A stretch of 50,638 bases of DNA from a virus (Duplodnaviria; Caudoviricetes). The translations under genes were made by a program, and so were the position numbers. Below the pieces are notes generated by a model. The model made no database searches. It saw only the letters and a program-made list of their open reading frames with translations, and was not told the origin of the DNA. Shown here piece after piece: positions 1 to 50,638 of this stretch (position 1 is the stretch's first letter; each line of letters opens with the position of its first letter). Location of the stretch: positions 1-50,638 of the IMG/VR virus record IMGVR_UViG_3300045922_000571; one strand, 5' to 3'.

Positions 1-127
1 TCTGCGCCACCGCCGCCTGCGTGACGCCCAGTTCCGCCGCCGCGCCGCGCTGGCTCAGCCCCGCGCGGTAGCGCAGCCACACCACCACGCGCTGCCGCGC
101 CGTGAGCAGCGCCGTCGCCCGCGCCAC
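1..127. repeat. 127-bp terminal direct repeat, copy 1 (circular assembly overlap)
   Basis: nt 1-127 (tctgcgccac...gcccgcgccac) are identical to 50512-50638, and a coding frame runs through the join. Confidence 0.97.
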
Positions 128-502
128 CAGCGCCCGGCGCTCCGCCTCCAGCGCCGCGGCGAACGGATCGCAGCCGCCGCCCGACAGCTCCGGCGCCTCA
201 TCGAGCGGCACCACCGGTATCCCGTTCGGTCCGCCGCCGCCGGCGCCGTCCAGGCTGTCGAGCATCGCGCCGCGCACGCGCAGACGCACGTACACCGCGA
301 AGGTGTCAGCTCGCTCGGGAGAGTACTGAGACGCGGCCTCGATCAGCCCGACGGCGCCCGCCTGGACGAGATCGTCCAGCGACACGCCCGGTACACGCCG
401 CGCGATAGCGGCCGCGATCGGCCGCAAGAGGTAGGAGTATGACTCCACGATCGCGTTGCGGCTCTCGACGTCGACCGTGTCGCGCCGGCACGGCCGGCGC
501 AT
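1..502 (-). CDS. Sigma-70-family (FliA/WhiG/SigF-like) factor, N-terminal part; continues across the circular junction to 50024 (329 aa in total)
   Basis: Translated by hand from ATG 502: MRRPCRRDTVDVESRNAIVESYSYLLRPIAAAIARRVPGVSLDDLVQAGAVGLIEAASQYSPERADTFAVYVRLRVRGAMLDSL, a region-2 signature. It is in frame with ORF 50024..50638 (502-127=375). The ORF track misses it because it wraps. Confidence 0.88.
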   Translation of the reverse strand, partial: MRRPCRRDTVDVESRNAIVESYSYLLRPIAAAIARRVPGVSLDDLVQAGAVGLIEAASQYSPERADTFAVYVRLRVRGAMLDSLDGAGGGGPNGIPVVPLDEAPELSGGGCDPFAAALEAERRALVARATALLTARQRVVVWLRYRAGLSQRGAAAELGVTQAAVAQ

Positions 503-632
503 GGCCTAAAAACTCCGGGCCAACAGCACGCGAGACACCCTCGCTTATGAAGCCGAGCCACGGCAGGCTCTCAACCACGATAGTAGCCGCCGGACTCGCC
601 TTTTCTCACGGTTCTGGAGTACAATCTCTCCG

Positions 633-965
633 ATGCCGCGCAACACGAAGAAGACCCCCGCCCGGCCCGCCAAGGCCCGTCAGACCGCCTCCTCCCGCGC
701 CACTGCCGCTGCCGCAGCGCCGGAGCAGGTGGGTATTGCAGCGACGATGTACATCACGCTCGATGAGGCCGCGCGCCTCACCGGCGTCAGCCGCTCGTTC
801 CTGGAGCGCGAGATCGCTTCCGGCCGCTTGCCGGCGATCCGTGACGTCGCGCTCAAGGTGCACCGCAACGACCTCGACGCTTGGCGCGGAGCACCCGTGA
901 GCGAGCCCGTCGAGCAGCGCAAGAGACCCGCGCGCGCCGCCGGCGCAGGCGCCACGGCCGCCTGA
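633..965 (+). CDS. Excisionase-like (HTH_17/MerR-type) DNA-binding protein
   Basis: YITLDEAARLTGVSRSFLEREIASGRLPA...KVHRNDLDAW is a typical Xis-like HTH. TACAAT at 620-625 ends 7 nt before the ATG, suggesting a leaderless start. Confidence 0.8.
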   Translation: MPRNTKKTPARPAKARQTASSRATAAAAAPEQVGIAATMYITLDEAARLTGVSRSFLEREIASGRLPAIRDVALKVHRNDLDAWRGAPVSEPVEQRKRPARAAGAGATAA

Positions 966-1020
966 CGGCCGCGCGCGCCCGCCCGGGCGAGCGCCCTCCG
1001 GTCTTCCTCCTCGACCCCCA

Positions 1021-1560
1021 GCACGGCCGAGGCCCCGGCGCAAGCCGCAGCGCACACCCACGCGCGCCGAGGCCTCGGCCCGCGCCGCGCGCCGCACCCT
1101 GCGCCCGCCCGCACCACCAGCCGAGGCCACCGCCGCGCGCCGCCCGCGCACACCAGCGGAGCCAGCCGCGGAGGCCTCCGCCGCGCGCCGCCCGCCGCGC
1201 CAGCACGCCACCGCGCCCGGCGCTCGCACACTCCCCTGCCCCGCCGCGCCCGCGCGCGCACCCGCGGAGTGAGCCGTCGAGGCCTCCGGCCACGCGCCGC
1301 GCCTCCGCACCGCGCACCGCCGCGCCCGCCGCGCGCGCACTCCGCCGCGCCCGCGCGCACCCGCAGGCCGACGCGTCAACGCGTCCGCGCCGCGCCGCAG
1401 CCGAGCGACGTGCGACGGCGCCGCCAGCCCGGGACCCCCTGCCAGGTCAGCCGCGCCGCGCCCGGGCGCACCACCGGAGTGACGCGTCGAGACCTCCGCG
1501 CCGCGCCCGCGCGCGCACCCGCGGAGCGACGCGCCGAGGCCTCCGCGCCGCGCCGCGCGG
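1021..1560. repeat. Degenerate GC-rich repeat array (units of about 42-47 bp), apparently non-coding
   Basis: Consensus GCGCACCCGCGGAGYGACGCGYCGAGGCCTCCGCGCCGCGCC. The clearest copies start at about 1146, 1256, 1355, 1466 and 1513, with further GAGGCC cores at about 1029, 1069 and 1123. Confidence 0.7.
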
Positions 1561-1568
1561 AGGCACAG

Positions 1569-1620
1569 AAAAAGCCCCCGGCAGGGAGCGGAGCGCCGAT
1601 CTCCACCCCCGGCCGGGGGC
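1569..1620 (-). terminator. Possible minus-strand intrinsic terminator
   Basis: GCCCCCGGC (1574-1582) pairs with GCCGGGGGC (1612-1620), with an A-tract at 1569-1573. The loop is large and internally paired. Confidence 0.4.
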
Positions 1621-1658
1621 CGGGCCGCCCGGCTCGCAGCTCCGAGCCGCCGCCCACC

Positions 1659-1691
1659 GCGGACGCGCCACGCAGCGCGCCCGCTTTTTTT
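1659..1691 (+). terminator. Rho-independent terminator
   Basis: GCGGACGCGC-cacgca-GCGCGCCCGC stem (1 mismatch) followed by T7. Confidence 0.7.
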
Positions 1692-1894
1692 ATGCCGTCG
1701 GAGGGCGCCGGGCCGCCCCCGCCCGGCCGCTCCAACACCTCATCCGCGCACGGCGAGCGGGCTCAATGCCGGCAGGCACGGAGCGCCCGACCGTGCGGAA
1801 AGCTGTAGCTTTCTCCAGGCCGAAACCGGCACCGCTAAGTCTCGTATTTCCGCGCGCCGGCCCGCCCGGCCGAGAAAACACTTTCTGCACACCC

Positions 1895-2107
1895 TCACTT
1901 CGGCCGCTTCTTGGCGCGCGCCCAGCGCGCCCGCGCCGCCCGCCGCGCGATCTTGCGCCGCTCCTCCGGAGACATCTGCTCCCAGCGGGCCTGGGCCAGC
2001 TCGCTCGCGATCCGCGAGCGCTCCGCCGGCGCCACGCGCGACCACCGCAGCCGCGCCAGCGCGGCCCCCGGCGACTCGATCGAGCCTGCGTCGTCCGTCT
2101 TCTTCAT
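1895..2107 (-). CDS. Small basic protein with a 'SPEERRKIARRAARARW' motif; putative regulator, divergent from the early operon
   Basis: 70-aa ORF with an internally duplicated ...IA..(L/A)A.ARW motif. The motif is shared with 5697-5906. Confidence 0.7.
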   Translation of the reverse strand: MKKTDDAGSIESPGAALARLRWSRVAPAERSRIASELAQARWEQMSPEERRKIARRAARARWARAKKRPK

Positions 2108-2185
2108 ACCTTCATCTTAGCGTGCCTGCGCACGCTGGAGCCGGTACTAAGGCGATTTTCGTGCGGTACTAAGCGTCTTTTCTTC

Positions 2186-2214
2186 TTGCGTGCGCACGCG
2201 GGGAGGTCGATAAT
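2186..2214 (+). promoter_or_regulatory. Sigma70-type early promoter with an overlapping palindromic operator
   Basis: TTGCGT (2186-2191)-N17-GATAAT (2209-2214). The perfect palindrome GCGTGCGCACGC (2188-2199) overlaps the -35. RBS AAAGGAG precedes ATG 2253. Confidence 0.7.
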
Positions 2215-2252
2215 AGAGACAGAAGGCAAACACCTTCGGAAAGGAGACAGAG

Positions 2253-2438
2253 ATGACAGACAAGGAAGCCCTGGCGTGGGAAGTCGAACACGACCAGGAC
2301 TACTACTACGACCTAGCCGCCCGACTCGCCTTCGAGCGGGCGCGCAACGAGGCACTCGTCCGCGCTTACATTCGGGCCCTGGAGCACCTTTTGGCGGCCC
2401 TCCAGGCCGCCCCGCACGGGGAGGTGCCCCGTGCGTGA
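2253..2438 (+). CDS. Hypothetical protein (first early gene)
   Basis: Strong RBS and natural-looking protein composition; overlaps the next gene. Confidence 0.7.
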   Translation: MTDKEALAWEVEHDQDYYYDLAARLAFERARNEALVRAYIRALEHLLAALQAAPHGEVPRA

Positions 2439-2985
2439 GGTGCTGAGACTGGCCCCAGACGTCCCCGCCGTCGTCGCCCTCCGCTTCGACGACGGTGTGG
2501 TCGTCTCTGGTCGCTACGGCGACCAGGTCATGTACACCGTAACCCTCCCCGACGGCGCCGAGCGGGTGATGTACGTCCCGCCCGCCGTCCAGACCATGAT
2601 CTCCCGCGCCGGCCTCAAAGCCGGCGACTGGTTCCGGATCGCGAGAACCCAAAAGGCGAACGGCGCGCGGCGCGCCATCGAGTGGCGCGTCGAACCCCTC
2701 CCGCCGGAGGAGCAGGCCCCAGCGCCAGAGCAGCCTGCCCCCGCCGAGGAGGCCGCGCCGGCCGCTCAGCCCGCCACGCCCGCCCAGCCCGCCACGCCTG
2801 ACCACGCCCAGCGTCCCTCGACCAGGCTCGAGGACGCTCTCAAGACGGTCGTCGCCGCCTGCCACGCGGCGACGGTGTATGCCCGCGAGATCGGCTTCGC
2901 CATCCCGCAATTCACCTCCGAGGACATCGCCAAGATGGCGATGACCCTCACGATCGAGGCTCGGAACAACGGAGGTGCCCGATGA
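2431..2985 (+). CDS. Hypothetical protein (beta-rich N-domain, PAQP linker, helical C-domain); possibly ssDNA-binding or recombination-related
   Basis: GGAGG RBS and ATGA coupling to the next gene. The function is inferred from position only. Confidence 0.7.
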   Translation: MREVLRLAPDVPAVVALRFDDGVVVSGRYGDQVMYTVTLPDGAERVMYVPPAVQTMISRAGLKAGDWFRIARTQKANGARRAIEWRVEPLPPEEQAPAPEQPAPAEEAAPAAQPATPAQPATPDHAQRPSTRLEDALKTVVAACHAATVYAREIGFAIPQFTSEDIAKMAMTLTIEARNNGGAR

Positions 2986-3200
2986 CATACGCTCACCAGA
3001 GTCACGAGTGGGAGTGCTACCCGGGAGCCGGTTGGCCGCCGTCCGCCGGACCCTGGGGCACTCGCTGCCGCGCCTGCGGCGCGGAAGGCTACGCGATCGG
3101 CGGGCCGCGAGGCCCGATCTATTGCGCCTTCGGCGACGAGTCCGAAGGCGCCAAGCCCTGCCCCGCCGCCAAGCCGGAGCAGAAGAAGGAGGACCGATGA
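2982..3200 (+). CDS. Small Cys/His-rich hypothetical protein
   Basis: GGAGG RBS, HEWEC...CRACG...C...C, and ATGA overlaps at both ends. Confidence 0.65.
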   Translation: MTYAHQSHEWECYPGAGWPPSAGPWGTRCRACGAEGYAIGGPRGPIYCAFGDESEGAKPCPAAKPEQKKEDR

Positions 3201-3694
3201 TCTACGAAATCAGAGACGATGGCGGCGCCCGGGAGACCATCCAGGCGGACTCGATCGAAGAGGCCCTCGAACTCGCGCGCGAGTGGGCGGCCGAGGGCTC
3301 CTACGATCAGCGCGTGATGGTCACTGTGTGGGTGACCGAATTCGACGAGAACGAGGAGCCCACCGGACGCACCGAGACCATCGAGGTCGAGGCCGGGCCG
3401 GAGCCGCGCCCGCCCCGCACCGCCTGCGGAGAGGAAGACGAAGACCACCAGTGGGCCGCGCCGCAGAAAGTGGTAGGCGGCCTCGACTCCAACCCCGGCG
3501 TGTTCGGCCTCGGCGGCACGGCGCTGCTGATCCGCCGCGTGTGCGGCCGGTGCGGCATCTACCGCATCGAGCGGCGGCCGGGATCGCAGCGCCGACCCGG
3601 CGAACTCGACGTCGAGATCTCCTACGAGCCAGCAGACGAGATCTCGCTCGCCTGGGTGCGGTCGCAGACCTGGGAGGACGACCACGATGCATGA
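3197..3694 (+). CDS. Acidic hypothetical protein with C...H...CxxC
   Basis: The likely true start is MIYEIRDD at 3197, after AGGAGG, within ORF 2975..3694. Confidence 0.7.
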   Translation: MIYEIRDDGGARETIQADSIEEALELAREWAAEGSYDQRVMVTVWVTEFDENEEPTGRTETIEVEAGPEPRPPRTACGEEDEDHQWAAPQKVVGGLDSNPGVFGLGGTALLIRRVCGRCGIYRIERRPGSQRRPGELDVEISYEPADEISLAWVRSQTWEDDHDA

Positions 3695-4094
3695 GCACGA
3701 ACGCATTCGCTCGGCCCCGTGTGGCTGTCTCTACGACGTGGTGACAGGCTTAGGCGTCCAGCTGTGCGCGGAGCATCGCCCCACCCCCCCAACCCGACGC
3801 CGCGCTGTGAGATGGGCGGACTTTCTGGCCTACGCTCCCCTCGGGGAGCGTAGGCCGATCTGGGGCACGCACGGCGCCGAAGCCGAGATCCTCGACCGTG
3901 TGTGGCACGGCCAAGGCGCCGGACAGATCGGCGATCGCGGCGTCACGACCGTGACCGTGCTCTGGCCGCGCGATCGCGTAATCCAGCGGTGGCGCCGCCG
4001 GCAAGGCTACGTCGTTCCCCGGCGCGATGGCTCGTGGGGCTGGGGCCAGACCCGCTGGGAGCTGATCGATGAGCGGAAGGAGAGCAACCGATGA
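3687..4094 (+). CDS. Hypothetical protein
   Basis: Operon-coupled ORF with an N-terminal PCGC...LC motif. Confidence 0.6.
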   Translation: MHEHERIRSAPCGCLYDVVTGLGVQLCAEHRPTPPTRRRAVRWADFLAYAPLGERRPIWGTHGAEAEILDRVWHGQGAGQIGDRGVTTVTVLWPRDRVIQRWRRRQGYVVPRRDGSWGWGQTRWELIDERKESNR

Positions 4095-4321
4095 GACTCA
4101 CCAGAAAAGAGCGCGCTCTCGCGCGCAAGTTCGACCTGAAGCCACAGGTCGCCGTGGACCTGTGTGAAGCATTCCAAGGCGTCTCTGTCGATGACATCGA
4201 GACGCTGGAGTACCAGTATCACGACGAGGACCCGAACATCGCGATCACGCTCGAGTGGGTGTCGCGCCGGACCGGCGCGCGCCACTGGCAGACGTTCTAC
4301 CGCGGCATCGGGTGGTGCTGA
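4091..4321 (+). CDS. Hypothetical protein
   Basis: AAGGAG RBS and ATGA overlap. Confidence 0.65.
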   Translation: MRLTRKERALARKFDLKPQVAVDLCEAFQGVSVDDIETLEYQYHDEDPNIAITLEWVSRRTGARHWQTFYRGIGWC

Positions 4322-4353
4322 TTTTTCGATGAATCAAAAGAAAGGAGAAAAAG

Positions 4354-4659
4354 ATGACAAGAGTGCAAATGGAAGACGGCTGCGTCGTTGACCCCAACGT
4401 CGCGCAGTGGGAGGTGCCGGACCGGACCGTCCAGAGGCGGTCGGTCATCACCGGCTCGGAGTGGGAGCGCGAATCCCTGTGCCTGAGCCAGCACGGCCGC
4501 CTCTACATCTACTCGTACCAAGCCCGGAGTCCCAGGGACGCGGCGCGCTACGTCGACGCCCAGGAGGCGGCCCGGTGGCTGCTCCTCAACGGCTACTCCC
4601 CGGACGACGAGACCATGCCCCCGGAACTCCGCCCCCTGATGCAGGAGCTGCTGAAGTGA
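4354..4659 (+). CDS. Hypothetical protein
   Basis: AAAGGAG RBS; WERESLCLSQHGR...EAARWLLLNG looks like a natural protein. Confidence 0.7.
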   Translation: MTRVQMEDGCVVDPNVAQWEVPDRTVQRRSVITGSEWERESLCLSQHGRLYIYSYQARSPRDAARYVDAQEAARWLLLNGYSPDDETMPPELRPLMQELLK

Positions 4660-5543
4660 CTCCCAAGCCCAACGGCCACGACGCAGCTCTCGCGCTCCAC
4701 CTGCCCGCTCCGGCCCCCCAGCCGGAGCGGGCGCCTGAGACCCCGACCTACACGGCGGCGGCGGAGCCGCCGGCGATCCTCTCGCCGAGCCAGGTCAATT
4801 TGTTCCTGGAGTGCCCGGCGAAGTGGTACTACAAATACCTGCTCGAACTCGAAACCCCGCTCACCTCATCGCTCGCGCTCGGGCGCGCGGTAGATGAGGC
4901 CCTGAGCTACCACTTCAGGCACAAGGCGCAAACCCGCGAAGACTTGCCCGCCGGCGACGTGATCGAGGCGTTCTCGTGCGCATTCGCCGAGCAGTTCGCC
5001 GAGGCAGAGCTAGCTGAGGACGAAAATCCGGACGACCTGCACACGCTCGGCGAGCAGCTCGTCAACCGCTACCTGGCCGAACTCGCCCCCAGCGTCCAGC
5101 CCGCGCTGGTCGAACGCGACGGCGAGCGCGTGCCAGCAGTGCAACTCCCCGTCTCCGGCGAGATCGCCGGCGTGCCCGTCCAGGGCATCGTCGACCTGAT
5201 CGCCGAGGACGGCACCGTGATCGACCTCAAGACGGCCGCGCGCCGCATGCCCGGCATTCCGCCGGACTACCGCCTCCAGCTCGCCACCTACTGCCGATTC
5301 ACCGGCGCCAGCAAAGCGCAGCTCGACTGCATGATCAAGTCCAAGACCGTGCAGACGCAGCGCCTCAGCACCGAGATCACAGAAGCAGACCAGCGCTTCC
5401 TCGATGCGATCTACCCCGCGGCGCACGAGGCGATGCGCACCGGGCTGTACTTGCCGCGGCGCAGCTCCTGGATGTGCTCGCGCCGCAACTGCCCGTTCTG
5501 GAGGCGTTGCGAGGAGGATTTCGGAGGCACCGTCCAGGACTGA
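4656..5543 (+). CDS. PD-(D/E)XK RecB/AddB/Cas4-like exonuclease, probably Fe-S binding
   Basis: LSPSQVNLFLECPAKWYYKY; GIVDLIAEDGTVIDLKT; QLATY; C-terminal CSRRNCPFWRRC. GTG start overlaps the upstream stop. Confidence 0.88.
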   Translation: MTPKPNGHDAALALHLPAPAPQPERAPETPTYTAAAEPPAILSPSQVNLFLECPAKWYYKYLLELETPLTSSLALGRAVDEALSYHFRHKAQTREDLPAGDVIEAFSCAFAEQFAEAELAEDENPDDLHTLGEQLVNRYLAELAPSVQPALVERDGERVPAVQLPVSGEIAGVPVQGIVDLIAEDGTVIDLKTAARRMPGIPPDYRLQLATYCRFTGASKAQLDCMIKSKTVQTQRLSTEITEADQRFLDAIYPAAHEAMRTGLYLPRRSSWMCSRRNCPFWRRCEEDFGGTVQD

Positions 5544-5567
5544 CAGCACCACAGCACTGACCTACAG

Positions 5568-5601
5568 AGCGGCTCCGGGGGTGACCCGGAGCCGCTTTTT
5601 T
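5568..5601 (+). terminator. Rho-independent terminator of the early operon
   Basis: AGCGGCTCCGGG-ggtga-CCCGGAGCCGCT followed by a T-run. Confidence 0.88.
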
Positions 5602-5659
5602 ATGCCTGCGCTCGAAGACCGCCATGCGTGAGATTATCGACATTGTGCAGACTCGGGGC

Positions 5660-5689
5660 TTGACAGCAGCGCGCCAGTCGGTGTATGTT
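5660..5689 (+). promoter_or_regulatory. Sigma70-type promoter, probably leaderless
   Basis: TTGACA (5660-5665)-N18-TATGTT (5684-5689). ATG 5697 follows after 7 nt with no SD. Confidence 0.7.
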
Positions 5690-5696
5690 TCACGTA

Positions 5697-5906
5697 ATGT
5701 CTAAGCGCAAGTTTAAAGACGGTCAGTTCACCAAGGAGGACTTGTCGCTCGCCGCGGCTGTCCTCGGCCATGCGGGCGGCCGGATCGGCGGTCGAAGGCG
5801 CGCCCAAAACCTCACACCCGAGCAGTTGACGGCGATCGGGAAACTCGCCGCAAAGGCAAGGTGGGGGGAGAGGACGACTCGAAAATCCAAAGAGGCGGGC
5901 GCGTGA
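5697..5906 (+). CDS. Small basic protein with a 'GG..RA..LTPEQ...I...AA.ARW' motif; putative Cro-position regulator
   Basis: AAAVLGHAGGRIGGRRRAQNLTPEQLTAIGKLAAKARW; same motif family as 1895-2107. Confidence 0.75.
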   Translation: MSKRKFKDGQFTKEDLSLAAAVLGHAGGRIGGRRRAQNLTPEQLTAIGKLAAKARWGERTTRKSKEAGA

Positions 5907-6178
5907 CAGGTTCTAGAAAGGGAAATCTGTTGTCGAAAGCTGGGCGCCGGCCCACAGCGCCCAGCTCCGACCCTTCGGAAAGATCGCCTCCGAATCCTTG
6001 ATCCCAGGCGATCGTGCCGGGCTTCCTGTGTTGACGGGGTCCAGCACACCAATCTCGTTGGAGATTGGCCGCGACCGTGGGACCGGTGAGTCTCCGGAGG
6101 CTCCCCACCATTATCCCACGGCGCAAGCAAAAACGAAAGGGGGTTCTCAATGTGTCAACAGCCCGTGGGAGATCAGCA

Positions 6179-7558
6179 ATGACGGCGGCGGCGCGGAAGC
6201 CAGTCGCCAGCGAAGGCGACAAGCGCCCAGCCCTGATGGCTGCGCTCGGAGTCATCGCGTGGCTCCAACTGCCGCGAGCGATTAATCGGCTCGACATGCA
6301 GCAAGGTTCCGCAGAAGGGCGCGTCAAGGCCTGCATCTACGAGCACACCCTCGGAGAGTACGGCCATCTCACCCAGGTCGTCGAGGATTCGCATGGCAAG
6401 AAGCTGGCTGTGGCCATGCACCTCGAAACCCATCGCGATGGGACGGCGCGGCTCCGGTTTCTCAACCAAGCCGACATTGCCAAGGAGACCGGGCTCGATC
6501 GTGCGGTGGTCTGCCGTGTGATCAAAAAGCTCGAAGCCGACGGGCGGATTCGACTGCTACCGCCGCACGGCCGGCGCATCGCCTTGGTGCCGGAGCCTGA
6601 GGCATCCCCAAGCTCCTACACAGGCGAAGAAAAAGCGAACGGATGTTGTGTGTACACAAACACGCTGTGGAGGCTAAACGTGACAGATCCTTTGTTTTCA
6701 AAGGAATACGCGGACACCCTCCGGCGCTGGGCGGAGGAGGAATATGTCCGCTTCCAGCAGGAGCACAACGCCAAGCGGGCGCAATTTTTGCGGGACTGGC
6801 GGCGAGAGGATGAGGAGTTCTGCAGAGCTCTCGGAGCCGAGGTCCAGGCCAAACTGAACGAGCTCCGCGCCCAACTGGGACTCCCACCGTACGACCCCGC
6901 GACGCAACAGGAATTGACCACCGCGGGCAAAACGCCTGCGGCCGAGGCTGCCGCGGATTTGCACACGAAACAACCGTTTTCTTTTTCTTCGCCGGAGCGC
7001 TCCTCGCAAGTGTCTGAAACGGCTGAACTTACGAATTCCGCTGTTGTGTACACGCAACAAGCGTTCGCTTTTTCTTCGCCGGTGGACGATCCATCGTCCC
7101 CAGCCGCCGCGGTCGAAACCCTCGACGGTTTCGACGACGCGCTCACAGCCGCCTTCGACGACCGCGGCAAGCCCATCCCGACGCGGGCGCAAGTCGAGCG
7201 CGTCTTCGAGGCCCTGCCTCCAGGCTCGCGCGATGCCTACCTCATCGATCTGACCCAACCATCGAACGGGCAGAAAGCCCGCATCGACCGCATGGCCCAC
7301 CCCGGAGCGCTCAAAGCCGACGTCCAGGAATTCGTCAAACGCCGCTGGCCGCGGCTTAAAGAAAAGCTCGAAGAAGCCCGCCGAAAGCAAATGGAATGGG
7401 AGGCCCGGCAGGCCGCCGAGGAGGCGCGCTTGGCCGAGGAGATAGCGGCGCGGCCGCCGAACCAGCGCGAAGACTGGGAGGAGCAGTTTCTGCGCGATTA
7501 CCGCAAGCGCCACCGCCACGGCCCGCCGAAAACTCGCGCGGCAGGAGGCTCCGGGTGA
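6179..7558 (+). CDS. Putative replication initiator with winged HTH and internal iteron-like repeats
   Basis: LNQADIAKETGLDRAVVCRVIKKLEADGRIRL wHTH, internal 37-bp repeats, and a lambda-O-like position. GGGAG RBS before ATG 6179 (alternative GTG at 6152). Confidence 0.65.
   Translation: MTAAARKPVASEGDKRPALMAALGVIAWLQLPRAINRLDMQQGSAEGRVKACIYEHTLGEYGHLTQVVEDSHGKKLAVAMHLETHRDGTARLRFLNQADIAKETGLDRAVVCRVIKKLEADGRIRLLPPHGRRIALVPEPEASPSSYTGEEKANGCCVYTNTLWRLNVTDPLFSKEYADTLRRWAEEEYVRFQQEHNAKRAQFLRDWRREDEEFCRALGAEVQAKLNELRAQLGLPPYDPATQQELTTAGKTPAAEAAADLHTKQPFSFSSPERSSQVSETAELTNSAVVYTQQAFAFSSPVDDPSSPAAAVETLDGFDDALTAAFDDRGKPIPTRAQVERVFEALPPGSRDAYLIDLTQPSNGQKARIDRMAHPGALKADVQEFVKRRWPRLKEKLEEARRKQMEWEARQAAEEARLAEEIAARPPNQREDWEEQFLRDYRKRHRHGPPKTRAAGGSG
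6623..7080. repeat. Three 37-bp repeats: 6623-6659 inverted relative to 6957-6993 and 7044-7080
   Basis: The reverse complement of 6623-6659 matches 7044-7080 at 34/37, and 6957-6993 matches 7044-7080 at 30/37. The core TGTTGYGTGTACAC is intact in the first and third copies. Confidence 0.9.
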
Positions 7559-7842
7559 CGCCGCGGCAGTCGCCGCGTCTCGAAGAGCAGATCAAGATCG
7601 TCCGTGCGCTGTTGGCGCTGCGCCGGGCCGGGCGCATTCCGGCGATCTGGGTCGAGCAAGGGCGCATCTCGGTCGACATGGGCTATGGCACGCAGCAGCG
7701 GATTACCTGGCAGCAGGCCGCGCGCCTCGCCGCCGGAGAGCCGTTCGACCAGGTCTGCCCCGCCGATCTGCCCGTGCCGAAGCCGCTCGCCCGGCGCCCC
7801 GTCCCGATCCGCAGAGCCGGCAACGGGAGGAGAGTCGCATGA
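7555..7842 (+). CDS. Hypothetical protein
   Basis: GTGA overlap with the rep stop and a GGAGG RBS. Confidence 0.65.
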   Translation: MTPRQSPRLEEQIKIVRALLALRRAGRIPAIWVEQGRISVDMGYGTQQRITWQQAARLAAGEPFDQVCPADLPVPKPLARRPVPIRRAGNGRRVA

Positions 7843-8036
7843 AGCCGCAGATCTACCTGGCGCCCGACGGCGTGCTCGACGTGATGCTCGACGGGCTTCT
7901 GGTCGGCTCGATCCGGCTCAAGCCCTACGCGATCGAGGTCACCCTCGAAGCCCAGGGCTTCGACGTCCAGGTGTCGGCCAACGGCGGAATCACGGCGCTG
8001 TTCCGGCTGCGGCCAGCGGCGGAGGAGGAGAAATAG
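7839..8036 (+). CDS. Hypothetical protein
   Basis: GGAGG RBS and ATGA overlap. Confidence 0.65.
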   Translation: MKPQIYLAPDGVLDVMLDGLLVGSIRLKPYAIEVTLEAQGFDVQVSANGGITALFRLRPAAEEEK

Positions 8037-8038
8037 CG

Positions 8039-8476
8039 ATGCCGATACGGCCCGAGTGGCGCCGCTTCTACGGCCGGGAATGGCGCGAGCAGGTGCGCGC
8101 GCGCATACTGGCGCGCGCCGGCGGCCAGTGCGAGCGCTGCGGCAAGCCTGACCGCCGCATCGTCTGGACGGCCAGCGGCCGGCGCGCTGACGGCGAGCAC
8201 TGGATGTGCTGGCGCTTGTCGCGCTATGAGCCGTGGCGCGACCAGCGCGGCAGAACCCTTCCGGCTGGGGCGCCGCCGCCCGGCCGGAGCCGCCGCGTGC
8301 GCGTCATCCTCACGGTCGCGCACCTCAACCATGACCCGCGCGACAACCGCGACACGAATCTCGCGGCGCTGTGCCAGTGGTGCCACCTGAACTACGATCG
8401 GCCGCATCACCGCGCCACGCGCGCGGCGCGCAAGGACGCGGCGCGGCCGCTGCTCACGCTGGGAGGCGTTCGATGA
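8039..8476 (+). CDS. HNH-family endonuclease
   Basis: MPIRPE...CERCG...ILTVAHLNHDPRDNRDTNLAALCQWCHLNYD. Confidence 0.85.
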   Translation: MPIRPEWRRFYGREWREQVRARILARAGGQCERCGKPDRRIVWTASGRRADGEHWMCWRLSRYEPWRDQRGRTLPAGAPPPGRSRRVRVILTVAHLNHDPRDNRDTNLAALCQWCHLNYDRPHHRATRAARKDAARPLLTLGGVR

Positions 8477-8679
8477 GAGTGTGCCGCATCTGCGGATGCA
8501 CGGACGAAGTGCCGTGCTTGGTCTACGACGTCGATCACGGCTTCGACCGCCCGTGCTGGTGGTTCGAGCCGGATCTGTGTTCTGTCTGCGCCGGCGTCGA
8601 CGGCGCAGACCTGATCGCACAACGAGGAGGAATCAGATGGGAGAAGTTCGAGAACTCGATGAGAGATCCGCGCCGGTAG
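8473..8679 (+). CDS. Cys-rich zinc-finger-like phage protein
   Basis: CRICGCT...PC...PCWW...DLCSVC; GGAGG RBS. Confidence 0.7.
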   Translation: MRVCRICGCTDEVPCLVYDVDHGFDRPCWWFEPDLCSVCAGVDGADLIAQRGGIRWEKFENSMRDPRR

Positions 8680-8807
8680 TGATCCCGGAAGGGTGTTTCC
8701 CGAGACCGGACACCGACGGCGGAGAAACGATTCGTGAAAGGCCGCCGGCGCTTCCGGGAGGCTGCTTTCCGCGAGATGCGTCCACCCAAGGAGGGCTCGA
8801 GCAATGA
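8637..8807 (+). CDS. 56-aa peptide with a duplicated P(E/G)GCFPR motif
   Basis: GAGGAGG RBS; MGEVRELDERSAPVVIPEGCFPRPDTDGGETIRERPPALPGGCFPRDASTQGGLEQ; ATGA-coupled to the next gene. Confidence 0.6.
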   Translation: MGEVRELDERSAPVVIPEGCFPRPDTDGGETIRERPPALPGGCFPRDASTQGGLEQ

Positions 8808-9142
8808 TGCGCGTCTACCCAGAGGACCTGCGCCGCCAAGTGCTCGACGCCGTGCGCGCGGCGCCGCAGAGCGTCAACGCGATCGCGAAAGCCTACGGAA
8901 TCGGCTCGCCATCGACCATCGTCCGCTGGGCGCGCCAAGCCGGAATCCGCTTACCGGACGCGCGTGAGCGGATGCGGTTCGGCGCAACCGAAGGAGCGCG
9001 CCGGCGCTGGGGCGACTTCGAGCGCCGCCGGCGAAAGGCGCAGGCGCTCCGCCAGCGCGGCGCGATGCTCGCTCAGATCGCCCAGCAGCTCGGCTACAGA
9101 TCGACTGCTGGCGCCTATTACGCTGCCAGGAGGAAAAAATGA
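8804..9142 (+). CDS. Double-HTH DNA-binding protein
   Basis: YPEDLRRQVLDAV...VNAIAKAYGIGSPSTIVRW, plus a second motif LRQRGAMLAQIAQQLGY. Confidence 0.75.
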   Translation: MMRVYPEDLRRQVLDAVRAAPQSVNAIAKAYGIGSPSTIVRWARQAGIRLPDARERMRFGATEGARRRWGDFERRRRKAQALRQRGAMLAQIAQQLGYRSTAGAYYAARRKK

Positions 9143-9486
9143 AATATCTACTCAACTCGGCCGTCATAACCGGCCCTGGAACATACCGCTATCGTCTGAT
9201 CAGCCACGAGGAAGCCAGAGACTGGATTCGGCGCAATGCCGGCGCGGTCGAATCTCGCATAGGATACGCCCAGACGGCCGAATATATCCGCAGGGAATTG
9301 GGCTTCGACTGCCCGATCTCGCGCGAGGCGATCACGATGAACCCCGGCGACGAAGCCCTGGTTGTGCGGCTGCGCTATCGGCTCGACGATCCGGGCCTCA
9401 AGAGCCAGCAGCCGACGTTTCCACCCGATGCCTGGGAAATCGGGCTGCTGGAATGTTCTCTGGACCTGGACAACAAGGAGGGATAA
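9139..9486 (+). CDS. DUF1874 / STIV B116 / YddF-like (AcrIII-1 ring nuclease family) protein
   Basis: LLNSAVITGPGTY...IS.EEA...SRIGYAQTAE...LG...SR..I.M.PGDEALVVRL.YR follows the recalled YddF/B116 pattern along the whole 115 aa. Confidence 0.78.
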   Translation: MKYLLNSAVITGPGTYRYRLISHEEARDWIRRNAGAVESRIGYAQTAEYIRRELGFDCPISREAITMNPGDEALVVRLRYRLDDPGLKSQQPTFPPDAWEIGLLECSLDLDNKEG

Positions 9487-9840
9487 ATGCCAGCAGTGTA
9501 TAGTTACTCCGTCAGGATCGAGCAAGGCGCCAGCCTCTCGGCCGCGGTAGTCATCGACGGCCTTGTGCCGGTGCGCATTCAGACGCCGGCGGCGATCGAC
9601 GGTACGGTGATGACGTTCGAGGCTTCGAGCGACGGCCAGAACTTCGCTCAGCTCTGGGACCCGGTCGGCCCCGGCGCCGAATACCAGATCGCGATCGGCG
9701 CGTCGAAGTCGATTTCGCTCAGAGCGAGCGACTTCATGGGTGTGCGCGCCATCAAACTGCGCACGGGGACGTCCGGCTCGCCGACGGCGCAGAGCGCGGC
9801 GCGTGTTCTGACGCTGGTGTGTGCCCAGTTGACGCCATGA
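9487..9840 (+). CDS. Beta-sandwich virion-accessory-like protein
   Basis: I..GASLSAAV...P.A.....TF.AS.DG..F...IKLRTGT...P..Q.AAR.LTL, a pattern I recall from phage structural accessory proteins. Confidence 0.6.
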   Translation: MPAVYSYSVRIEQGASLSAAVVIDGLVPVRIQTPAAIDGTVMTFEASSDGQNFAQLWDPVGPGAEYQIAIGASKSISLRASDFMGVRAIKLRTGTSGSPTAQSAARVLTLVCAQLTP

Positions 9841-10559
9841 CGCCGGCAAACGCGACGCCACTGGCAGCCATCGAACCCTACCCGCGCTTGCCACGCGCGG
9901 GCTTGGTGGCGCTCTGGGACATGCGGCAACTGTCTGGCAACCAGGTCGTAGACGGTTCTGGGAACAACCGCCCGCTGACGCTTCCGGCGGCCCCGAACCA
10001 GCCCACTCCCGTGGCCGAAGGCCTCTCGTTCGACGGCAACGACTACGCCGACAGCGGCCTGACGCAGCTCGGCCCGGTCAAATTCTGGCCGCCAGACGGC
10101 CAGCCGTGGACGGTAGCGGCGCTCGCGCGCGCCCTCCACGGCGCAACCAACAGCACGATCTTGGCGAAGGCCTCCACCGGAACGGCCTATCAGTTCGGGA
10201 TCGCGGCAGCGACGGACCAGCGCCTGCGCATCAACCTGCGCGGGCTGTCCAACAACTTTGCCGCCAGCGATCAGGTCTGGCACCTGATCGCCTGCTACTA
10301 CACCGGCGCGGCCGCATATGGCGTGCTCGATCCCTTCCGGCAGCATTCGCTGCTGGGCATCGGCACCGGCCCGGAAGCCACCACGGAGCGCGTCATCGTC
10401 GGAGCGCGCCTCAACGGCACGGACAGCTTCTTGCTCGCCGGATCGAAAGTCGCCTGGATTGGGGTCTGGCAGCGGGCGCTCAGACCCAGGGAGTTTCGCG
10501 AGTTATTCGAGTACCTGGTGCGCAGCTTCGCCGGCAGCGGAGTGCGCATCGGGCAATGA
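9837..10559 (+). CDS. LamG/concanavalin-A-like domain protein
   Basis: GLVALWDM...VVDGSGNNR...LSFDGNDY...WT...WHLIACYY...IGVWQRAL. Confidence 0.75.
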   Translation: MTPANATPLAAIEPYPRLPRAGLVALWDMRQLSGNQVVDGSGNNRPLTLPAAPNQPTPVAEGLSFDGNDYADSGLTQLGPVKFWPPDGQPWTVAALARALHGATNSTILAKASTGTAYQFGIAAATDQRLRINLRGLSNNFAASDQVWHLIACYYTGAAAYGVLDPFRQHSLLGIGTGPEATTERVIVGARLNGTDSFLLAGSKVAWIGVWQRALRPREFRELFEYLVRSFAGSGVRIGQ

Positions 10560-10573
10560 AAGGAGACGGAAAG

Positions 10574-10720
10574 ATGGAACTGCTCGGTTGGATGCTATTG
10601 TTCGGGGTCGCAGCCGCAGCGGTGGTATTCACTGCCCTGCTCATCTGGAGAGTTTTCGAGATGCGGCGCGAGCGGCGCGAAATGCGCGAACTGCGCGCGA
10701 TCGTCCGCAGGTACGAGTGA
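10574..10720 (+). CDS. Small single-pass membrane protein
   Basis: Hydrophobic N-terminus (LLGWMLLFGVAAAAVVFTALLIW) and a basic tail. Confidence 0.6.
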   Translation: MELLGWMLLFGVAAAAVVFTALLIWRVFEMRRERREMRELRAIVRRYE

Positions 10721-11061
10721 TGTTCGAATCAGGCAGGATCATGACCTGCCTGATCTGCGGCCGCAAGGAGCGAGCCGACGGCCCGGCGGGAACCTCGTGG
10801 CGGGCCATTACGCTCGGTGACCCCGAGCCGTACTATCTCTGCCCGCTAGAGCTGCCCGAAGGCGGCCGCGGCGCCGAGGACTTCGCCCTCGCCTACCAGA
10901 TCATCATCCTCGCGATCGTCATCAAGCGCGAGGGCGGTCTGCTGATGGCAAGCCCGCTCGGCCCCTGGATTGCGGCGCGGCGGACGGGCAAGGTGCCCCG
11001 CTACTCCTACGACGCCTTCCTGCGCTTCCTCCCCACCCTGATCGGCTCAGGGCTGAACTAG
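10720..11061 (+). CDS. Hypothetical protein (CxxC...C)
   Basis: TGATG overlap with the upstream gene; last gene of the plus-strand operon. Confidence 0.6.
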   Translation: MFESGRIMTCLICGRKERADGPAGTSWRAITLGDPEPYYLCPLELPEGGRGAEDFALAYQIIILAIVIKREGGLLMASPLGPWIAARRTGKVPRYSYDAFLRFLPTLIGSGLN

Positions 11062-11099
11062 CCCCCGCCCGGAAGCCCGAGCCACACGCCCCAAATACC

Positions 11100-11330
11100 C
11101 GCCGTCTGCCCCCGAATTTAAGGCGAATAGCAGGCGAACAAAATTGGGGTGCAGAGAAAGGAAATATTGCGTGTACATCAACAAATTTGTTGCGTGTACA
11201 TCAACTCGCATCATTATTTAAAACAAAGAAGTACAAAGAAGCGACGACGCCGACCTTCCTCTCCGGCGAAATACGCCTCCGAGGAAGGTCGTCGTCGTCG
11301 TACGACCGACGACGACGACGCGCCACGGCG
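11100..11330. promoter_or_regulatory. AT-rich intergenic region with iteron-like repeats and hairpins; candidate replication origin
   Basis: TTGCGTGTACATCAAC at 11167-11182 and 11190-11205; AT-rich tract at about 11210-11240; long inverted repeats at 11242-11319; lies between convergent operons. Confidence 0.6.
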
Positions 11331-11387
11331 GACCGCTACAGCGGGAACGTGGACGCCGGCGAACTGAGAAGGGTGAGGAGTGTGGGA

Positions 11388-14300
11388 CTACTGCGGGCCT
11401 TCGACCAGCCGCTGGACGACTGGCCCGAGCGGCGCATGGCGGTAGGCGAGCCGCTTCCAGGCCTCAGCATCTCCAGGCTGCGTCAGGACGGTCTGCATCA
11501 CATCGGCGGCCATGCCAGCCGACGGCCCGAAGACGAATTCGAGCGGCTTGCGGCGCTCGGCGGACTCGATCATGTCCCAGACGATGCCGAGCGAACCCAC
11601 CGCTGCTGCGTCCTCGAGCCAGCGCCGCAGGCCTTCCGCATCGCGCTCCCGGCCCGTGATCAGGTTGCGTAGCGCCAGGATTGCCTCTCCGGTCAGCGGG
11701 AACAGCACCGAAAGGATGAACAGGTTCCGGAAGGCGCGGCCGAACTCGCCGCGGCGAGCCTCTTCGACGAGGCTCCTGTAGAGCAAGCGGGTTTGGCCGT
11801 AAATGAACGTCTTGAACTGGAAGAAGACCTTGCCCCAGTTCGTCGACGCCCATGCGGGGTGGTCTTGCGGCCGCGAGCGGAACTGCGTCAGGTCCGAGAA
11901 CCGCTTGGCCGCCATCAAGACCTCGTCGGCGGTGAGGCGCCGCCGCGCCAGAGCAGCATCCGGGTCGATGCCCAGCTCAAGCAGCGCCCGGCGCGCCCGC
12001 GCGTTCCGCGGGTTGCGCACCAGTTTCGCCAGCAGGCGCTCGGCGTACACAGCGCCCACATTGGCCGCCACAATCCGGTTCGCGCGTTCCGTCGCCGAAA
12101 AGCCGACAGCCTTGAGATAGCGCTCAAAGGCGCGCACCGAGCCGGCCAGTTCGCGGATCGGCTCGTGGAGCACAGGGTCGATCGTTGCGCCCGACTCGAC
12201 GGCGAGGCGCCGCCCCGGCTTGCCCAGCGCGGCCCGGATGCCCATCGCGAGCGCTGGAAAATCCGCGGCGAGCAGGCTGTTGAGCACGCCCTGAGTAGCG
12301 TTCGGGATCGCCGCCAGCCCGAGCTTCGCGGTTTGCAGGGCGCGCAGCCAGCGGCTGGCGCGCTCCATGTTCGAGTCGGCAGCGTTCGCCTGCCCGAGGA
12401 TGCGCCGCACCGCCTGATCGACCCAGTCCGCATTGCCGCCAGCGTCGGCGATGCGCCGGATGAGGCGCGCAACGACCTGGTTGTCCTGCCCCAGCTCCGC
12501 GATCTGCGCCAAGCGGATCGAAGCGCTCGCCACGTGCGTCGGCAGCACGCGCGCCGGGTCGGGGTCGTAGAACGGCAAGTCGATCTCGCGCGCGTATTCG
12601 AGCGAGCCGTGGCGGTGCATCTGCGCCCGGAACCGCAGTAGCTTCTGTAGCGCCTCATCGCGCGAGCGGGCCTGTCTGGTGCGCATCAGATACTCGATCA
12701 GCTTTTGCCGGCGTCCGCCCGTCTCGATGAAAGCGATGTACTCGTCCAGCAGCAGACTTGCGTGCTTAGCGTCCGGCTCGACCTTGAGGCGCACCAGATT
12801 CTCGATGACGTCGCGGCGCACCGGGCCGCTCCGCAAGGCGTCGATGTGACGGATCACGTGCGGGTAGTAGTCGCTCCGCCGGGCGAATAGCCGCCGCTGG
12901 CCCTCGGTGTTGCGGACGAGCACCTCCAGGTCTTCGGCTTCGTCCGCCAGCTCGTCGGTGATTTGCCGGATGACGCGGTAAGCCTGTTGGACCTGGTCGT
13001 CCATCGCATCGTCGCGGCCCTCGAGCACGTCGAGCAGGTTCCAGCGCTGCTCTCTGCTGAGCTGCGCCAAGCCCGAGTCGCCGAGGCGCAGCAGGCGCTT
13101 TCCGGCGGAGACTTCGCCCCAATCGTTTGCGCGGCGCAAGGCGTCCATCAGCGCCTTGCCGGCGCCGCCGCCCTGGCGCTCCAGGCGGACGTCGAGCGGC
13201 AGGAAGACCTCTTCGAGGAGCGCCGCAACGGCGCTGCGCCGTGCCCGGGCGCCTACTTCGCTCCGGATGCCGCGCGCCAGGCGCTGCGCATGCTCGGCGA
13301 GTGCGGTGAGCGCCTCGATCTCGATGCGGGACTGCCCCGAAGTGTCTCGCCACAGGCGCTTGGCCTCAAAGTACAGCCGCACCAACTGCCGCCGCACCGC
13401 CTCTCCGAAGCGCGCCAGCATCCGCTTGGACCACTCCGAGAACTTGACGATGCCGTCGCGGATGAGCTGCGCGCCGAACAGCAGGAAGTCCACAGTCGCC
13501 GCGCCACGCTCCCCGCCTTCCATGCCGCTTTCCGGTTCGGTTTCCATCCCCCGGCTCAGCTCGGCGGGGAATTCCTCGAGGATGCGCTTGAGGACTTGGA
13601 AGCCTTCGTCGTTGCTCGTGATGTAGTAGATCGGCACGACACCGCGCTCGTAGCGCACGCCGAGTTCGCGGAGCCGTCCGGTGTAGGCGCCAGGGTGGAC
13701 CTGGATCACCGTATTGCGTGCGACGCGCCCTCTGGTCAGGCGCACGCCGTTGGCGAGCTGATAGGGCGTGCCGTTGGAGAGCACGTCGTTCCAGACCTGC
13801 TGGGGTGTGATGCTGCGGCCCTGGGAGATCGCGGCGATCAGGTTCTGGAGCTGCGTCGGGTAGACTTCGACGCCGACGATGCGTTCGCCGCTTTCGCTGT
13901 CCTGGACGGCGTAAATGCCTCTGACGCCGGCGTCCTGAATGCGGCCCCACCAGCGCAGCACAGTGCCGCCGAGCAGGTCATGGCGCTCCGGCCGGAATTC
14001 GGGGATCGATTCGTAGGCCTTCTGCCAGAAGATTCTGGCGGCCTGCTCGCCCTCGGCGCCCTCGAACTGCTCAAGCTTGGCCTTCGCGATCGCCTCTTTC
14101 TCGCGGGCCCGTTCGATTTTGTCCTCGTAGTAAGCCTTGTCGAGCCGATCAACCGCGTCAGCCTTTTGCCGTTCGTACCGCTCGATGGTCTCTTTGTAGA
14201 ACGACAGTTCGGACTTCAGGTCATTGAGGTACTGAGCCAAGCTCTTGCGGTAAAAGCTCGCCTGTGGGACCTTGGTGCGCGCCCGGTCGGGGCGGACGAC

Positions 14301-17300
14301 ATAGTGCGCCGGTTCGACTCGTCCGTCGGCGTGCACGATATCGGGCGCGGGGAAAGCGTAGGCGATCTCATCGGGCTTGCCGCCCCGGCCCTCCGTGATG
14401 TAGAAATTCCCCTGTTTGGCGTGAGCCTGGATGATGGGCTGGAGCTGGTCGAACGAGATCCGCTCCGTTCGCACCTGCGTCTCGACGACGTAGTGGATGG
14501 TCTCTGCGCCCGTCTGATCGTCCACGGCAAGCACTTGCTTGCTGAGGATGCGCGGGCGCTCGCCGTGTAACTGCCGGACGCCCACATCGAGCGTCCCGTC
14601 TTCGATAGCCTTCTGTACGGCCTGTTCAAACAGGTCGTAGTAGATGTTGTAGGCCGTGTTTTGCACGTCCGGGTCGAGCGCGAGCAGACGGTTCAGCAGC
14701 CGGTTGACGTTGCGCCGGTCCTGGTCTTCGACATAGACCTGGCCGTCGCGCGTTCGCAGAACTCCCATCTGCGAGAGGACGTCGTGTCCGGTGAGTTCCG
14801 GCGCGATCAGCCGGTTGCGCAGCATGTAGGCGTAGAAAGCGTCTGCGGCCTGTTCGCCCTGGTCGGACTGGAAGTTCACCTTGGCGATGAGGTCGGCGTT
14901 GGCGCCGGCCGCTTCGCGGCTCCCCTTGGTGAGTGCGCCGAGCGAGCCGAGCCGGCGCGCGATGGTGGAGATGAACCGCTTTTCCCCGCCCAGGTCGGAA
15001 ACCACCATCAGGTACTCGGGAGCATGCGCCTGATTGGTGCGGTGCGTGCGGCCGAGCATCTGCATCGCCTTGTCGGCTTCCCAGCCGACTTGCAGCGTGA
15101 TATGCAGGCGCTTCTGGCGGTTCGGCTTGGTGTTGTCGGCATGCAGTGAGATGCCAGTCGAAGCGGCGTTGGAGATGATAGCGACGCGCTTCTTGCCTTC
15201 CTGGAAGGCGGCCGCTTCGGCGATGTTGACCTTCTGGCGCGCCATCCCCTTCTCGCCGCGCGGCACGAACTTGCCCGTTGCCGGGTCGTAGCGCTCTTTC
15301 CGTCCGGTCAGTTCGGCTACTTGCGCGGGACCTCCCAGCGCTTCGATCAGCTCATCGAGGGGATTCTTGGGAAGCGCCAGCTCCTGCCTGAGCTTCGCCA
15401 GCAGTTCATCGCGCAGGCGCTCGGCCTCCGGATTGATCACCGGATTGCCCGCTTCGTCTACGAGCGGCACGCGAACCGGCTTGCCGGTGGCCGGGTCGAG
15501 CTGGACCTCCCACTGCTGGACGGGGAAATGCTGCTGGATCAGGGTGATTAGGATATCCTTCGGCCCGAAATCCAGGTCGTCGCTCTCTTCCGTTCCCTCG
15601 CCTTCCTCTTCGGCGGCCTTGCGGCGGGCCTTCTCCCGCTCCTGCGCCGCCTCATTGGTGTTGATCAGCGAGATCACCACCGAGTAGCCCTGGGCCAGCG
15701 CCTGATGGGCGTGCTCGACAGCGGTCGGGATCTTCATGGCGGTCAGCAGCAGGTTGAAGAACCGCTGCTGCGCGCCAAAGAACTGGCTCATGAAGTTTGC
15801 CCGGCCGCGTGGGCCTGTTTCGGTAACCTGTAGCCCTTGCTCGACCCACTTCATGACCTCGCGCCAAGCCGCGGCTGCGTTGCGGTAGATCGCCTTCTGG
15901 TCTTCGTTGAGCGGATGGACGGCGTCTTCGCGCAGGACGACGCCCTTGTAGGAGATGGTGCGCGAGATGTAGCGGCCGCGGATCTTCAGCTCGCGCGCCA
16001 GCAGCTCCATTGCGCTCATGCCACCGCGCGAGAGCTGAAGCTGAAACTCGCTGAAGCCGTGCGGGAACGGAGTGCGCGGCCCCCATAGGCCCAGGCGCGA
16101 CAGGTAGCCCATATTCGACAGCTCGCTGGCGGCCGTGGCCGACAGGAATGTCGTGCGCGACCGCGGCACTTGCTCCAGCAGCTTTCTGACGGCCTTGCCG
16201 GTGTCAGAGGGCTGCTGCCGCCCGCTGGGGATGGCGTTCTTCAGGTTGTGCGACTCGTCGAACAGCACTACGGCGCCTTCGCCGTCGTCTTGGCCGCGCA
16301 CGTAGTCGATGATCTGGTCGATGCGCGCGCGCTCCTTGCGGTCGCGCGAGCGCAGGAACGAGTACGGGGCAAACAGAACGCCTTCGTGCTGGATGGGGAC
16401 CCCGTAGGGGAACTTGTCGGCGCGCTTGATGGTCGAAGCCAGGTAGCTGTGGCCGAGATCGTTCAGGTCGCGCTGCGCATCTTCGATCAGCCGCCAGTTG
16501 TCGCTGACCCAGATGATGCGCCGGCGGCCTTGATTCCAGTTGTCGAGGGCGATGCCGGCGATGATGCGCCCCTTGCCCACGCCCGTGCCGTCGCCAATCA
16601 GGGCCGCTGCGCGGCTGCCGTCAGGCAGGATCGTCTCGTTGGCCTGTCCGGCGAGCACAATCGCTTCCATCTGGGCGGAGGACAGCGCCCCGGAATCGAG
16701 CAGCTCCTGCGGCAGCGCGGGCTGGTACGTCAGTGGCGGCAGCTTGACGGTCGCCATCGCCTGCGTCTCGACCAGCACCCCTTTGTGCGGCGATCCCTGG
16801 ATGGAGGGCCGGTAGATGACGAACGCGCCTGCGTCCGGCTCCGGATCGACCGCCACCGGAGCCGGGATGATCTTGACCCGGTTCTCCGGGATCTCTTCCT
16901 CGGGCGGCGTCGGTTCGGCAGTGACGCCGTAGCGCGCCGCTACCTTCGCTGCGTAGCGGTGAATCTCGCGCAGGATCGAGGCGACAGTGCGCTTGGTCTC
17001 GGCGGCGAAGTGCTTGAGGATGTCCCCTGCCTCGGCGAGCATCCGCTCGCTCCAGGCCTGGAACTGCACTGCGCCTTTGACGATGTAGTTGGCGCCGATG
17101 GTCACGGCATCGATCAGGTCTTGCGGATCGATGCCGCTCTGGAGCTGCTGGCCGCGAATCTTGGCGCGCAGGCGCGCTGCGGCTTCTTGGGCAGCCTTGT
17201 CAAGCTTGCTGAGCGCCTCCGAACTCGCTTTGGGCTTAGCGCCCGGCTGCGTCTTGATCGGCGGCGGCTGCGTCACAAAACGCGGCGTCGCCGGCGCCGG

Positions 17301-20300
17301 AGACTTCTGAGAGGATTCCTCAGGGGCAAGCTCTCCGCCCAAGGCGCTCGTTGCGGCGTCGAGAAGATCGTCGATCGAAAGCCCAGAAGCTGCGGTCAGG
17401 TCGCTTCCGGGTTCAATGACTACAGGTCGGCTACGTCGGGGTTGGCGGCTCGGACGAGAGCTCGGAGGACGCTCGGCGGGTCCAGTTTCGGCCAGTGGTT
17501 GCCCGCTATGTTCAACTGGCTCATGTCCAGTTGGTTCGGCGTGTTGAACTCCTCCAGCTTGTTGACCAGCAGCTCCGCCGGCCAGCTCTCCATGGGGACC
17601 AAAAAGGCTTCCTTGATCGTCCAGACGGGGACGCCCAGCTCCTCCGCCAGTTGCTTGGTCTGCTCCGGATACTCCAGGTAGGCCAACCAGGCCAGGCGCA
17701 GCGCCGCCTCCTTGGCCAGCTTCGGATTCAGGCCGCCCAGGCGCTCCTTGGCTTGCTTGGTCAGTTCCACCTTGGGTTGCGGCCGCTCCGGGCGTGGCAC
17801 CTGGTCGAACTCCCGGCCGCGCTGCATCATCTGCGCCCAGAATTCGTCCCGGGAGGATTGCCCGGAGGGCTTCATAGGCCTCCTCAACCGAGTTATAACT
17901 CCCCTGGGCGACGTTGGCAAGCTGTTGCGCCAAGGTAGCGCCAGGGGTGGGACCCGTCTTGTCGATGACGATCACCTGCACCGGCATCGAGGTGCCGTAC
18001 TTGGCGTACTCTTTGCCGCTGAGCCGGACATTCGCCAGGACGTTGTAGTGGCCGACTGTGCGCTCCCAGTAATGGCGCGCTCCGGGAGCGTTGATTCCGG
18101 CGCCTTCGACGCGCTCGAAGCCCGAGCGCCCGCCAGTGAGCAGCGCGACGAGCCGCCCGCCCGGCTGGAGGCGCTGCAGCGCCTGATCGAGATGCATGAA
18201 ACCGTAGCGCAGGTTCTTGAGCGCCCCGCCTGCGGCGCGCGTAAACGGCGGGTTCATGACGATCAGCGTCGGCCGCACGTCGCGCTCGAGCAGCGCGTTC
18301 AGCACCTCGGCGTTGTGGCGCGTCGCTTTGGGCAGGCCGATCGCTTCCGCCAGCTCGGCGCGCTGCGGATCGATTTCGTTGAGGTGCGTGCGCGCCACCA
18401 GCGGCTCGAGCAATGCGGCGAGGCCTCCGACGCCGGCGGAAGGCTCGAGAAGCACGTCGTCCGGGCGCGGCTCAGCGAGCTTGGCGACCAGCAGCGCGAT
18501 GGTCGGTGGCGTCGAGAACTGCTGTAGGTCGATCTGCTCCTGATTGCGCACCGTCTCGGTGGCGAGGCGGCTGAGGACGCCGCGGAGTTCGCGTGCGGCC
18601 TCATCGAAAGGCATCTGGATGAGCCTGCTGGCGTGGTCGCGCAGCCAGGAATTGACGGCGGCCTCCTGCGCCTCGTAGAGATCGCGCATCTCGAAGGCGC
18701 CTGCGGCGCGCGTTCCGCCGAAGATCTCCTCACCGATGCGCTCCAGCCGCAGGCGAATGTCTTCGGCCGACTCGATCGCCTCGCGGATGCGCCGCACCAG
18801 CCGGAGCAGCGCATCCTTCCGGCTGAGCGGCCCGGCCGCTTCAGGCTCGCGCCGAGCGCGGCGCGCGGCATCGGCCAGATGCCTGAGGTCGGGCTCTTGC
18901 GCCGCCATTCTCTCGATGGCTGCGTCGAGATCCCCGGTCTGGACGTAGGCCTGCTGTAGGCCGATCAGCCAAGCGAGAGCTTGCTGGTGATCTTCGTTGC
19001 TGCCGTACCAGTGCAGCTCTCCCTTCAAGTCGACAGCGCCAACGGCGCGCGCCAGGGCGCGCACGACGGGGTGCTGGCTGTCCAGGCGCTCGAGATCGAC
19101 CCACTGGTAGCCGGTCTCGCGCTCGAACTCCTGGACGCTCGGCCAGACGCGCTCGCCCGTGGGAATGCCATTGAACTCTTCGGTGGCGATTACGCGATCC
19201 CCATCGCGCTTCACAGTCCAGTAGTGCGGCTCTCCGGTCTGTGGATCGGTTCCGAGCTGGATTTGCGCGCCCTCCCAGGCTCGCTTCGGGGCCCCAGCGG
19301 CGAGGCCAGCGCCGCCCGCGGCCGGCGGGGCAGGCGCCGGCGCGGGTTGCGGCGCGGGTTGCGGCGCGGGAGTGTCGATGACCTCTGTGATCTTCAAGGC
19401 GCGCGACATCCGCTCAATGGCGCGGCGGTTCTTTTCGGTGTTGTCGACCAGCCACGCCTTGCGGTTCGGGTCCCACTTGGCTCCGGACAGCTTGGCGATC
19501 ATGCGCCGCCAGCGGTAGGTGTCGCCAGTGACGGCGATCTTTTCCGCCTTGGGCGGCGCAGCGGGAGGTTGGGGCGCGGGCGCAGGCGCGGGAGCAGGCG
19601 CGGGAGCAGGCGCAGGCGCAGGCGCGGCTTCGGATTCGAGCGGTTCCAGGTCGCTGTCGGCGGTCTTCCCCTGCCGGATCGCTTCGGGCGACTGGAAGGA
19701 ATCGACCCGAATCACCCAGCGCGGATCGCTCGGGCGCGGGCGCAGCTCTTCGAGCGATCCAACGCCGCTCAGCCGCCACCCATCGCCGCTGTCGATGATC
19801 GAGTAGTGCGTCAGCTCGGGGTGGCGCTGGCGGTATTCGGCAAGCGTCTCGGCGTAGCCCTGGCGCAGCGTCGGCTTGATGTAGCGCTCGAAGCCGTATT
19901 CGTTGAGCGGGAGGATTTTTTGGCGGGTGCCGAATGCCTGCCCCCCCTCTTTGTTGCGCATCCACTGGTAGAGTTCCACGCCCTCTCGAGGCGGAGCTGA
20001 CGGCGGCGGAGGCGGCGCGGCAGCCTGTTCAGCGGACTCTTCCGGCGGCAGGACCTGCTCGCGGAGTTTCTGGTACTCGCGCTCGAAAACCGGCGCATAC
20101 TCCTGCACCCACTCGGGATCGGTCGATCGGTAGGGACGCCACCAGCCGTCTTCAGTGCGCGTTGCGTACGTGTCACGAGGCACGCCGAAGACTGTCGACC
20201 AGCCAAGCACCCTGGCGTAGAGCTTGTTGCGATCCGCCGGATTCGGCGCTGCCGGGCCGATTACTTCGATGGTTATTACGTAGTCAGAGTCATCGAGACG

Positions 20301-23300
20301 GAACGGATCGCCTTGGACGGTCTGGGGCCACTTCAGGCGGATCTTGCCCCCCTCCGGCGGCGGTTCCGGAGGCAAGACGTGCTCCAGAAGCTTCTGGTAC
20401 TCGCGCTCGAAGGCCTCAGCGACGCCCGCGATAAATTGCGGGCTGGTACGCCCGGCGGGATGCCAGCCGCCTTCGGGCGAACGCGTGGCGATTTGGTCGC
20501 CGGGAGCGCCGCCCGACCAGAAGTTGGCCGTTCCGTAGAGCTTGCCGCGGTTGGCCGGGTTGGGCGCCTGAGGGCCTATGACCCCAACGCGCACAACGTA
20601 GTTGAATTCGCCGACACGGAACGGTGGGCTTTCTAAGCTCTTGCCGTGGTCGAGGCGGATCTTGCCCCCCTCCGGCGGAGGCGGCTCGTAGGCTTCTTCC
20701 TCCGGGGCAGGGGGCGCTTGCGGAGGCTCTTGCGGGCGCAAGCCGCTGGCCGGTTGCTGGACCTGGCCCAGTTGCGGGCGGAAAGCTTGCGGCTCGACGT
20801 GCACGATTTCGCCGGCGGCCTGCTGCGGCGTCGGCGGTGCTCCGGGCACGGTCTCAGCCATAGGTAGCGCCAGCTCCGGCGCTTGCGGGCGCAAGCCGCT
20901 GGCGGGTTGCTGGACCTGGCCCGGTTGCGGCCGGAAAGCTTGCGGCTCGACGCGCGCGGCTTCGCCGGCCGCCTGCTGCGGCCCTAGCGGCGTCTGGACA
21001 AATCCAGCGCGGCCAGGAGCTGGAGTTTCCGTAAGCCGTCCAAGCCACTGCTCGGCGCGCTCGGCGATGCGCTCGTAGGAGGCGCGGCGCTCCTCCCAGT
21101 TCACGCTTCCGGGCTGGACTTTGGCGGCCTGCGCGCGCGTCCGATCGCGCAAGTCCTCGAGGATTTCCCGCGCCGTCACAGGGCGGTTCTGGGAGCGGAT
21201 CACCGGGCCGGCGATCGCAGCGAACTTGTCGACCATGCGCACCGCGATCGCGATGTCATCATCGGAAGTCCCTGGGGTGGCCAGCAGGCGGACGAGCTGT
21301 CCCGACCACCGCCCGTGAGCGCCGGTTGCGGCGCCCATCGGGTACTTCGCCGTGGCATATTCCAGATCTTCGTACTCGGCCTCCTGCTCTAAAGCGCTCT
21401 TGGGCGGCGCGGCCGGAGCTTCCGGAGGAGCTGCCGGAGCTTCCGGCGGGGCGAACAGATCCAGTTGCGGCGTTGCCGCTTTCGGGCCGCGCTGTCGCGG
21501 CCGCGCGGGAGCAGAGGCAGGCGGAGCCTGCTCACCCTCGGGGCCTTCCACGAAATGGACTGGCGGGCCGAGCAACACGTACCGCTTGCCCCGGTAGGAC
21601 GGCTTGACGCCGTGGTAATAGCCGAGCGGGTCACGCAGATCGTACTTCGGGCTTCCTTGGAACTCCTCAGCCGGACGCAGCCGATAGGCTTCGTGGTAGC
21701 CCTCCCCGGGCACGTCGCTGCGCGAAATGGATACCGTCACCCATTGCTCGCCATTCCAGTTGAACGGCCGCCTGATCCGCGGGTTTTTCTTGCTGCTGAG
21801 CAGGTCCCCGGAGTAGGCGTCCCAGATGTCGCCACCGGCGTTGAGGCGGGCGGGAGCGACTCGGATGCGCTCCGGCTCCTGGATCTGCTCGGCAGCGGCG
21901 GAGGCCTCCGCCGCTGGAGCGGCTTGGGGCTGCTCTGAGGCGCTCCGGATCGCCTCGCGCCGCTTCCAGAGACGCTTGGCCGACTCCGTCTGCGCTGGGG
22001 CGGGGATGACGCGCGCAGGCGCGCCGATGCGGGCCGAGTGGGCCTGCTCGGCGGCGTCGTACATCGCATTGGCGATGCCGCGCCCGCGGTAGGACGGGAC
22101 GACCGCCACGTGCAGCGGCACCAGCTCGGAGGCCTCCGGCGTGCGCCCGGAGATGGCGCCGAACTTCGGCCCCTCGGCCAAGCGGGCGTAGCCGACCACG
22201 TTCTCCGGCTTGAGTCCGCGCTGGGCGAGCTGCTCGCGCCACGCTTTGCTGCCAGTGATGCCGTCGAGGTGGTAGTCGGCCAGATAGCCGGTGATGGCAT
22301 CCTGTTCGCGGCCCAGGCTGGCTTTCGGATGGGCTGCGATGACTACGTAGCCCTCGGGGCTGGGGAGAGTGACGATCTGGCCGCCGGAAGCGGCAAAGTC
22401 ATCCTCTGCCGGGCGGGCCAAGCTGGGGTCGAACAGCAGGTAACTCGTTGCCCGCTTGCCCGTGTCGCCATGCCACTCGTTGATCTTGGCGCTGTCGTAG
22501 CCAGCCTTGCGCAGCGCCTTGGCAAGCTCCTCGCCGGCGAAGTCTCCGAAGTACTGGAGAAGCTCCGCGCCATCGGGTTCGGCAAAGCGCAGCCGCTTGT
22601 CCAGCTCGGCGCTCACCTCGACGCCGTTCTCTTCAAGGAAGCTGCGTAAGGTTTCCGGCTGGACAAATTCGTCGGCTTCGAAGCGGCTCGAAAGGTCCAG
22701 CGTGCGCTTCGGCGAAATCAACAGCCGCTGCGTGTAGTCGCCGAACGCCTTGCTGTAGTCCCGGTCTTCGGTCACGTACAGCACGCCCTTGTCGTTGAGC
22801 GCAATTGGGGCATTCGGGGTGCGCGAGGACCGGAAGACTTCGATCTCAGGCGCAGCGGCGCGCACCGGCTGCTGAGCGCGGAGGCCGCTCGCAGGCCGCC
22901 GAATTTCCGGAGGCCGGGTCAGGAACACGGGCGCGCCGCGCTGGGGCTGTTGCTGCCCGCCTGCCGGAGGAGCCGGAACCGGCGCCGGACCCGCCGCGGG
23001 CGGCGGCTGAATTTGCGGCAACGCAAGCCCTCCAGGCTGCCGGATCGCTGGAGGGGCAGTGATGAACCTCGGGGTGCGGCCGGCAGGGCTGGCAGGCTCC
23101 GCAGCGGGTCTGGGAGGGGTTTTGACGAAGCCCGCCATCGGCGGCGGCTGCGGCTCCGGGCGCTCGGCTTGCTGAGGCGCAGGCGGGGCAGACGGGGGAG
23201 TCGGCGCGGCTTGCTGGGGAGCAGGGGGGGCAGCCGGGGCGGCTGGGGAGGCAATCCCCTGCGGAATGATCCGCTGAGCGCTGCCAGGGCCGGCTACCGC

Positions 23301-26300
23301 ATCGACAGCGCGTGCGATCAGCTCGAGCTTGCCGGGTACCGTGACCTGGCCGAACAGGTTGGCCTGGTCGGGATGGCCGAAGGCGCGCACCTGATCGGCA
23401 TAGGCGCGCAGGATCTCGGCAAGCTGGCGCGGACTGTTGCCATACTGGTCAAAGACACGCAGCCATGCCTCGCCTTCGGGCGCTAGATCGCGCCCGAACA
23501 TAGGCTGCTGGAGCAGATAATCCTCAACCGTTTGGGAACGGGAGCGCAAGTAGGCGAGCTTGCGCGCCGCCGCAGCAATGTCGCGCGCCGCCGAGAGCGG
23601 CTGGAGCGCTCCAGCCTGAATGTCGGCTTCGAGCCGCGCCATCTGCGGCGCTGCCCGCAGCAGGCCGTCTGTGATGCGCCGCGCGGTGTCGTCACGCGCC
23701 TCGGCCATGCGCTCGACGCCGGAGACGTCGCCGCCATAGGCAGCGGCAAAGATCGCGTTGCGCAGCCTGCGCTCGCCGTCCTGATTGAGCTGGCCGTCGC
23801 GGTCCATGTAGGCGCCGCGCTCGGCGGGCGGCACCGCGAGGTCAAAGAACTGCCGGATGAACTCGGCGTTGGCCTGCGTGCCGATGTCGCCGCTCTCCGA
23901 CGGCTGGAAAGTAGCGAGCAGGTCCGGCGTGAGCTTCTTGGCGTCGCTGGCGGCCAGCTCCGCCGGGCTGCGGCGCGCCACGGTCTCTGCATTGGACTCG
24001 TCAGCGAACCGGCCAAGAGCCACCTTGCCGACGAGCACGCGGCGCAGAGACGGCATCTTCATGGCATCGACCGCCGCCGGGTCGAGGCCGACCTGAGGCG
24101 CAAGCCGCTTCAAGTAGTCGCGGTAGGCGGCGGCGCGCTGCGGATAGAGTTCGTACATCAGGCGCTGGGCCAGCGTCCGGCCATTGCCGGAGATGGTCAC
24201 CATGCGCCCGTCCGGGAGCACGACGTCGATGGGAGCGCCTTGGCTGGCGAGGCGGCTCGGCCCGGCCTGCTCCGGATCGAAGTTGCGCGCCAGATCCTCG
24301 ATCTGGGCGCGCGAAGCCGTCCGAGCGCGTTGGCGGCCCTGGTACTGCTGCGGGTAGAGGGGGTTTTCGTTGCCGGTGAGGTCGTGGGAGACGACGACCG
24401 GATCTTCGGCTAAGTCAGCGAGCACCCACTGCGCTTGCGCGGGAGTGCCTTGCGGAGTGACGACCTCTTCGACTTTGCCGCGGCGGCCTTCCGGGAGCGC
24501 CGAGGCCTCCGGAGCCTCATACTCGGTCTCTCCTTGCGCCTGGCTGCCCACCGCCACGGTCGTCAACGGCGGCGGCGCGTGGCCGATGAATTTGCCTTCC
24601 GAGTCGAGTTTTTGATCGCGGATCAGCTCGGCCATGATCCGCGCTGCCGTGTCCCGGTCTACGCCCAGTGCGTTCTGGATGCCGATGCGCCGGATGCGCC
24701 CCTCGCGCTGGGCAATGGCGAGCGCTTCGCTTTTGAGCTGCTCAATGTCCTGCGGCGCTCCGGGCGCACCGGGGGCTTGCGCGGTGGGAGCCGTTGCGCC
24801 GGGCTGGCCGCCTGGAGGCGTTTCGGGCCCCATCGAGGGCAGTTGGCCCGCGATGCTGTAGTACTTCCGTCCGTTGCGATCCTCGACGGCGACGGCGCCC
24901 TGGTCGTAAAGCTCGTCGAGGATCTCCCGAGTCAGGCGCGGAGAGATCGCCAGCTCGTCGAGGATCTCTTGCCGGGTAACGGGCCGGCTCTTGCTCCGGA
25001 GGTAGTCGAGGATCTGCTGGGTCTGTTTGGAGAGATCGACTGCGGGACCAGGCGGCGCTGTGGGAGGGGTTCCTGGGCGAGCCGCTGGCGCGCCTGCGCC
25101 TTCCGGCAGTTCCGCTTGGCTGCGCTCGCGCGCCGCCTCGTGCGCCCGCCGGAGGATCGGCTCGCCAATTAGCACAGATGCGCCCGCGCCGATGGTGGAT
25201 TCGAGCAAGCCTTCGTCGAGCGGGCGGCCCGAAGCGTAGTTGGAGGCGATCTGCTGGGAGTTCTCCTGCGCCACCTCCATGGCCGCATCCCAGAGGATGC
25301 GCTTGACGGTGCTCGCCGCGCGCGGGTCGTACAGGCCCAGGGCGTTGAACAGGACCGTCGGCCCGGCGGAATACAGCGCCGACTTGCGCGCGATCTCGGC
25401 CGCCTCTTCGGGCGTTTTGCCCTGCTTGGCCGCCTCGGCGGCGTCCATGCCCGCCTGGGAGATGGTTTCCAGAGCGCTGCCGGTAGCGAGCATTCCGGCA
25501 GCGTTGGCGATCTGAGCGGCGCGGCCAGTGATGCCAGCGAGGCGCACCAGCCGGTCGACCACTGCGCCCGTACCGGCGGCCGAGCCGGCAAAGCCTGCCA
25601 TCGAACCCATCGCGCTTCCGGTGACGCGCGCCCACCACTCCGGCGCCCAAGTCTCCGGCTCGCCTTGGGGTTGATAGAAGAAGTTCTCCAGCGTCTCGCC
25701 AGTCGCCGCGATCGCGTTGCCGATCGAGCGCATCACCGGCGAGTCCTGGCTCTGGCTGGCGATGAACTGCCCAAGGCCGGTGCCCAGCCCGATAGCGCCT
25801 TTGACGAACGAACCCAGAAACTCTGATCCGACCTTGCCCAGGCGGCCGGGCAGCGGAGCGTTCTCGGCGCTGTAGAGCGCCTGCTCGGGCTTGGTGCCCA
25901 GCAGGTCGAGCGGAACCGGCTCGATCGGCGCGCGGGCTTGCGGCACGCCCGGAAGCTGGCCGCCGAGGCGCTCGGTGCCGGGGATCGGGCCTTGGGCGTA
26001 GCGCTGGAGATTCTCCTCATAGAGCCTGCGGCCCAGCTCGAATTGCTTGGCAGCCTGGTCGAGCGCCTGGACCTCGGCCTCCAGCGCCGAACGGCCCGCC
26101 TCGAACTCGTTCATGCGCTGCTGGTAGCCCTCGACCAGCGGCTGGACGATTTTCGGCCCCGAGCGGCCGAGCAAAGCCGACAGCCGCCCGACTTCGACCG
26201 GCGCTAACTCCAGCTCCGAGCGGCGCTGGTGAAGATCCTTCGACAGCGCTTCGATGCGCGCCCGGCGGGCATCGATATCCGCCGCCAGACGCTCAAGCTG

Positions 26301-26816
26301 CTCGCGGCTGGGAATCGGAGTGTACTGATCCAGGAAGGCGTCCAGATCGTCGAGCGATGCGGCGCCGTTGCCGGTTCCATTGCCGTTGCCGTTGCTGGCT
26401 CCGTTGCCGCTCGGCCCGCCGGAGCCGTTACGGTGCTTTTCGACCAGCGTCAAGGCGCGCTCGACGTCGCGCTCGGTCGCCCCGCCCGCTTCGACGCCCT
26501 TATAGGCCCGGAAGGCTTGCGCGACATCGCCGCCGTGGCGGTTGATGAGCTGGCTCAGATAGCGGACACCACCCTCGATGTTCTGGTCGAGATCCTCGCG
26601 GTCGATGCCGAGCTGGCGCGCCGTGCGCTCGGTGAACTGGAAGACGCCGCGCGCCCCGGTGGGAGAGGTAGCCGACTGGCGAAAGTCGGATTCGCTCTCG
26701 GCCAGCCCGAGAGCAATGGCCGGGTCGACGCCGTATTTGTTGGCGGCGCTACGGATTTTTCCGATGATCGCTTGGGAGTCGAACTGGTCGAGGAAGGCGT
26801 CGAGTTCGTCACGCAT
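11388..26816 (-). CDS. Giant 5142-aa polyvalent virion/ejection protein (DarB-like)
   Basis: N-terminal SLT (AANKYGVDP...ESESDF...SPTGARGVFQF...NIEGGVRYL). DdrB/ParB-like region (QGRQR...GAP...SGNGRT). GNAT (VAVVPSYRGRGIANAMY). N6-MTase (QQFSTP, LEPSAGVGGL, MNPPF). Strawberry-notch helicase (GDGTGVGKG, DESH, SAT, ELTGRK, QMLGRTHRTNQ). It sits in the P22 gp16-like position after the other ejection genes. Confidence 0.92.
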   Translation of the reverse strand: MRDELDAFLDQFDSQAIIGKIRSAANKYGVDPAIALGLAESESDFRQSATSPTGARGVFQFTERTARQLGIDREDLDQNIEGGVRYLSQLINRHGGDVAQAFRAYKGVEAGGATERDVERALTLVEKHRNGSGGPSGNGASNGNGNGTGNGAASLDDLDAFLDQYTPIPSREQLERLAADIDARRARIEALSKDLHQRRSELELAPVEVGRLSALLGRSGPKIVQPLVEGYQQRMNEFEAGRSALEAEVQALDQAAKQFELGRRLYEENLQRYAQGPIPGTERLGGQLPGVPQARAPIEPVPLDLLGTKPEQALYSAENAPLPGRLGKVGSEFLGSFVKGAIGLGTGLGQFIASQSQDSPVMRSIGNAIAATGETLENFFYQPQGEPETWAPEWWARVTGSAMGSMAGFAGSAAGTGAVVDRLVRLAGITGRAAQIANAAGMLATGSALETISQAGMDAAEAAKQGKTPEEAAEIARKSALYSAGPTVLFNALGLYDPRAASTVKRILWDAAMEVAQENSQQIASNYASGRPLDEGLLESTIGAGASVLIGEPILRRAHEAARERSQAELPEGAGAPAARPGTPPTAPPGPAVDLSKQTQQILDYLRSKSRPVTRQEILDELAISPRLTREILDELYDQGAVAVEDRNGRKYYSIAGQLPSMGPETPPGGQPGATAPTAQAPGAPGAPQDIEQLKSEALAIAQREGRIRRIGIQNALGVDRDTAARIMAELIRDQKLDSEGKFIGHAPPPLTTVAVGSQAQGETEYEAPEASALPEGRRGKVEEVVTPQGTPAQAQWVLADLAEDPVVVSHDLTGNENPLYPQQYQGRQRARTASRAQIEDLARNFDPEQAGPSRLASQGAPIDVVLPDGRMVTISGNGRTLAQRLMYELYPQRAAAYRDYLKRLAPQVGLDPAAVDAMKMPSLRRVLVGKVALGRFADESNAETVARRSPAELAASDAKKLTPDLLATFQPSESGDIGTQANAEFIRQFFDLAVPPAERGAYMDRDGQLNQDGERRLRNAIFAAAYGGDVSGVERMAEARDDTARRITDGLLRAAPQMARLEADIQAGALQPLSAARDIAAAARKLAYLRSRSQTVEDYLLQQPMFGRDLAPEGEAWLRVFDQYGNSPRQLAEILRAYADQVRAFGHPDQANLFGQVTVPGKLELIARAVDAVAGPGSAQRIIPQGIASPAAPAAPPAPQQAAPTPPSAPPAPQQAERPEPQPPPMAGFVKTPPRPAAEPASPAGRTPRFITAPPAIRQPGGLALPQIQPPPAAGPAPVPAPPAGGQQQPQRGAPVFLTRPPEIRRPASGLRAQQPVRAAAPEIEVFRSSRTPNAPIALNDKGVLYVTEDRDYSKAFGDYTQRLLISPKRTLDLSSRFEADEFVQPETLRSFLEENGVEVSAELDKRLRFAEPDGAELLQYFGDFAGEELAKALRKAGYDSAKINEWHGDTGKRATSYLLFDPSLARPAEDDFAASGGQIVTLPSPEGYVVIAAHPKASLGREQDAITGYLADYHLDGITGSKAWREQLAQRGLKPENVVGYARLAEGPKFGAISGRTPEASELVPLHVAVVPSYRGRGIANAMYDAAEQAHSARIGAPARVIPAPAQTESAKRLWKRREAIRSASEQPQAAPAAEASAAAEQIQEPERIRVAPARLNAGGDIWDAYSGDLLSSKKNPRIRRPFNWNGEQWVTVSISRSDVPGEGYHEAYRLRPAEEFQGSPKYDLRDPLGYYHGVKPSYRGKRYVLLGPPVHFVEGPEGEQAPPASAPARPRQRGPKAATPQLDLFAPPEAPAAPPEAPAAPPKSALEQEAEYEDLEYATAKYPMGAATGAHGRWSGQLVRLLATPGTSDDDIAIAVRMVDKFAAIAGPVIRSQNRPVTAREILEDLRDRTRAQAAKVQPGSVNWEERRASYERIAERAEQWLGRLTETPAPGRAGFVQTPLGPQQAAGEAARVEPQAFRPQPGQVQQPASGLRPQAPELALPMAETVPGAPPTPQQAAGEIVHVEPQAFRPQLGQVQQPASGLRPQEPPQAPPAPEEEAYEPPPPEGGKIRLDHGKSLESPPFRVGEFNYVVRVGVIGPQAPNPANRGKLYGTANFWSGGAPGDQIATRSPEGGWHPAGRTSPQFIAGVAEAFEREYQKLLEHVLPPEPPPEGGKIRLKWPQTVQGDPFRLDDSDYVITIEVIGPAAPNPADRNKLYARVLGWSTVFGVPRDTYATRTEDGWWRPYRSTDPEWVQEYAPVFEREYQKLREQVLPPEESAEQAAAPPPPPSAPPREGVELYQWMRNKEGGQAFGTRQKILPLNEYGFERYIKPTLRQGYAETLAEYRQRHPELTHYSIIDSGDGWRLSGVGSLEELRPRPSDPRWVIRVDSFQSPEAIRQGKTADSDLEPLESEAAPAPAPAPAPAPAPAPAPQPPAAPPKAEKIAVTGDTYRWRRMIAKLSGAKWDPNRKAWLVDNTEKNRRAIERMSRALKITEVIDTPAPQPAPQPAPAPAPPAAGGAGLAAGAPKRAWEGAQIQLGTDPQTGEPHYWTVKRDGDRVIATEEFNGIPTGERVWPSVQEFERETGYQWVDLERLDSQHPVVRALARAVGAVDLKGELHWYGSNEDHQQALAWLIGLQQAYVQTGDLDAAIERMAAQEPDLRHLADAARRARREPEAAGPLSRKDALLRLVRRIREAIESAEDIRLRLERIGEEIFGGTRAAGAFEMRDLYEAQEAAVNSWLRDHASRLIQMPFDEAARELRGVLSRLATETVRNQEQIDLQQFSTPPTIALLVAKLAEPRPDDVLLEPSAGVGGLAALLEPLVARTHLNEIDPQRAELAEAIGLPKATRHNAEVLNALLERDVRPTLIVMNPPFTRAAGGALKNLRYGFMHLDQALQRLQPGGRLVALLTGGRSGFERVEGAGINAPGARHYWERTVGHYNVLANVRLSGKEYAKYGTSMPVQVIVIDKTGPTPGATLAQQLANVAQGSYNSVEEAYEALRAILPGRILGADDAARPGVRPGATPGAAATQGGTDQASQGAPGRPESEAGQGGGAAPGLVGLPGVSGADQATGGGAGRPRLDDQGSLFGPHGELAGGAAGQQAGGVQHAEPTGHEPVEHSGQPLAETGPAERPPSSRPSRQPRRSRPVVIEPGSDLTAASGLSIDDLLDAATSALGGELAPEESSQKSPAPATPRFVTQPPPIKTQPGAKPKASSEALSKLDKAAQEAAARLRAKIRGQQLQSGIDPQDLIDAVTIGANYIVKGAVQFQAWSERMLAEAGDILKHFAAETKRTVASILREIHRYAAKVAARYGVTAEPTPPEEEIPENRVKIIPAPVAVDPEPDAGAFVIYRPSIQGSPHKGVLVETQAMATVKLPPLTYQPALPQELLDSGALSSAQMEAIVLAGQANETILPDGSRAAALIGDGTGVGKGRIIAGIALDNWNQGRRRIIWVSDNWRLIEDAQRDLNDLGHSYLASTIKRADKFPYGVPIQHEGVLFAPYSFLRSRDRKERARIDQIIDYVRGQDDGEGAVVLFDESHNLKNAIPSGRQQPSDTGKAVRKLLEQVPRSRTTFLSATAASELSNMGYLSRLGLWGPRTPFPHGFSEFQLQLSRGGMSAMELLARELKIRGRYISRTISYKGVVLREDAVHPLNEDQKAIYRNAAAAWREVMKWVEQGLQVTETGPRGRANFMSQFFGAQQRFFNLLLTAMKIPTAVEHAHQALAQGYSVVISLINTNEAAQEREKARRKAAEEEGEGTEESDDLDFGPKDILITLIQQHFPVQQWEVQLDPATGKPVRVPLVDEAGNPVINPEAERLRDELLAKLRQELALPKNPLDELIEALGGPAQVAELTGRKERYDPATGKFVPRGEKGMARQKVNIAEAAAFQEGKKRVAIISNAASTGISLHADNTKPNRQKRLHITLQVGWEADKAMQMLGRTHRTNQAHAPEYLMVVSDLGGEKRFISTIARRLGSLGALTKGSREAAGANADLIAKVNFQSDQGEQAADAFYAYMLRNRLIAPELTGHDVLSQMGVLRTRDGQVYVEDQDRRNVNRLLNRLLALDPDVQNTAYNIYYDLFEQAVQKAIEDGTLDVGVRQLHGERPRILSKQVLAVDDQTGAETIHYVVETQVRTERISFDQLQPIIQAHAKQGNFYITEGRGGKPDEIAYAFPAPDIVHADGRVEPAHYVVRPDRARTKVPQASFYRKSLAQYLNDLKSELSFYKETIERYERQKADAVDRLDKAYYEDKIERAREKEAIAKAKLEQFEGAEGEQAARIFWQKAYESIPEFRPERHDLLGGTVLRWWGRIQDAGVRGIYAVQDSESGERIVGVEVYPTQLQNLIAAISQGRSITPQQVWNDVLSNGTPYQLANGVRLTRGRVARNTVIQVHPGAYTGRLRELGVRYERGVVPIYYITSNDEGFQVLKRILEEFPAELSRGMETEPESGMEGGERGAATVDFLLFGAQLIRDGIVKFSEWSKRMLARFGEAVRRQLVRLYFEAKRLWRDTSGQSRIEIEALTALAEHAQRLARGIRSEVGARARRSAVAALLEEVFLPLDVRLERQGGGAGKALMDALRRANDWGEVSAGKRLLRLGDSGLAQLSREQRWNLLDVLEGRDDAMDDQVQQAYRVIRQITDELADEAEDLEVLVRNTEGQRRLFARRSDYYPHVIRHIDALRSGPVRRDVIENLVRLKVEPDAKHASLLLDEYIAFIETGGRRQKLIEYLMRTRQARSRDEALQKLLRFRAQMHRHGSLEYAREIDLPFYDPDPARVLPTHVASASIRLAQIAELGQDNQVVARLIRRIADAGGNADWVDQAVRRILGQANAADSNMERASRWLRALQTAKLGLAAIPNATQGVLNSLLAADFPALAMGIRAALGKPGRRLAVESGATIDPVLHEPIRELAGSVRAFERYLKAVGFSATERANRIVAANVGAVYAERLLAKLVRNPRNARARRALLELGIDPDAALARRRLTADEVLMAAKRFSDLTQFRSRPQDHPAWASTNWGKVFFQFKTFIYGQTRLLYRSLVEEARRGEFGRAFRNLFILSVLFPLTGEAILALRNLITGRERDAEGLRRWLEDAAAVGSLGIVWDMIESAERRKPLEFVFGPSAGMAADVMQTVLTQPGDAEAWKRLAYRHAPLGPVVQRLVEGPQ
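17420..17875 (-). CDS. Nested overprinted gene (151 aa) in an alternative frame inside the giant ORF
   Basis: GAGGAGG lies just upstream of ATG 17875. Codons end mostly in G/C and the sequence looks globular (KLAKEAALRLAWLAYLEYPEQTKQLAEELGVPVWTIKEAFL), while the host frame here is a G/A/P/Q-rich linker with many A/T-ending codons. Confidence 0.72.
   Translation of the reverse strand: MKPSGQSSRDEFWAQMMQRGREFDQVPRPERPQPKVELTKQAKERLGGLNPKLAKEAALRLAWLAYLEYPEQTKQLAEELGVPVWTIKEAFLVPMESWPAELLVNKLEEFNTPNQLDMSQLNIAGNHWPKLDPPSVLRALVRAANPDVADL
20040..20680 (-). repeat. Tandem duplicated domain of about 105 aa within the giant protein
   Basis: PPPEGGKIRL...PFR...Y...VIGP.APNPA.R.KLY...W...D..ATR...G.W...FEREYQKL.E.VLPPE occurs twice. 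Confidence 0.85.
20729..20980 (-). repeat. Near-identical direct repeat of about 100 bp within a linker of the giant ORF
   Basis: QQAAGE...VEPQAFRPQ(P/L)GQVQQPASGLRPQ twice, at about 20729-20827 and 20883-20980. Confidence 0.85.
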
Positions 26817-26851
26817 GGGAATTGCCCCGGTGGTGAGGTGGATCGGTTGCG

Positions 26852-28267
26852 CTATTGGACCAGGCCCTGGCGGCGCGCCTTGGCCAGTGCTTGCTCAATC
26901 TGCTCCGGAGTGAGTCCGCGCTCGCGTGCGCGCTGGCGGAACTGCTCTTCGGTATAGGCGGGCGTGCCGGCGGTGCGCCCGGTAGAGGCATCCACTTGGC
27001 GCGGCTTGCCCGACGGAGTCGCTACTGCGCCGGGCGCGGAGGATCCCGCTTCGCCACCCAGCAACTGGCGGCGCTCGTCCGCAATCTGCTTCTTGCGGTC
27101 GAGGATGCCCTGCCAGCGCTCGCTCGCCGCGTCAAATTCGGCTTGGTAGCGGGCGCGCTCCTCCGGAGTGATATCGACGGATTTGCTTTTCTTGCCCGGG
27201 CGAGTCTTGATGTGCTTGCCGGTGCGCAGGATATCGCCGAGCTTGAGGCGCTTCTCATCGAGCGGAGCCTGCTCGCGCTCCAGGCGCTGCTCTTCGGCCT
27301 TGAGCGCGCGGAGGCGCTCGGTGCGGCTCTGTTGCTCTCGGCGCGCTTGCTCCTCCTGCCGGTCGCTCCGGCGGGCAGCGTCACGTTCGGCCCGCTGCTG
27401 CTCGACCGCCCTGTTGTGCCGCTCGGTCTCCTGGCGCGTGGCGGCGCGGTCTTGGGCGGCTTTGCGCTCTTCGGCCGTCATGCCGAGCCGCTCGGCTTGC
27501 TCGACCGCGCCTGTGTAAGGGACGGTCGGGAACAGGTTCCGGAGCCGCTCCGGCAGCACGCTGCGCAGTGCGTTCCACTGGCTGGGAGTCTGGGCCGCGC
27601 CCGGCGCGAGCTGACCCGCCAGCCGGAACTGCTTGGAGGCGCTCTCGGCTTCGTAGCCCGGCAAGCGCGCCGCATGCTCGGCTTTGGCGCGCTCTTCCTG
27701 GGCGCGCTTGAGCGCCGCGTCGATCTGCTGCTGCGCGGTCAGCGCCTGCTCCTGGAACTGCCGCACCATCGCCTGGGTGCTGGCGTCCCACTGGCGCGGC
27801 AGCTTGGCCGCCTGATCGGTAGTGATCAGGCCCTCTTCGAGCGCCTGCGAGATGGCCCGCTCCCAAGAGGGCTGATCGACCGCCGATCCAGCCAGTGAGC
27901 CGAGCCGCCCCGCCCGGGCGGCGTCAGCTTTGAGCCGCGACTCTTCGGCCTCCGAGAGCGCCTTCTGTTGCGCCAGCCAGTTCTTCTGCACATTGATGGC
28001 GGTTTCCGGGTTGAGCCGGTAGAGGTCGGCGAGCGCCCCTTGGCGGTTGAGCGTGCCTTCGGGGGTGATGTGCCGCCGGAAGATATCCCGGATAGCCTCC
28101 TCTTCGGCCTGCTTGCGGCGCAGCTCTTCGAGCTTGAGGCGCTCCAGCTCGTCGTTGCGCACGAGTTCGCGCAAGGCGAACGCGCGGGCTTGCGCCGCCC
28201 ACGGGTCGGGCATGCGCAGGTAAGGCGGCGGCTCGACAGCCAGAGGGATCGATGGATTGATGGGCAT
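26852..28267 (-). CDS. Ejection/DNA-transfer protein (P22 gp20-like position)
   Basis: MPINPSIPLAV N-terminus, Q/A/E/R-rich coiled-coil with a QETERHNRAVE motif; lies between the gp7-like gene and the giant gene. Confidence 0.7.
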   Translation of the reverse strand: MPINPSIPLAVEPPPYLRMPDPWAAQARAFALRELVRNDELERLKLEELRRKQAEEEAIRDIFRRHITPEGTLNRQGALADLYRLNPETAINVQKNWLAQQKALSEAEESRLKADAARAGRLGSLAGSAVDQPSWERAISQALEEGLITTDQAAKLPRQWDASTQAMVRQFQEQALTAQQQIDAALKRAQEERAKAEHAARLPGYEAESASKQFRLAGQLAPGAAQTPSQWNALRSVLPERLRNLFPTVPYTGAVEQAERLGMTAEERKAAQDRAATRQETERHNRAVEQQRAERDAARRSDRQEEQARREQQSRTERLRALKAEEQRLEREQAPLDEKRLKLGDILRTGKHIKTRPGKKSKSVDITPEERARYQAEFDAASERWQGILDRKKQIADERRQLLGGEAGSSAPGAVATPSGKPRQVDASTGRTAGTPAYTEEQFRQRARERGLTPEQIEQALAKARRQGLVQ

Positions 28268-28276
28268 GGCGGCACC

Positions 28277-29368
28277 TCAGAGTCCGTTGGCCGTGGCGAG
28301 CCGGAACAGGTCCGGATACAGCTCGCGCAGGCTGCCGGTGGGCCAGAGCAGCGGATTCGCCGCCGGCGAGCGCCGCACCGGGAGCGCGGAGAGATCGGCA
28401 ACCAGGCCGCTGGCGCTCGGCGGGCGGATCAAGTCGCGGAGCTGGTAGTAGCCTCCGATATCCATGGCCGTCTGCCCGAGGCCTCCGAGCATGCGGTTCC
28501 AGGCGTTGGCTGCGCCGACATGGCCCGCAGCCTCCGCGTTGCCGCGGCCCATGTAGGCATCGGCGGCCGATTCGGCCGCTCCCATGCGCAGCCGCGCCGC
28601 GTCGCTGGCGCTGCCCATGCGGGCGCTTCCGGCGTACATCGAGCCGCGCATCCCGGCGTCTCCGGCGTACATCGAGCCGCGCATCAGGTTATCGGCGACG
28701 TTGCCGCCGTACCAGGTGCCCAGCCCTAGAGCCTGCTGCGTGGCGCGCTGTCCCATCCCGGCCAGGTCGCTCAGCATCCGGTAGCGCTGCGCCCGCTGCT
28801 CCATGAAGCGATTGAAGGCGTTCTGATACTCCTGCGACGCCATGCCCTGGGCATAGCCGGTCAGCGCCTTGAGCGTCTGGCCGCTGTTCAACATGCCGCG
28901 GAGCGCCCCGGAGCGCTCCAGCGCCTTCTGGCCTTGCTCCAGCCGGAACTTGTAGCCCGGGTCTTCCTGGTAGTCCTCCATCGAGAAGTTCCGGTTGAAC
29001 TCCCCTTCGGGCGCGAGAAGCTGGCCGAGGTAGTCGGTCGAGCGGGCGCCGACTTGGGCGTAGGGTTCGATCCGCGCAAGGACGTCGCGGTAGACATCGC
29101 CGAGAGTGCGGTTGGCTTCGCCTGTAGCGCCCAGCACGCCCTGCGCGGCGCGTTCGGCCGCTGCGGTCGCGTCCGTGGCGGCGCGCTCGCCGGCATTGAG
29201 CACCCAAGGCGTGACTTCCCCGGCTGTGTCGAGTACGGTCTTGGCGGCGCGCTCGGCGGCCTCGCTTTGCGCCTTGGCGGCGTTCTTGGCGGCGCTGCGC
29301 GACAGCAGACCTCCGGCAACCGAAGTGCCCGCGCTGATGAGCGCAGGAATGGCTACTGCTGCTGGCAT
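28277..29368 (-). CDS. Ejection/pilot protein (P22 gp7-like)
   Basis: Hydrophobic A/G-rich N-terminus; DPGYKFRLEQGQKALERSGALRGMLNSGQTLKALTGYAQGMASQEY motif. Confidence 0.8.
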   Translation of the reverse strand: MPAAVAIPALISAGTSVAGGLLSRSAAKNAAKAQSEAAERAAKTVLDTAGEVTPWVLNAGERAATDATAAAERAAQGVLGATGEANRTLGDVYRDVLARIEPYAQVGARSTDYLGQLLAPEGEFNRNFSMEDYQEDPGYKFRLEQGQKALERSGALRGMLNSGQTLKALTGYAQGMASQEYQNAFNRFMEQRAQRYRMLSDLAGMGQRATQQALGLGTWYGGNVADNLMRGSMYAGDAGMRGSMYAGSARMGSASDAARLRMGAAESAADAYMGRGNAEAAGHVGAANAWNRMLGGLGQTAMDIGGYYQLRDLIRPPSASGLVADLSALPVRRSPAANPLLWPTGSLRELYPDLFRLATANGL

Positions 29369-29371
29369 GAT

Positions 29372-29848
29372 TTACTCCTTCTCGGGCGGGCTGAGGCCCA
29401 GCAGGATCTGGTCCTCCAAGCGCCCGCCGCGCAAGAAACTCTTCTCGTTGACCCCCCAGATCCGCATCCCGGCGGCCTCGGCGAAGCGGAGCGCGAGCCG
29501 GTTGGAGGCCGGAACGGCGGTGATCAGCCTCCGGCAGGGTGTCTCGCGCCACAGCCAGGCCAGGAAGGCCCGCGCTGCCCGCCGCGCGCGCTCGCCCCAG
29601 GCGTGCGGCAGAAGCGCCGTGTGCACCTCCCAGCAGACGCTGTTGTGCGGCACGAGCAGCCACAAGCCAAGCAGCTCGTCGCCATCCCAGGCCAGCACGT
29701 GCCAGATCGCAGGATGGTCCGGCGGCTCGAACTGCTCCGGCGGCGGCGAGCCGTCGTCGCTGATGTGCGGCCAGATGCGCGGATGCGTCAGGATGCGGCG
29801 GACAAGCTCGAGATTTTCGGTTCGCTCGAAGCGGAGGTCAGAACACAT
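29372..29848 (-). CDS. GNAT-fold protein (DUF2824 / P22 gp14-like)
   Basis: WEVHTALLP.AWG...RRLITAVPASNRLALRFAEAAGM..WG; conserved position before the ejection genes. Confidence 0.78.
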   Translation of the reverse strand: MCSDLRFERTENLELVRRILTHPRIWPHISDDGSPPPEQFEPPDHPAIWHVLAWDGDELLGLWLLVPHNSVCWEVHTALLPHAWGERARRAARAFLAWLWRETPCRRLITAVPASNRLALRFAEAAGMRIWGVNEKSFLRGGRLEDQILLGLSPPEKE

Positions 29849-30479
29849 AGTTCTGCTCCCCAGGGGGCGGCTGCCCGTCTCCGGAAATGCAAGGCGTGCC
29901 AATTGCTCCGATACGATTCAGCCACCAGCACTGAGCGGCGCCGTCGCATTGCCAAGAGACAGGGCCCGTCACAACGCTGTCCCACCAGCACTGGGCTGCC
30001 CCTTGACAGTCCCAATCGTCCGCCACGATTGCGCCCAGGGTGTTCCAGGAGCACTGGCTAGCGCCATCGCAGTTCCACTCTGCGATCTGGTAGCCCAGCC
30101 AGAGGCACTCTGCGGTACCGTCGCACTGCCAAGCACCGTTCTGCAGCGGCAGATCCCATTGGAGACTTCCTCGGCCGTCGCTCCGGAAGCGGCCACGGAG
30201 CCGCTCCGGGTCGTAGGCGATCTGAGCCGACAGCTCAGTGGTCCGCGCTCTGGTGTCCGGGGCTGCGTAAACCGCTGCGGCCGAAAGCTGCGTTGCTCTC
30301 GCGTTGACCGCAGCCGACGCGTTCGGGTCGTAGATGACCGCAGCGGAAATCTCGGTGGTTCGCGCATTACGTTGCGGCTGAAAATACGCAACCGACGCCG
30401 AGAGTGCGGTAACCCTGGCCCTTCGGGTTGGAGCCCCGTATGCGACCGCAGCCGACTCTTGGGTGCTCCGGTTCGCCAT
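29838..30479 (-). CDS. Repeat-built tail-associated protein (5 R.T..SA...Y repeats and 4 WxCxGxxxCxW repeats)
   Basis: Both repeat sets are visible in the translation; gene lies in the tail module. Confidence 0.7.
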   Translation of the reverse strand: MANRSTQESAAVAYGAPTRRARVTALSASVAYFQPQRNARTTEISAAVIYDPNASAAVNARATQLSAAAVYAAPDTRARTTELSAQIAYDPERLRGRFRSDGRGSLQWDLPLQNGAWQCDGTAECLWLGYQIAEWNCDGASQCSWNTLGAIVADDWDCQGAAQCWWDSVVTGPVSWQCDGAAQCWWLNRIGAIGTPCISGDGQPPPGEQNYVF

Positions 30480-31516
30480 TAAGTTACGGTTTCGACGCCT
30501 ACTTCGAGTGCATCAATCTCGGTCCTGGTCCATGCCGAACCCGTGTTGGGGTTGGTGAGCCAGATGCTCGCATAGTGGGCATAGCTAGATGCGAGGCTGC
30601 TGGTAGTTCCCGTGTAGTTGGCCCCCCCGGTGCGAACGAGGCTGCGGACCGAGCGCGCGCCGGTGTCATCCTTGCGGCTCCGGTGCTGCACGATCACAGC
30701 CTCGATCCCACTTTCGTTGCCGGCCATATCGCTCAGCGCCGAGAGGTTGATTTGACCCGGCGTGTCGCTCGAAATGTAGGTAGTGTCCTCGTCCGGGGTC
30801 TGTTCGTCGACGCAGTCCCACCGGTTGGCAGCGCCGTTGGCCGTCCATTGGAGGACGCTTCCATCCGCGTTTGGAAACAGCGTGCGGATGGCGCGTTCCG
30901 TCAAGTGGCCGTTAAAGTTGGCGCCTGAGGTGTCCATGATGAAGACGTCGTCAAATGCCCGCAGTGGATTCCCGTTCCCCAAAAAAATGTTGTTGACGTA
31001 GGCGTTGGCGGTGTTTTTTGTATTGACGTTCGTCAGGTTTAAGATCGTGTTTCCGGCGCCATCGCGCACTTCCACCACCCCGGTGGTGGCGTGGACGACC
31101 AGACGGATTGAAAGCCACACCCAGACGTTCAAAGGGAACACGTCGTTGGCATAGCCGATCTGGGTGCCATTGCGCGTTACTTGGAGATCCTTGCCGTTTG
31201 TGCCCGCCATTCGGAGATCGACTTGGGTGCTGGTCGAGTCGCGAAACGCCAGGACGATGCCCGTAGCGTCCGATAGACGCTCCACGGCGAGCGCCAGGTA
31301 GACTTCCGAGAGGTTCGCCGGCAAGTTCCAGGTGAGCTGGAAGAGGTTCACCGCGCTCTGCAACGCGTAACCGTGGTAGCGGCCGTTTACGCGCCCACCG
31401 GCGTTATTGAACGAACTGATCGACGCCCCCGACCAGGCATACAGCTTGTTCAGCAAGGAATGGAAACTGGTCGACGCGGGCAACTCGTCAAAGCTTTCGG
31501 CCACGAGCAATGCCAT
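30479..31516 (-). CDS. Tail-associated beta-sandwich protein (possible receptor binding)
   Basis: Start MALLVAESFD after GGAGG; N/T/S-rich; FDDVFIMD..G and TNPNTGSAWT..EIDALEVG motifs. Confidence 0.7.
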   Translation of the reverse strand: MALLVAESFDELPASTSFHSLLNKLYAWSGASISSFNNAGGRVNGRYHGYALQSAVNLFQLTWNLPANLSEVYLALAVERLSDATGIVLAFRDSTSTQVDLRMAGTNGKDLQVTRNGTQIGYANDVFPLNVWVWLSIRLVVHATTGVVEVRDGAGNTILNLTNVNTKNTANAYVNNIFLGNGNPLRAFDDVFIMDTSGANFNGHLTERAIRTLFPNADGSVLQWTANGAANRWDCVDEQTPDEDTTYISSDTPGQINLSALSDMAGNESGIEAVIVQHRSRKDDTGARSVRSLVRTGGANYTGTTSSLASSYAHYASIWLTNPNTGSAWTRTEIDALEVGVETVT

Positions 31517-31517
31517 G

Positions 31518-31925
31518 CTAGACCTCCGTGAACGTACCCCCGCCTGCGGGAATTTGGAACGTCTCCCCTGAGAGCACGGTCCGCGGCGTCGTGAAAGGCC
31601 CCCAGTAGAGCAGGTTGCCACCGCTTGCGGCGTCCCAGATGCCCGCGCCGACGAACGTTGGCATGTCCTGAGTGAATGCAGGCCACGATATCGCCGTGCC
31701 GTTGTGCTTTACGTTTCCGCTTGCGGCCGGAAAATTCGTGGCATTGTTGGTGACGGCAATTCGGGCGTAGCCGCCGCCGGAGGCCTCGACGCCGCCGACG
31801 CCCCCCTCCGTGGGCAACGTGGTGAAGAGACCCACGTAGACCGTTGCGGGGCGGCTGAAGTCCGGTCCGCCCAGAACGTGATTGAGCAGATTTTCAGCGA
31901 GATAGTAGGATTTTCCTCCTGGCAT
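31518..31925 (-). CDS. Small tail-fibre-associated protein
   Basis: SYYLAENLLNHVL...TVYVGLFT..P...E.SGGGYARIAV...GIWDAASGGNLL, a widespread phage tail motif. Confidence 0.8.
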   Translation of the reverse strand: MPGGKSYYLAENLLNHVLGGPDFSRPATVYVGLFTTLPTEGGVGGVEASGGGYARIAVTNNATNFPAASGNVKHNGTAISWPAFTQDMPTFVGAGIWDAASGGNLLYWGPFTTPRTVLSGETFQIPAGGGTFTEV

Positions 31926-31931
31926 TGCGTG

Positions 31932-33245
31932 TTACCCTTCCAGGCCTTCCTCTTCGGCGGCCATCCACAGCGAGGCCTTGGTGCCGCCGTAGATGGTTTC
32001 GTTTCCGATGCACTGAAAAACGCGGTTGCCCCACTTTGCTGTACTGTCGAGCGGATAGGTCTCGCCGATGATGACCGCATCCCAAAGTCGGCCAACGATT
32101 CGCGCCTGTTGCCGCGTGCCGTCACCCAGCTCCTGCGGGGCGCCTACGAAGGCCTGCTGTAGGATCGGTCCGCCGCTGGCGCCCCGGAGAGGATAGGGGT
32201 ACTTGATCATGTACAGGCCAGGGAATGTCCCGTGGAACGTGGCATCCGGTTTCGTCAAGGCGCCGCTGAGTGGTCCGTTTAGTGCTGCCGCCGCAGTGCC
32301 GCTCTCCCACTGGAGGGTTCTGCGGAAGGTGTCTGCGCCGGCGACGATGGCGGCGAACTGCACGCCTTTGTTCGGATCAAATTTCGGCATCGAGACCAGG
32401 AGCTGGTTGTAGCGGCCATCTCCCAAAGGGTTGATGAATTCGAGAAAGATCACGAATTGGTACGGGTTGGCAAAAATCTTGTAGTTGCCAGCCAGCGTGG
32501 GGTTGTCTTTGCGCGACCAGAGGGTGCGGATCGCCTCGCCGCCCGGCGAGGCGTGAATGACGAACGTGGCCATGCTGGTGATGTCGGAGATGCCAATCCA
32601 GACCCGCAGCCAGTGGTTGTTCAGCGTGGCCGAGCGCAGCCAGTTGCCTCCACCGACTGGGCCTCTTCGCGGCGCGAGCGTACGCGCCCCTTTGGCCCAG
32701 ATGAACGTCCAAACGCCGCCGTCGAAGTCATGGGAGTTGGTGCCGTAGCTGGCGTCGTTGTAGTCAACCCCCTCGGTGATGAATTCGAAGTCGTAAACGC
32801 GCCAATTTCGAAAAAAACGGTCTGTTAAAACCCTGGTGCCGACATGGACCCATCCCAGGTAGAAGAGCAGCAAGGCGAGGTCACCCAGCGACCCCGGAGC
32901 CTCGCCCATCTTGACCCAGATGACATGGTTGGGGTTCGCCGGGTCAGGCCTCTCCCGGTACTCGTCGTAGTAGCAGACCGGGAAACCGTCGATCCTTAAG
33001 GGGTTGAAGCCCCAGGTAATGACCCGTTTGTCCTCCTCGGGAATAGGGGGGTTCGGCTCCGTCGTCCAGGGCGGGCCTACCGGAAAAACCAGAGACCAAC
33101 CGGCACGAGTGCCGCCATCGTCGCTCCAGCCAGCGTCCCGGAGCGCCGCGATCACGGTCGCACAGATCGAGTACTGGCTGTCGGCACTGACTCCGCGCAC
33201 GGCGCGGCGTGGTGCCAAAGCGATTTCGAACGGTTCAGTAGGCAT
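31932..33245 (-). CDS. Putative tail/receptor-binding protein (paralogue B)
   Basis: 437 aa, aromatic/Gly-rich; shares AL..AGW, Y...AN..Q and G..WDA motifs with 33235-34224. Confidence 0.65.
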   Translation of the reverse strand: MPTEPFEIALAPRRAVRGVSADSQYSICATVIAALRDAGWSDDGGTRAGWSLVFPVGPPWTTEPNPPIPEEDKRVITWGFNPLRIDGFPVCYYDEYRERPDPANPNHVIWVKMGEAPGSLGDLALLLFYLGWVHVGTRVLTDRFFRNWRVYDFEFITEGVDYNDASYGTNSHDFDGGVWTFIWAKGARTLAPRRGPVGGGNWLRSATLNNHWLRVWIGISDITSMATFVIHASPGGEAIRTLWSRKDNPTLAGNYKIFANPYQFVIFLEFINPLGDGRYNQLLVSMPKFDPNKGVQFAAIVAGADTFRRTLQWESGTAAAALNGPLSGALTKPDATFHGTFPGLYMIKYPYPLRGASGGPILQQAFVGAPQELGDGTRQQARIVGRLWDAVIIGETYPLDSTAKWGNRVFQCIGNETIYGGTKASLWMAAEEEGLEG

Positions 33246-34224
33246 AGTTGGACTCTACGGGCGCGTCAGGTTCGAGATCGAACTTTTTGAGCAGGTACAG
33301 CGAACCGTAGTAGGAGCCAGCTGCGCCTTTGGACATGTTCCCCTTGAAGTGCGTCCAGTTCCGCCAAGTGAGCCAGCCGAGGGGAGGCTCGAACGTTTGG
33401 ATTTCCGAGTCAAGCGGCTGATCGAGAGTGCACCACATCGCGTCCCAAATCTGGCCCCGCAGTCTCCCTGGGGCTTCGCGAGTTTCTCCCCAAATCAGGA
33501 ATGGTTCGATGTAAAGGGGCGTTCCCAAGGCCCATTGGGTCTGCTGATAGGACGGGTAGATGCCGTAGTCAGGATAAGGCTGAGCCAGCACGCCGAGCCG
33601 GAGCACGGACTGTTCCGGGCTGGCGTAGCCGCTGACTAGCGAGCCGTTCCAGCATCCATCCCAAGCCCAGCGGTTGCGCCAGCCAACCCGAAATCCGTAG
33701 CCGTTAGCGGCCGCGCCGTTGTTGTCTGAACCGCTGGACCACCAAGCCTCAAAGACCTCTTGCTCGGGCATCGGCTCTTGTAGGCACATGTCCGGCAGTT
33801 GCGGCAAATAGGGGATGCCTCCGCAGACGAAATTTCCCCAGGCGCCACCTTCGCCTTCGGGCGAATCGCTCGAATGGCCTGTGGTGGCCAGGAACAGCTG
33901 GCACTTGTTCGCCGTCACTTCGTAGAAGCGGCCGGGCTTGTAGAGGATCGGGTGAGGGAATCCCACCCTGGTCCCGTTGAAACTCAAGAACTGCACCACG
34001 AGGCCGCTGTGCCCGCCCCAGCGGTACGTGTCAGTGATGCGGCAGCGGGCCCGCAGCCCCGCTCCTTGGGGCGAGTAGATGATGTACTCGTAGCCGCCTT
34101 CGACCGGGTTGGAGAACCAGCCAGCCAGACCGAGCGCATAGTGGATGCCGGTCAGAAGCGTCTGGGCGCTGGCGCCATTGATGCCCGGCCAGTGCACTAC
34201 CCGGCCAGAGTAGGCTACCCCCAT
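33235..34224 (-). CDS. Putative tail/receptor-binding protein (paralogue A)
   Basis: Likely true start MGVAYSG at 34224, within ORF 33235..34602; overlaps both neighbours. Confidence 0.65.
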   Translation of the reverse strand: MGVAYSGRVVHWPGINGASAQTLLTGIHYALGLAGWFSNPVEGGYEYIIYSPQGAGLRARCRITDTYRWGGHSGLVVQFLSFNGTRVGFPHPILYKPGRFYEVTANKCQLFLATTGHSSDSPEGEGGAWGNFVCGGIPYLPQLPDMCLQEPMPEQEVFEAWWSSGSDNNGAAANGYGFRVGWRNRWAWDGCWNGSLVSGYASPEQSVLRLGVLAQPYPDYGIYPSYQQTQWALGTPLYIEPFLIWGETREAPGRLRGQIWDAMWCTLDQPLDSEIQTFEPPLGWLTWRNWTHFKGNMSKGAAGSYYGSLYLLKKFDLEPDAPVESNYAY

Positions 34225-34733
34225 TGCAGGACGACTTCGATCTCTTTGCCCGCCTGCGTGGTTCCGGTTTGCAAGCAGTTGATGCGCAGCATGTCGCCGG
34301 GGCTGATGCCCGCGCCATCGACGAACACATCGGTAAACAGTTGTACGGCCGCGTTGTCCGGGGCGAGTTCGATATAGCCGTCCCGGAAAATGGTGGCCCA
34401 AGTCTGGCCGCCGTCGGTGCTCTTCTGAATGTCCAGGCGCGCGGGTTGCCCGCTTGGAGGAAACTTGGCGTTCACGGCTACGTTCTTGAACGTGCCTGCG
34501 GTCCGGCAGATGAAGTGATTCGTCAGGTCGAGCGCCACTTCGAGTTCTTTCACCAGTCCGAAGGTGGCTTTCAGTTCTCCGAAACTCGCTGGATCTTGCC
34601 ACCCCTGCTGAACGCTGGCAAGGCGCTCGAAAAAGATCACCCAGGGACGTGTGAGCCGCAGTTCTTCCTGGTCGAGAAACATCGGCGACCGCAGGGGAAC
34701 ATGCGGGATGCGTGTCTTCTGGTCCGAAGGCAT
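34215..34733 (-). CDS. Tail needle/plug-like protein (P22 gp26 position)
   Basis: Start MPSDQK at 34733. N-terminal P...LTRPWVIFFERL is typical of the gene after gp10-like hubs; C-terminal knob-like domain. Confidence 0.6.
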   Translation of the reverse strand: MPSDQKTRIPHVPLRSPMFLDQEELRLTRPWVIFFERLASVQQGWQDPASFGELKATFGLVKELEVALDLTNHFICRTAGTFKNVAVNAKFPPSGQPARLDIQKSTDGGQTWATIFRDGYIELAPDNAAVQLFTDVFVDGAGISPGDMLRINCLQTGTTQAGKEIEVVLQWG

Positions 34734-36154
34734 TAGTTCTGGCCGACCGTTAAGCGCAAGTGCGCGTCGAGGAGAGCAACCCTGGCCGTGCTGGACGTGA
34801 TCGAAACCTGGTAGACGCGGTGACGGGCTTCGCCGAGCCTCCGCCAGATAACCCGCTGATCGTTTGCCGGCGGGCCTGTACTGACAGTCTTCCCCGGCGT
34901 AAACGTCTTCGCTCCGTCGTCTGACCACTGGAGCGTGACATCGCTGGCGGCCGAGACTTCAAGCAGCAGCTCGAAGCGGTGATGGTAGATCCGGAGTTCT
35001 TCCTCGACCAGGTACGGGGCGCGGCGCAAGCGCCGAATCGGCGTCCCGGCGTCGCTCGGAATTGTGAGCGACATCTCATAAATCGTTCCCGAGCCGAAGT
35101 CGCCGACAAGGTGCTTGCCGTGCACAAACGCATGGCCGCGGGTGCGATCCCGCCGGAACTGTGAGCCGTCCCAGCGAGCGCGCTCATGCCACAAGCCCGT
35201 AGTGGCGTCAAAGACCCACGTGGCATCGTCGTTCGGGAAGGTAATCACCCAGAAAAAGTGGCCGTCCTCGACGTAGGTGTAGGCTTCGGCGTCCATCGGG
35301 CTTGTGTAGCTTGCCCAGGCAGCCTCGACTGCGGGCGTAGAGATTCGCTTCGGCTGATACCCCTGTGCCCAGACGGCGAATAGCGTTCCGCGGGTGTCCC
35401 CGCTGAGCCAAGCGACCCCATATGGCATGCGAACGGTTGCCCAGGGCGCCCGGTTGCCGTAGTGGATGAAGGCGCCGGGATCGCGTTCCCAAGGGAAAGT
35501 TTCTGGAGCGCTCGAGTAATTGTTGCGCCACACCTCGGCCGTGTCGCTCCCGAACAGCCACAAGTCCTGGTGGTCGGAGAGCATGTAGACGAGCGCGTCA
35601 GCCTGCCCTTCCTTGCTGGCGAAGTCCAAAGGGTCCCAGACTGAGGCGTCGAACGGCGCCGAGTGCCGGAAGCGGATCGGGCTCTCGGACGGGTCAACCA
35701 CCAGAAAATGCCCATCGAGGAACGCTCCCGCAGTCGCATTGAGCTGGGTGGAAGTGTCCTTGTAATAGACCGGCTGGACGCCGGCGCCGCCCCAGCGCCA
35801 GCCTTTCCCTGCCGAGACGATAAACAGCTCGGCCTGTGTGCCGAACATCTGCACAGGCTTGCCGTCGTCGCCCACATCGCCAAGCAGGGTAGCCGTACCA
35901 TCTGCCGCGATCGAATAGAGCTTCGAGCCAGCGACGCACATGCACAGATTCGGCCCGCCAGCCCACAACCCCCGCACAGCTCCCGCCAGCCCCGTGGTGA
36001 ACGTAGCCAGCCCGGGCGTGCCGACCAGCATGGCTTTCGAGCGTCCGGTGCCGGTCTCCGAAGTCTCCGGATAGAGGTTGATGCAGCGGTCGGCGGCGAA
36101 GTTGGGGAACCGCGACTGGTAAGTGCCTCCTACGAAGTTCGGGTAATCAGGCAT
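34733..36154 (-). CDS. Tail hub / DNA stabilisation protein (P22 gp10-like)
   Basis: CINLYPE...TPGL...FLDGHF...DFASKEGQAD...LWLFG..TAEVW...RIST.AVE...TWVFDATTGLWHER...WSDDG...WRRLG. Confidence 0.9.
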   Translation of the reverse strand: MPDYPNFVGGTYQSRFPNFAADRCINLYPETSETGTGRSKAMLVGTPGLATFTTGLAGAVRGLWAGGPNLCMCVAGSKLYSIAADGTATLLGDVGDDGKPVQMFGTQAELFIVSAGKGWRWGGAGVQPVYYKDTSTQLNATAGAFLDGHFLVVDPSESPIRFRHSAPFDASVWDPLDFASKEGQADALVYMLSDHQDLWLFGSDTAEVWRNNYSSAPETFPWERDPGAFIHYGNRAPWATVRMPYGVAWLSGDTRGTLFAVWAQGYQPKRISTPAVEAAWASYTSPMDAEAYTYVEDGHFFWVITFPNDDATWVFDATTGLWHERARWDGSQFRRDRTRGHAFVHGKHLVGDFGSGTIYEMSLTIPSDAGTPIRRLRRAPYLVEEELRIYHHRFELLLEVSAASDVTLQWSDDGAKTFTPGKTVSTGPPANDQRVIWRRLGEARHRVYQVSITSSTARVALLDAHLRLTVGQN

Positions 36155-36160
36155 CGCTAC

Positions 36161-36856
36161 TTACTCGCCGATGCGCCAGTTGAAGCCCCAACGCGCCCCG
36201 CCCATCACTGGCTCGGTCGCCATCACCGGCCGCGGCAGGTTCAAGCGCTTCAGGGTCGCCAGCGCCTCACGGGCCTGGGAGGCCACGAACGGCGGAACGG
36301 GGGCGTGCAGCTCCTGGGCCAGGCGCACGGCGAGGTTGTATTTGATCGCTTCCTCGTAACCTTCGGGAAAGTCTGCGGTGTCGTTGAGCGAGGCAAAGCG
36401 GCCGAGTTTTGTCCAGGTGAACAGCTCGACTTGGTTGGACTCGGTCGGCGCTGGCCAGAAGTAGAGCTTGGCGAGCGGGTAGGCGCGGTCGTAGTACAGC
36501 CTGGTCGGGAAGGTGCTTTCCAGGTCCGGCAGGCGCAGCGCGGCCCAGTCGTCCACGGTGATGATCTCCAGCGGGCGGTGCAGCGCCTGCGGCAGGATCA
36601 CATTGGCGCGCTCGATGCGGACGGGGCGCTCCGTGTTGAAGTTCCCGCCCGGGCCGATGGTGTAGGCCTGCTGGCCGCCGGCAAGCGGGTACGTATCGCG
36701 GCGGACGGCATAGACGGCCAGGCGCTGGGCGTTCCAGGCGTCGAGCATTGCGTTCAGCGCTTCGAGGCCTGCGGCATTCTCGTCGCTGTTGCCCGACTGG
36801 CCGGGGTGCCAGGCGATCAGCCGCCCAGCGGCGCGGATCAGGTCTCCGGCGGTCAT
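36161..36856 (-). CDS. Head-tail adaptor (P22 gp4-like), copy 4
   Basis: MTAGDLIRAA...LNAMLDAW...YTIGPGG...RP...LYFWPAP...FPEGYEEAIKYNLAVRLA. Confidence 0.8.
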   Translation of the reverse strand: MTAGDLIRAAGRLIAWHPGQSGNSDENAAGLEALNAMLDAWNAQRLAVYAVRRDTYPLAGGQQAYTIGPGGNFNTERPVRIERANVILPQALHRPLEIITVDDWAALRLPDLESTFPTRLYYDRAYPLAKLYFWPAPTESNQVELFTWTKLGRFASLNDTADFPEGYEEAIKYNLAVRLAQELHAPVPPFVASQAREALATLKRLNLPRPVMATEPVMGGARWGFNWRIGE

Positions 36857-37545
36857 TTCCGCTCAGCCTCCGGCTGTTGCTGCTGAACCGTGGCAATGCC
36901 GAGATGCCGGAAGTTCAGCTCCGCGATGGCCGCCTTGGATTCGGCGGCGATGGCGGCGACTTCCGGGCGCGGCGGCAGATTGAACGCCGGGCCGAGCTGG
37001 ACCGCCAAGTTGTAGGCGAGGGCCTGCTCGAAGGCCGGCGGCAGCGCCACCGTGTCGGTGAGCTGCGCGATCTGTGCGAGCTGCTGCCAAGTGAACAGTT
37101 CGAGCGAGCAGGCCGCCGAAGGCACTGGGTGCACGTAGAGCTTGGAGATCGGCGCAGCGTAATCGTTGTAGAGCCGCTGCGGCAGCACGCTTTGGTCGTT
37201 TTTGGAGGCCACCTCCGCCCACTGGGCGGCATTGAGCAGCGCCAGGCGCACCCGCACCGGCTGGGAGGCCACGGTCACGATGGCGTTGGCGCGCTCAATG
37301 TGGATCGGCCGCGCGGTGTTGAAGTCGGTTGCGCTGGGTCCGATGGTGTACTCCTGCTTGCCGATGGTCAGCGCGTAGGTATCGCTGCGGACGGAGAAGA
37401 CGAGCAACCCTTGCGCGTTCCAGGCGTCGATCAAGGCGTTGAGCAGTCCGAGCGCAACGGTGCTCTCGGACTGGCCGGCGCCGCGGCCTGCCCCGAGACG
37501 CCCGCACAGCGTCAGGCTGCGGTTGATGAGATCTTGAGCAGTCAT
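36853..37545 (-). CDS. Head-tail adaptor (P22 gp4-like), copy 3
   Basis: MTAQDLINRS...LNALIDAW...YTIGP...RP...LYVHPVP...LPPAFEQALAYNLAVQLG. Confidence 0.8.
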   Translation of the reverse strand: MTAQDLINRSLTLCGRLGAGRGAGQSESTVALGLLNALIDAWNAQGLLVFSVRSDTYALTIGKQEYTIGPSATDFNTARPIHIERANAIVTVASQPVRVRLALLNAAQWAEVASKNDQSVLPQRLYNDYAAPISKLYVHPVPSAACSLELFTWQQLAQIAQLTDTVALPPAFEQALAYNLAVQLGPAFNLPPRPEVAAIAAESKAAIAELNFRHLGIATVQQQQPEAERK

Positions 37546-38252
37546 TGCTTACTTCCCTCCTTCGGCGCCCGGACGGGCGGCGCGTCCGGAGGCCGTTCGC
37601 CCCAGATGGTCGGCTGCGGGATGCCAAGCGTGCGGGCATTCCGCTCGGCGATGGCGGCCTTGGCCTGCTGCGCTGTCGCGGCGACGATGTTCTGATCGCG
37701 CCCGAAATTCGAAGCCAGCTCAAGCGCCAGGTTCCAGATCAGCGCCCGATCGTAGCCGGGCGGCATCTGTACGTCCGTGGCAAGCGTGGCAAAGCTAGTG
37801 AGCGGTTTGAGGAAGTCGACCGCGATTGTCCCCCCGGTAGGCGCGGGCCATAAGTACAGTGATCCGGTCGGGTACGCGGCATTGTAGTACGCCTTGGCGG
37901 CGAACGCTCCGGTTCGCGACTTGTCGGCGATCGCAGCCCAGTCTTCGGCATTGACGATCTTTGCGGGCTGCACAATGCCACTGCCGGAAGCCACAGAGAC
38001 AGCGAGGACGGCGAGCGGGCGCGTGGAGCCGAGCGTGCCGCCAGGCCCCATCGTGTAGACTTGAGTGCCCGGCGTGGCGGCCTGCGACAGCCGGGTAATT
38101 TCCGGGATGAGCAGTTGCTCGGCGCTCCAGGAGTCAATGAGCTTGTTGAGCGCGATCAGGCCGTCGTTGGACTCCTCGGCCGTCGGCGTCTCGCCGGAAG
38201 CCAGCTCGCCGAGCACGCGCAACGCTGCGTTGATGATCTCTTGTGCGGTCAT
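37542..38252 (-). CDS. Head-tail adaptor (P22 gp4-like), copy 2
   Basis: MTAQEIINAALRVLG...LNKLIDSW...YTMGPGG...RP...LYLWPAP...MPPGYDRALIWNLALELA. Confidence 0.8.
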   Translation of the reverse strand: MTAQEIINAALRVLGELASGETPTAEESNDGLIALNKLIDSWSAEQLLIPEITRLSQAATPGTQVYTMGPGGTLGSTRPLAVLAVSVASGSGIVQPAKIVNAEDWAAIADKSRTGAFAAKAYYNAAYPTGSLYLWPAPTGGTIAVDFLKPLTSFATLATDVQMPPGYDRALIWNLALELASNFGRDQNIVAATAQQAKAAIAERNARTLGIPQPTIWGERPPDAPPVRAPKEGSKQ

Positions 38253-38926
38253 TCTCGAACTCCTTCCGTTGCGGCTTGCGGCGGCAGCGGCATGCCCAGC
38301 ATCTGCGCATTGATCTGCGCCAGCGTGGCCTTGGCGGCCATAGCATGCGCCGGCAGGCTCGGTTCGACCGTGCGGCGAAACTCCGGCGCTAGCAGCAGCG
38401 CCAAGTTGAGCCGCAAGGCATGCTCATAGCCCGGCGGCAGGTCCACCACAGTCGAAAGGTCCGCGAAAGCGGTGAGCGGCTTGAGGCTGTGGAAGAACAG
38501 CGTGCCGCCCTGCGCCTTGGGCCACGGATAGACCTTGAGCAGCGGGTAGCCGCCATCGGCGTAGATCACGTCCACCGTCAGCGCGGTCACTGAATCGCGA
38601 TCGACGATCTGATCCCACTCTTCGACCGAGATGAGCCGCACCGGAACGCTGATCTGGCCGACTTTGTGGTACGCGCTGCGGATCTTCACTGGCCGGGCAG
38701 TGTTGATGTTGCCTCCCGTGCCCCAGGTGTAGTAGGTCGTGCCGGGCGTGACCGCGACGCTGTCTTCAGCGATCGCGTAGAGCATCAGCCCTTCGGCGCT
38801 CCAGGCGGCGAGCATCTGGTTGAGTGCGTCGAGCGACGTAGCCAGATCAGTCGCTGAAGCCGAGTAGCCCGGCTTGAGCTGGTCGATCAGGCGCATGGCG
38901 CCTTCGATGAGCTGTTGCGCGGTCAT
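38249..38926 (-). CDS. Head-tail adaptor (P22 gp4-like), copy 1
   Basis: MTAQQLIEGA...LNQMLAAW...YTWGTGG...RP...VYPWP...LPPGYEHALRLNLALLLA. Confidence 0.8.
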   Translation of the reverse strand: MTAQQLIEGAMRLIDQLKPGYSASATDLATSLDALNQMLAAWSAEGLMLYAIAEDSVAVTPGTTYYTWGTGGNINTARPVKIRSAYHKVGQISVPVRLISVEEWDQIVDRDSVTALTVDVIYADGGYPLLKVYPWPKAQGGTLFFHSLKPLTAFADLSTVVDLPPGYEHALRLNLALLLAPEFRRTVEPSLPAHAMAAKATLAQINAQMLGMPLPPQAATEGVRE

Positions 38927-39114
38927 TTGCGCTTACCTCCTGAGCGAGATTTGTGCGGCGGCGGAGGCGGCTCGGCGGCCGGATGGGGCGGCGCGGCAGC
39001 CGCTGCCGGCGATTCGGCCCAGTCCGGGCCGAGGGCGGCGTGCTCGTCCGGAGTGGCGACGATCACGGCGCCGCGCTCGGCGTGGTAGAGCCACTTGGGG
39101 TATTCGGATTTCAT
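38923..39114 (-). CDS. Small post-capsid protein
   Basis: EYPKWLYH...IV...EH..LG..W.ESP motif, common downstream of P22-like coat genes; ATGA overlap. Confidence 0.7.
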   Translation of the reverse strand: MKSEYPKWLYHAERGAVIVATPDEHAALGPDWAESPAAAAAPPHPAAEPPPPPHKSRSGGKRK

Positions 39115-39183
39115 CGTCGGTTCCCTGAAGCGGAGGGCGGCAGCCCAGGGAGGCGGCCGCCCTGCGCTCAGCCCGGTGGGGCT

Positions 39184-40395
39184 TTAGCTGCAAATGCGAA
39201 CCGAGAAGTGCGGGATCGTTACCGCCCAGCCGTAGAGGATGTCGCAGCGGGTCACAAACAGATCGTTCGTGATGTCGTACTGCGAGACCATGCGGATGGC
39301 GACGCCGCTCTCCCGGTCGATCGACCGCGCGGCCATGTGGACGCCCTGCGGCAACTCCATCGGCACCATCGCCAGCGTGAAGGCCTCCTCGTGGAAGGCG
39401 AGGCCCTGCGGCGAGAGCGTGTTGGCGTTGCCGAGCACGGTGATGGCGGCGTTGTCGGCGGGGGCGCTCGAGACGGTCTTGTACGGCCCGCTCGTGATGA
39501 TCTCCGGCGAGATCGGAATGGTCGCGTTGCCCGAGGCGTCCGAGCTGACGTCGGCGGTGACAACGAACTGCATCAGGTCTTGCAGCGTGTCCCCAGACAC
39601 CGGGTTGACCGCGTAGACGCCCGCGATGGTGATGATGTCGCCCTTGCGCAGGCGCAAGGCGGCCGCAGCGGTCCACCCGTCGGTCACGATGTTCGAGCCG
39701 GTCTGACCAGCCCCGTTCACCAGCGGCGTGCCGCCGAGCGGCCCGACCTGGTGCGTGCGCACGTTCTGATCGACGATCCAGTCGAAGCCAGCCGCCGTGC
39801 CCATGCGCCCCTTCTCGTACTGCTGCTTGATCTGCACCGAGCTTTGGAAGAGGCCCTTGAGCGCATCGACCACTTCGGTCTGCATGTCGGGGCTGATGAC
39901 GACCGAGCGCTTGCTGTCGAACGGGCAAGCCGCTTTGTCGAGCTTGGCCCCGGCCTGGTTGTACGTCTTCAGCGCGTTGGGGATCGTGCCCGGCGTGCCC
40001 ACGGCCCAGTAGGTGGACTGATAGGCCAGCGTCAGCCCGTCGACGTCCACGGCGTTGGCCAGCGCGACAGCGGCGCTGTCCAGGTAACGATCGCCGAAGC
40101 GGTCAATCGTCAGCGTGAGGTCTTTCGAGCTGAAGCTGAAGCCGACGTGCTTCTGCTTGTTGATCACCAGCGGGACGCTCTTTTCGGTCACGTCTTGGAC
40201 GACCAGCGTGGCGCCATCGCTGGCGGTGAACTTCACCGGAACGCGGATGTTGAGCGTGTCGCCGATCTTGCCGCCCTTGACGGCGAAGCGGTCATCCCAC
40301 TCATGCCGGACCGCGCCGGCGAATCCCAGGTTGTTTTTGAAGCGCCGCAGCAGTTCGTTGGTGATGATCTGCGGCGTAAGTAACGTGTTTGCCAT
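39184..40395 (-). CDS. Major capsid protein (P22 coat/gp5 family)
   Basis: MANTLLTPQIITNE.L....NNL...KIGDTLNIRVP...QKHV...LANAVD...GDIITIAGVYAVNP...LAFH..AF...R.DILYG; AAGGAG RBS. Confidence 0.93.
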   Translation of the reverse strand: MANTLLTPQIITNELLRRFKNNLGFAGAVRHEWDDRFAVKGGKIGDTLNIRVPVKFTASDGATLVVQDVTEKSVPLVINKQKHVGFSFSSKDLTLTIDRFGDRYLDSAAVALANAVDVDGLTLAYQSTYWAVGTPGTIPNALKTYNQAGAKLDKAACPFDSKRSVVISPDMQTEVVDALKGLFQSSVQIKQQYEKGRMGTAAGFDWIVDQNVRTHQVGPLGGTPLVNGAGQTGSNIVTDGWTAAAALRLRKGDIITIAGVYAVNPVSGDTLQDLMQFVVTADVSSDASGNATIPISPEIITSGPYKTVSSAPADNAAITVLGNANTLSPQGLAFHEEAFTLAMVPMELPQGVHMAARSIDRESGVAIRMVSQYDITNDLFVTRCDILYGWAVTIPHFSVRICS

Positions 40396-40401
40396 TGCTC
40401 C

Positions 40402-41322
40402 TTAACTCGCTCTGCGTTTGAGTTCCGCCCGCCTTGCCCGCTCCCACGCGGCGTAGTCTTCAGCCAGCGACGGGTCGTAGATGTCACTGGCTGCGCCGGC
40501 CTTGCCGCCGGATACCGGGGTCACAGGCTTCGGCGCGCGGGTTATGCCTGCCTTGGGTTTCGGAGAGGGCGCTTTGGGGTTCAGCGAGGCTTCGATGCGG
40601 CCGATTTCACGAATCGCGGCGATGGGCGGCAGTTTGGCAATGCGTGCGGCTTCCTCGGGGTGTTTGCCGAGCCAGTAGGCGATCTCGGCCCCCTGCTCGG
40701 ACTCGAGGATTGCCTGCTGCATCGCCGCCGAGACAGGTGTGTCGGAATCGACGACCTCGTCGAAGTCCGGATGCGCTTGCCGCGCGGCTTCGATGCGCGC
40801 CAGCCAGGTCTCGAACACTTGCCGTTCGGCCTCCTGCCGCGCGCGCTCCCGCTCGCGTTGCTCCAGCTTCCAGTCAGTGAGCGCTTCGGTGTAGGCCTCG
40901 TAGGTATCGAAGTCTTCCGGCTTGGGCTTGCCCGGAGCTTCCGCCGGCGGCTGCTCGCGCGCTTCGCCAGCAGCGGGCGTGGCCGCGCCGCCAGCGAGCT
41001 TGCCTTCGAGCGCCGCAATACGGGCCTCAAGCTCGCGTTTCTCGCGTGTCAGCTTGTCGATTCGCCGCTGGAAGCCGCCTTTGCGCCGCGGCTGATCGCC
41101 CGGCTGCTTGTCGGCATCGCTGTCGTCCTCATCCCCCTCCGGGGAATCATCCGAGGCGTCCGCTTCCTCGGCGCTTTCAGCCTCCGGCGCTGCCGGGGCC
41201 TCGGACCGCTCATCATCGCTCTGTGCCGCCGACTCCTGGGCCGTGCGCCACGCCGCGTATTCGGCGTAGTCCTCGGTCTCAGGCGGTGCGGCCGCACCAG
41301 TGGCTTTCGTTTGATCTGCCAA
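40402..41322 (-). CDS. Capsid scaffolding protein
   Basis: TTG start after AAGGAGG; acidic N-terminus; GFQRRIDKLT, PKPEDFDTYEAY and EIAYWLGKHPEEA motifs; precedes the coat gene. Confidence 0.85.
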   Translation of the reverse strand: MADQTKATGAAAPPETEDYAEYAAWRTAQESAAQSDDERSEAPAAPEAESAEEADASDDSPEGDEDDSDADKQPGDQPRRKGGFQRRIDKLTREKRELEARIAALEGKLAGGAATPAAGEAREQPPAEAPGKPKPEDFDTYEAYTEALTDWKLEQRERERARQEAERQVFETWLARIEAARQAHPDFDEVVDSDTPVSAAMQQAILESEQGAEIAYWLGKHPEEAARIAKLPPIAAIREIGRIEASLNPKAPSPKPKAGITRAPKPVTPVSGGKAGAASDIYDPSLAEDYAAWERARRAELKRRAS

Positions 41323-41419
41323 GTTGCCTCCTTGGATTTCGTTTCCGGGTCTACGATGCCGGCCCGTAGGCAGGATCAACGCCGCCAGCCGTTTCGCGGG
41401 CCAGCGGCTGAAGAACTCG

Positions 41420-41737
41420 TTAGCGGCGCTTGCGCGCCGGACGCTGGACCTCGCCCGGGCGCGGCGGATTCGCCTGAAGCTGCTCGATCATGTCGCGAAT
41501 GCTGCGGATCGATTCCGGTGCCTGCTCGACCGTTTGCTGGTAGCCCCTCCCAGAGGCCCGCAACAGATCGCCGAGCGTCCGGATAGCGCCCGGCGCTTGT
41601 CTGGTGAGCAGGTCCTCCAGAGCGTCGGCGCCGCGATACCAAGCGCTGCGAGCTTCGCGCCACGCGTTGCGGGCGGCTTGGCGCGCGTCCCAGAGCCGCT
41701 CGTCCAGCCAGCCGCTCCAGCTCTGCCTGGGCGTCAT
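41420..41737 (-). CDS. Hypothetical protein between portal and scaffold
   Basis: ATGA overlap with the portal stop; GAGGAGG RBS. Confidence 0.6.
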   Translation of the reverse strand: MTPRQSWSGWLDERLWDARQAARNAWREARSAWYRGADALEDLLTRQAPGAIRTLGDLLRASGRGYQQTVEQAPESIRSIRDMIEQLQANPPRPGEVQRPARKRR

Positions 41738-43743
41738 GCTGCCTCCTCGGCAGGAGCGAAGCGCTGGCTATCCAGGGCATTGAGCCGCCGCCCGATGGCC
41801 GCGATTTCTTGCCGCAGCAGTTCGATGCCTTCGCGGCTCGATAGCTGGGCTTCGGTCTTGATCAGATCGGCCTGCACCTCGAGCGCCTTGATTCGCTCGC
41901 GGGATTCCAGCTCCAGGCGCTTGGTGGCGAGCAGGTCAGTGATCCGGTTCAGCTCGGCGGCGAGCTGCTCGTTCTGCTTCGCCAGCGCTTCGAGTTGCGC
42001 CCGGGCGGCGGGCGGGACCTGTTCTGCCCTTTCCGTCTCGTCGGCGGCGAGGCCTGGCGGCAGCGTGCGCTTCAGCCGTTCGGCGAGTTCGTCCGCGCCG
42101 GGCACGTCCGCATTCCGGAACACGATGTCGCCGGCGAGCTGAAGCAGTTGCGGGTAGGCCCGCGCCAGCTCCGTGAGCATCGCAAACGCTTCTTGCCGGC
42201 GCGTCGAGTAACTCGGCCCGGACGTTACTGTAACATCGTACTTGCCCGCGCTCAGATCGTAGTGCCGATCGCGGCCCTGCTCGTCGCGGTAGAGCGCGTT
42301 GACCTGCACGACACGCTGCGCTTCGTCCTCGCCGATGATGCGCACCCAGCGCGGCGTGTCGTAGATCTTGGGGATCAGCTCGACCAGGATGCGCCCAGCG
42401 TGCCGGAGCGCCCGCTGGAAGTTGTCGTCGAAGTGGAAATTCGAGGTGTTGGCCTGCTCTTGCCGCGCCAGGATCGCGCGGCCGCTGGTCTCGTTCGACT
42501 GCGCGCCGAGCGACGGGTCGAAGATCCCTGTGGTGGCTTTGATGTCGTCGGCCGCCTGGAGCGCGCCGACGCTCAGCGCCTGGATCGGCGGCTCGTAGTT
42601 ATTCCGGTGCGGCGGGCCTACCGGCTGGCCGTTGATGCTGACGGGCTTGTACTCCAGATAGGCGTAGTTGACCAGGTTCGCGGTGCGCCACTGCTCTTCG
42701 TGCCCCTCGAACTGGCCTTCGGCCCCGATGTACGGCGCCTTCGGGGCGAGCATGACGGCTTCAGCCTGCGCCGTCTTGTAGAAGTTGTAGAGCTGCTGCG
42801 GGTCGCGCGCGAAGCGGACAAGCGAGAACACCTTCCGCTTGCCGTCCATGAGCAGTTCCTTGCCGTAGACGGGGATGATCGGAATCCACTTGCCCGGCCA
42901 GTCGTACTCTTCGAGCACTTCGACGCCGTTGATCTTCGCGCAGCGCACGCGGCGCGAGACCACTTCGCGCTCCTCGACCACGGTGACGCCCATCTGCTCG
43001 ACGACGCGCAGGTCGACCTCGTCGTCGAAGACGATCTCCCCGTTCGAGAGCGCCACCAAGCGGCGCTTGCGCGGCTCGATGAACCAGTACTCGGCAATCT
43101 GCACCGAATCTTCCGTGATCCAGCCTTCGGCGTGCGCCAGCTCGCCGCCGTAGAAGTCGGTCACGGAGGCCTCGGCGTCCGGCCACCGCTCGCGGAACTC
43201 GTCGCGCGAGATGCGCTCGACCACGAAGCAGTAGCGCGCATCGCTGCGGTCAGGGCGCTTGGCCAGCGGGTCGAAATAGACCGAGAACGGGTCGGCAATC
43301 GGCTCGATGCGCAGCTCCTGGTCGAAGGAGTCCTCGGAGACGTAGTCGCTCAAGATGCGGAAGGCGCCGAGGCCGCACGTGGTCGCATACTCGAACGCCG
43401 TCTGATAGGCGACTTGGGCGTCCGAGTCGTACTCGATGTGGCGGATCAGACCTTGCATGACGCGCGCGGTGTCCGGATCGGTTCCGGAGTCCACCGGCGC
43501 GACCTTGATGCCCGGCTTGTTCCGGCGCATCTGATTCACGATCTGGCCGACGAAGGTGGGCAGACGGTTGATGACCAGCGCCGGGCGATTGGCGATCTCG
43601 CGCTCGCGCCGCACCCGCTCCGGCCACTGCTCGCCGGCGACGAAGCGCAGGTCTTTCCGGGCCTCTTCCCGAATCTCGCGCTCCGCGTCGGCGGCCTCAC
43701 GGAAGCGCGCCCGCGCCTGCTTGAGTAACTCCTCGTGTTTCAT
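41734..43743 (-). CDS. Portal protein (P22 gp1-like)
   Basis: DLRFVAGEQW...RPALVINRL...VYFDP.A...D.SDA...WPGKWIPIIPVYG...RDPQQLYN...SNETSGRAILARQ...GKYDVTV.SGPSYSTRRQE. Confidence 0.95.
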   Translation of the reverse strand: MKHEELLKQARARFREAADAEREIREEARKDLRFVAGEQWPERVRREREIANRPALVINRLPTFVGQIVNQMRRNKPGIKVAPVDSGTDPDTARVMQGLIRHIEYDSDAQVAYQTAFEYATTCGLGAFRILSDYVSEDSFDQELRIEPIADPFSVYFDPLAKRPDRSDARYCFVVERISRDEFRERWPDAEASVTDFYGGELAHAEGWITEDSVQIAEYWFIEPRKRRLVALSNGEIVFDDEVDLRVVEQMGVTVVEEREVVSRRVRCAKINGVEVLEEYDWPGKWIPIIPVYGKELLMDGKRKVFSLVRFARDPQQLYNFYKTAQAEAVMLAPKAPYIGAEGQFEGHEEQWRTANLVNYAYLEYKPVSINGQPVGPPHRNNYEPPIQALSVGALQAADDIKATTGIFDPSLGAQSNETSGRAILARQEQANTSNFHFDDNFQRALRHAGRILVELIPKIYDTPRWVRIIGEDEAQRVVQVNALYRDEQGRDRHYDLSAGKYDVTVTSGPSYSTRRQEAFAMLTELARAYPQLLQLAGDIVFRNADVPGADELAERLKRTLPPGLAADETERAEQVPPAARAQLEALAKQNEQLAAELNRITDLLATKRLELESRERIKALEVQADLIKTEAQLSSREGIELLRQEIAAIGRRLNALDSQRFAPAEEAA

Positions 43744-43794
43744 CCCTTACCCCGGCCAGTTGCCGCGCCACGCCATCGCTGGCAAGCTGTCTCT

Positions 43795-44037
43795 ATGCCA
43801 CTGATCAGCAGCCCCTGCCGCACGATCATCGCGATCGACAAGCACGCCCTCATCACCTGGTTGGGAGCGCTTCGACGAGCCTGCGAAGACGCGACGCTCC
43901 GCGCCGATGCCGCTGAGTTCTTACGCCGCACCGCCGATCTGCCGGAGAATGTCGCCGTCTATGCCGACCGGCAGGGCCTGGGCCTGCTGGTGGATGATCA
44001 GGGCGAACTACTGGCGTGGTATCCGCACGAAAGCTAG
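43795..44037 (+). CDS. Possible counter-oriented 80-aa protein
   Basis: Natural-looking sequence filling the otherwise empty gap before the portal; its stop overlaps the stop of the convergent gene in CTAG (44034-44037). No clear RBS. Confidence 0.45.
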   Translation: MPLISSPCRTIIAIDKHALITWLGALRRACEDATLRADAAEFLRRTADLPENVAVYADRQGLGLLVDDQGELLAWYPHES

Positions 44038-44174
44038 CCGCGCCGCGCCTTGTGCTTGAAGTACTCGACTTGCCGGAGGCGCTTCTCGGCTTCCGCGCGC
44101 GTCAAGTTGGGCTTCGACAGCGGCTTGCCGCTCTCGCTCACCACCTGATAGCCCTGCTTGGTCTTCCGGATCAC
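44034..44174 (-). CDS. Small conserved-looking phage protein (46 aa)
   Basis: Translated by hand: MIRKTKQGYQVVSESGKPLSKPNLTRAEAEKRLRQVEYFKHKARRG. GTGA overlap and GAGGT RBS; too short to appear in the ORF track. Confidence 0.7.
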   Translation of the reverse strand: MIRKTKQGYQVVSESGKPLSKPNLTRAEAEKRLRQVEYFKHKARRG

Positions 44175-44599
44175 TGGCGCACCTCGTAGAGAACGTTCAC
44201 GACGTCGCCGACGTCGGGGATCTGCGCGCTCGCGAAGCGCACAATCGCGCCGTCGAGCACATAGTCATCCGGCTCCGTCATCAGCAAGCCGTTGCGGTAG
44301 ACGGTGACCTGGTCGGCCGGCCCGGGCAGCACGTACTCGGCGACCTTGCCGGCGGGGCGGAAGGTGAGGCGCCGCCGTTGCGGCGCGCTCGCCGCAACCA
44401 GCGGCTTGAGCCGCCCGTTCTGAATCGTCAGGCCCTCCAGGCCGATGATCTCGATCCGGTTGTTCAGCACCGCCAGCAGTTGGCCGTTGCCGAGCGCGCG
44501 CAGTTGCGACAGGCTCAGCAGCGTCTCTTTCTGGGCCACCAGCGGCCCAACCGCCACCGCGGCCGCGATGGCTGCGATCAGCACGATTGCTCGTCTCAT
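44171..44599 (-). CDS. Signal-peptide-bearing protein with a VYRNGL...DDY beta-domain
   Basis: MRRAIVLIAAIAAAVAV signal-like N-terminus; C-terminal motif resembles tail-fibre-type Ig-like modules. Confidence 0.7.
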   Translation of the reverse strand: MRRAIVLIAAIAAAVAVGPLVAQKETLLSLSQLRALGNGQLLAVLNNRIEIIGLEGLTIQNGRLKPLVAASAPQRRRLTFRPAGKVAEYVLPGPADQVTVYRNGLLMTEPDDYVLDGAIVRFASAQIPDVGDVVNVLYEVRQ

Positions 44600-44608
44600 G
44601 TTTCGACC

Positions 44609-44914
44609 TCAGTAGCCCGCGCGGCGCCAAGCGGCGTCGAGTTCGCGGAAGCTCGCCCGGACCAGCTCCCAGCGCTTGACGTCGCCAGCGTCGAGCTTGC
44701 GGCAGTGCTCCCCTTCGCGCCCGGGCAAATCCACCGGATGCTGCGCCGCCCAGTCGTTGAACGCCGCCGTGAAGCGCGGCGTCAGCACGCGGTCGGCGTA
44801 GGCATGCGCCTCAGCGGCTTCGCGCGGCAGCGCGCCAGCGGCACGCGACCGCTCGGCTGTGGCGAGCATGACCAGCGCCACGGCCAGCGCCGTCCACCAC
44901 ATCGCACTGCTCAC
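44609..44914 (-). CDS. Secreted or membrane-anchored hypothetical protein
   Basis: Hydrophobic N-terminus and GGAGGT RBS. Confidence 0.6.
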   Translation of the reverse strand: MSSAMWWTALAVALVMLATAERSRAAGALPREAAEAHAYADRVLTPRFTAAFNDWAAQHPVDLPGREGEHCRKLDAGDVKRWELVRASFRELDAAWRRAGY

Positions 44915-45117
44915 AGCTCACCTCCGCGTAGCGGCCGTACGGCCAGGTATACGGCCCGAAACCGCCGCGCGTAGCCCGCTCCGGAGACGACCAGCGCCTC
45001 AGCTTGCCGGCGGAGCCACTCCGCCAGACGCCGCCGGGCCTCCGGAGTCATCTCCGCCACACCGCGCACCGAAAGCGTCGCCACGCGCTCGACGCCGGGC
45101 TCACTGCTGCTTCTCAC
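44911..45117 (-). CDS. Hypothetical protein
   Basis: Operon-coupled small ORF; the start is uncertain. Confidence 0.5.
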   Translation of the reverse strand: MRSSSEPGVERVATLSVRGVAEMTPEARRRLAEWLRRQAEALVVSGAGYARRFRAVYLAVRPLRGGEL

Positions 45118-45322
45118 GCTTCTTGCCCCCGCGCCGCTTCTCGCCGTCAGCCGCGGCCAGCAGCCCCAGCGCGGTCAGAACCGCCACCCAGCTCTCCGGC
45201 TCAGCGAGCACTTGCGGGTTGTTCGCAGCGGCGAGCGCGACGCCGGCGAGCGCGGCCAGGCCCGCCGCACTCGTCTTCGGATTGCGCGCCAGCGCGCGCG
45301 CGATTCGTGCCAGACGAGACAT
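45101..45322 (-). CDS. Putative holin (2 TM segments, basic C-tail)
   Basis: NPKTSAAGLAALAGVALAA...WVAVLTALGLLAAAD followed by a K/R-rich tail. Confidence 0.6.
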   Translation of the reverse strand: MSRLARIARALARNPKTSAAGLAALAGVALAAANNPQVLAEPESWVAVLTALGLLAAADGEKRRGGKKREKQQ

Positions 45323-45652
45323 TCAGATTTCGAGCGCCTCCCTGATGCGGAGGATGTAGCTGGCGAGCGCCCGGAGCCGCTCGTCGATCTGCGCCAGCTC
45401 GCGCGCGAGCGGTGTGCGCCACTCGGCTTTGACCCTACTGCGCTGGCTGTCCGGCTCATCGCTCGGGTCGAAGGAGAGCAGCGGCATCAGCCGCTCGACC
45501 AGCGGTTCCAGGCTGGCGTAAGCCTGATTGGCCGCATCGCCGAGATGCGCCACGACAGTGCGGATCTCGGTGTGCCGGATCGGCATCGCCTCCGGCATGT
45601 ACTCCTCGGCGAGGCGAGTAGTCCGATGTTCGCTTCGAGTCTCCATGCCCAC
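45323..45652 (-). CDS. Hypothetical helical protein
   Basis: Fills the gap after TerL; coiled-coil-like; the start is uncertain. Confidence 0.55.
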   Translation of the reverse strand: MGMETRSEHRTTRLAEEYMPEAMPIRHTEIRTVVAHLGDAANQAYASLEPLVERLMPLLSFDPSDEPDSQRSRVKAEWRTPLARELAQIDERLRALASYILRIREALEI

Positions 45653-45693
45653 TGAATCGGCTCACACCAGCCCGGTGATAACTACGCCAGATC

Positions 45694-47127
45694 TCACGCC
45701 ATCCAGCCGCCCTCGCCGGTAAGCGGCCCGAACTGCGGCTTGGGCTTCGGCCCGTGCTCGGTGCGCGCGATCGCGGCGAACTCGGCGATCAGATACCGGG
45801 TCGCGTCCATCAGGTGGTCGCGTTCCTTGACTACGCGCCCCTTCTCGTCGCGCCGGTAGAGGCGATACTCCCCCAGCCAGTTGGTGAGCGACCGGAAGAC
45901 TTTGAGCCGCCCGGAGGACAGCCGCTCCCAAACGCGGTAGATGCCCGCCTCGACCGCCGCATCCGCTGTGGTCAGCGTCAAGCCAAGGCCCCGGTACAGC
46001 TCGATCATCTGGCGGCCATCGATCTGGCTGCGCCCGCGCGCCGTCGGGTCGATCGCTCCGGAGATCCACTTTCCGCGCGCCCGGATCGCTTCGGCGTGCA
46101 CCGCAGGCTCGGCTTCGCCGCGGTAGTGCTCCGCGTACAAGTAGATCGTGTCGGTGTCCGGGTTGCGCGCGCCCCACACCGCCGCGGTACGGTTCCAGCC
46201 GACGTCCAGCCCATAGGCGCGCGGCCAGTGCGCCGGCAACGGGAAGTCGTCCACCACGACATCGGACTCGGGCACCGGATAGATCGCGCCGGAGCCGAGC
46301 GCCGGAATGCCCTTCGAGCGTGCATCCCGCTGGTAGGGCGGGATCGAGCGCCACAGCTCGTCCTTGACCTCCGGCGACAGGTGCGGCACCTCGTCCCAGG
46401 TGCAGAACGTCACCGACTTGGCCGGATGCGCCAAGTCGCCGTCCGGCAGGAAGCTCAGCACGACGTCCGAGAGCCCCTGGAGCGGGGTAAACGTCACCAT
46501 GACCAGGCCGCCGACCGTCATGGTGCGCAGCAGGCACTCGGTGTAGATGTCGAGCGGTGGCTCCTCGTCGAGCCAGATGACGTGCTGCTCGGTGCCCTGG
46601 AACGACTCCCGGCGCTGGTCGTAGCTCTTGAGCACCAGCAGCGAGCGCCCGCCGCTCACATGCCGCACCCAGACCGTGTCGATCGCGTCGGCCACGCCCG
46701 CCTTCGCCGTCGTGTGGACGATGGTGTCCGCCGGCAGCATCCCCGTGCCGATTTGCCCGGGCAAGCCCAGGAGCTTGACCTGCACGATCTCGCGCACGGT
46801 CTTCGCGGTGTCGCCCGCCGCCCACGCGCGGATCGCGTGGTGGAAGCGCCGACCGGGCCACCACGGCGGATAGAGGCCCGTCAGGTGGCACGCCAGCTCG
46901 TAGGCGCCGCAGCCTTCGGTCTTGCCGACGCGGTTCGCGGCCATGAAGAGCCGCTCGCGGTGCGTCGCGCCCGCGGCGAAGAACTCCATGTGGCGCGGGT
47001 AGAGTTCGCGCCGCAGCGGTCCGGTGTCCGGATAGAAGCGCCGCATGCGATTGCGCCGCAGGTACTCGGCCGCCGCCAGCGCCGCCTCAGCCGCGAGGCG
47101 GACTTCGGCCCCCACCGCACTGGACAT
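45694..47127 (-). CDS. terL: Terminase large subunit (P22 gp2-like)
   Basis: Walker A FMAANRVGKT, Walker B IWLDEEPP, motif TFTP, nuclease acidic residues GLDVGW and DHLMDATRY. Confidence 0.95.
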   Translation of the reverse strand: MSSAVGAEVRLAAEAALAAAEYLRRNRMRRFYPDTGPLRRELYPRHMEFFAAGATHRERLFMAANRVGKTEGCGAYELACHLTGLYPPWWPGRRFHHAIRAWAAGDTAKTVREIVQVKLLGLPGQIGTGMLPADTIVHTTAKAGVADAIDTVWVRHVSGGRSLLVLKSYDQRRESFQGTEQHVIWLDEEPPLDIYTECLLRTMTVGGLVMVTFTPLQGLSDVVLSFLPDGDLAHPAKSVTFCTWDEVPHLSPEVKDELWRSIPPYQRDARSKGIPALGSGAIYPVPESDVVVDDFPLPAHWPRAYGLDVGWNRTAAVWGARNPDTDTIYLYAEHYRGEAEPAVHAEAIRARGKWISGAIDPTARGRSQIDGRQMIELYRGLGLTLTTADAAVEAGIYRVWERLSSGRLKVFRSLTNWLGEYRLYRRDEKGRVVKERDHLMDATRYLIAEFAAIARTEHGPKPKPQFGPLTGEGGWMA

Positions 47128-47130
47128 GTC

Positions 47131-47685
47131 TCAGCCTGCCGCGGCCATTGCCTCCGCGCGCAGCGCCTCGCCGATGCGCGCCAGCTCCTCGACGCGCTCG
47201 ATCGGCAGCCGCGCGAAGTCAATCCGCGCCGTCAGCGGCCCGCCGCCTGCGCCGGAGACTTCGTGCTCGATGCGCGCGTTGTCGCGGTACTTCTCCGGCC
47301 GCGCCGCCTTCAGCAGAAAGATCAGCAGCGTGTCGGAGTACTCGCGCACCCGGCCGCACACTGCGCCGCGGTAGTAGACCGGCTTGAGCACGCCTTGCGC
47401 GGCGCGCCGCCGCGCCTCCAGCTCCAGTGCTTCGACCGCCTCTTCCTGCGCCGCGAGGAACGCCTCGGCGTACGCCGGATCGGCGAGCCACTCGTAGTGC
47501 TGCGACCGGTGGCACTGCGCCGCGCGCGCCGCCGCGGTGATATTGCCCGTGCGCGCGTAGGCCGCCAGGAATGCGCGCTGCTTCACCGGAGCGCGCTTGG
47601 CCGCCGCGCGCTTCGCCGGCGCGCGCTTCTTCGCGGCTTTGCGCCCGGCTTTCTTCGCCGGGCTTTTGGTCTTCCTCACTGCCAC
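47131..47685 (-). CDS. terS: Terminase small subunit
   Basis: QRAFLAAY..TGNITAAA.AA...RS.HYEW...LE.EARRRA..G...YSDTLLIFLLKA..PEKY; directly upstream of terL. Confidence 0.85.
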   Translation of the reverse strand: MAVRKTKSPAKKAGRKAAKKRAPAKRAAAKRAPVKQRAFLAAYARTGNITAAARAAQCHRSQHYEWLADPAYAEAFLAAQEEAVEALELEARRRAAQGVLKPVYYRGAVCGRVREYSDTLLIFLLKAARPEKYRDNARIEHEVSGAGGGPLTARIDFARLPIERVEELARIGEALRAEAMAAAG

Positions 47686-48302
47686 TTCTTCTGCTGCTGC
47701 GCCTGGAGCGCCCGGCGCACGGCCAGCCGGATGGTCGCTTGCGGCACGCCGAGCGCGCGCTCGATCGCGCGCCAGCTCATGCCCTGCTGCCGCATCCGGA
47801 CGGCTTCATCGCGCCGGAAGACGCGCAGCGGCCGCCCACAGTGCTTGCCCCGGCGCTTGGCCTCCGCGATGCCCGCCTTCACCCGCTCGCGGATCAGCTC
47901 GCGCTCGAACTCGGCGATAGCCGCCAGGATGTGCATCAGGAGCTTGCCCGCCGGAGCGCGCCGGTCGGTGTCGATGCCCTGCGACGGCGCGATGAACCGG
48001 ATGCCGAGCTGGTCGAGCAGCATGACGCGCTCGACGAACTCCTGGAGCGACCGGCCGAAGCGGTCGAGCTTCCACACGACCACGGCGCCGAAGCGCTTCA
48101 GGCGCGCATCAGCGAGTAGCCGCTCCAGCTCCGGCCGCGGCGCGCCCGCCTTGCCGGAGGCCTTTTCGACGTACTCGACCGCCTGCCAGCCGTTGCGCTC
48201 GCAGTAGGCGCGCAGCTCGGTCAGCTGCATTTCGCAGTGCTGGTCCTCGGTCGAGACCCGGGCGTAGATGGCCGCTGTCATCGGTGTCGTGCGCTTCCCC
48301 AT
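47676..48302 (-). CDS. Small serine recombinase (resolvase/invertase family) with C-terminal HTH
   Basis: IYARVSTEDQ (catalytic Ser), RPEL..LL, VVWKLDRFGRS, AEFERELIRERVKAG...GRP, then an HTH; 208 aa. Confidence 0.95.
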   Translation of the reverse strand: MGKRTTPMTAAIYARVSTEDQHCEMQLTELRAYCERNGWQAVEYVEKASGKAGAPRPELERLLADARLKRFGAVVVWKLDRFGRSLQEFVERVMLLDQLGIRFIAPSQGIDTDRRAPAGKLLMHILAAIAEFERELIRERVKAGIAEAKRRGKHCGRPLRVFRRDEAVRMRQQGMSWRAIERALGVPQATIRLAVRRALQAQQQKKWQ

Positions 48303-48308
48303 GCCCCC

Positions 48309-48337
48309 AGTGTGGGGCGGGTACGCGCTTATGTCGA
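48309..48337 (-). promoter_or_regulatory. Possible leaderless promoter for the recombinase
   Basis: On the minus strand: TCGACA-N17-CACACT-N6-ATG(48302). Confidence 0.35.
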
Positions 48338-48340
48338 GAT

Positions 48341-48553
48341 CTAGTACTGCCGAGTTACGGCGGCTACCCGCTCATCGAGCCGGCGCACCTCCGCGGCGAA
48401 CTCGGCGCGCGACGGATAGCGCTTGTCGAGCCGCTCGATCAGCTCGGCGATGTCGGCGCGGATGCGCAGCTTCAGCCAGGCGTTCCACAGTTGCCCGCCC
48501 AGCGACACCACGGAGATCAGCAGCGCCACGTGCGCGATCTGCACCTCGCTCAT
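48341..48553 (-). CDS. Small single-TM/coiled-coil protein (holin- or antiholin-like)
   Basis: MSEVQIAHVALLISVVSLGGQLWNAWLKLRI...; GGAGG RBS; ATGA overlap. Confidence 0.6.
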   Translation of the reverse strand: MSEVQIAHVALLISVVSLGGQLWNAWLKLRIRADIAELIERLDKRYPSRAEFAAEVRRLDERVAAVTRQY

Positions 48554-49209
48554 GCCGCCCTCCGCAGCTCCGAGGCCTCCGCCGCGCCTGCCTGCCGCCG
48601 CCGCTCCGCCGCTTCGCCGCGCCGCGGTGGCTGGAAGTACTCGCGTGTGGGGAACAGCCGGTACGGCCGCAGCTCGCGGAACACGCGCCCGAGCCGTTCC
48701 TCGATGCGGTAGCACTCGTGGAAGAACAGGCCGCGCTCGATCTTGAGGCGCGCGCAGCACTGGCGATACGTCCAGCCCCGCATGTAGTGCCACTGGAAGA
48801 CGCGCCACTGCCGCTCCGTCAGCGTCCGGCGCGCGATCAGGTGCACGTCCGCGGCGAATTCCTCCGACTGCCGGCTGTAGGACACCCACGGCGCGCGCTT
48901 GTTGCCGCTGTAGTGCCTCACCTGCATCGGCCGCGCCTCGTGCTCGTAGATCCGTGCCAGGCGCTCCAGCACCGCGCGGAAGATCGCACGGAGCACGCAC
49001 CGGCATGGCCGCCCCTCCTCGCCGCCGAGGCCCTTGCACTCGGCGCAGCGCGGATCGGACATCGCGAGCAGGATGCCCCGCGGCCACGACTCGGTATCGC
49101 GATAGTCCTCAGCCGCCCTCTTCCGCCGGCGCTTGCGCGGGTGCTCTAGCACCGACACGACGCGCCGCTTCGGCTCGTCCGCTGCGACCGCCATCGCCGC
49201 TGCTGCCAC
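48550..49209 (-). CDS. Zn-finger plus sigma4-like HTH regulator (Q-antiterminator-like)
   Basis: CAECKGLG...PCRC, and LTERQWRVFQWHYMRGWTYRQCCARLKI; lies upstream of the packaging genes. Confidence 0.65.
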   Translation of the reverse strand: MAAAAMAVAADEPKRRVVSVLEHPRKRRRKRAAEDYRDTESWPRGILLAMSDPRCAECKGLGGEEGRPCRCVLRAIFRAVLERLARIYEHEARPMQVRHYSGNKRAPWVSYSRQSEEFAADVHLIARRTLTERQWRVFQWHYMRGWTYRQCCARLKIERGLFFHECYRIEERLGRVFRELRPYRLFPTREYFQPPRRGEAAERRRQAGAAEASELRRAA

Positions 49210-49210
49210 G

Positions 49211-49483
49211 TCACACCTCGTCGAACCGCTGAATGCCGCGCCGCGCCAGGCCCGCGCGCATCGCCGCCAGGGCGCGCCGCTCCGACCGCAGCACCGCCAC
49301 GGCGCTCACGCCGAGCACCGCGCCAGCGCCGCGCAGCGTCAGCCCGGCGCCGTAGCGGATCGCCAGGACCGCCTGCCACCGGAGCGGCAGTTCCGCAAGA
49401 CACTCGCTCAGCAGCTCGGCGCGCTCGACGCCCGCGCGCAAAAGGAAGGGCGAGGCATCCGCCTCGCCCCGGAGGAGAGTCAT
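49211..49483 (-). CDS. Stand-alone sigma-70 region-4-like HTH protein
   Basis: LAELPLRWQAVLAIRYGAGLTLRGAGAVLGVSAVAVLRSERRALAAMR. Confidence 0.7.
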   Translation of the reverse strand: MTLLRGEADASPFLLRAGVERAELLSECLAELPLRWQAVLAIRYGAGLTLRGAGAVLGVSAVAVLRSERRALAAMRAGLARRGIQRFDEV

Positions 49484-49518
49484 GGACAGAGGAGACTGAC
49501 TCGATGGATGGACCCCGG

Positions 49519-49860
49519 CTAAGCGGCGAGCCGCTCGGCCAAGACTGCGAGAAACCAGCCGCGATGCGACGGCGCGATGCGATCCAGCGTCCAGACGCCG
49601 CGCGGATTGTCGCGCGTCTCGCGTCTGTGCGAATCGCCGTAGCCGCGCCGGCGAATCACGTACAGCCGCCGCGGAGGCTCGTCCGGCTCGACCGTCACCC
49701 ACCGGACAGCGCGGATGCGCCGCCGCGTCCTCAGCGGCTCGACTTCGCCGCGCGCTAGCAGCCGCTCCGCCTCCACGCGCTCCAGCCAGCACACATGCTC
49801 GCCGGCGCGATCGAGCAGCCGCACTCTAGCCGGCATCGCGAACTCCGAGAGGAGAGACAC
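49519..49860 (-). CDS. Hypothetical basic protein
   Basis: Natural-looking ORF in the late-regulatory cluster; the start may instead be MPARV. Confidence 0.6.
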   Translation of the reverse strand: MSLLSEFAMPARVRLLDRAGEHVCWLERVEAERLLARGEVEPLRTRRRIRAVRWVTVEPDEPPRRLYVIRRRGYGDSHRRETRDNPRGVWTLDRIAPSHRGWFLAVLAERLAA

Positions 49861-50023
49861 GACGAGCGTCCAGCACGGTGACCGGGAGTCGGCTAGGTTA
49901 CGGTCGGCCTCCTAACGACCCGGCGCCTTCCACGGACGGCGCCGCCCGGGCCGGGAGGCAGCCCGGGCGCAGTAACTCTGTCTCCATTGTCCGGCCAGAT
50001 GCCGGATCTGTTAACCCTCGCGC

Positions 50024-50638
50024 TCATGCCGCACTCTCCAGCCGCGCGAAGACCTTGATGCGCCGCGGCCCGGTCTGCTCCGACACGACGTACTGCTCCT
50101 GCTCCGCCGGGGCCATGACCTGGTCGAGCGCGGAGAGCGGGAACTGGCAGTACTTGAGGAATCGCCTCTGCCCGAGCGCGCGATAGAGCGCGAGCATCGA
50201 CCGGATACGGCGCTCGACGGCGCGCGGCGAGACCTCCGCCGCGAAGTGCGCGCCCTCGAGCGCGAAGCTCTGCCCGGCAGGCTCGTGCTCGTACCAGCCC
50301 ACGACCTTGCGCCGGAGCTGGTCGTACCGCTCCTGCACCTGCCGCAGCTCATGGAGGCGCACGCTCAGTGCGCCGAGCTCGTCCACCGCAGCCGCGATCT
50401 CATCGAGGCTCGGCCGCGGCATCTGGATTAGCTTGCCCATGCCCGCATAATCGACGCCGTCCACGGGCGCGATAACGCCGGCGCGGAGATGCCGCAGCGC
50501 GCGCTGCTCGATCTGCGCCACCGCCGCCTGCGTGACGCCCAGTTCCGCCGCCGCGCCGCGCTGGCTCAGCCCCGCGCGGTAGCGCAGCCACACCACCACG
50601 CGCTGCCGCGCCGTGAGCAGCGCCGTCGCCCGCGCCAC
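50024..50638 (-). CDS. Sigma-70-family factor, C-terminal part (region 4 plus an extra domain of about 140 aa)
   Basis: LTARQRVVVWLRYRAGLSQRGAAAELGVTQAAVAQIEQRALRHLR is region 4; continues from 502 across the junction. Confidence 0.88.
   Translation of the reverse strand: MARATALLTARQRVVVWLRYRAGLSQRGAAAELGVTQAAVAQIEQRALRHLRAGVIAPVDGVDYAGMGKLIQMPRPSLDEIAAAVDELGALSVRLHELRQVQERYDQLRRKVVGWYEHEPAGQSFALEGAHFAAEVSPRAVERRIRSMLALYRALGQRRFLKYCQFPLSALDQVMAPAEQEQYVVSEQTGPRRIKVFARLESAA
50512..50638. repeat. 127-bp terminal direct repeat, copy 2
   Basis: Identical to 1-127. Confidence 0.97.

Follow-up and report, generated by a model that had tools for sequence, protein, structure and literature searches.

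In the Rz/Rz1 spanin system of phage lambda, one gene lies wholly inside the other, on the same strand and in the +1 frame, with a start of its own, and the two products are made from one mRNA and act together. In phiX174, gene B is overprinted in gene A and gene E in gene D; in classical overprinting of this kind, the new frame has odd codon usage. The bacterial gene comS is 46 codons long and regulates competence, a role that has nothing to do with the enzyme of its host gene. Bacteria and their elements very seldom carry long, conserved nested genes on the same strand. One report (10.1101/520783) names only two earlier cases of out-of-frame internal initiation in bacteria, B. subtilis comS, inside srfAB, and Thermus rpmH, inside rnpA. 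In the polyvalent-protein dyad of PMC5512222, to which DarB of phage P1 belongs, an EcoKI/TaqI-like adenine MTase with an NPPF motif precedes a SWI2/SNF2-type ATPase in one fused protein; the words 'overlapping', 'frameshift', 'linker', and 'low-complexity' do not occur in the main text of that paper. This MTase-helicase dyad is a main counter-restriction module of mobile elements.

The window analyzed here is the whole stretch of 50,638 nt from a Caudoviricetes virus (IMG/VR record IMGVR_UViG_3300045922_000571). It contains a giant ORF whose product is characterized, from the N- to the C-terminus, by an SLT transglycosylase, a ddrB-ParB domain, a GNAT domain, an adenine MTase, a Sno-type SWI2/SNF2 helicase, and a long C-terminal part (Table 1). 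With its EcoKI/TaqI-like adenine MTase, MNPPF motif, PHROG matches to MTase and DarB-like proteins, AAA_34 and Helicase_C_4 domains, and SLT and ddrB-ParB domains, this host gene corresponded to the DarB-like MTase-SWI2/SNF2 dyad. The genes adjoining the giant ORF matched PHROGs for DNA ejection or internal virion proteins, and the giant protein is probably virion-borne and ejected. Between the MTase and the helicase we observed an additional ORF, hereafter X, located wholly within the giant ORF, on the same strand and in the +1 frame. Judging from its sequence and from related loci, X is very probably a genuine gene that encodes a protein and overprints the MTase-helicase linker of this phage polyvalent protein. 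About 210 residues separate the nested stop from the start of the Sno helicase domain (AAA_34).

Table 1. Coordinates in the window of the giant ORF, its domains around the linker, and the candidate nested gene.
Feature	Coordinates	Strand	Description
Giant ORF	11388..26816	minus	5,142 aa; polyvalent protein
MTase domain, last ~330 residues	17877..18866	minus	giant aa 2651-2980; MNPPF; PHROG MTase matches; alignments A2 and A6
Shine-Dalgarno-like GAGGAGG	17879..17885	minus	3 nt before nested ATG
Candidate nested +1-frame gene X	17420..17875	minus	151 aa; ATG 17875-17873; TAG 17422-17420
Linker (X bases in giant frame)	17421..17876	minus	giant aa 2981-3132; G/A/P/R/Q-rich; abnormal codon usage; stop-free
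Helicase N-terminal NTPase, Pfam AAA_34 (strawberry-notch type)	15882..16790	minus	giant aa 3343-3645; E 2.5e-95
Helicase C-terminal, Pfam Helicase_C_4	14574..15365	minus	giant aa 3818-4081; E 6.2e-82

The GC content at codon positions 1, 2, and 3 was 0.68, 0.39, and 0.88, respectively, in the nested frame, and 0.73, 0.49, and 0.81 in the whole giant ORF. When the bases of X were read in the giant frame, the corresponding values were 0.88, 0.68, and 0.40. The codon log-odds of the nested frame was +0.32 per codon. True-frame values in 93 other segments of the giant ORF averaged 0.313 (sd 0.076, minimum 0.086), and +1-frame values elsewhere in the ORF averaged -0.61 (maximum -0.27), which places the nested frame 6 sd above the +1-frame background. 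Over X, the giant frame scored -0.29, below all other segments. These measurements uphold the first-pass annotation, which had proposed a hidden gene at these coordinates, on the same strand but in a shifted frame, with codons typical of the genome. That annotation had also pointed to a QGSLF motif kept in the giant frame. The motif (17601-17615) falls in the compositionally abnormal linker, and codon logic applied to P0003, a homologue of X described below, suggests that its Q and S cannot be conserved.

The length of X alone is ordinary: genome GC is 66-69%, +1 stop-free stretches elsewhere reach up to 256 codons, and 43% of the +1 codons elsewhere in the giant ORF sit in stretches of at least 100 codons. 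Our view of X as a gene therefore relies on codon signature and conservation and not on ORF length. Long alternative-frame ORFs are common in the window, as would suit a frame left open by chance at high GC, or an artefact of assembly; this reading is nevertheless refuted by the log-odds, by the homologue (E 4.8e-31), by the identity of independent contigs, and by recurrence across the family.

In Logan, run X1 provided a contig of 50,541 nt and run X2 one of 8,750 nt; both were identical to the window over positions 16000-19300, with 0 differences and 0 gaps. These independent assemblies exclude compensating sequence errors, which had been put forward as a possible origin of the shifted frame. 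A third contig of 270 nt (run X5) exhibited 3 SNPs, too few to weigh; those within X were one synonymous change and one V to A replacement.

Among 1,835,955,588 protein representatives, the sole match to X was P0003 (E 4.8e-31), a protein of 156 aa with 47% identity to X over residues 6-148. It is a stand-alone protein call on a 909-nt contig, and we infer, solely from its N-terminus (MPS...), which is compatible with main-frame D-A-L/V, that it may likewise be nested. Relatives of X were not found with X and P0003 peptide patterns in IMG/VR, in viral contigs with a nucleotide pattern encoding EFNTPxQLDxSxLN, by alignment of X to JGI metagenomes, or in the 74 related loci when X and P0003 were used as tblastn and hmmsearch queries. 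A tblastn search of GenBank phages with X, two family-I proteins (see below), and the MTase end found nothing, and the pattern EFNTPxQLD in JGI metagenomes returned only chance matches (10 loci out of 10), L009 being a luciferase-like oxidoreductase.

The MTase ends in a helix, SVEEAYEAL, whose codons also provide the nested Shine-Dalgarno (SD) sequence and ATG. In the window, GAGGAGG is encoded by the giant-frame codons for V-E-E-A, and the ATG begins 2 nt past the final residue of the MTase C-terminal alignment; the gap between the two elements is short for an SD. A promoter scan of 17200-18300 gave 0 sites, terminator-like sites in the same interval numbered 1, as expected by chance, and an Rfam scan of the entire window gave 0 matches. 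An independent start for the helicase half past the nested stop was considered and dropped, since no SD-preceded start codon occurs in the giant frame at that place.

To describe related loci, a nested ORF was scored as present when it was in the +1 frame, had at least 95 codons, and started at most 50 nt from the MTase end. Such ORFs, of about 100-155 codons, were observed in 36 of the 37 evaluable viral loci, in 8 of the 32 genome loci, and, unannotated, in two of the three plasmids examined (those of M. alcaliphilum 20Z and T. mobilis). The M. alcaliphilum 20Z plasmid is NC_016108, and its +1 ORF lies at about 3374-3718 of locus L086. The loci are not all independent, as L037/L038 and L048/L049 are near-identical. 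Wherever both the MTase and the helicase were identified in a locus, a single ORF encoded them, except in L057. As for stops in the X frame of homologous giant genes, this frame was open in nearly all evaluable linker-bearing loci; the exceptions were L051, L073, and the loci with linkers of 63-67 aa. Gene callers omitted X-type ORFs whenever the giant ORF was intact, as had been anticipated, and of the 12 database proteins matching the 24-sequence profile, 11 were on contigs shorter than 4 kb.

The start codon was ATG in 42 of the 45 loci, and its offset after the MTase was +2 in 24 loci, including the window. Moreover, 29 of the 45 loci had an SD core located 7-15 nt ahead of the nested start, versus 5.5 expected. 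Across the nested ORFs, this pattern is that of a start codon and a putative ribosome-binding site of their own. Part of the conservation may come from the main frame, because both elements sit in conserved MTase-helix codons.

The first-pass annotation had offered another route to the nested frame, programmed frameshifting that gives a helicase-less product ending in this domain. On this reading, a +1 shift at the MTase end would yield a chain running from the giant N-terminus through the MTase into X and ending at the nested stop, with the nested ATG unused. The +1 relation and a site directly past the domain boundary would fit such an event, and in the window the open +1 stretch begins at 17920, 15 codons ahead of the ATG. 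In eight relatives (L017, L020, L023, L024, L028, L030, L036, and L040), however, a +1 stop is located 3-9 nt upstream of the nested start, so that a frameshift could enter the nested frame only at or after the start codon, which is ATG in these loci, apart from GTG in L024 and an uncertain start assignment in L020. No slippery site is shared past the start, where the next codons vary (AAC, CCC, ATC, GCC, and others), and the sequence CCCGGGA at 17852-17846 of the window would shift by -1, not +1. A frameshift also needs neither the ATG nor the SD core, both of which are retained as counted above. We thus consider this alternative improbable, and internal initiation on X is preferred.

To determine whether both frames are under selection, we compared stops and substitutions in the overlap. 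Main-frame stops were absent from the overlap in all 44 loci tested, whereas a synonymous codon redraw predicted 4-14 of them in loci with GC ≤0.60; the probability of an open main frame was ≤0.001 in 16 loci. In the window alone, the open giant frame departed only weakly from expectation (P 0.019, or 0.26 with a more conservative null). Between close pairs of loci, differences were most common at position 3 of the nested codons, and main-frame position 3 differences amounted to about 0.1 per codon in the overlap versus 0.4 in the MTase flank. For example, L035 and L039 had difference counts of 14/11/21 over the overlap, compared with 24/13/115 over the flank. The giant frame over X is held open by selection, and what it spells in this stretch follows from the nested codons as a by-product. 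The nested frame is conserved at the protein level, because the loci range over GC 0.41-0.70. The earlier claim that both frames are selected is borne out in this form, with a conserved nested protein and a giant frame that is stop-free against expectation.

A coding signature present in the nested frame and absent from the giant frame is also what a mis-framed segment would look like. X could then be a domain of the giant protein, joined to it by two compensating shifts (ribosomal, or real or erroneous indels), and the giant-frame linker would never be made. We regard this as very unlikely. The independent assemblies have no indels, the arrangement is found in about 45 divergent loci, each with a stop-terminated nested frame, and the giant frame stays open against expectation, which would be pointless if it were never read. 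Moreover, no long protein among the 1.84 billion representatives contains the X sequence, and there is no common shift-back site, because the sense codons that immediately precede the nested stop differ between loci.

No nested ORF was observed in the Acidobacteriota MTase-helicase fusions, in pSWIT01, or in P1 darB, and the codon usage of X makes its frame look the older of the two. Both observations would suit a relic, that is, a former separate small gene or earlier frame that was read through when the MTase and the helicase fused and that has kept its signature while making no protein. A relic would nevertheless gain stops and lose its start, whereas the ORF, the ATG, and the protein sequence persist at GC from 0.41 to 0.70 and at 20-30% protein identity, and the covariation in the alignment is sufficient for a confident fold. 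This origin seems as remote as the compensating shifts, and a gene still being translated from its own start remains our preferred reading.

AlphaFold modeling from the 24-sequence alignment of +1 products (family I) gave a structure of seven helices, with a pLDDT of 88.8 and a pTM of 0.84. For X, with 2 sequences only, the pLDDT was 41, which is too low for a fold search. Foldseek comparison of the family-I model with PDB and BFVD returned nothing at E ≤0.001 (best E about 1), and the best score in the ESM Atlas was 0.75, which gave no lead. None of the 24 family-I nested proteins matched a Pfam or PHROG family, and the HTH-like stretch that had been reported in X found no counterpart among HTH families (0 Pfam and 0 PHROG matches). 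When compared by hhalign, the X profile (A1) exhibited short, co-linear matches to subfamily I (A3; E 0.10) and subfamily II (A5; E 0.11). X appears to be tied to the other nested subfamilies by position, frame, start offset, size, and stop context, and not by demonstrated sequence homology. Co-folding of a family-I nested protein with the MTase domain and the helicase N-domain scored 0.15 against a mark of 0.32, a result that weighs neither way on binding.

Taken with internal initiation, ribosomes would start at the nested SD-ATG, the SD being drawn from main-frame E-E-A or L-E-G codons and the ATG from an xAT-Gxx codon pair. The product would be a free, helical, mostly acidic protein of about 12-17 kDa, and for ribosomes in the giant frame these bases would specify a flexible, disordered tether joining the two enzyme domains. 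X is possibly a partner of the methylase-helicase pair. Serving this pair seems its most likely role, speculatively, because the two are inseparable by recombination and share the same mRNA; X might act as an assembly or packaging chaperone, or might restrain the enzymes while they are in the producer cell. Alternatively, it could be a counter-defence factor in its own right that is delivered along with this module.

More broadly, and with rather more reservation than for X itself, we suggest that the dual-coding methylase/strawberry-notch tether may represent an uncatalogued class of hidden genes, carried by many phages and conjugative plasmids. The +1 product would be fast-evolving, mostly acidic, and helical, with a fold that has no known relative, and would add a third, indispensable member to the anti-restriction 'dyad', whether as a packaging or secretion chaperone, as a factor restraining the enzymes in the donor cell, or as a counter-defence effector of its own. 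The overlap would lock this gene to its module against rampant domain shuffling. The same fixed site seems to have been used dozens of times, by phages as well as by conjugative plasmids from cultured bacteria, and neither Pfam nor PHROGs has a family for the nested protein. If true, an unseen third protein tied to the dyad would alter the study of DarB-like systems. The M. alcaliphilum 20Z plasmid places a putative nested gene in a cultured, non-pathogenic host, where it is directly testable. For evolution, this would be a clean case of a large protein that cedes linker sequence to a small gene and keeps only an open frame.

Compared with the systems described at the outset, X resembles lambda Rz/Rz1 in being wholly contained in its host gene, on the same strand and in the +1 frame, with its own start. 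Unlike in that pair, the host frame encodes a disordered tether in a 5,142-aa multi-enzyme protein and not a folded partner domain, and, unlike the Rz1 lipoprotein, the nested product is predicted to be soluble, helical, and mostly acidic. Like comS in srfAB, X is a small out-of-frame ORF with an internal start in a very large multi-domain gene. X-type genes differ from comS in having 100-155 codons, in being conserved across host phyla, phages, and plasmids, and in occupying a domain linker whose host-frame sequence has been sacrificed. As in DarB and other dyad proteins, the host gene also encodes SLT and ddrB-ParB domains, and its product is probably delivered with DNA; unlike in those proteins, the helicase of the window is of the strawberry-notch type. 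P1 darB has no nested gene: a 177-codon +1 open stretch between its MTase and helicase exhibits no coding signature, and over that stretch the main frame resembles ordinary protein. As in phiX174 overprinting, both frames are selected, with fewer synonymous changes in the host frame; unlike in classical overprinting, it is the small nested frame that has normal codon usage and the giant frame that is compositionally derived.

The nested ORF X, which lies in the +1 frame of the 5,142-codon giant ORF over the linker between its adenine methyltransferase (MTase) and helicase, was recovered as 151 codons with the start and stop proposed in the first-pass annotation, and its ATG is preceded by GAGGAGG. 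Its length by itself is ordinary for such GC-rich DNA. Genome-typical codons in the nested frame and abnormal ones in the giant frame, as described earlier, were borne out by two measures. GC at codon positions 1/2/3 was 0.68/0.39/0.88 in the X frame and 0.73/0.49/0.81 in the whole giant ORF, versus 0.88/0.68/0.40 in the giant frame across the bases of X. With a codon log-odds score trained on the giant ORF outside X, the X frame scored +0.32 per codon and the giant frame over it -0.29, compared with a mean of 0.313 (sd 0.076, minimum 0.086) for the true frame of 93 other giant-ORF windows and of -0.61 (maximum -0.27) for the +1 frame elsewhere. The composition switch starts near 17900 and stops near 17420, and no second place was found in the window where the +1 score beats that of the main frame. 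The linker sequence is dictated by the nested codons, its richness in Gly, Ala, Pro and Arg arising because nested position 3 falls at giant position 1. QGSLF (17601-17615), previously read as a kept motif, falls in this derived linker and was not conserved.

An assembly slip at X was excluded, and with it the compensating indels for which long reads had been suggested: Logan assemblies of two runs (contigs of 50,541 nt and 8,750 nt covering X) matched window 16000-19300 with 0 differences and 0 gaps, the four runs examined being one sample, possibly the record's own source, so that a separate population is not represented. A 270-nt low-depth contig of run X5 (window 17676-17945) with three SNPs (17799, 17852 and 17910) shows that a variant strain occurs there; inside X, one is synonymous and one changes V to A.

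A phmmer search with X, run on 1.84 billion cluster representatives without a length limit, returned exactly one match, the 156-aa protein P0003 (E 4.8e-31, aligned to X residues 6-148), and the sequence of X was not found in frame within any long protein of that collection. The P0003 call has a start of its own and comes from a 909-nt Logan contig; in-frame continuity with a giant protein would have yielded a call of ~300 aa. Its N-terminus, MPSE..., forces x-A-[LFIV] in the overlapping frame, which fits the ...[DEN]-A-[LV] pattern conserved in the last MTase helix and makes it likely that P0003 is nested as X is.

Related loci (40 viral and 32 genome) were fetched with an alignment of MTase C-termini. 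MTase and helicase shared a single ORF at every locus where both were found, except the frameshifted L057. Directly past the MTase, the codon score flipped to the +1 frame for 330-540 nt in 29 of the 66 loci analysed, the same pattern as in the window. A +1 ORF of at least 95 codons, starting at most 50 nt from the MTase end, was present in 36 of the 37 evaluable viral loci (the exception was L051; three more end at the locus edge), so stops in the nested frame of homologous giant genes, raised earlier as a possibility, were absent from nearly all of them. Eight of the 32 genome loci carried the ORF and 23 were scored without it; L057 scored positive but was discounted for its frameshifted helicase. 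Those without were mostly Acidobacteriota chromosomal genes with the MTase abutting the helicase; the others were four loci whose linker spans 63-67 aa, L073 (about 180-209 aa of linker, just 31 open +1 codons) and L080 (helicase not found). Low-GC loci are included in the counts (L029, 0.41; L040, 0.43). Two conjugative plasmids of cultured bacteria, NC_016108 of M. alcaliphilum 20Z and NC_019941 of T. mobilis, also carry the nested ORF, without annotation; in pSWIT01 the linker is ordinary and lacks such an ORF. The arrangement thus characterises the family, and the nested gene appears conserved within a clade of polyvalent proteins from phages and plasmids.

Elsewhere in the relatives' giant ORFs, the +1 frame beat the main frame on codon usage in five more stretches (see table), which may be further nested genes or merely odd linkers. 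Six short database proteins (P0004-P0009), from contigs up to 37 kb, start within the MTase domain and extend a few dozen residues beyond it, with tails wholly divergent beyond ...EEAW.AL...; these look like fragmentary gene calls on relatives.

The nested start was ATG in 42 of 45 loci. Counted from the residue that corresponds to giant aa 2980, its offset was +2 in 24 loci, including the window, and +5 in eight. This ATG straddles two main-frame codons, xAT-Gxx, which read R-[ND]-[DEA] in most loci and Y-E in the window; the upstream GGAGG comes from L-E-G or E-E-A codons. In 29 of 45 loci a Shine-Dalgarno core preceded the start by 7-15 nt, versus 5.5 expected when other positions in these ORFs serve as background. 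The nested stop falls within main-frame G-L-[TKN]-V-E or P-V-x (P-V-V-I-E in the window), directly past which main-frame composition is normal again. Because start codon and Shine-Dalgarno core are conserved, internal initiation fits best. Programmed frameshifting from the giant frame into the nested one, offered earlier as an alternative, is very improbable: eight loci have a +1 stop just 3-9 nt ahead of the ATG, too close for an upstream shift, and no common slippery motif was found across the related loci at either end of the ORF. Alongside an internally initiated nested protein, the full-length MTase-linker-helicase fusion would also be made, since the giant frame is kept open.

Both frames are under selection across the relatives, as had been suspected for the window. 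The +1 translations share N..PLN.AAK..L....PDP..LY.LQL..WGLE.G ... PEDAAELLIENL, kept across loci with a GC of 0.41 to 0.70; by inspection, without formal alignment, giant-frame translations of the same bases were G/R/P/E-rich with no evident common motifs. Main-frame stops within the overlap numbered 0 in 44 of 44 loci, whereas 4-14 were predicted in loci with a GC of 0.60 or less when the synonymous codons of the nested protein were redrawn according to the codon usage of each locus. The probability of an open frame was 0.001 or less in 16 loci and 0.019 in the window (0.26 there under a permutation null that retains the codon set, itself already biased); some of the loci are not independent of one another. 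In close pairs, substitutions at nested positions 1/2/3 of the overlap were 14/11/21 (L035/L039) and 24/25/40 (L033/L037), versus 24/13/115 and 45/38/75, respectively, at main-frame positions of the MTase flank; main-frame third positions are therefore strongly constrained in the overlap, as is classically seen where genes overlap. Column identity averaged 26% for the nested proteins, versus 52% for MTase and 51% for helicase at those loci, so the nested proteins evolve faster than the domains on either side.

AlphaFold gave a seven-helix model from the alignment of a 24-sequence nested subfamily, family I (pLDDT 88.8, pTM 0.84), and a poor model of X itself. Neither X nor any of the 24 relatives matched Pfam or PHROG families; fold searches of PDB and BFVD gave no match at E 0.001 or less, and an Atlas search no lead. 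Nested proteins are mostly acidic (median pI 4.86; 25 of 34 below 5.5; X, 5.55). By hhalign, X/P0003 against the two larger nested subfamilies gave E 0.10 and 0.11, which does not establish sequence homology, and the two subfamilies against each other gave E 0.0018; what X/P0003 has in common with them is its frame, the offset of its start, the context of its stop, its size and its helical character. Fixed linkage to the MTase-helicase dyad, a shared mRNA and fast evolution would suit a protein that partners or regulates the dyad, or a counter-defence factor.

The IMG/VR record is complete (50,638 bp, direct terminal repeats); its first 2 kb (1-2000), adjoining the terminal repeat, has a GC of 0.77 versus 0.61-0.72 elsewhere. 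SLT transglycosylase, ddrB-ParB and GNAT domains were matched along the giant ORF, together with an MTase containing MNPPF (PHROG MTase and DarB-like matches) and a strawberry-notch helicase (AAA_34, E 2.5e-95; Helicase_C_4, E 6.2e-82). Upstream on the same strand lie portal, major head, head-closure and DNA-ejection/internal-virion-protein genes. From these domains and neighbours, the product belongs to the polyvalent proteins and has the MTase-helicase dyad that PMC5512222 describes. It is probably carried in the virion.

Several repeats were seen in the giant protein. The motif [RGV]F[VIL]xxPP... recurs in Pro-rich stretches between domains and may be a processing or docking site. A module of ~106 aa (EGGKIRL...FEREYQKL) is duplicated in tandem (aa 2049-2143 and 2155-2251), and VEPQAFRPQ.GQVQQPASGLRPQ is found twice shortly ahead of this duplication. 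QLDLF, in a Pro/Ala-rich linker, resembles the beta-clamp-binding consensus. A WS[EK]RML helix found twice (...F..WSERMLAEAG... and ...FSEWSKRMLARFG...) hints at a helical module that recurs, once past the linker and once near the C-terminal part.

Coordinates of the features discussed
Feature	Sequence	Coordinates	Strand
Giant ORF, 5,142 codons	window	11388..26816	minus
X, 151 codons, +1 frame of giant ORF	window	ATG 17875-17873, TAG 17422-17420	minus
GFVKTPP	window	23112-23132	minus
RFITAPP	window	23049-23069	minus
VFLTRPP	window	22908-22928	minus
GFVQTPL	window	20985-21005	minus
RFVTQPP	window	17262-17282	minus
Duplicated ~106-aa module with the preceding VEPQAFRPQ pair	window	about 20064-20672 and 20772-20951	minus
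QLDLF	window	21453-21467	minus
WS[EK]RML helices	window	17037-17054 and 13416-13433	minus
+1-favoured stretch	L014	11071-11370	
+1-favoured stretch	L015	3664-3963	
+1-favoured stretch	L021	4960-5319	
+1-favoured stretch	L045	7081-7800	
+1-favoured stretch	L054	8560-8949	
darB/ddrB observations	L089 (phage P1)	10469-17236 and 24542-27529	

X appears to be a real nested gene that had not been catalogued before, and the linker holding it to be truly dual-coding. The family-I profile matched just 12 proteins in a 5.8-billion-cluster collection; all lack a name or are labelled 'hypothetical', and contigs shorter than 4 kb account for 11 of them. No description of such a nested gene was found in the literature searched on polyvalent proteins and on strawberry-notch MTases, nor, for DarB antirestriction, among the matches listed, and the main text of PMC5512222 does not contain 'overlapping', 'frameshift', 'linker' or 'low-complexity'. 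P1 darB has no nested ORF, its 177-codon +1 open stretch between MTase and helicase being without coding signature; P1 ddrB has an annotated internal gene, iddB, on the opposite strand. Same-strand, out-of-frame nested genes are a known kind of feature; the novelty here lies in this particular family, in the constant site it occupies and in a host linker whose own sequence is given up.
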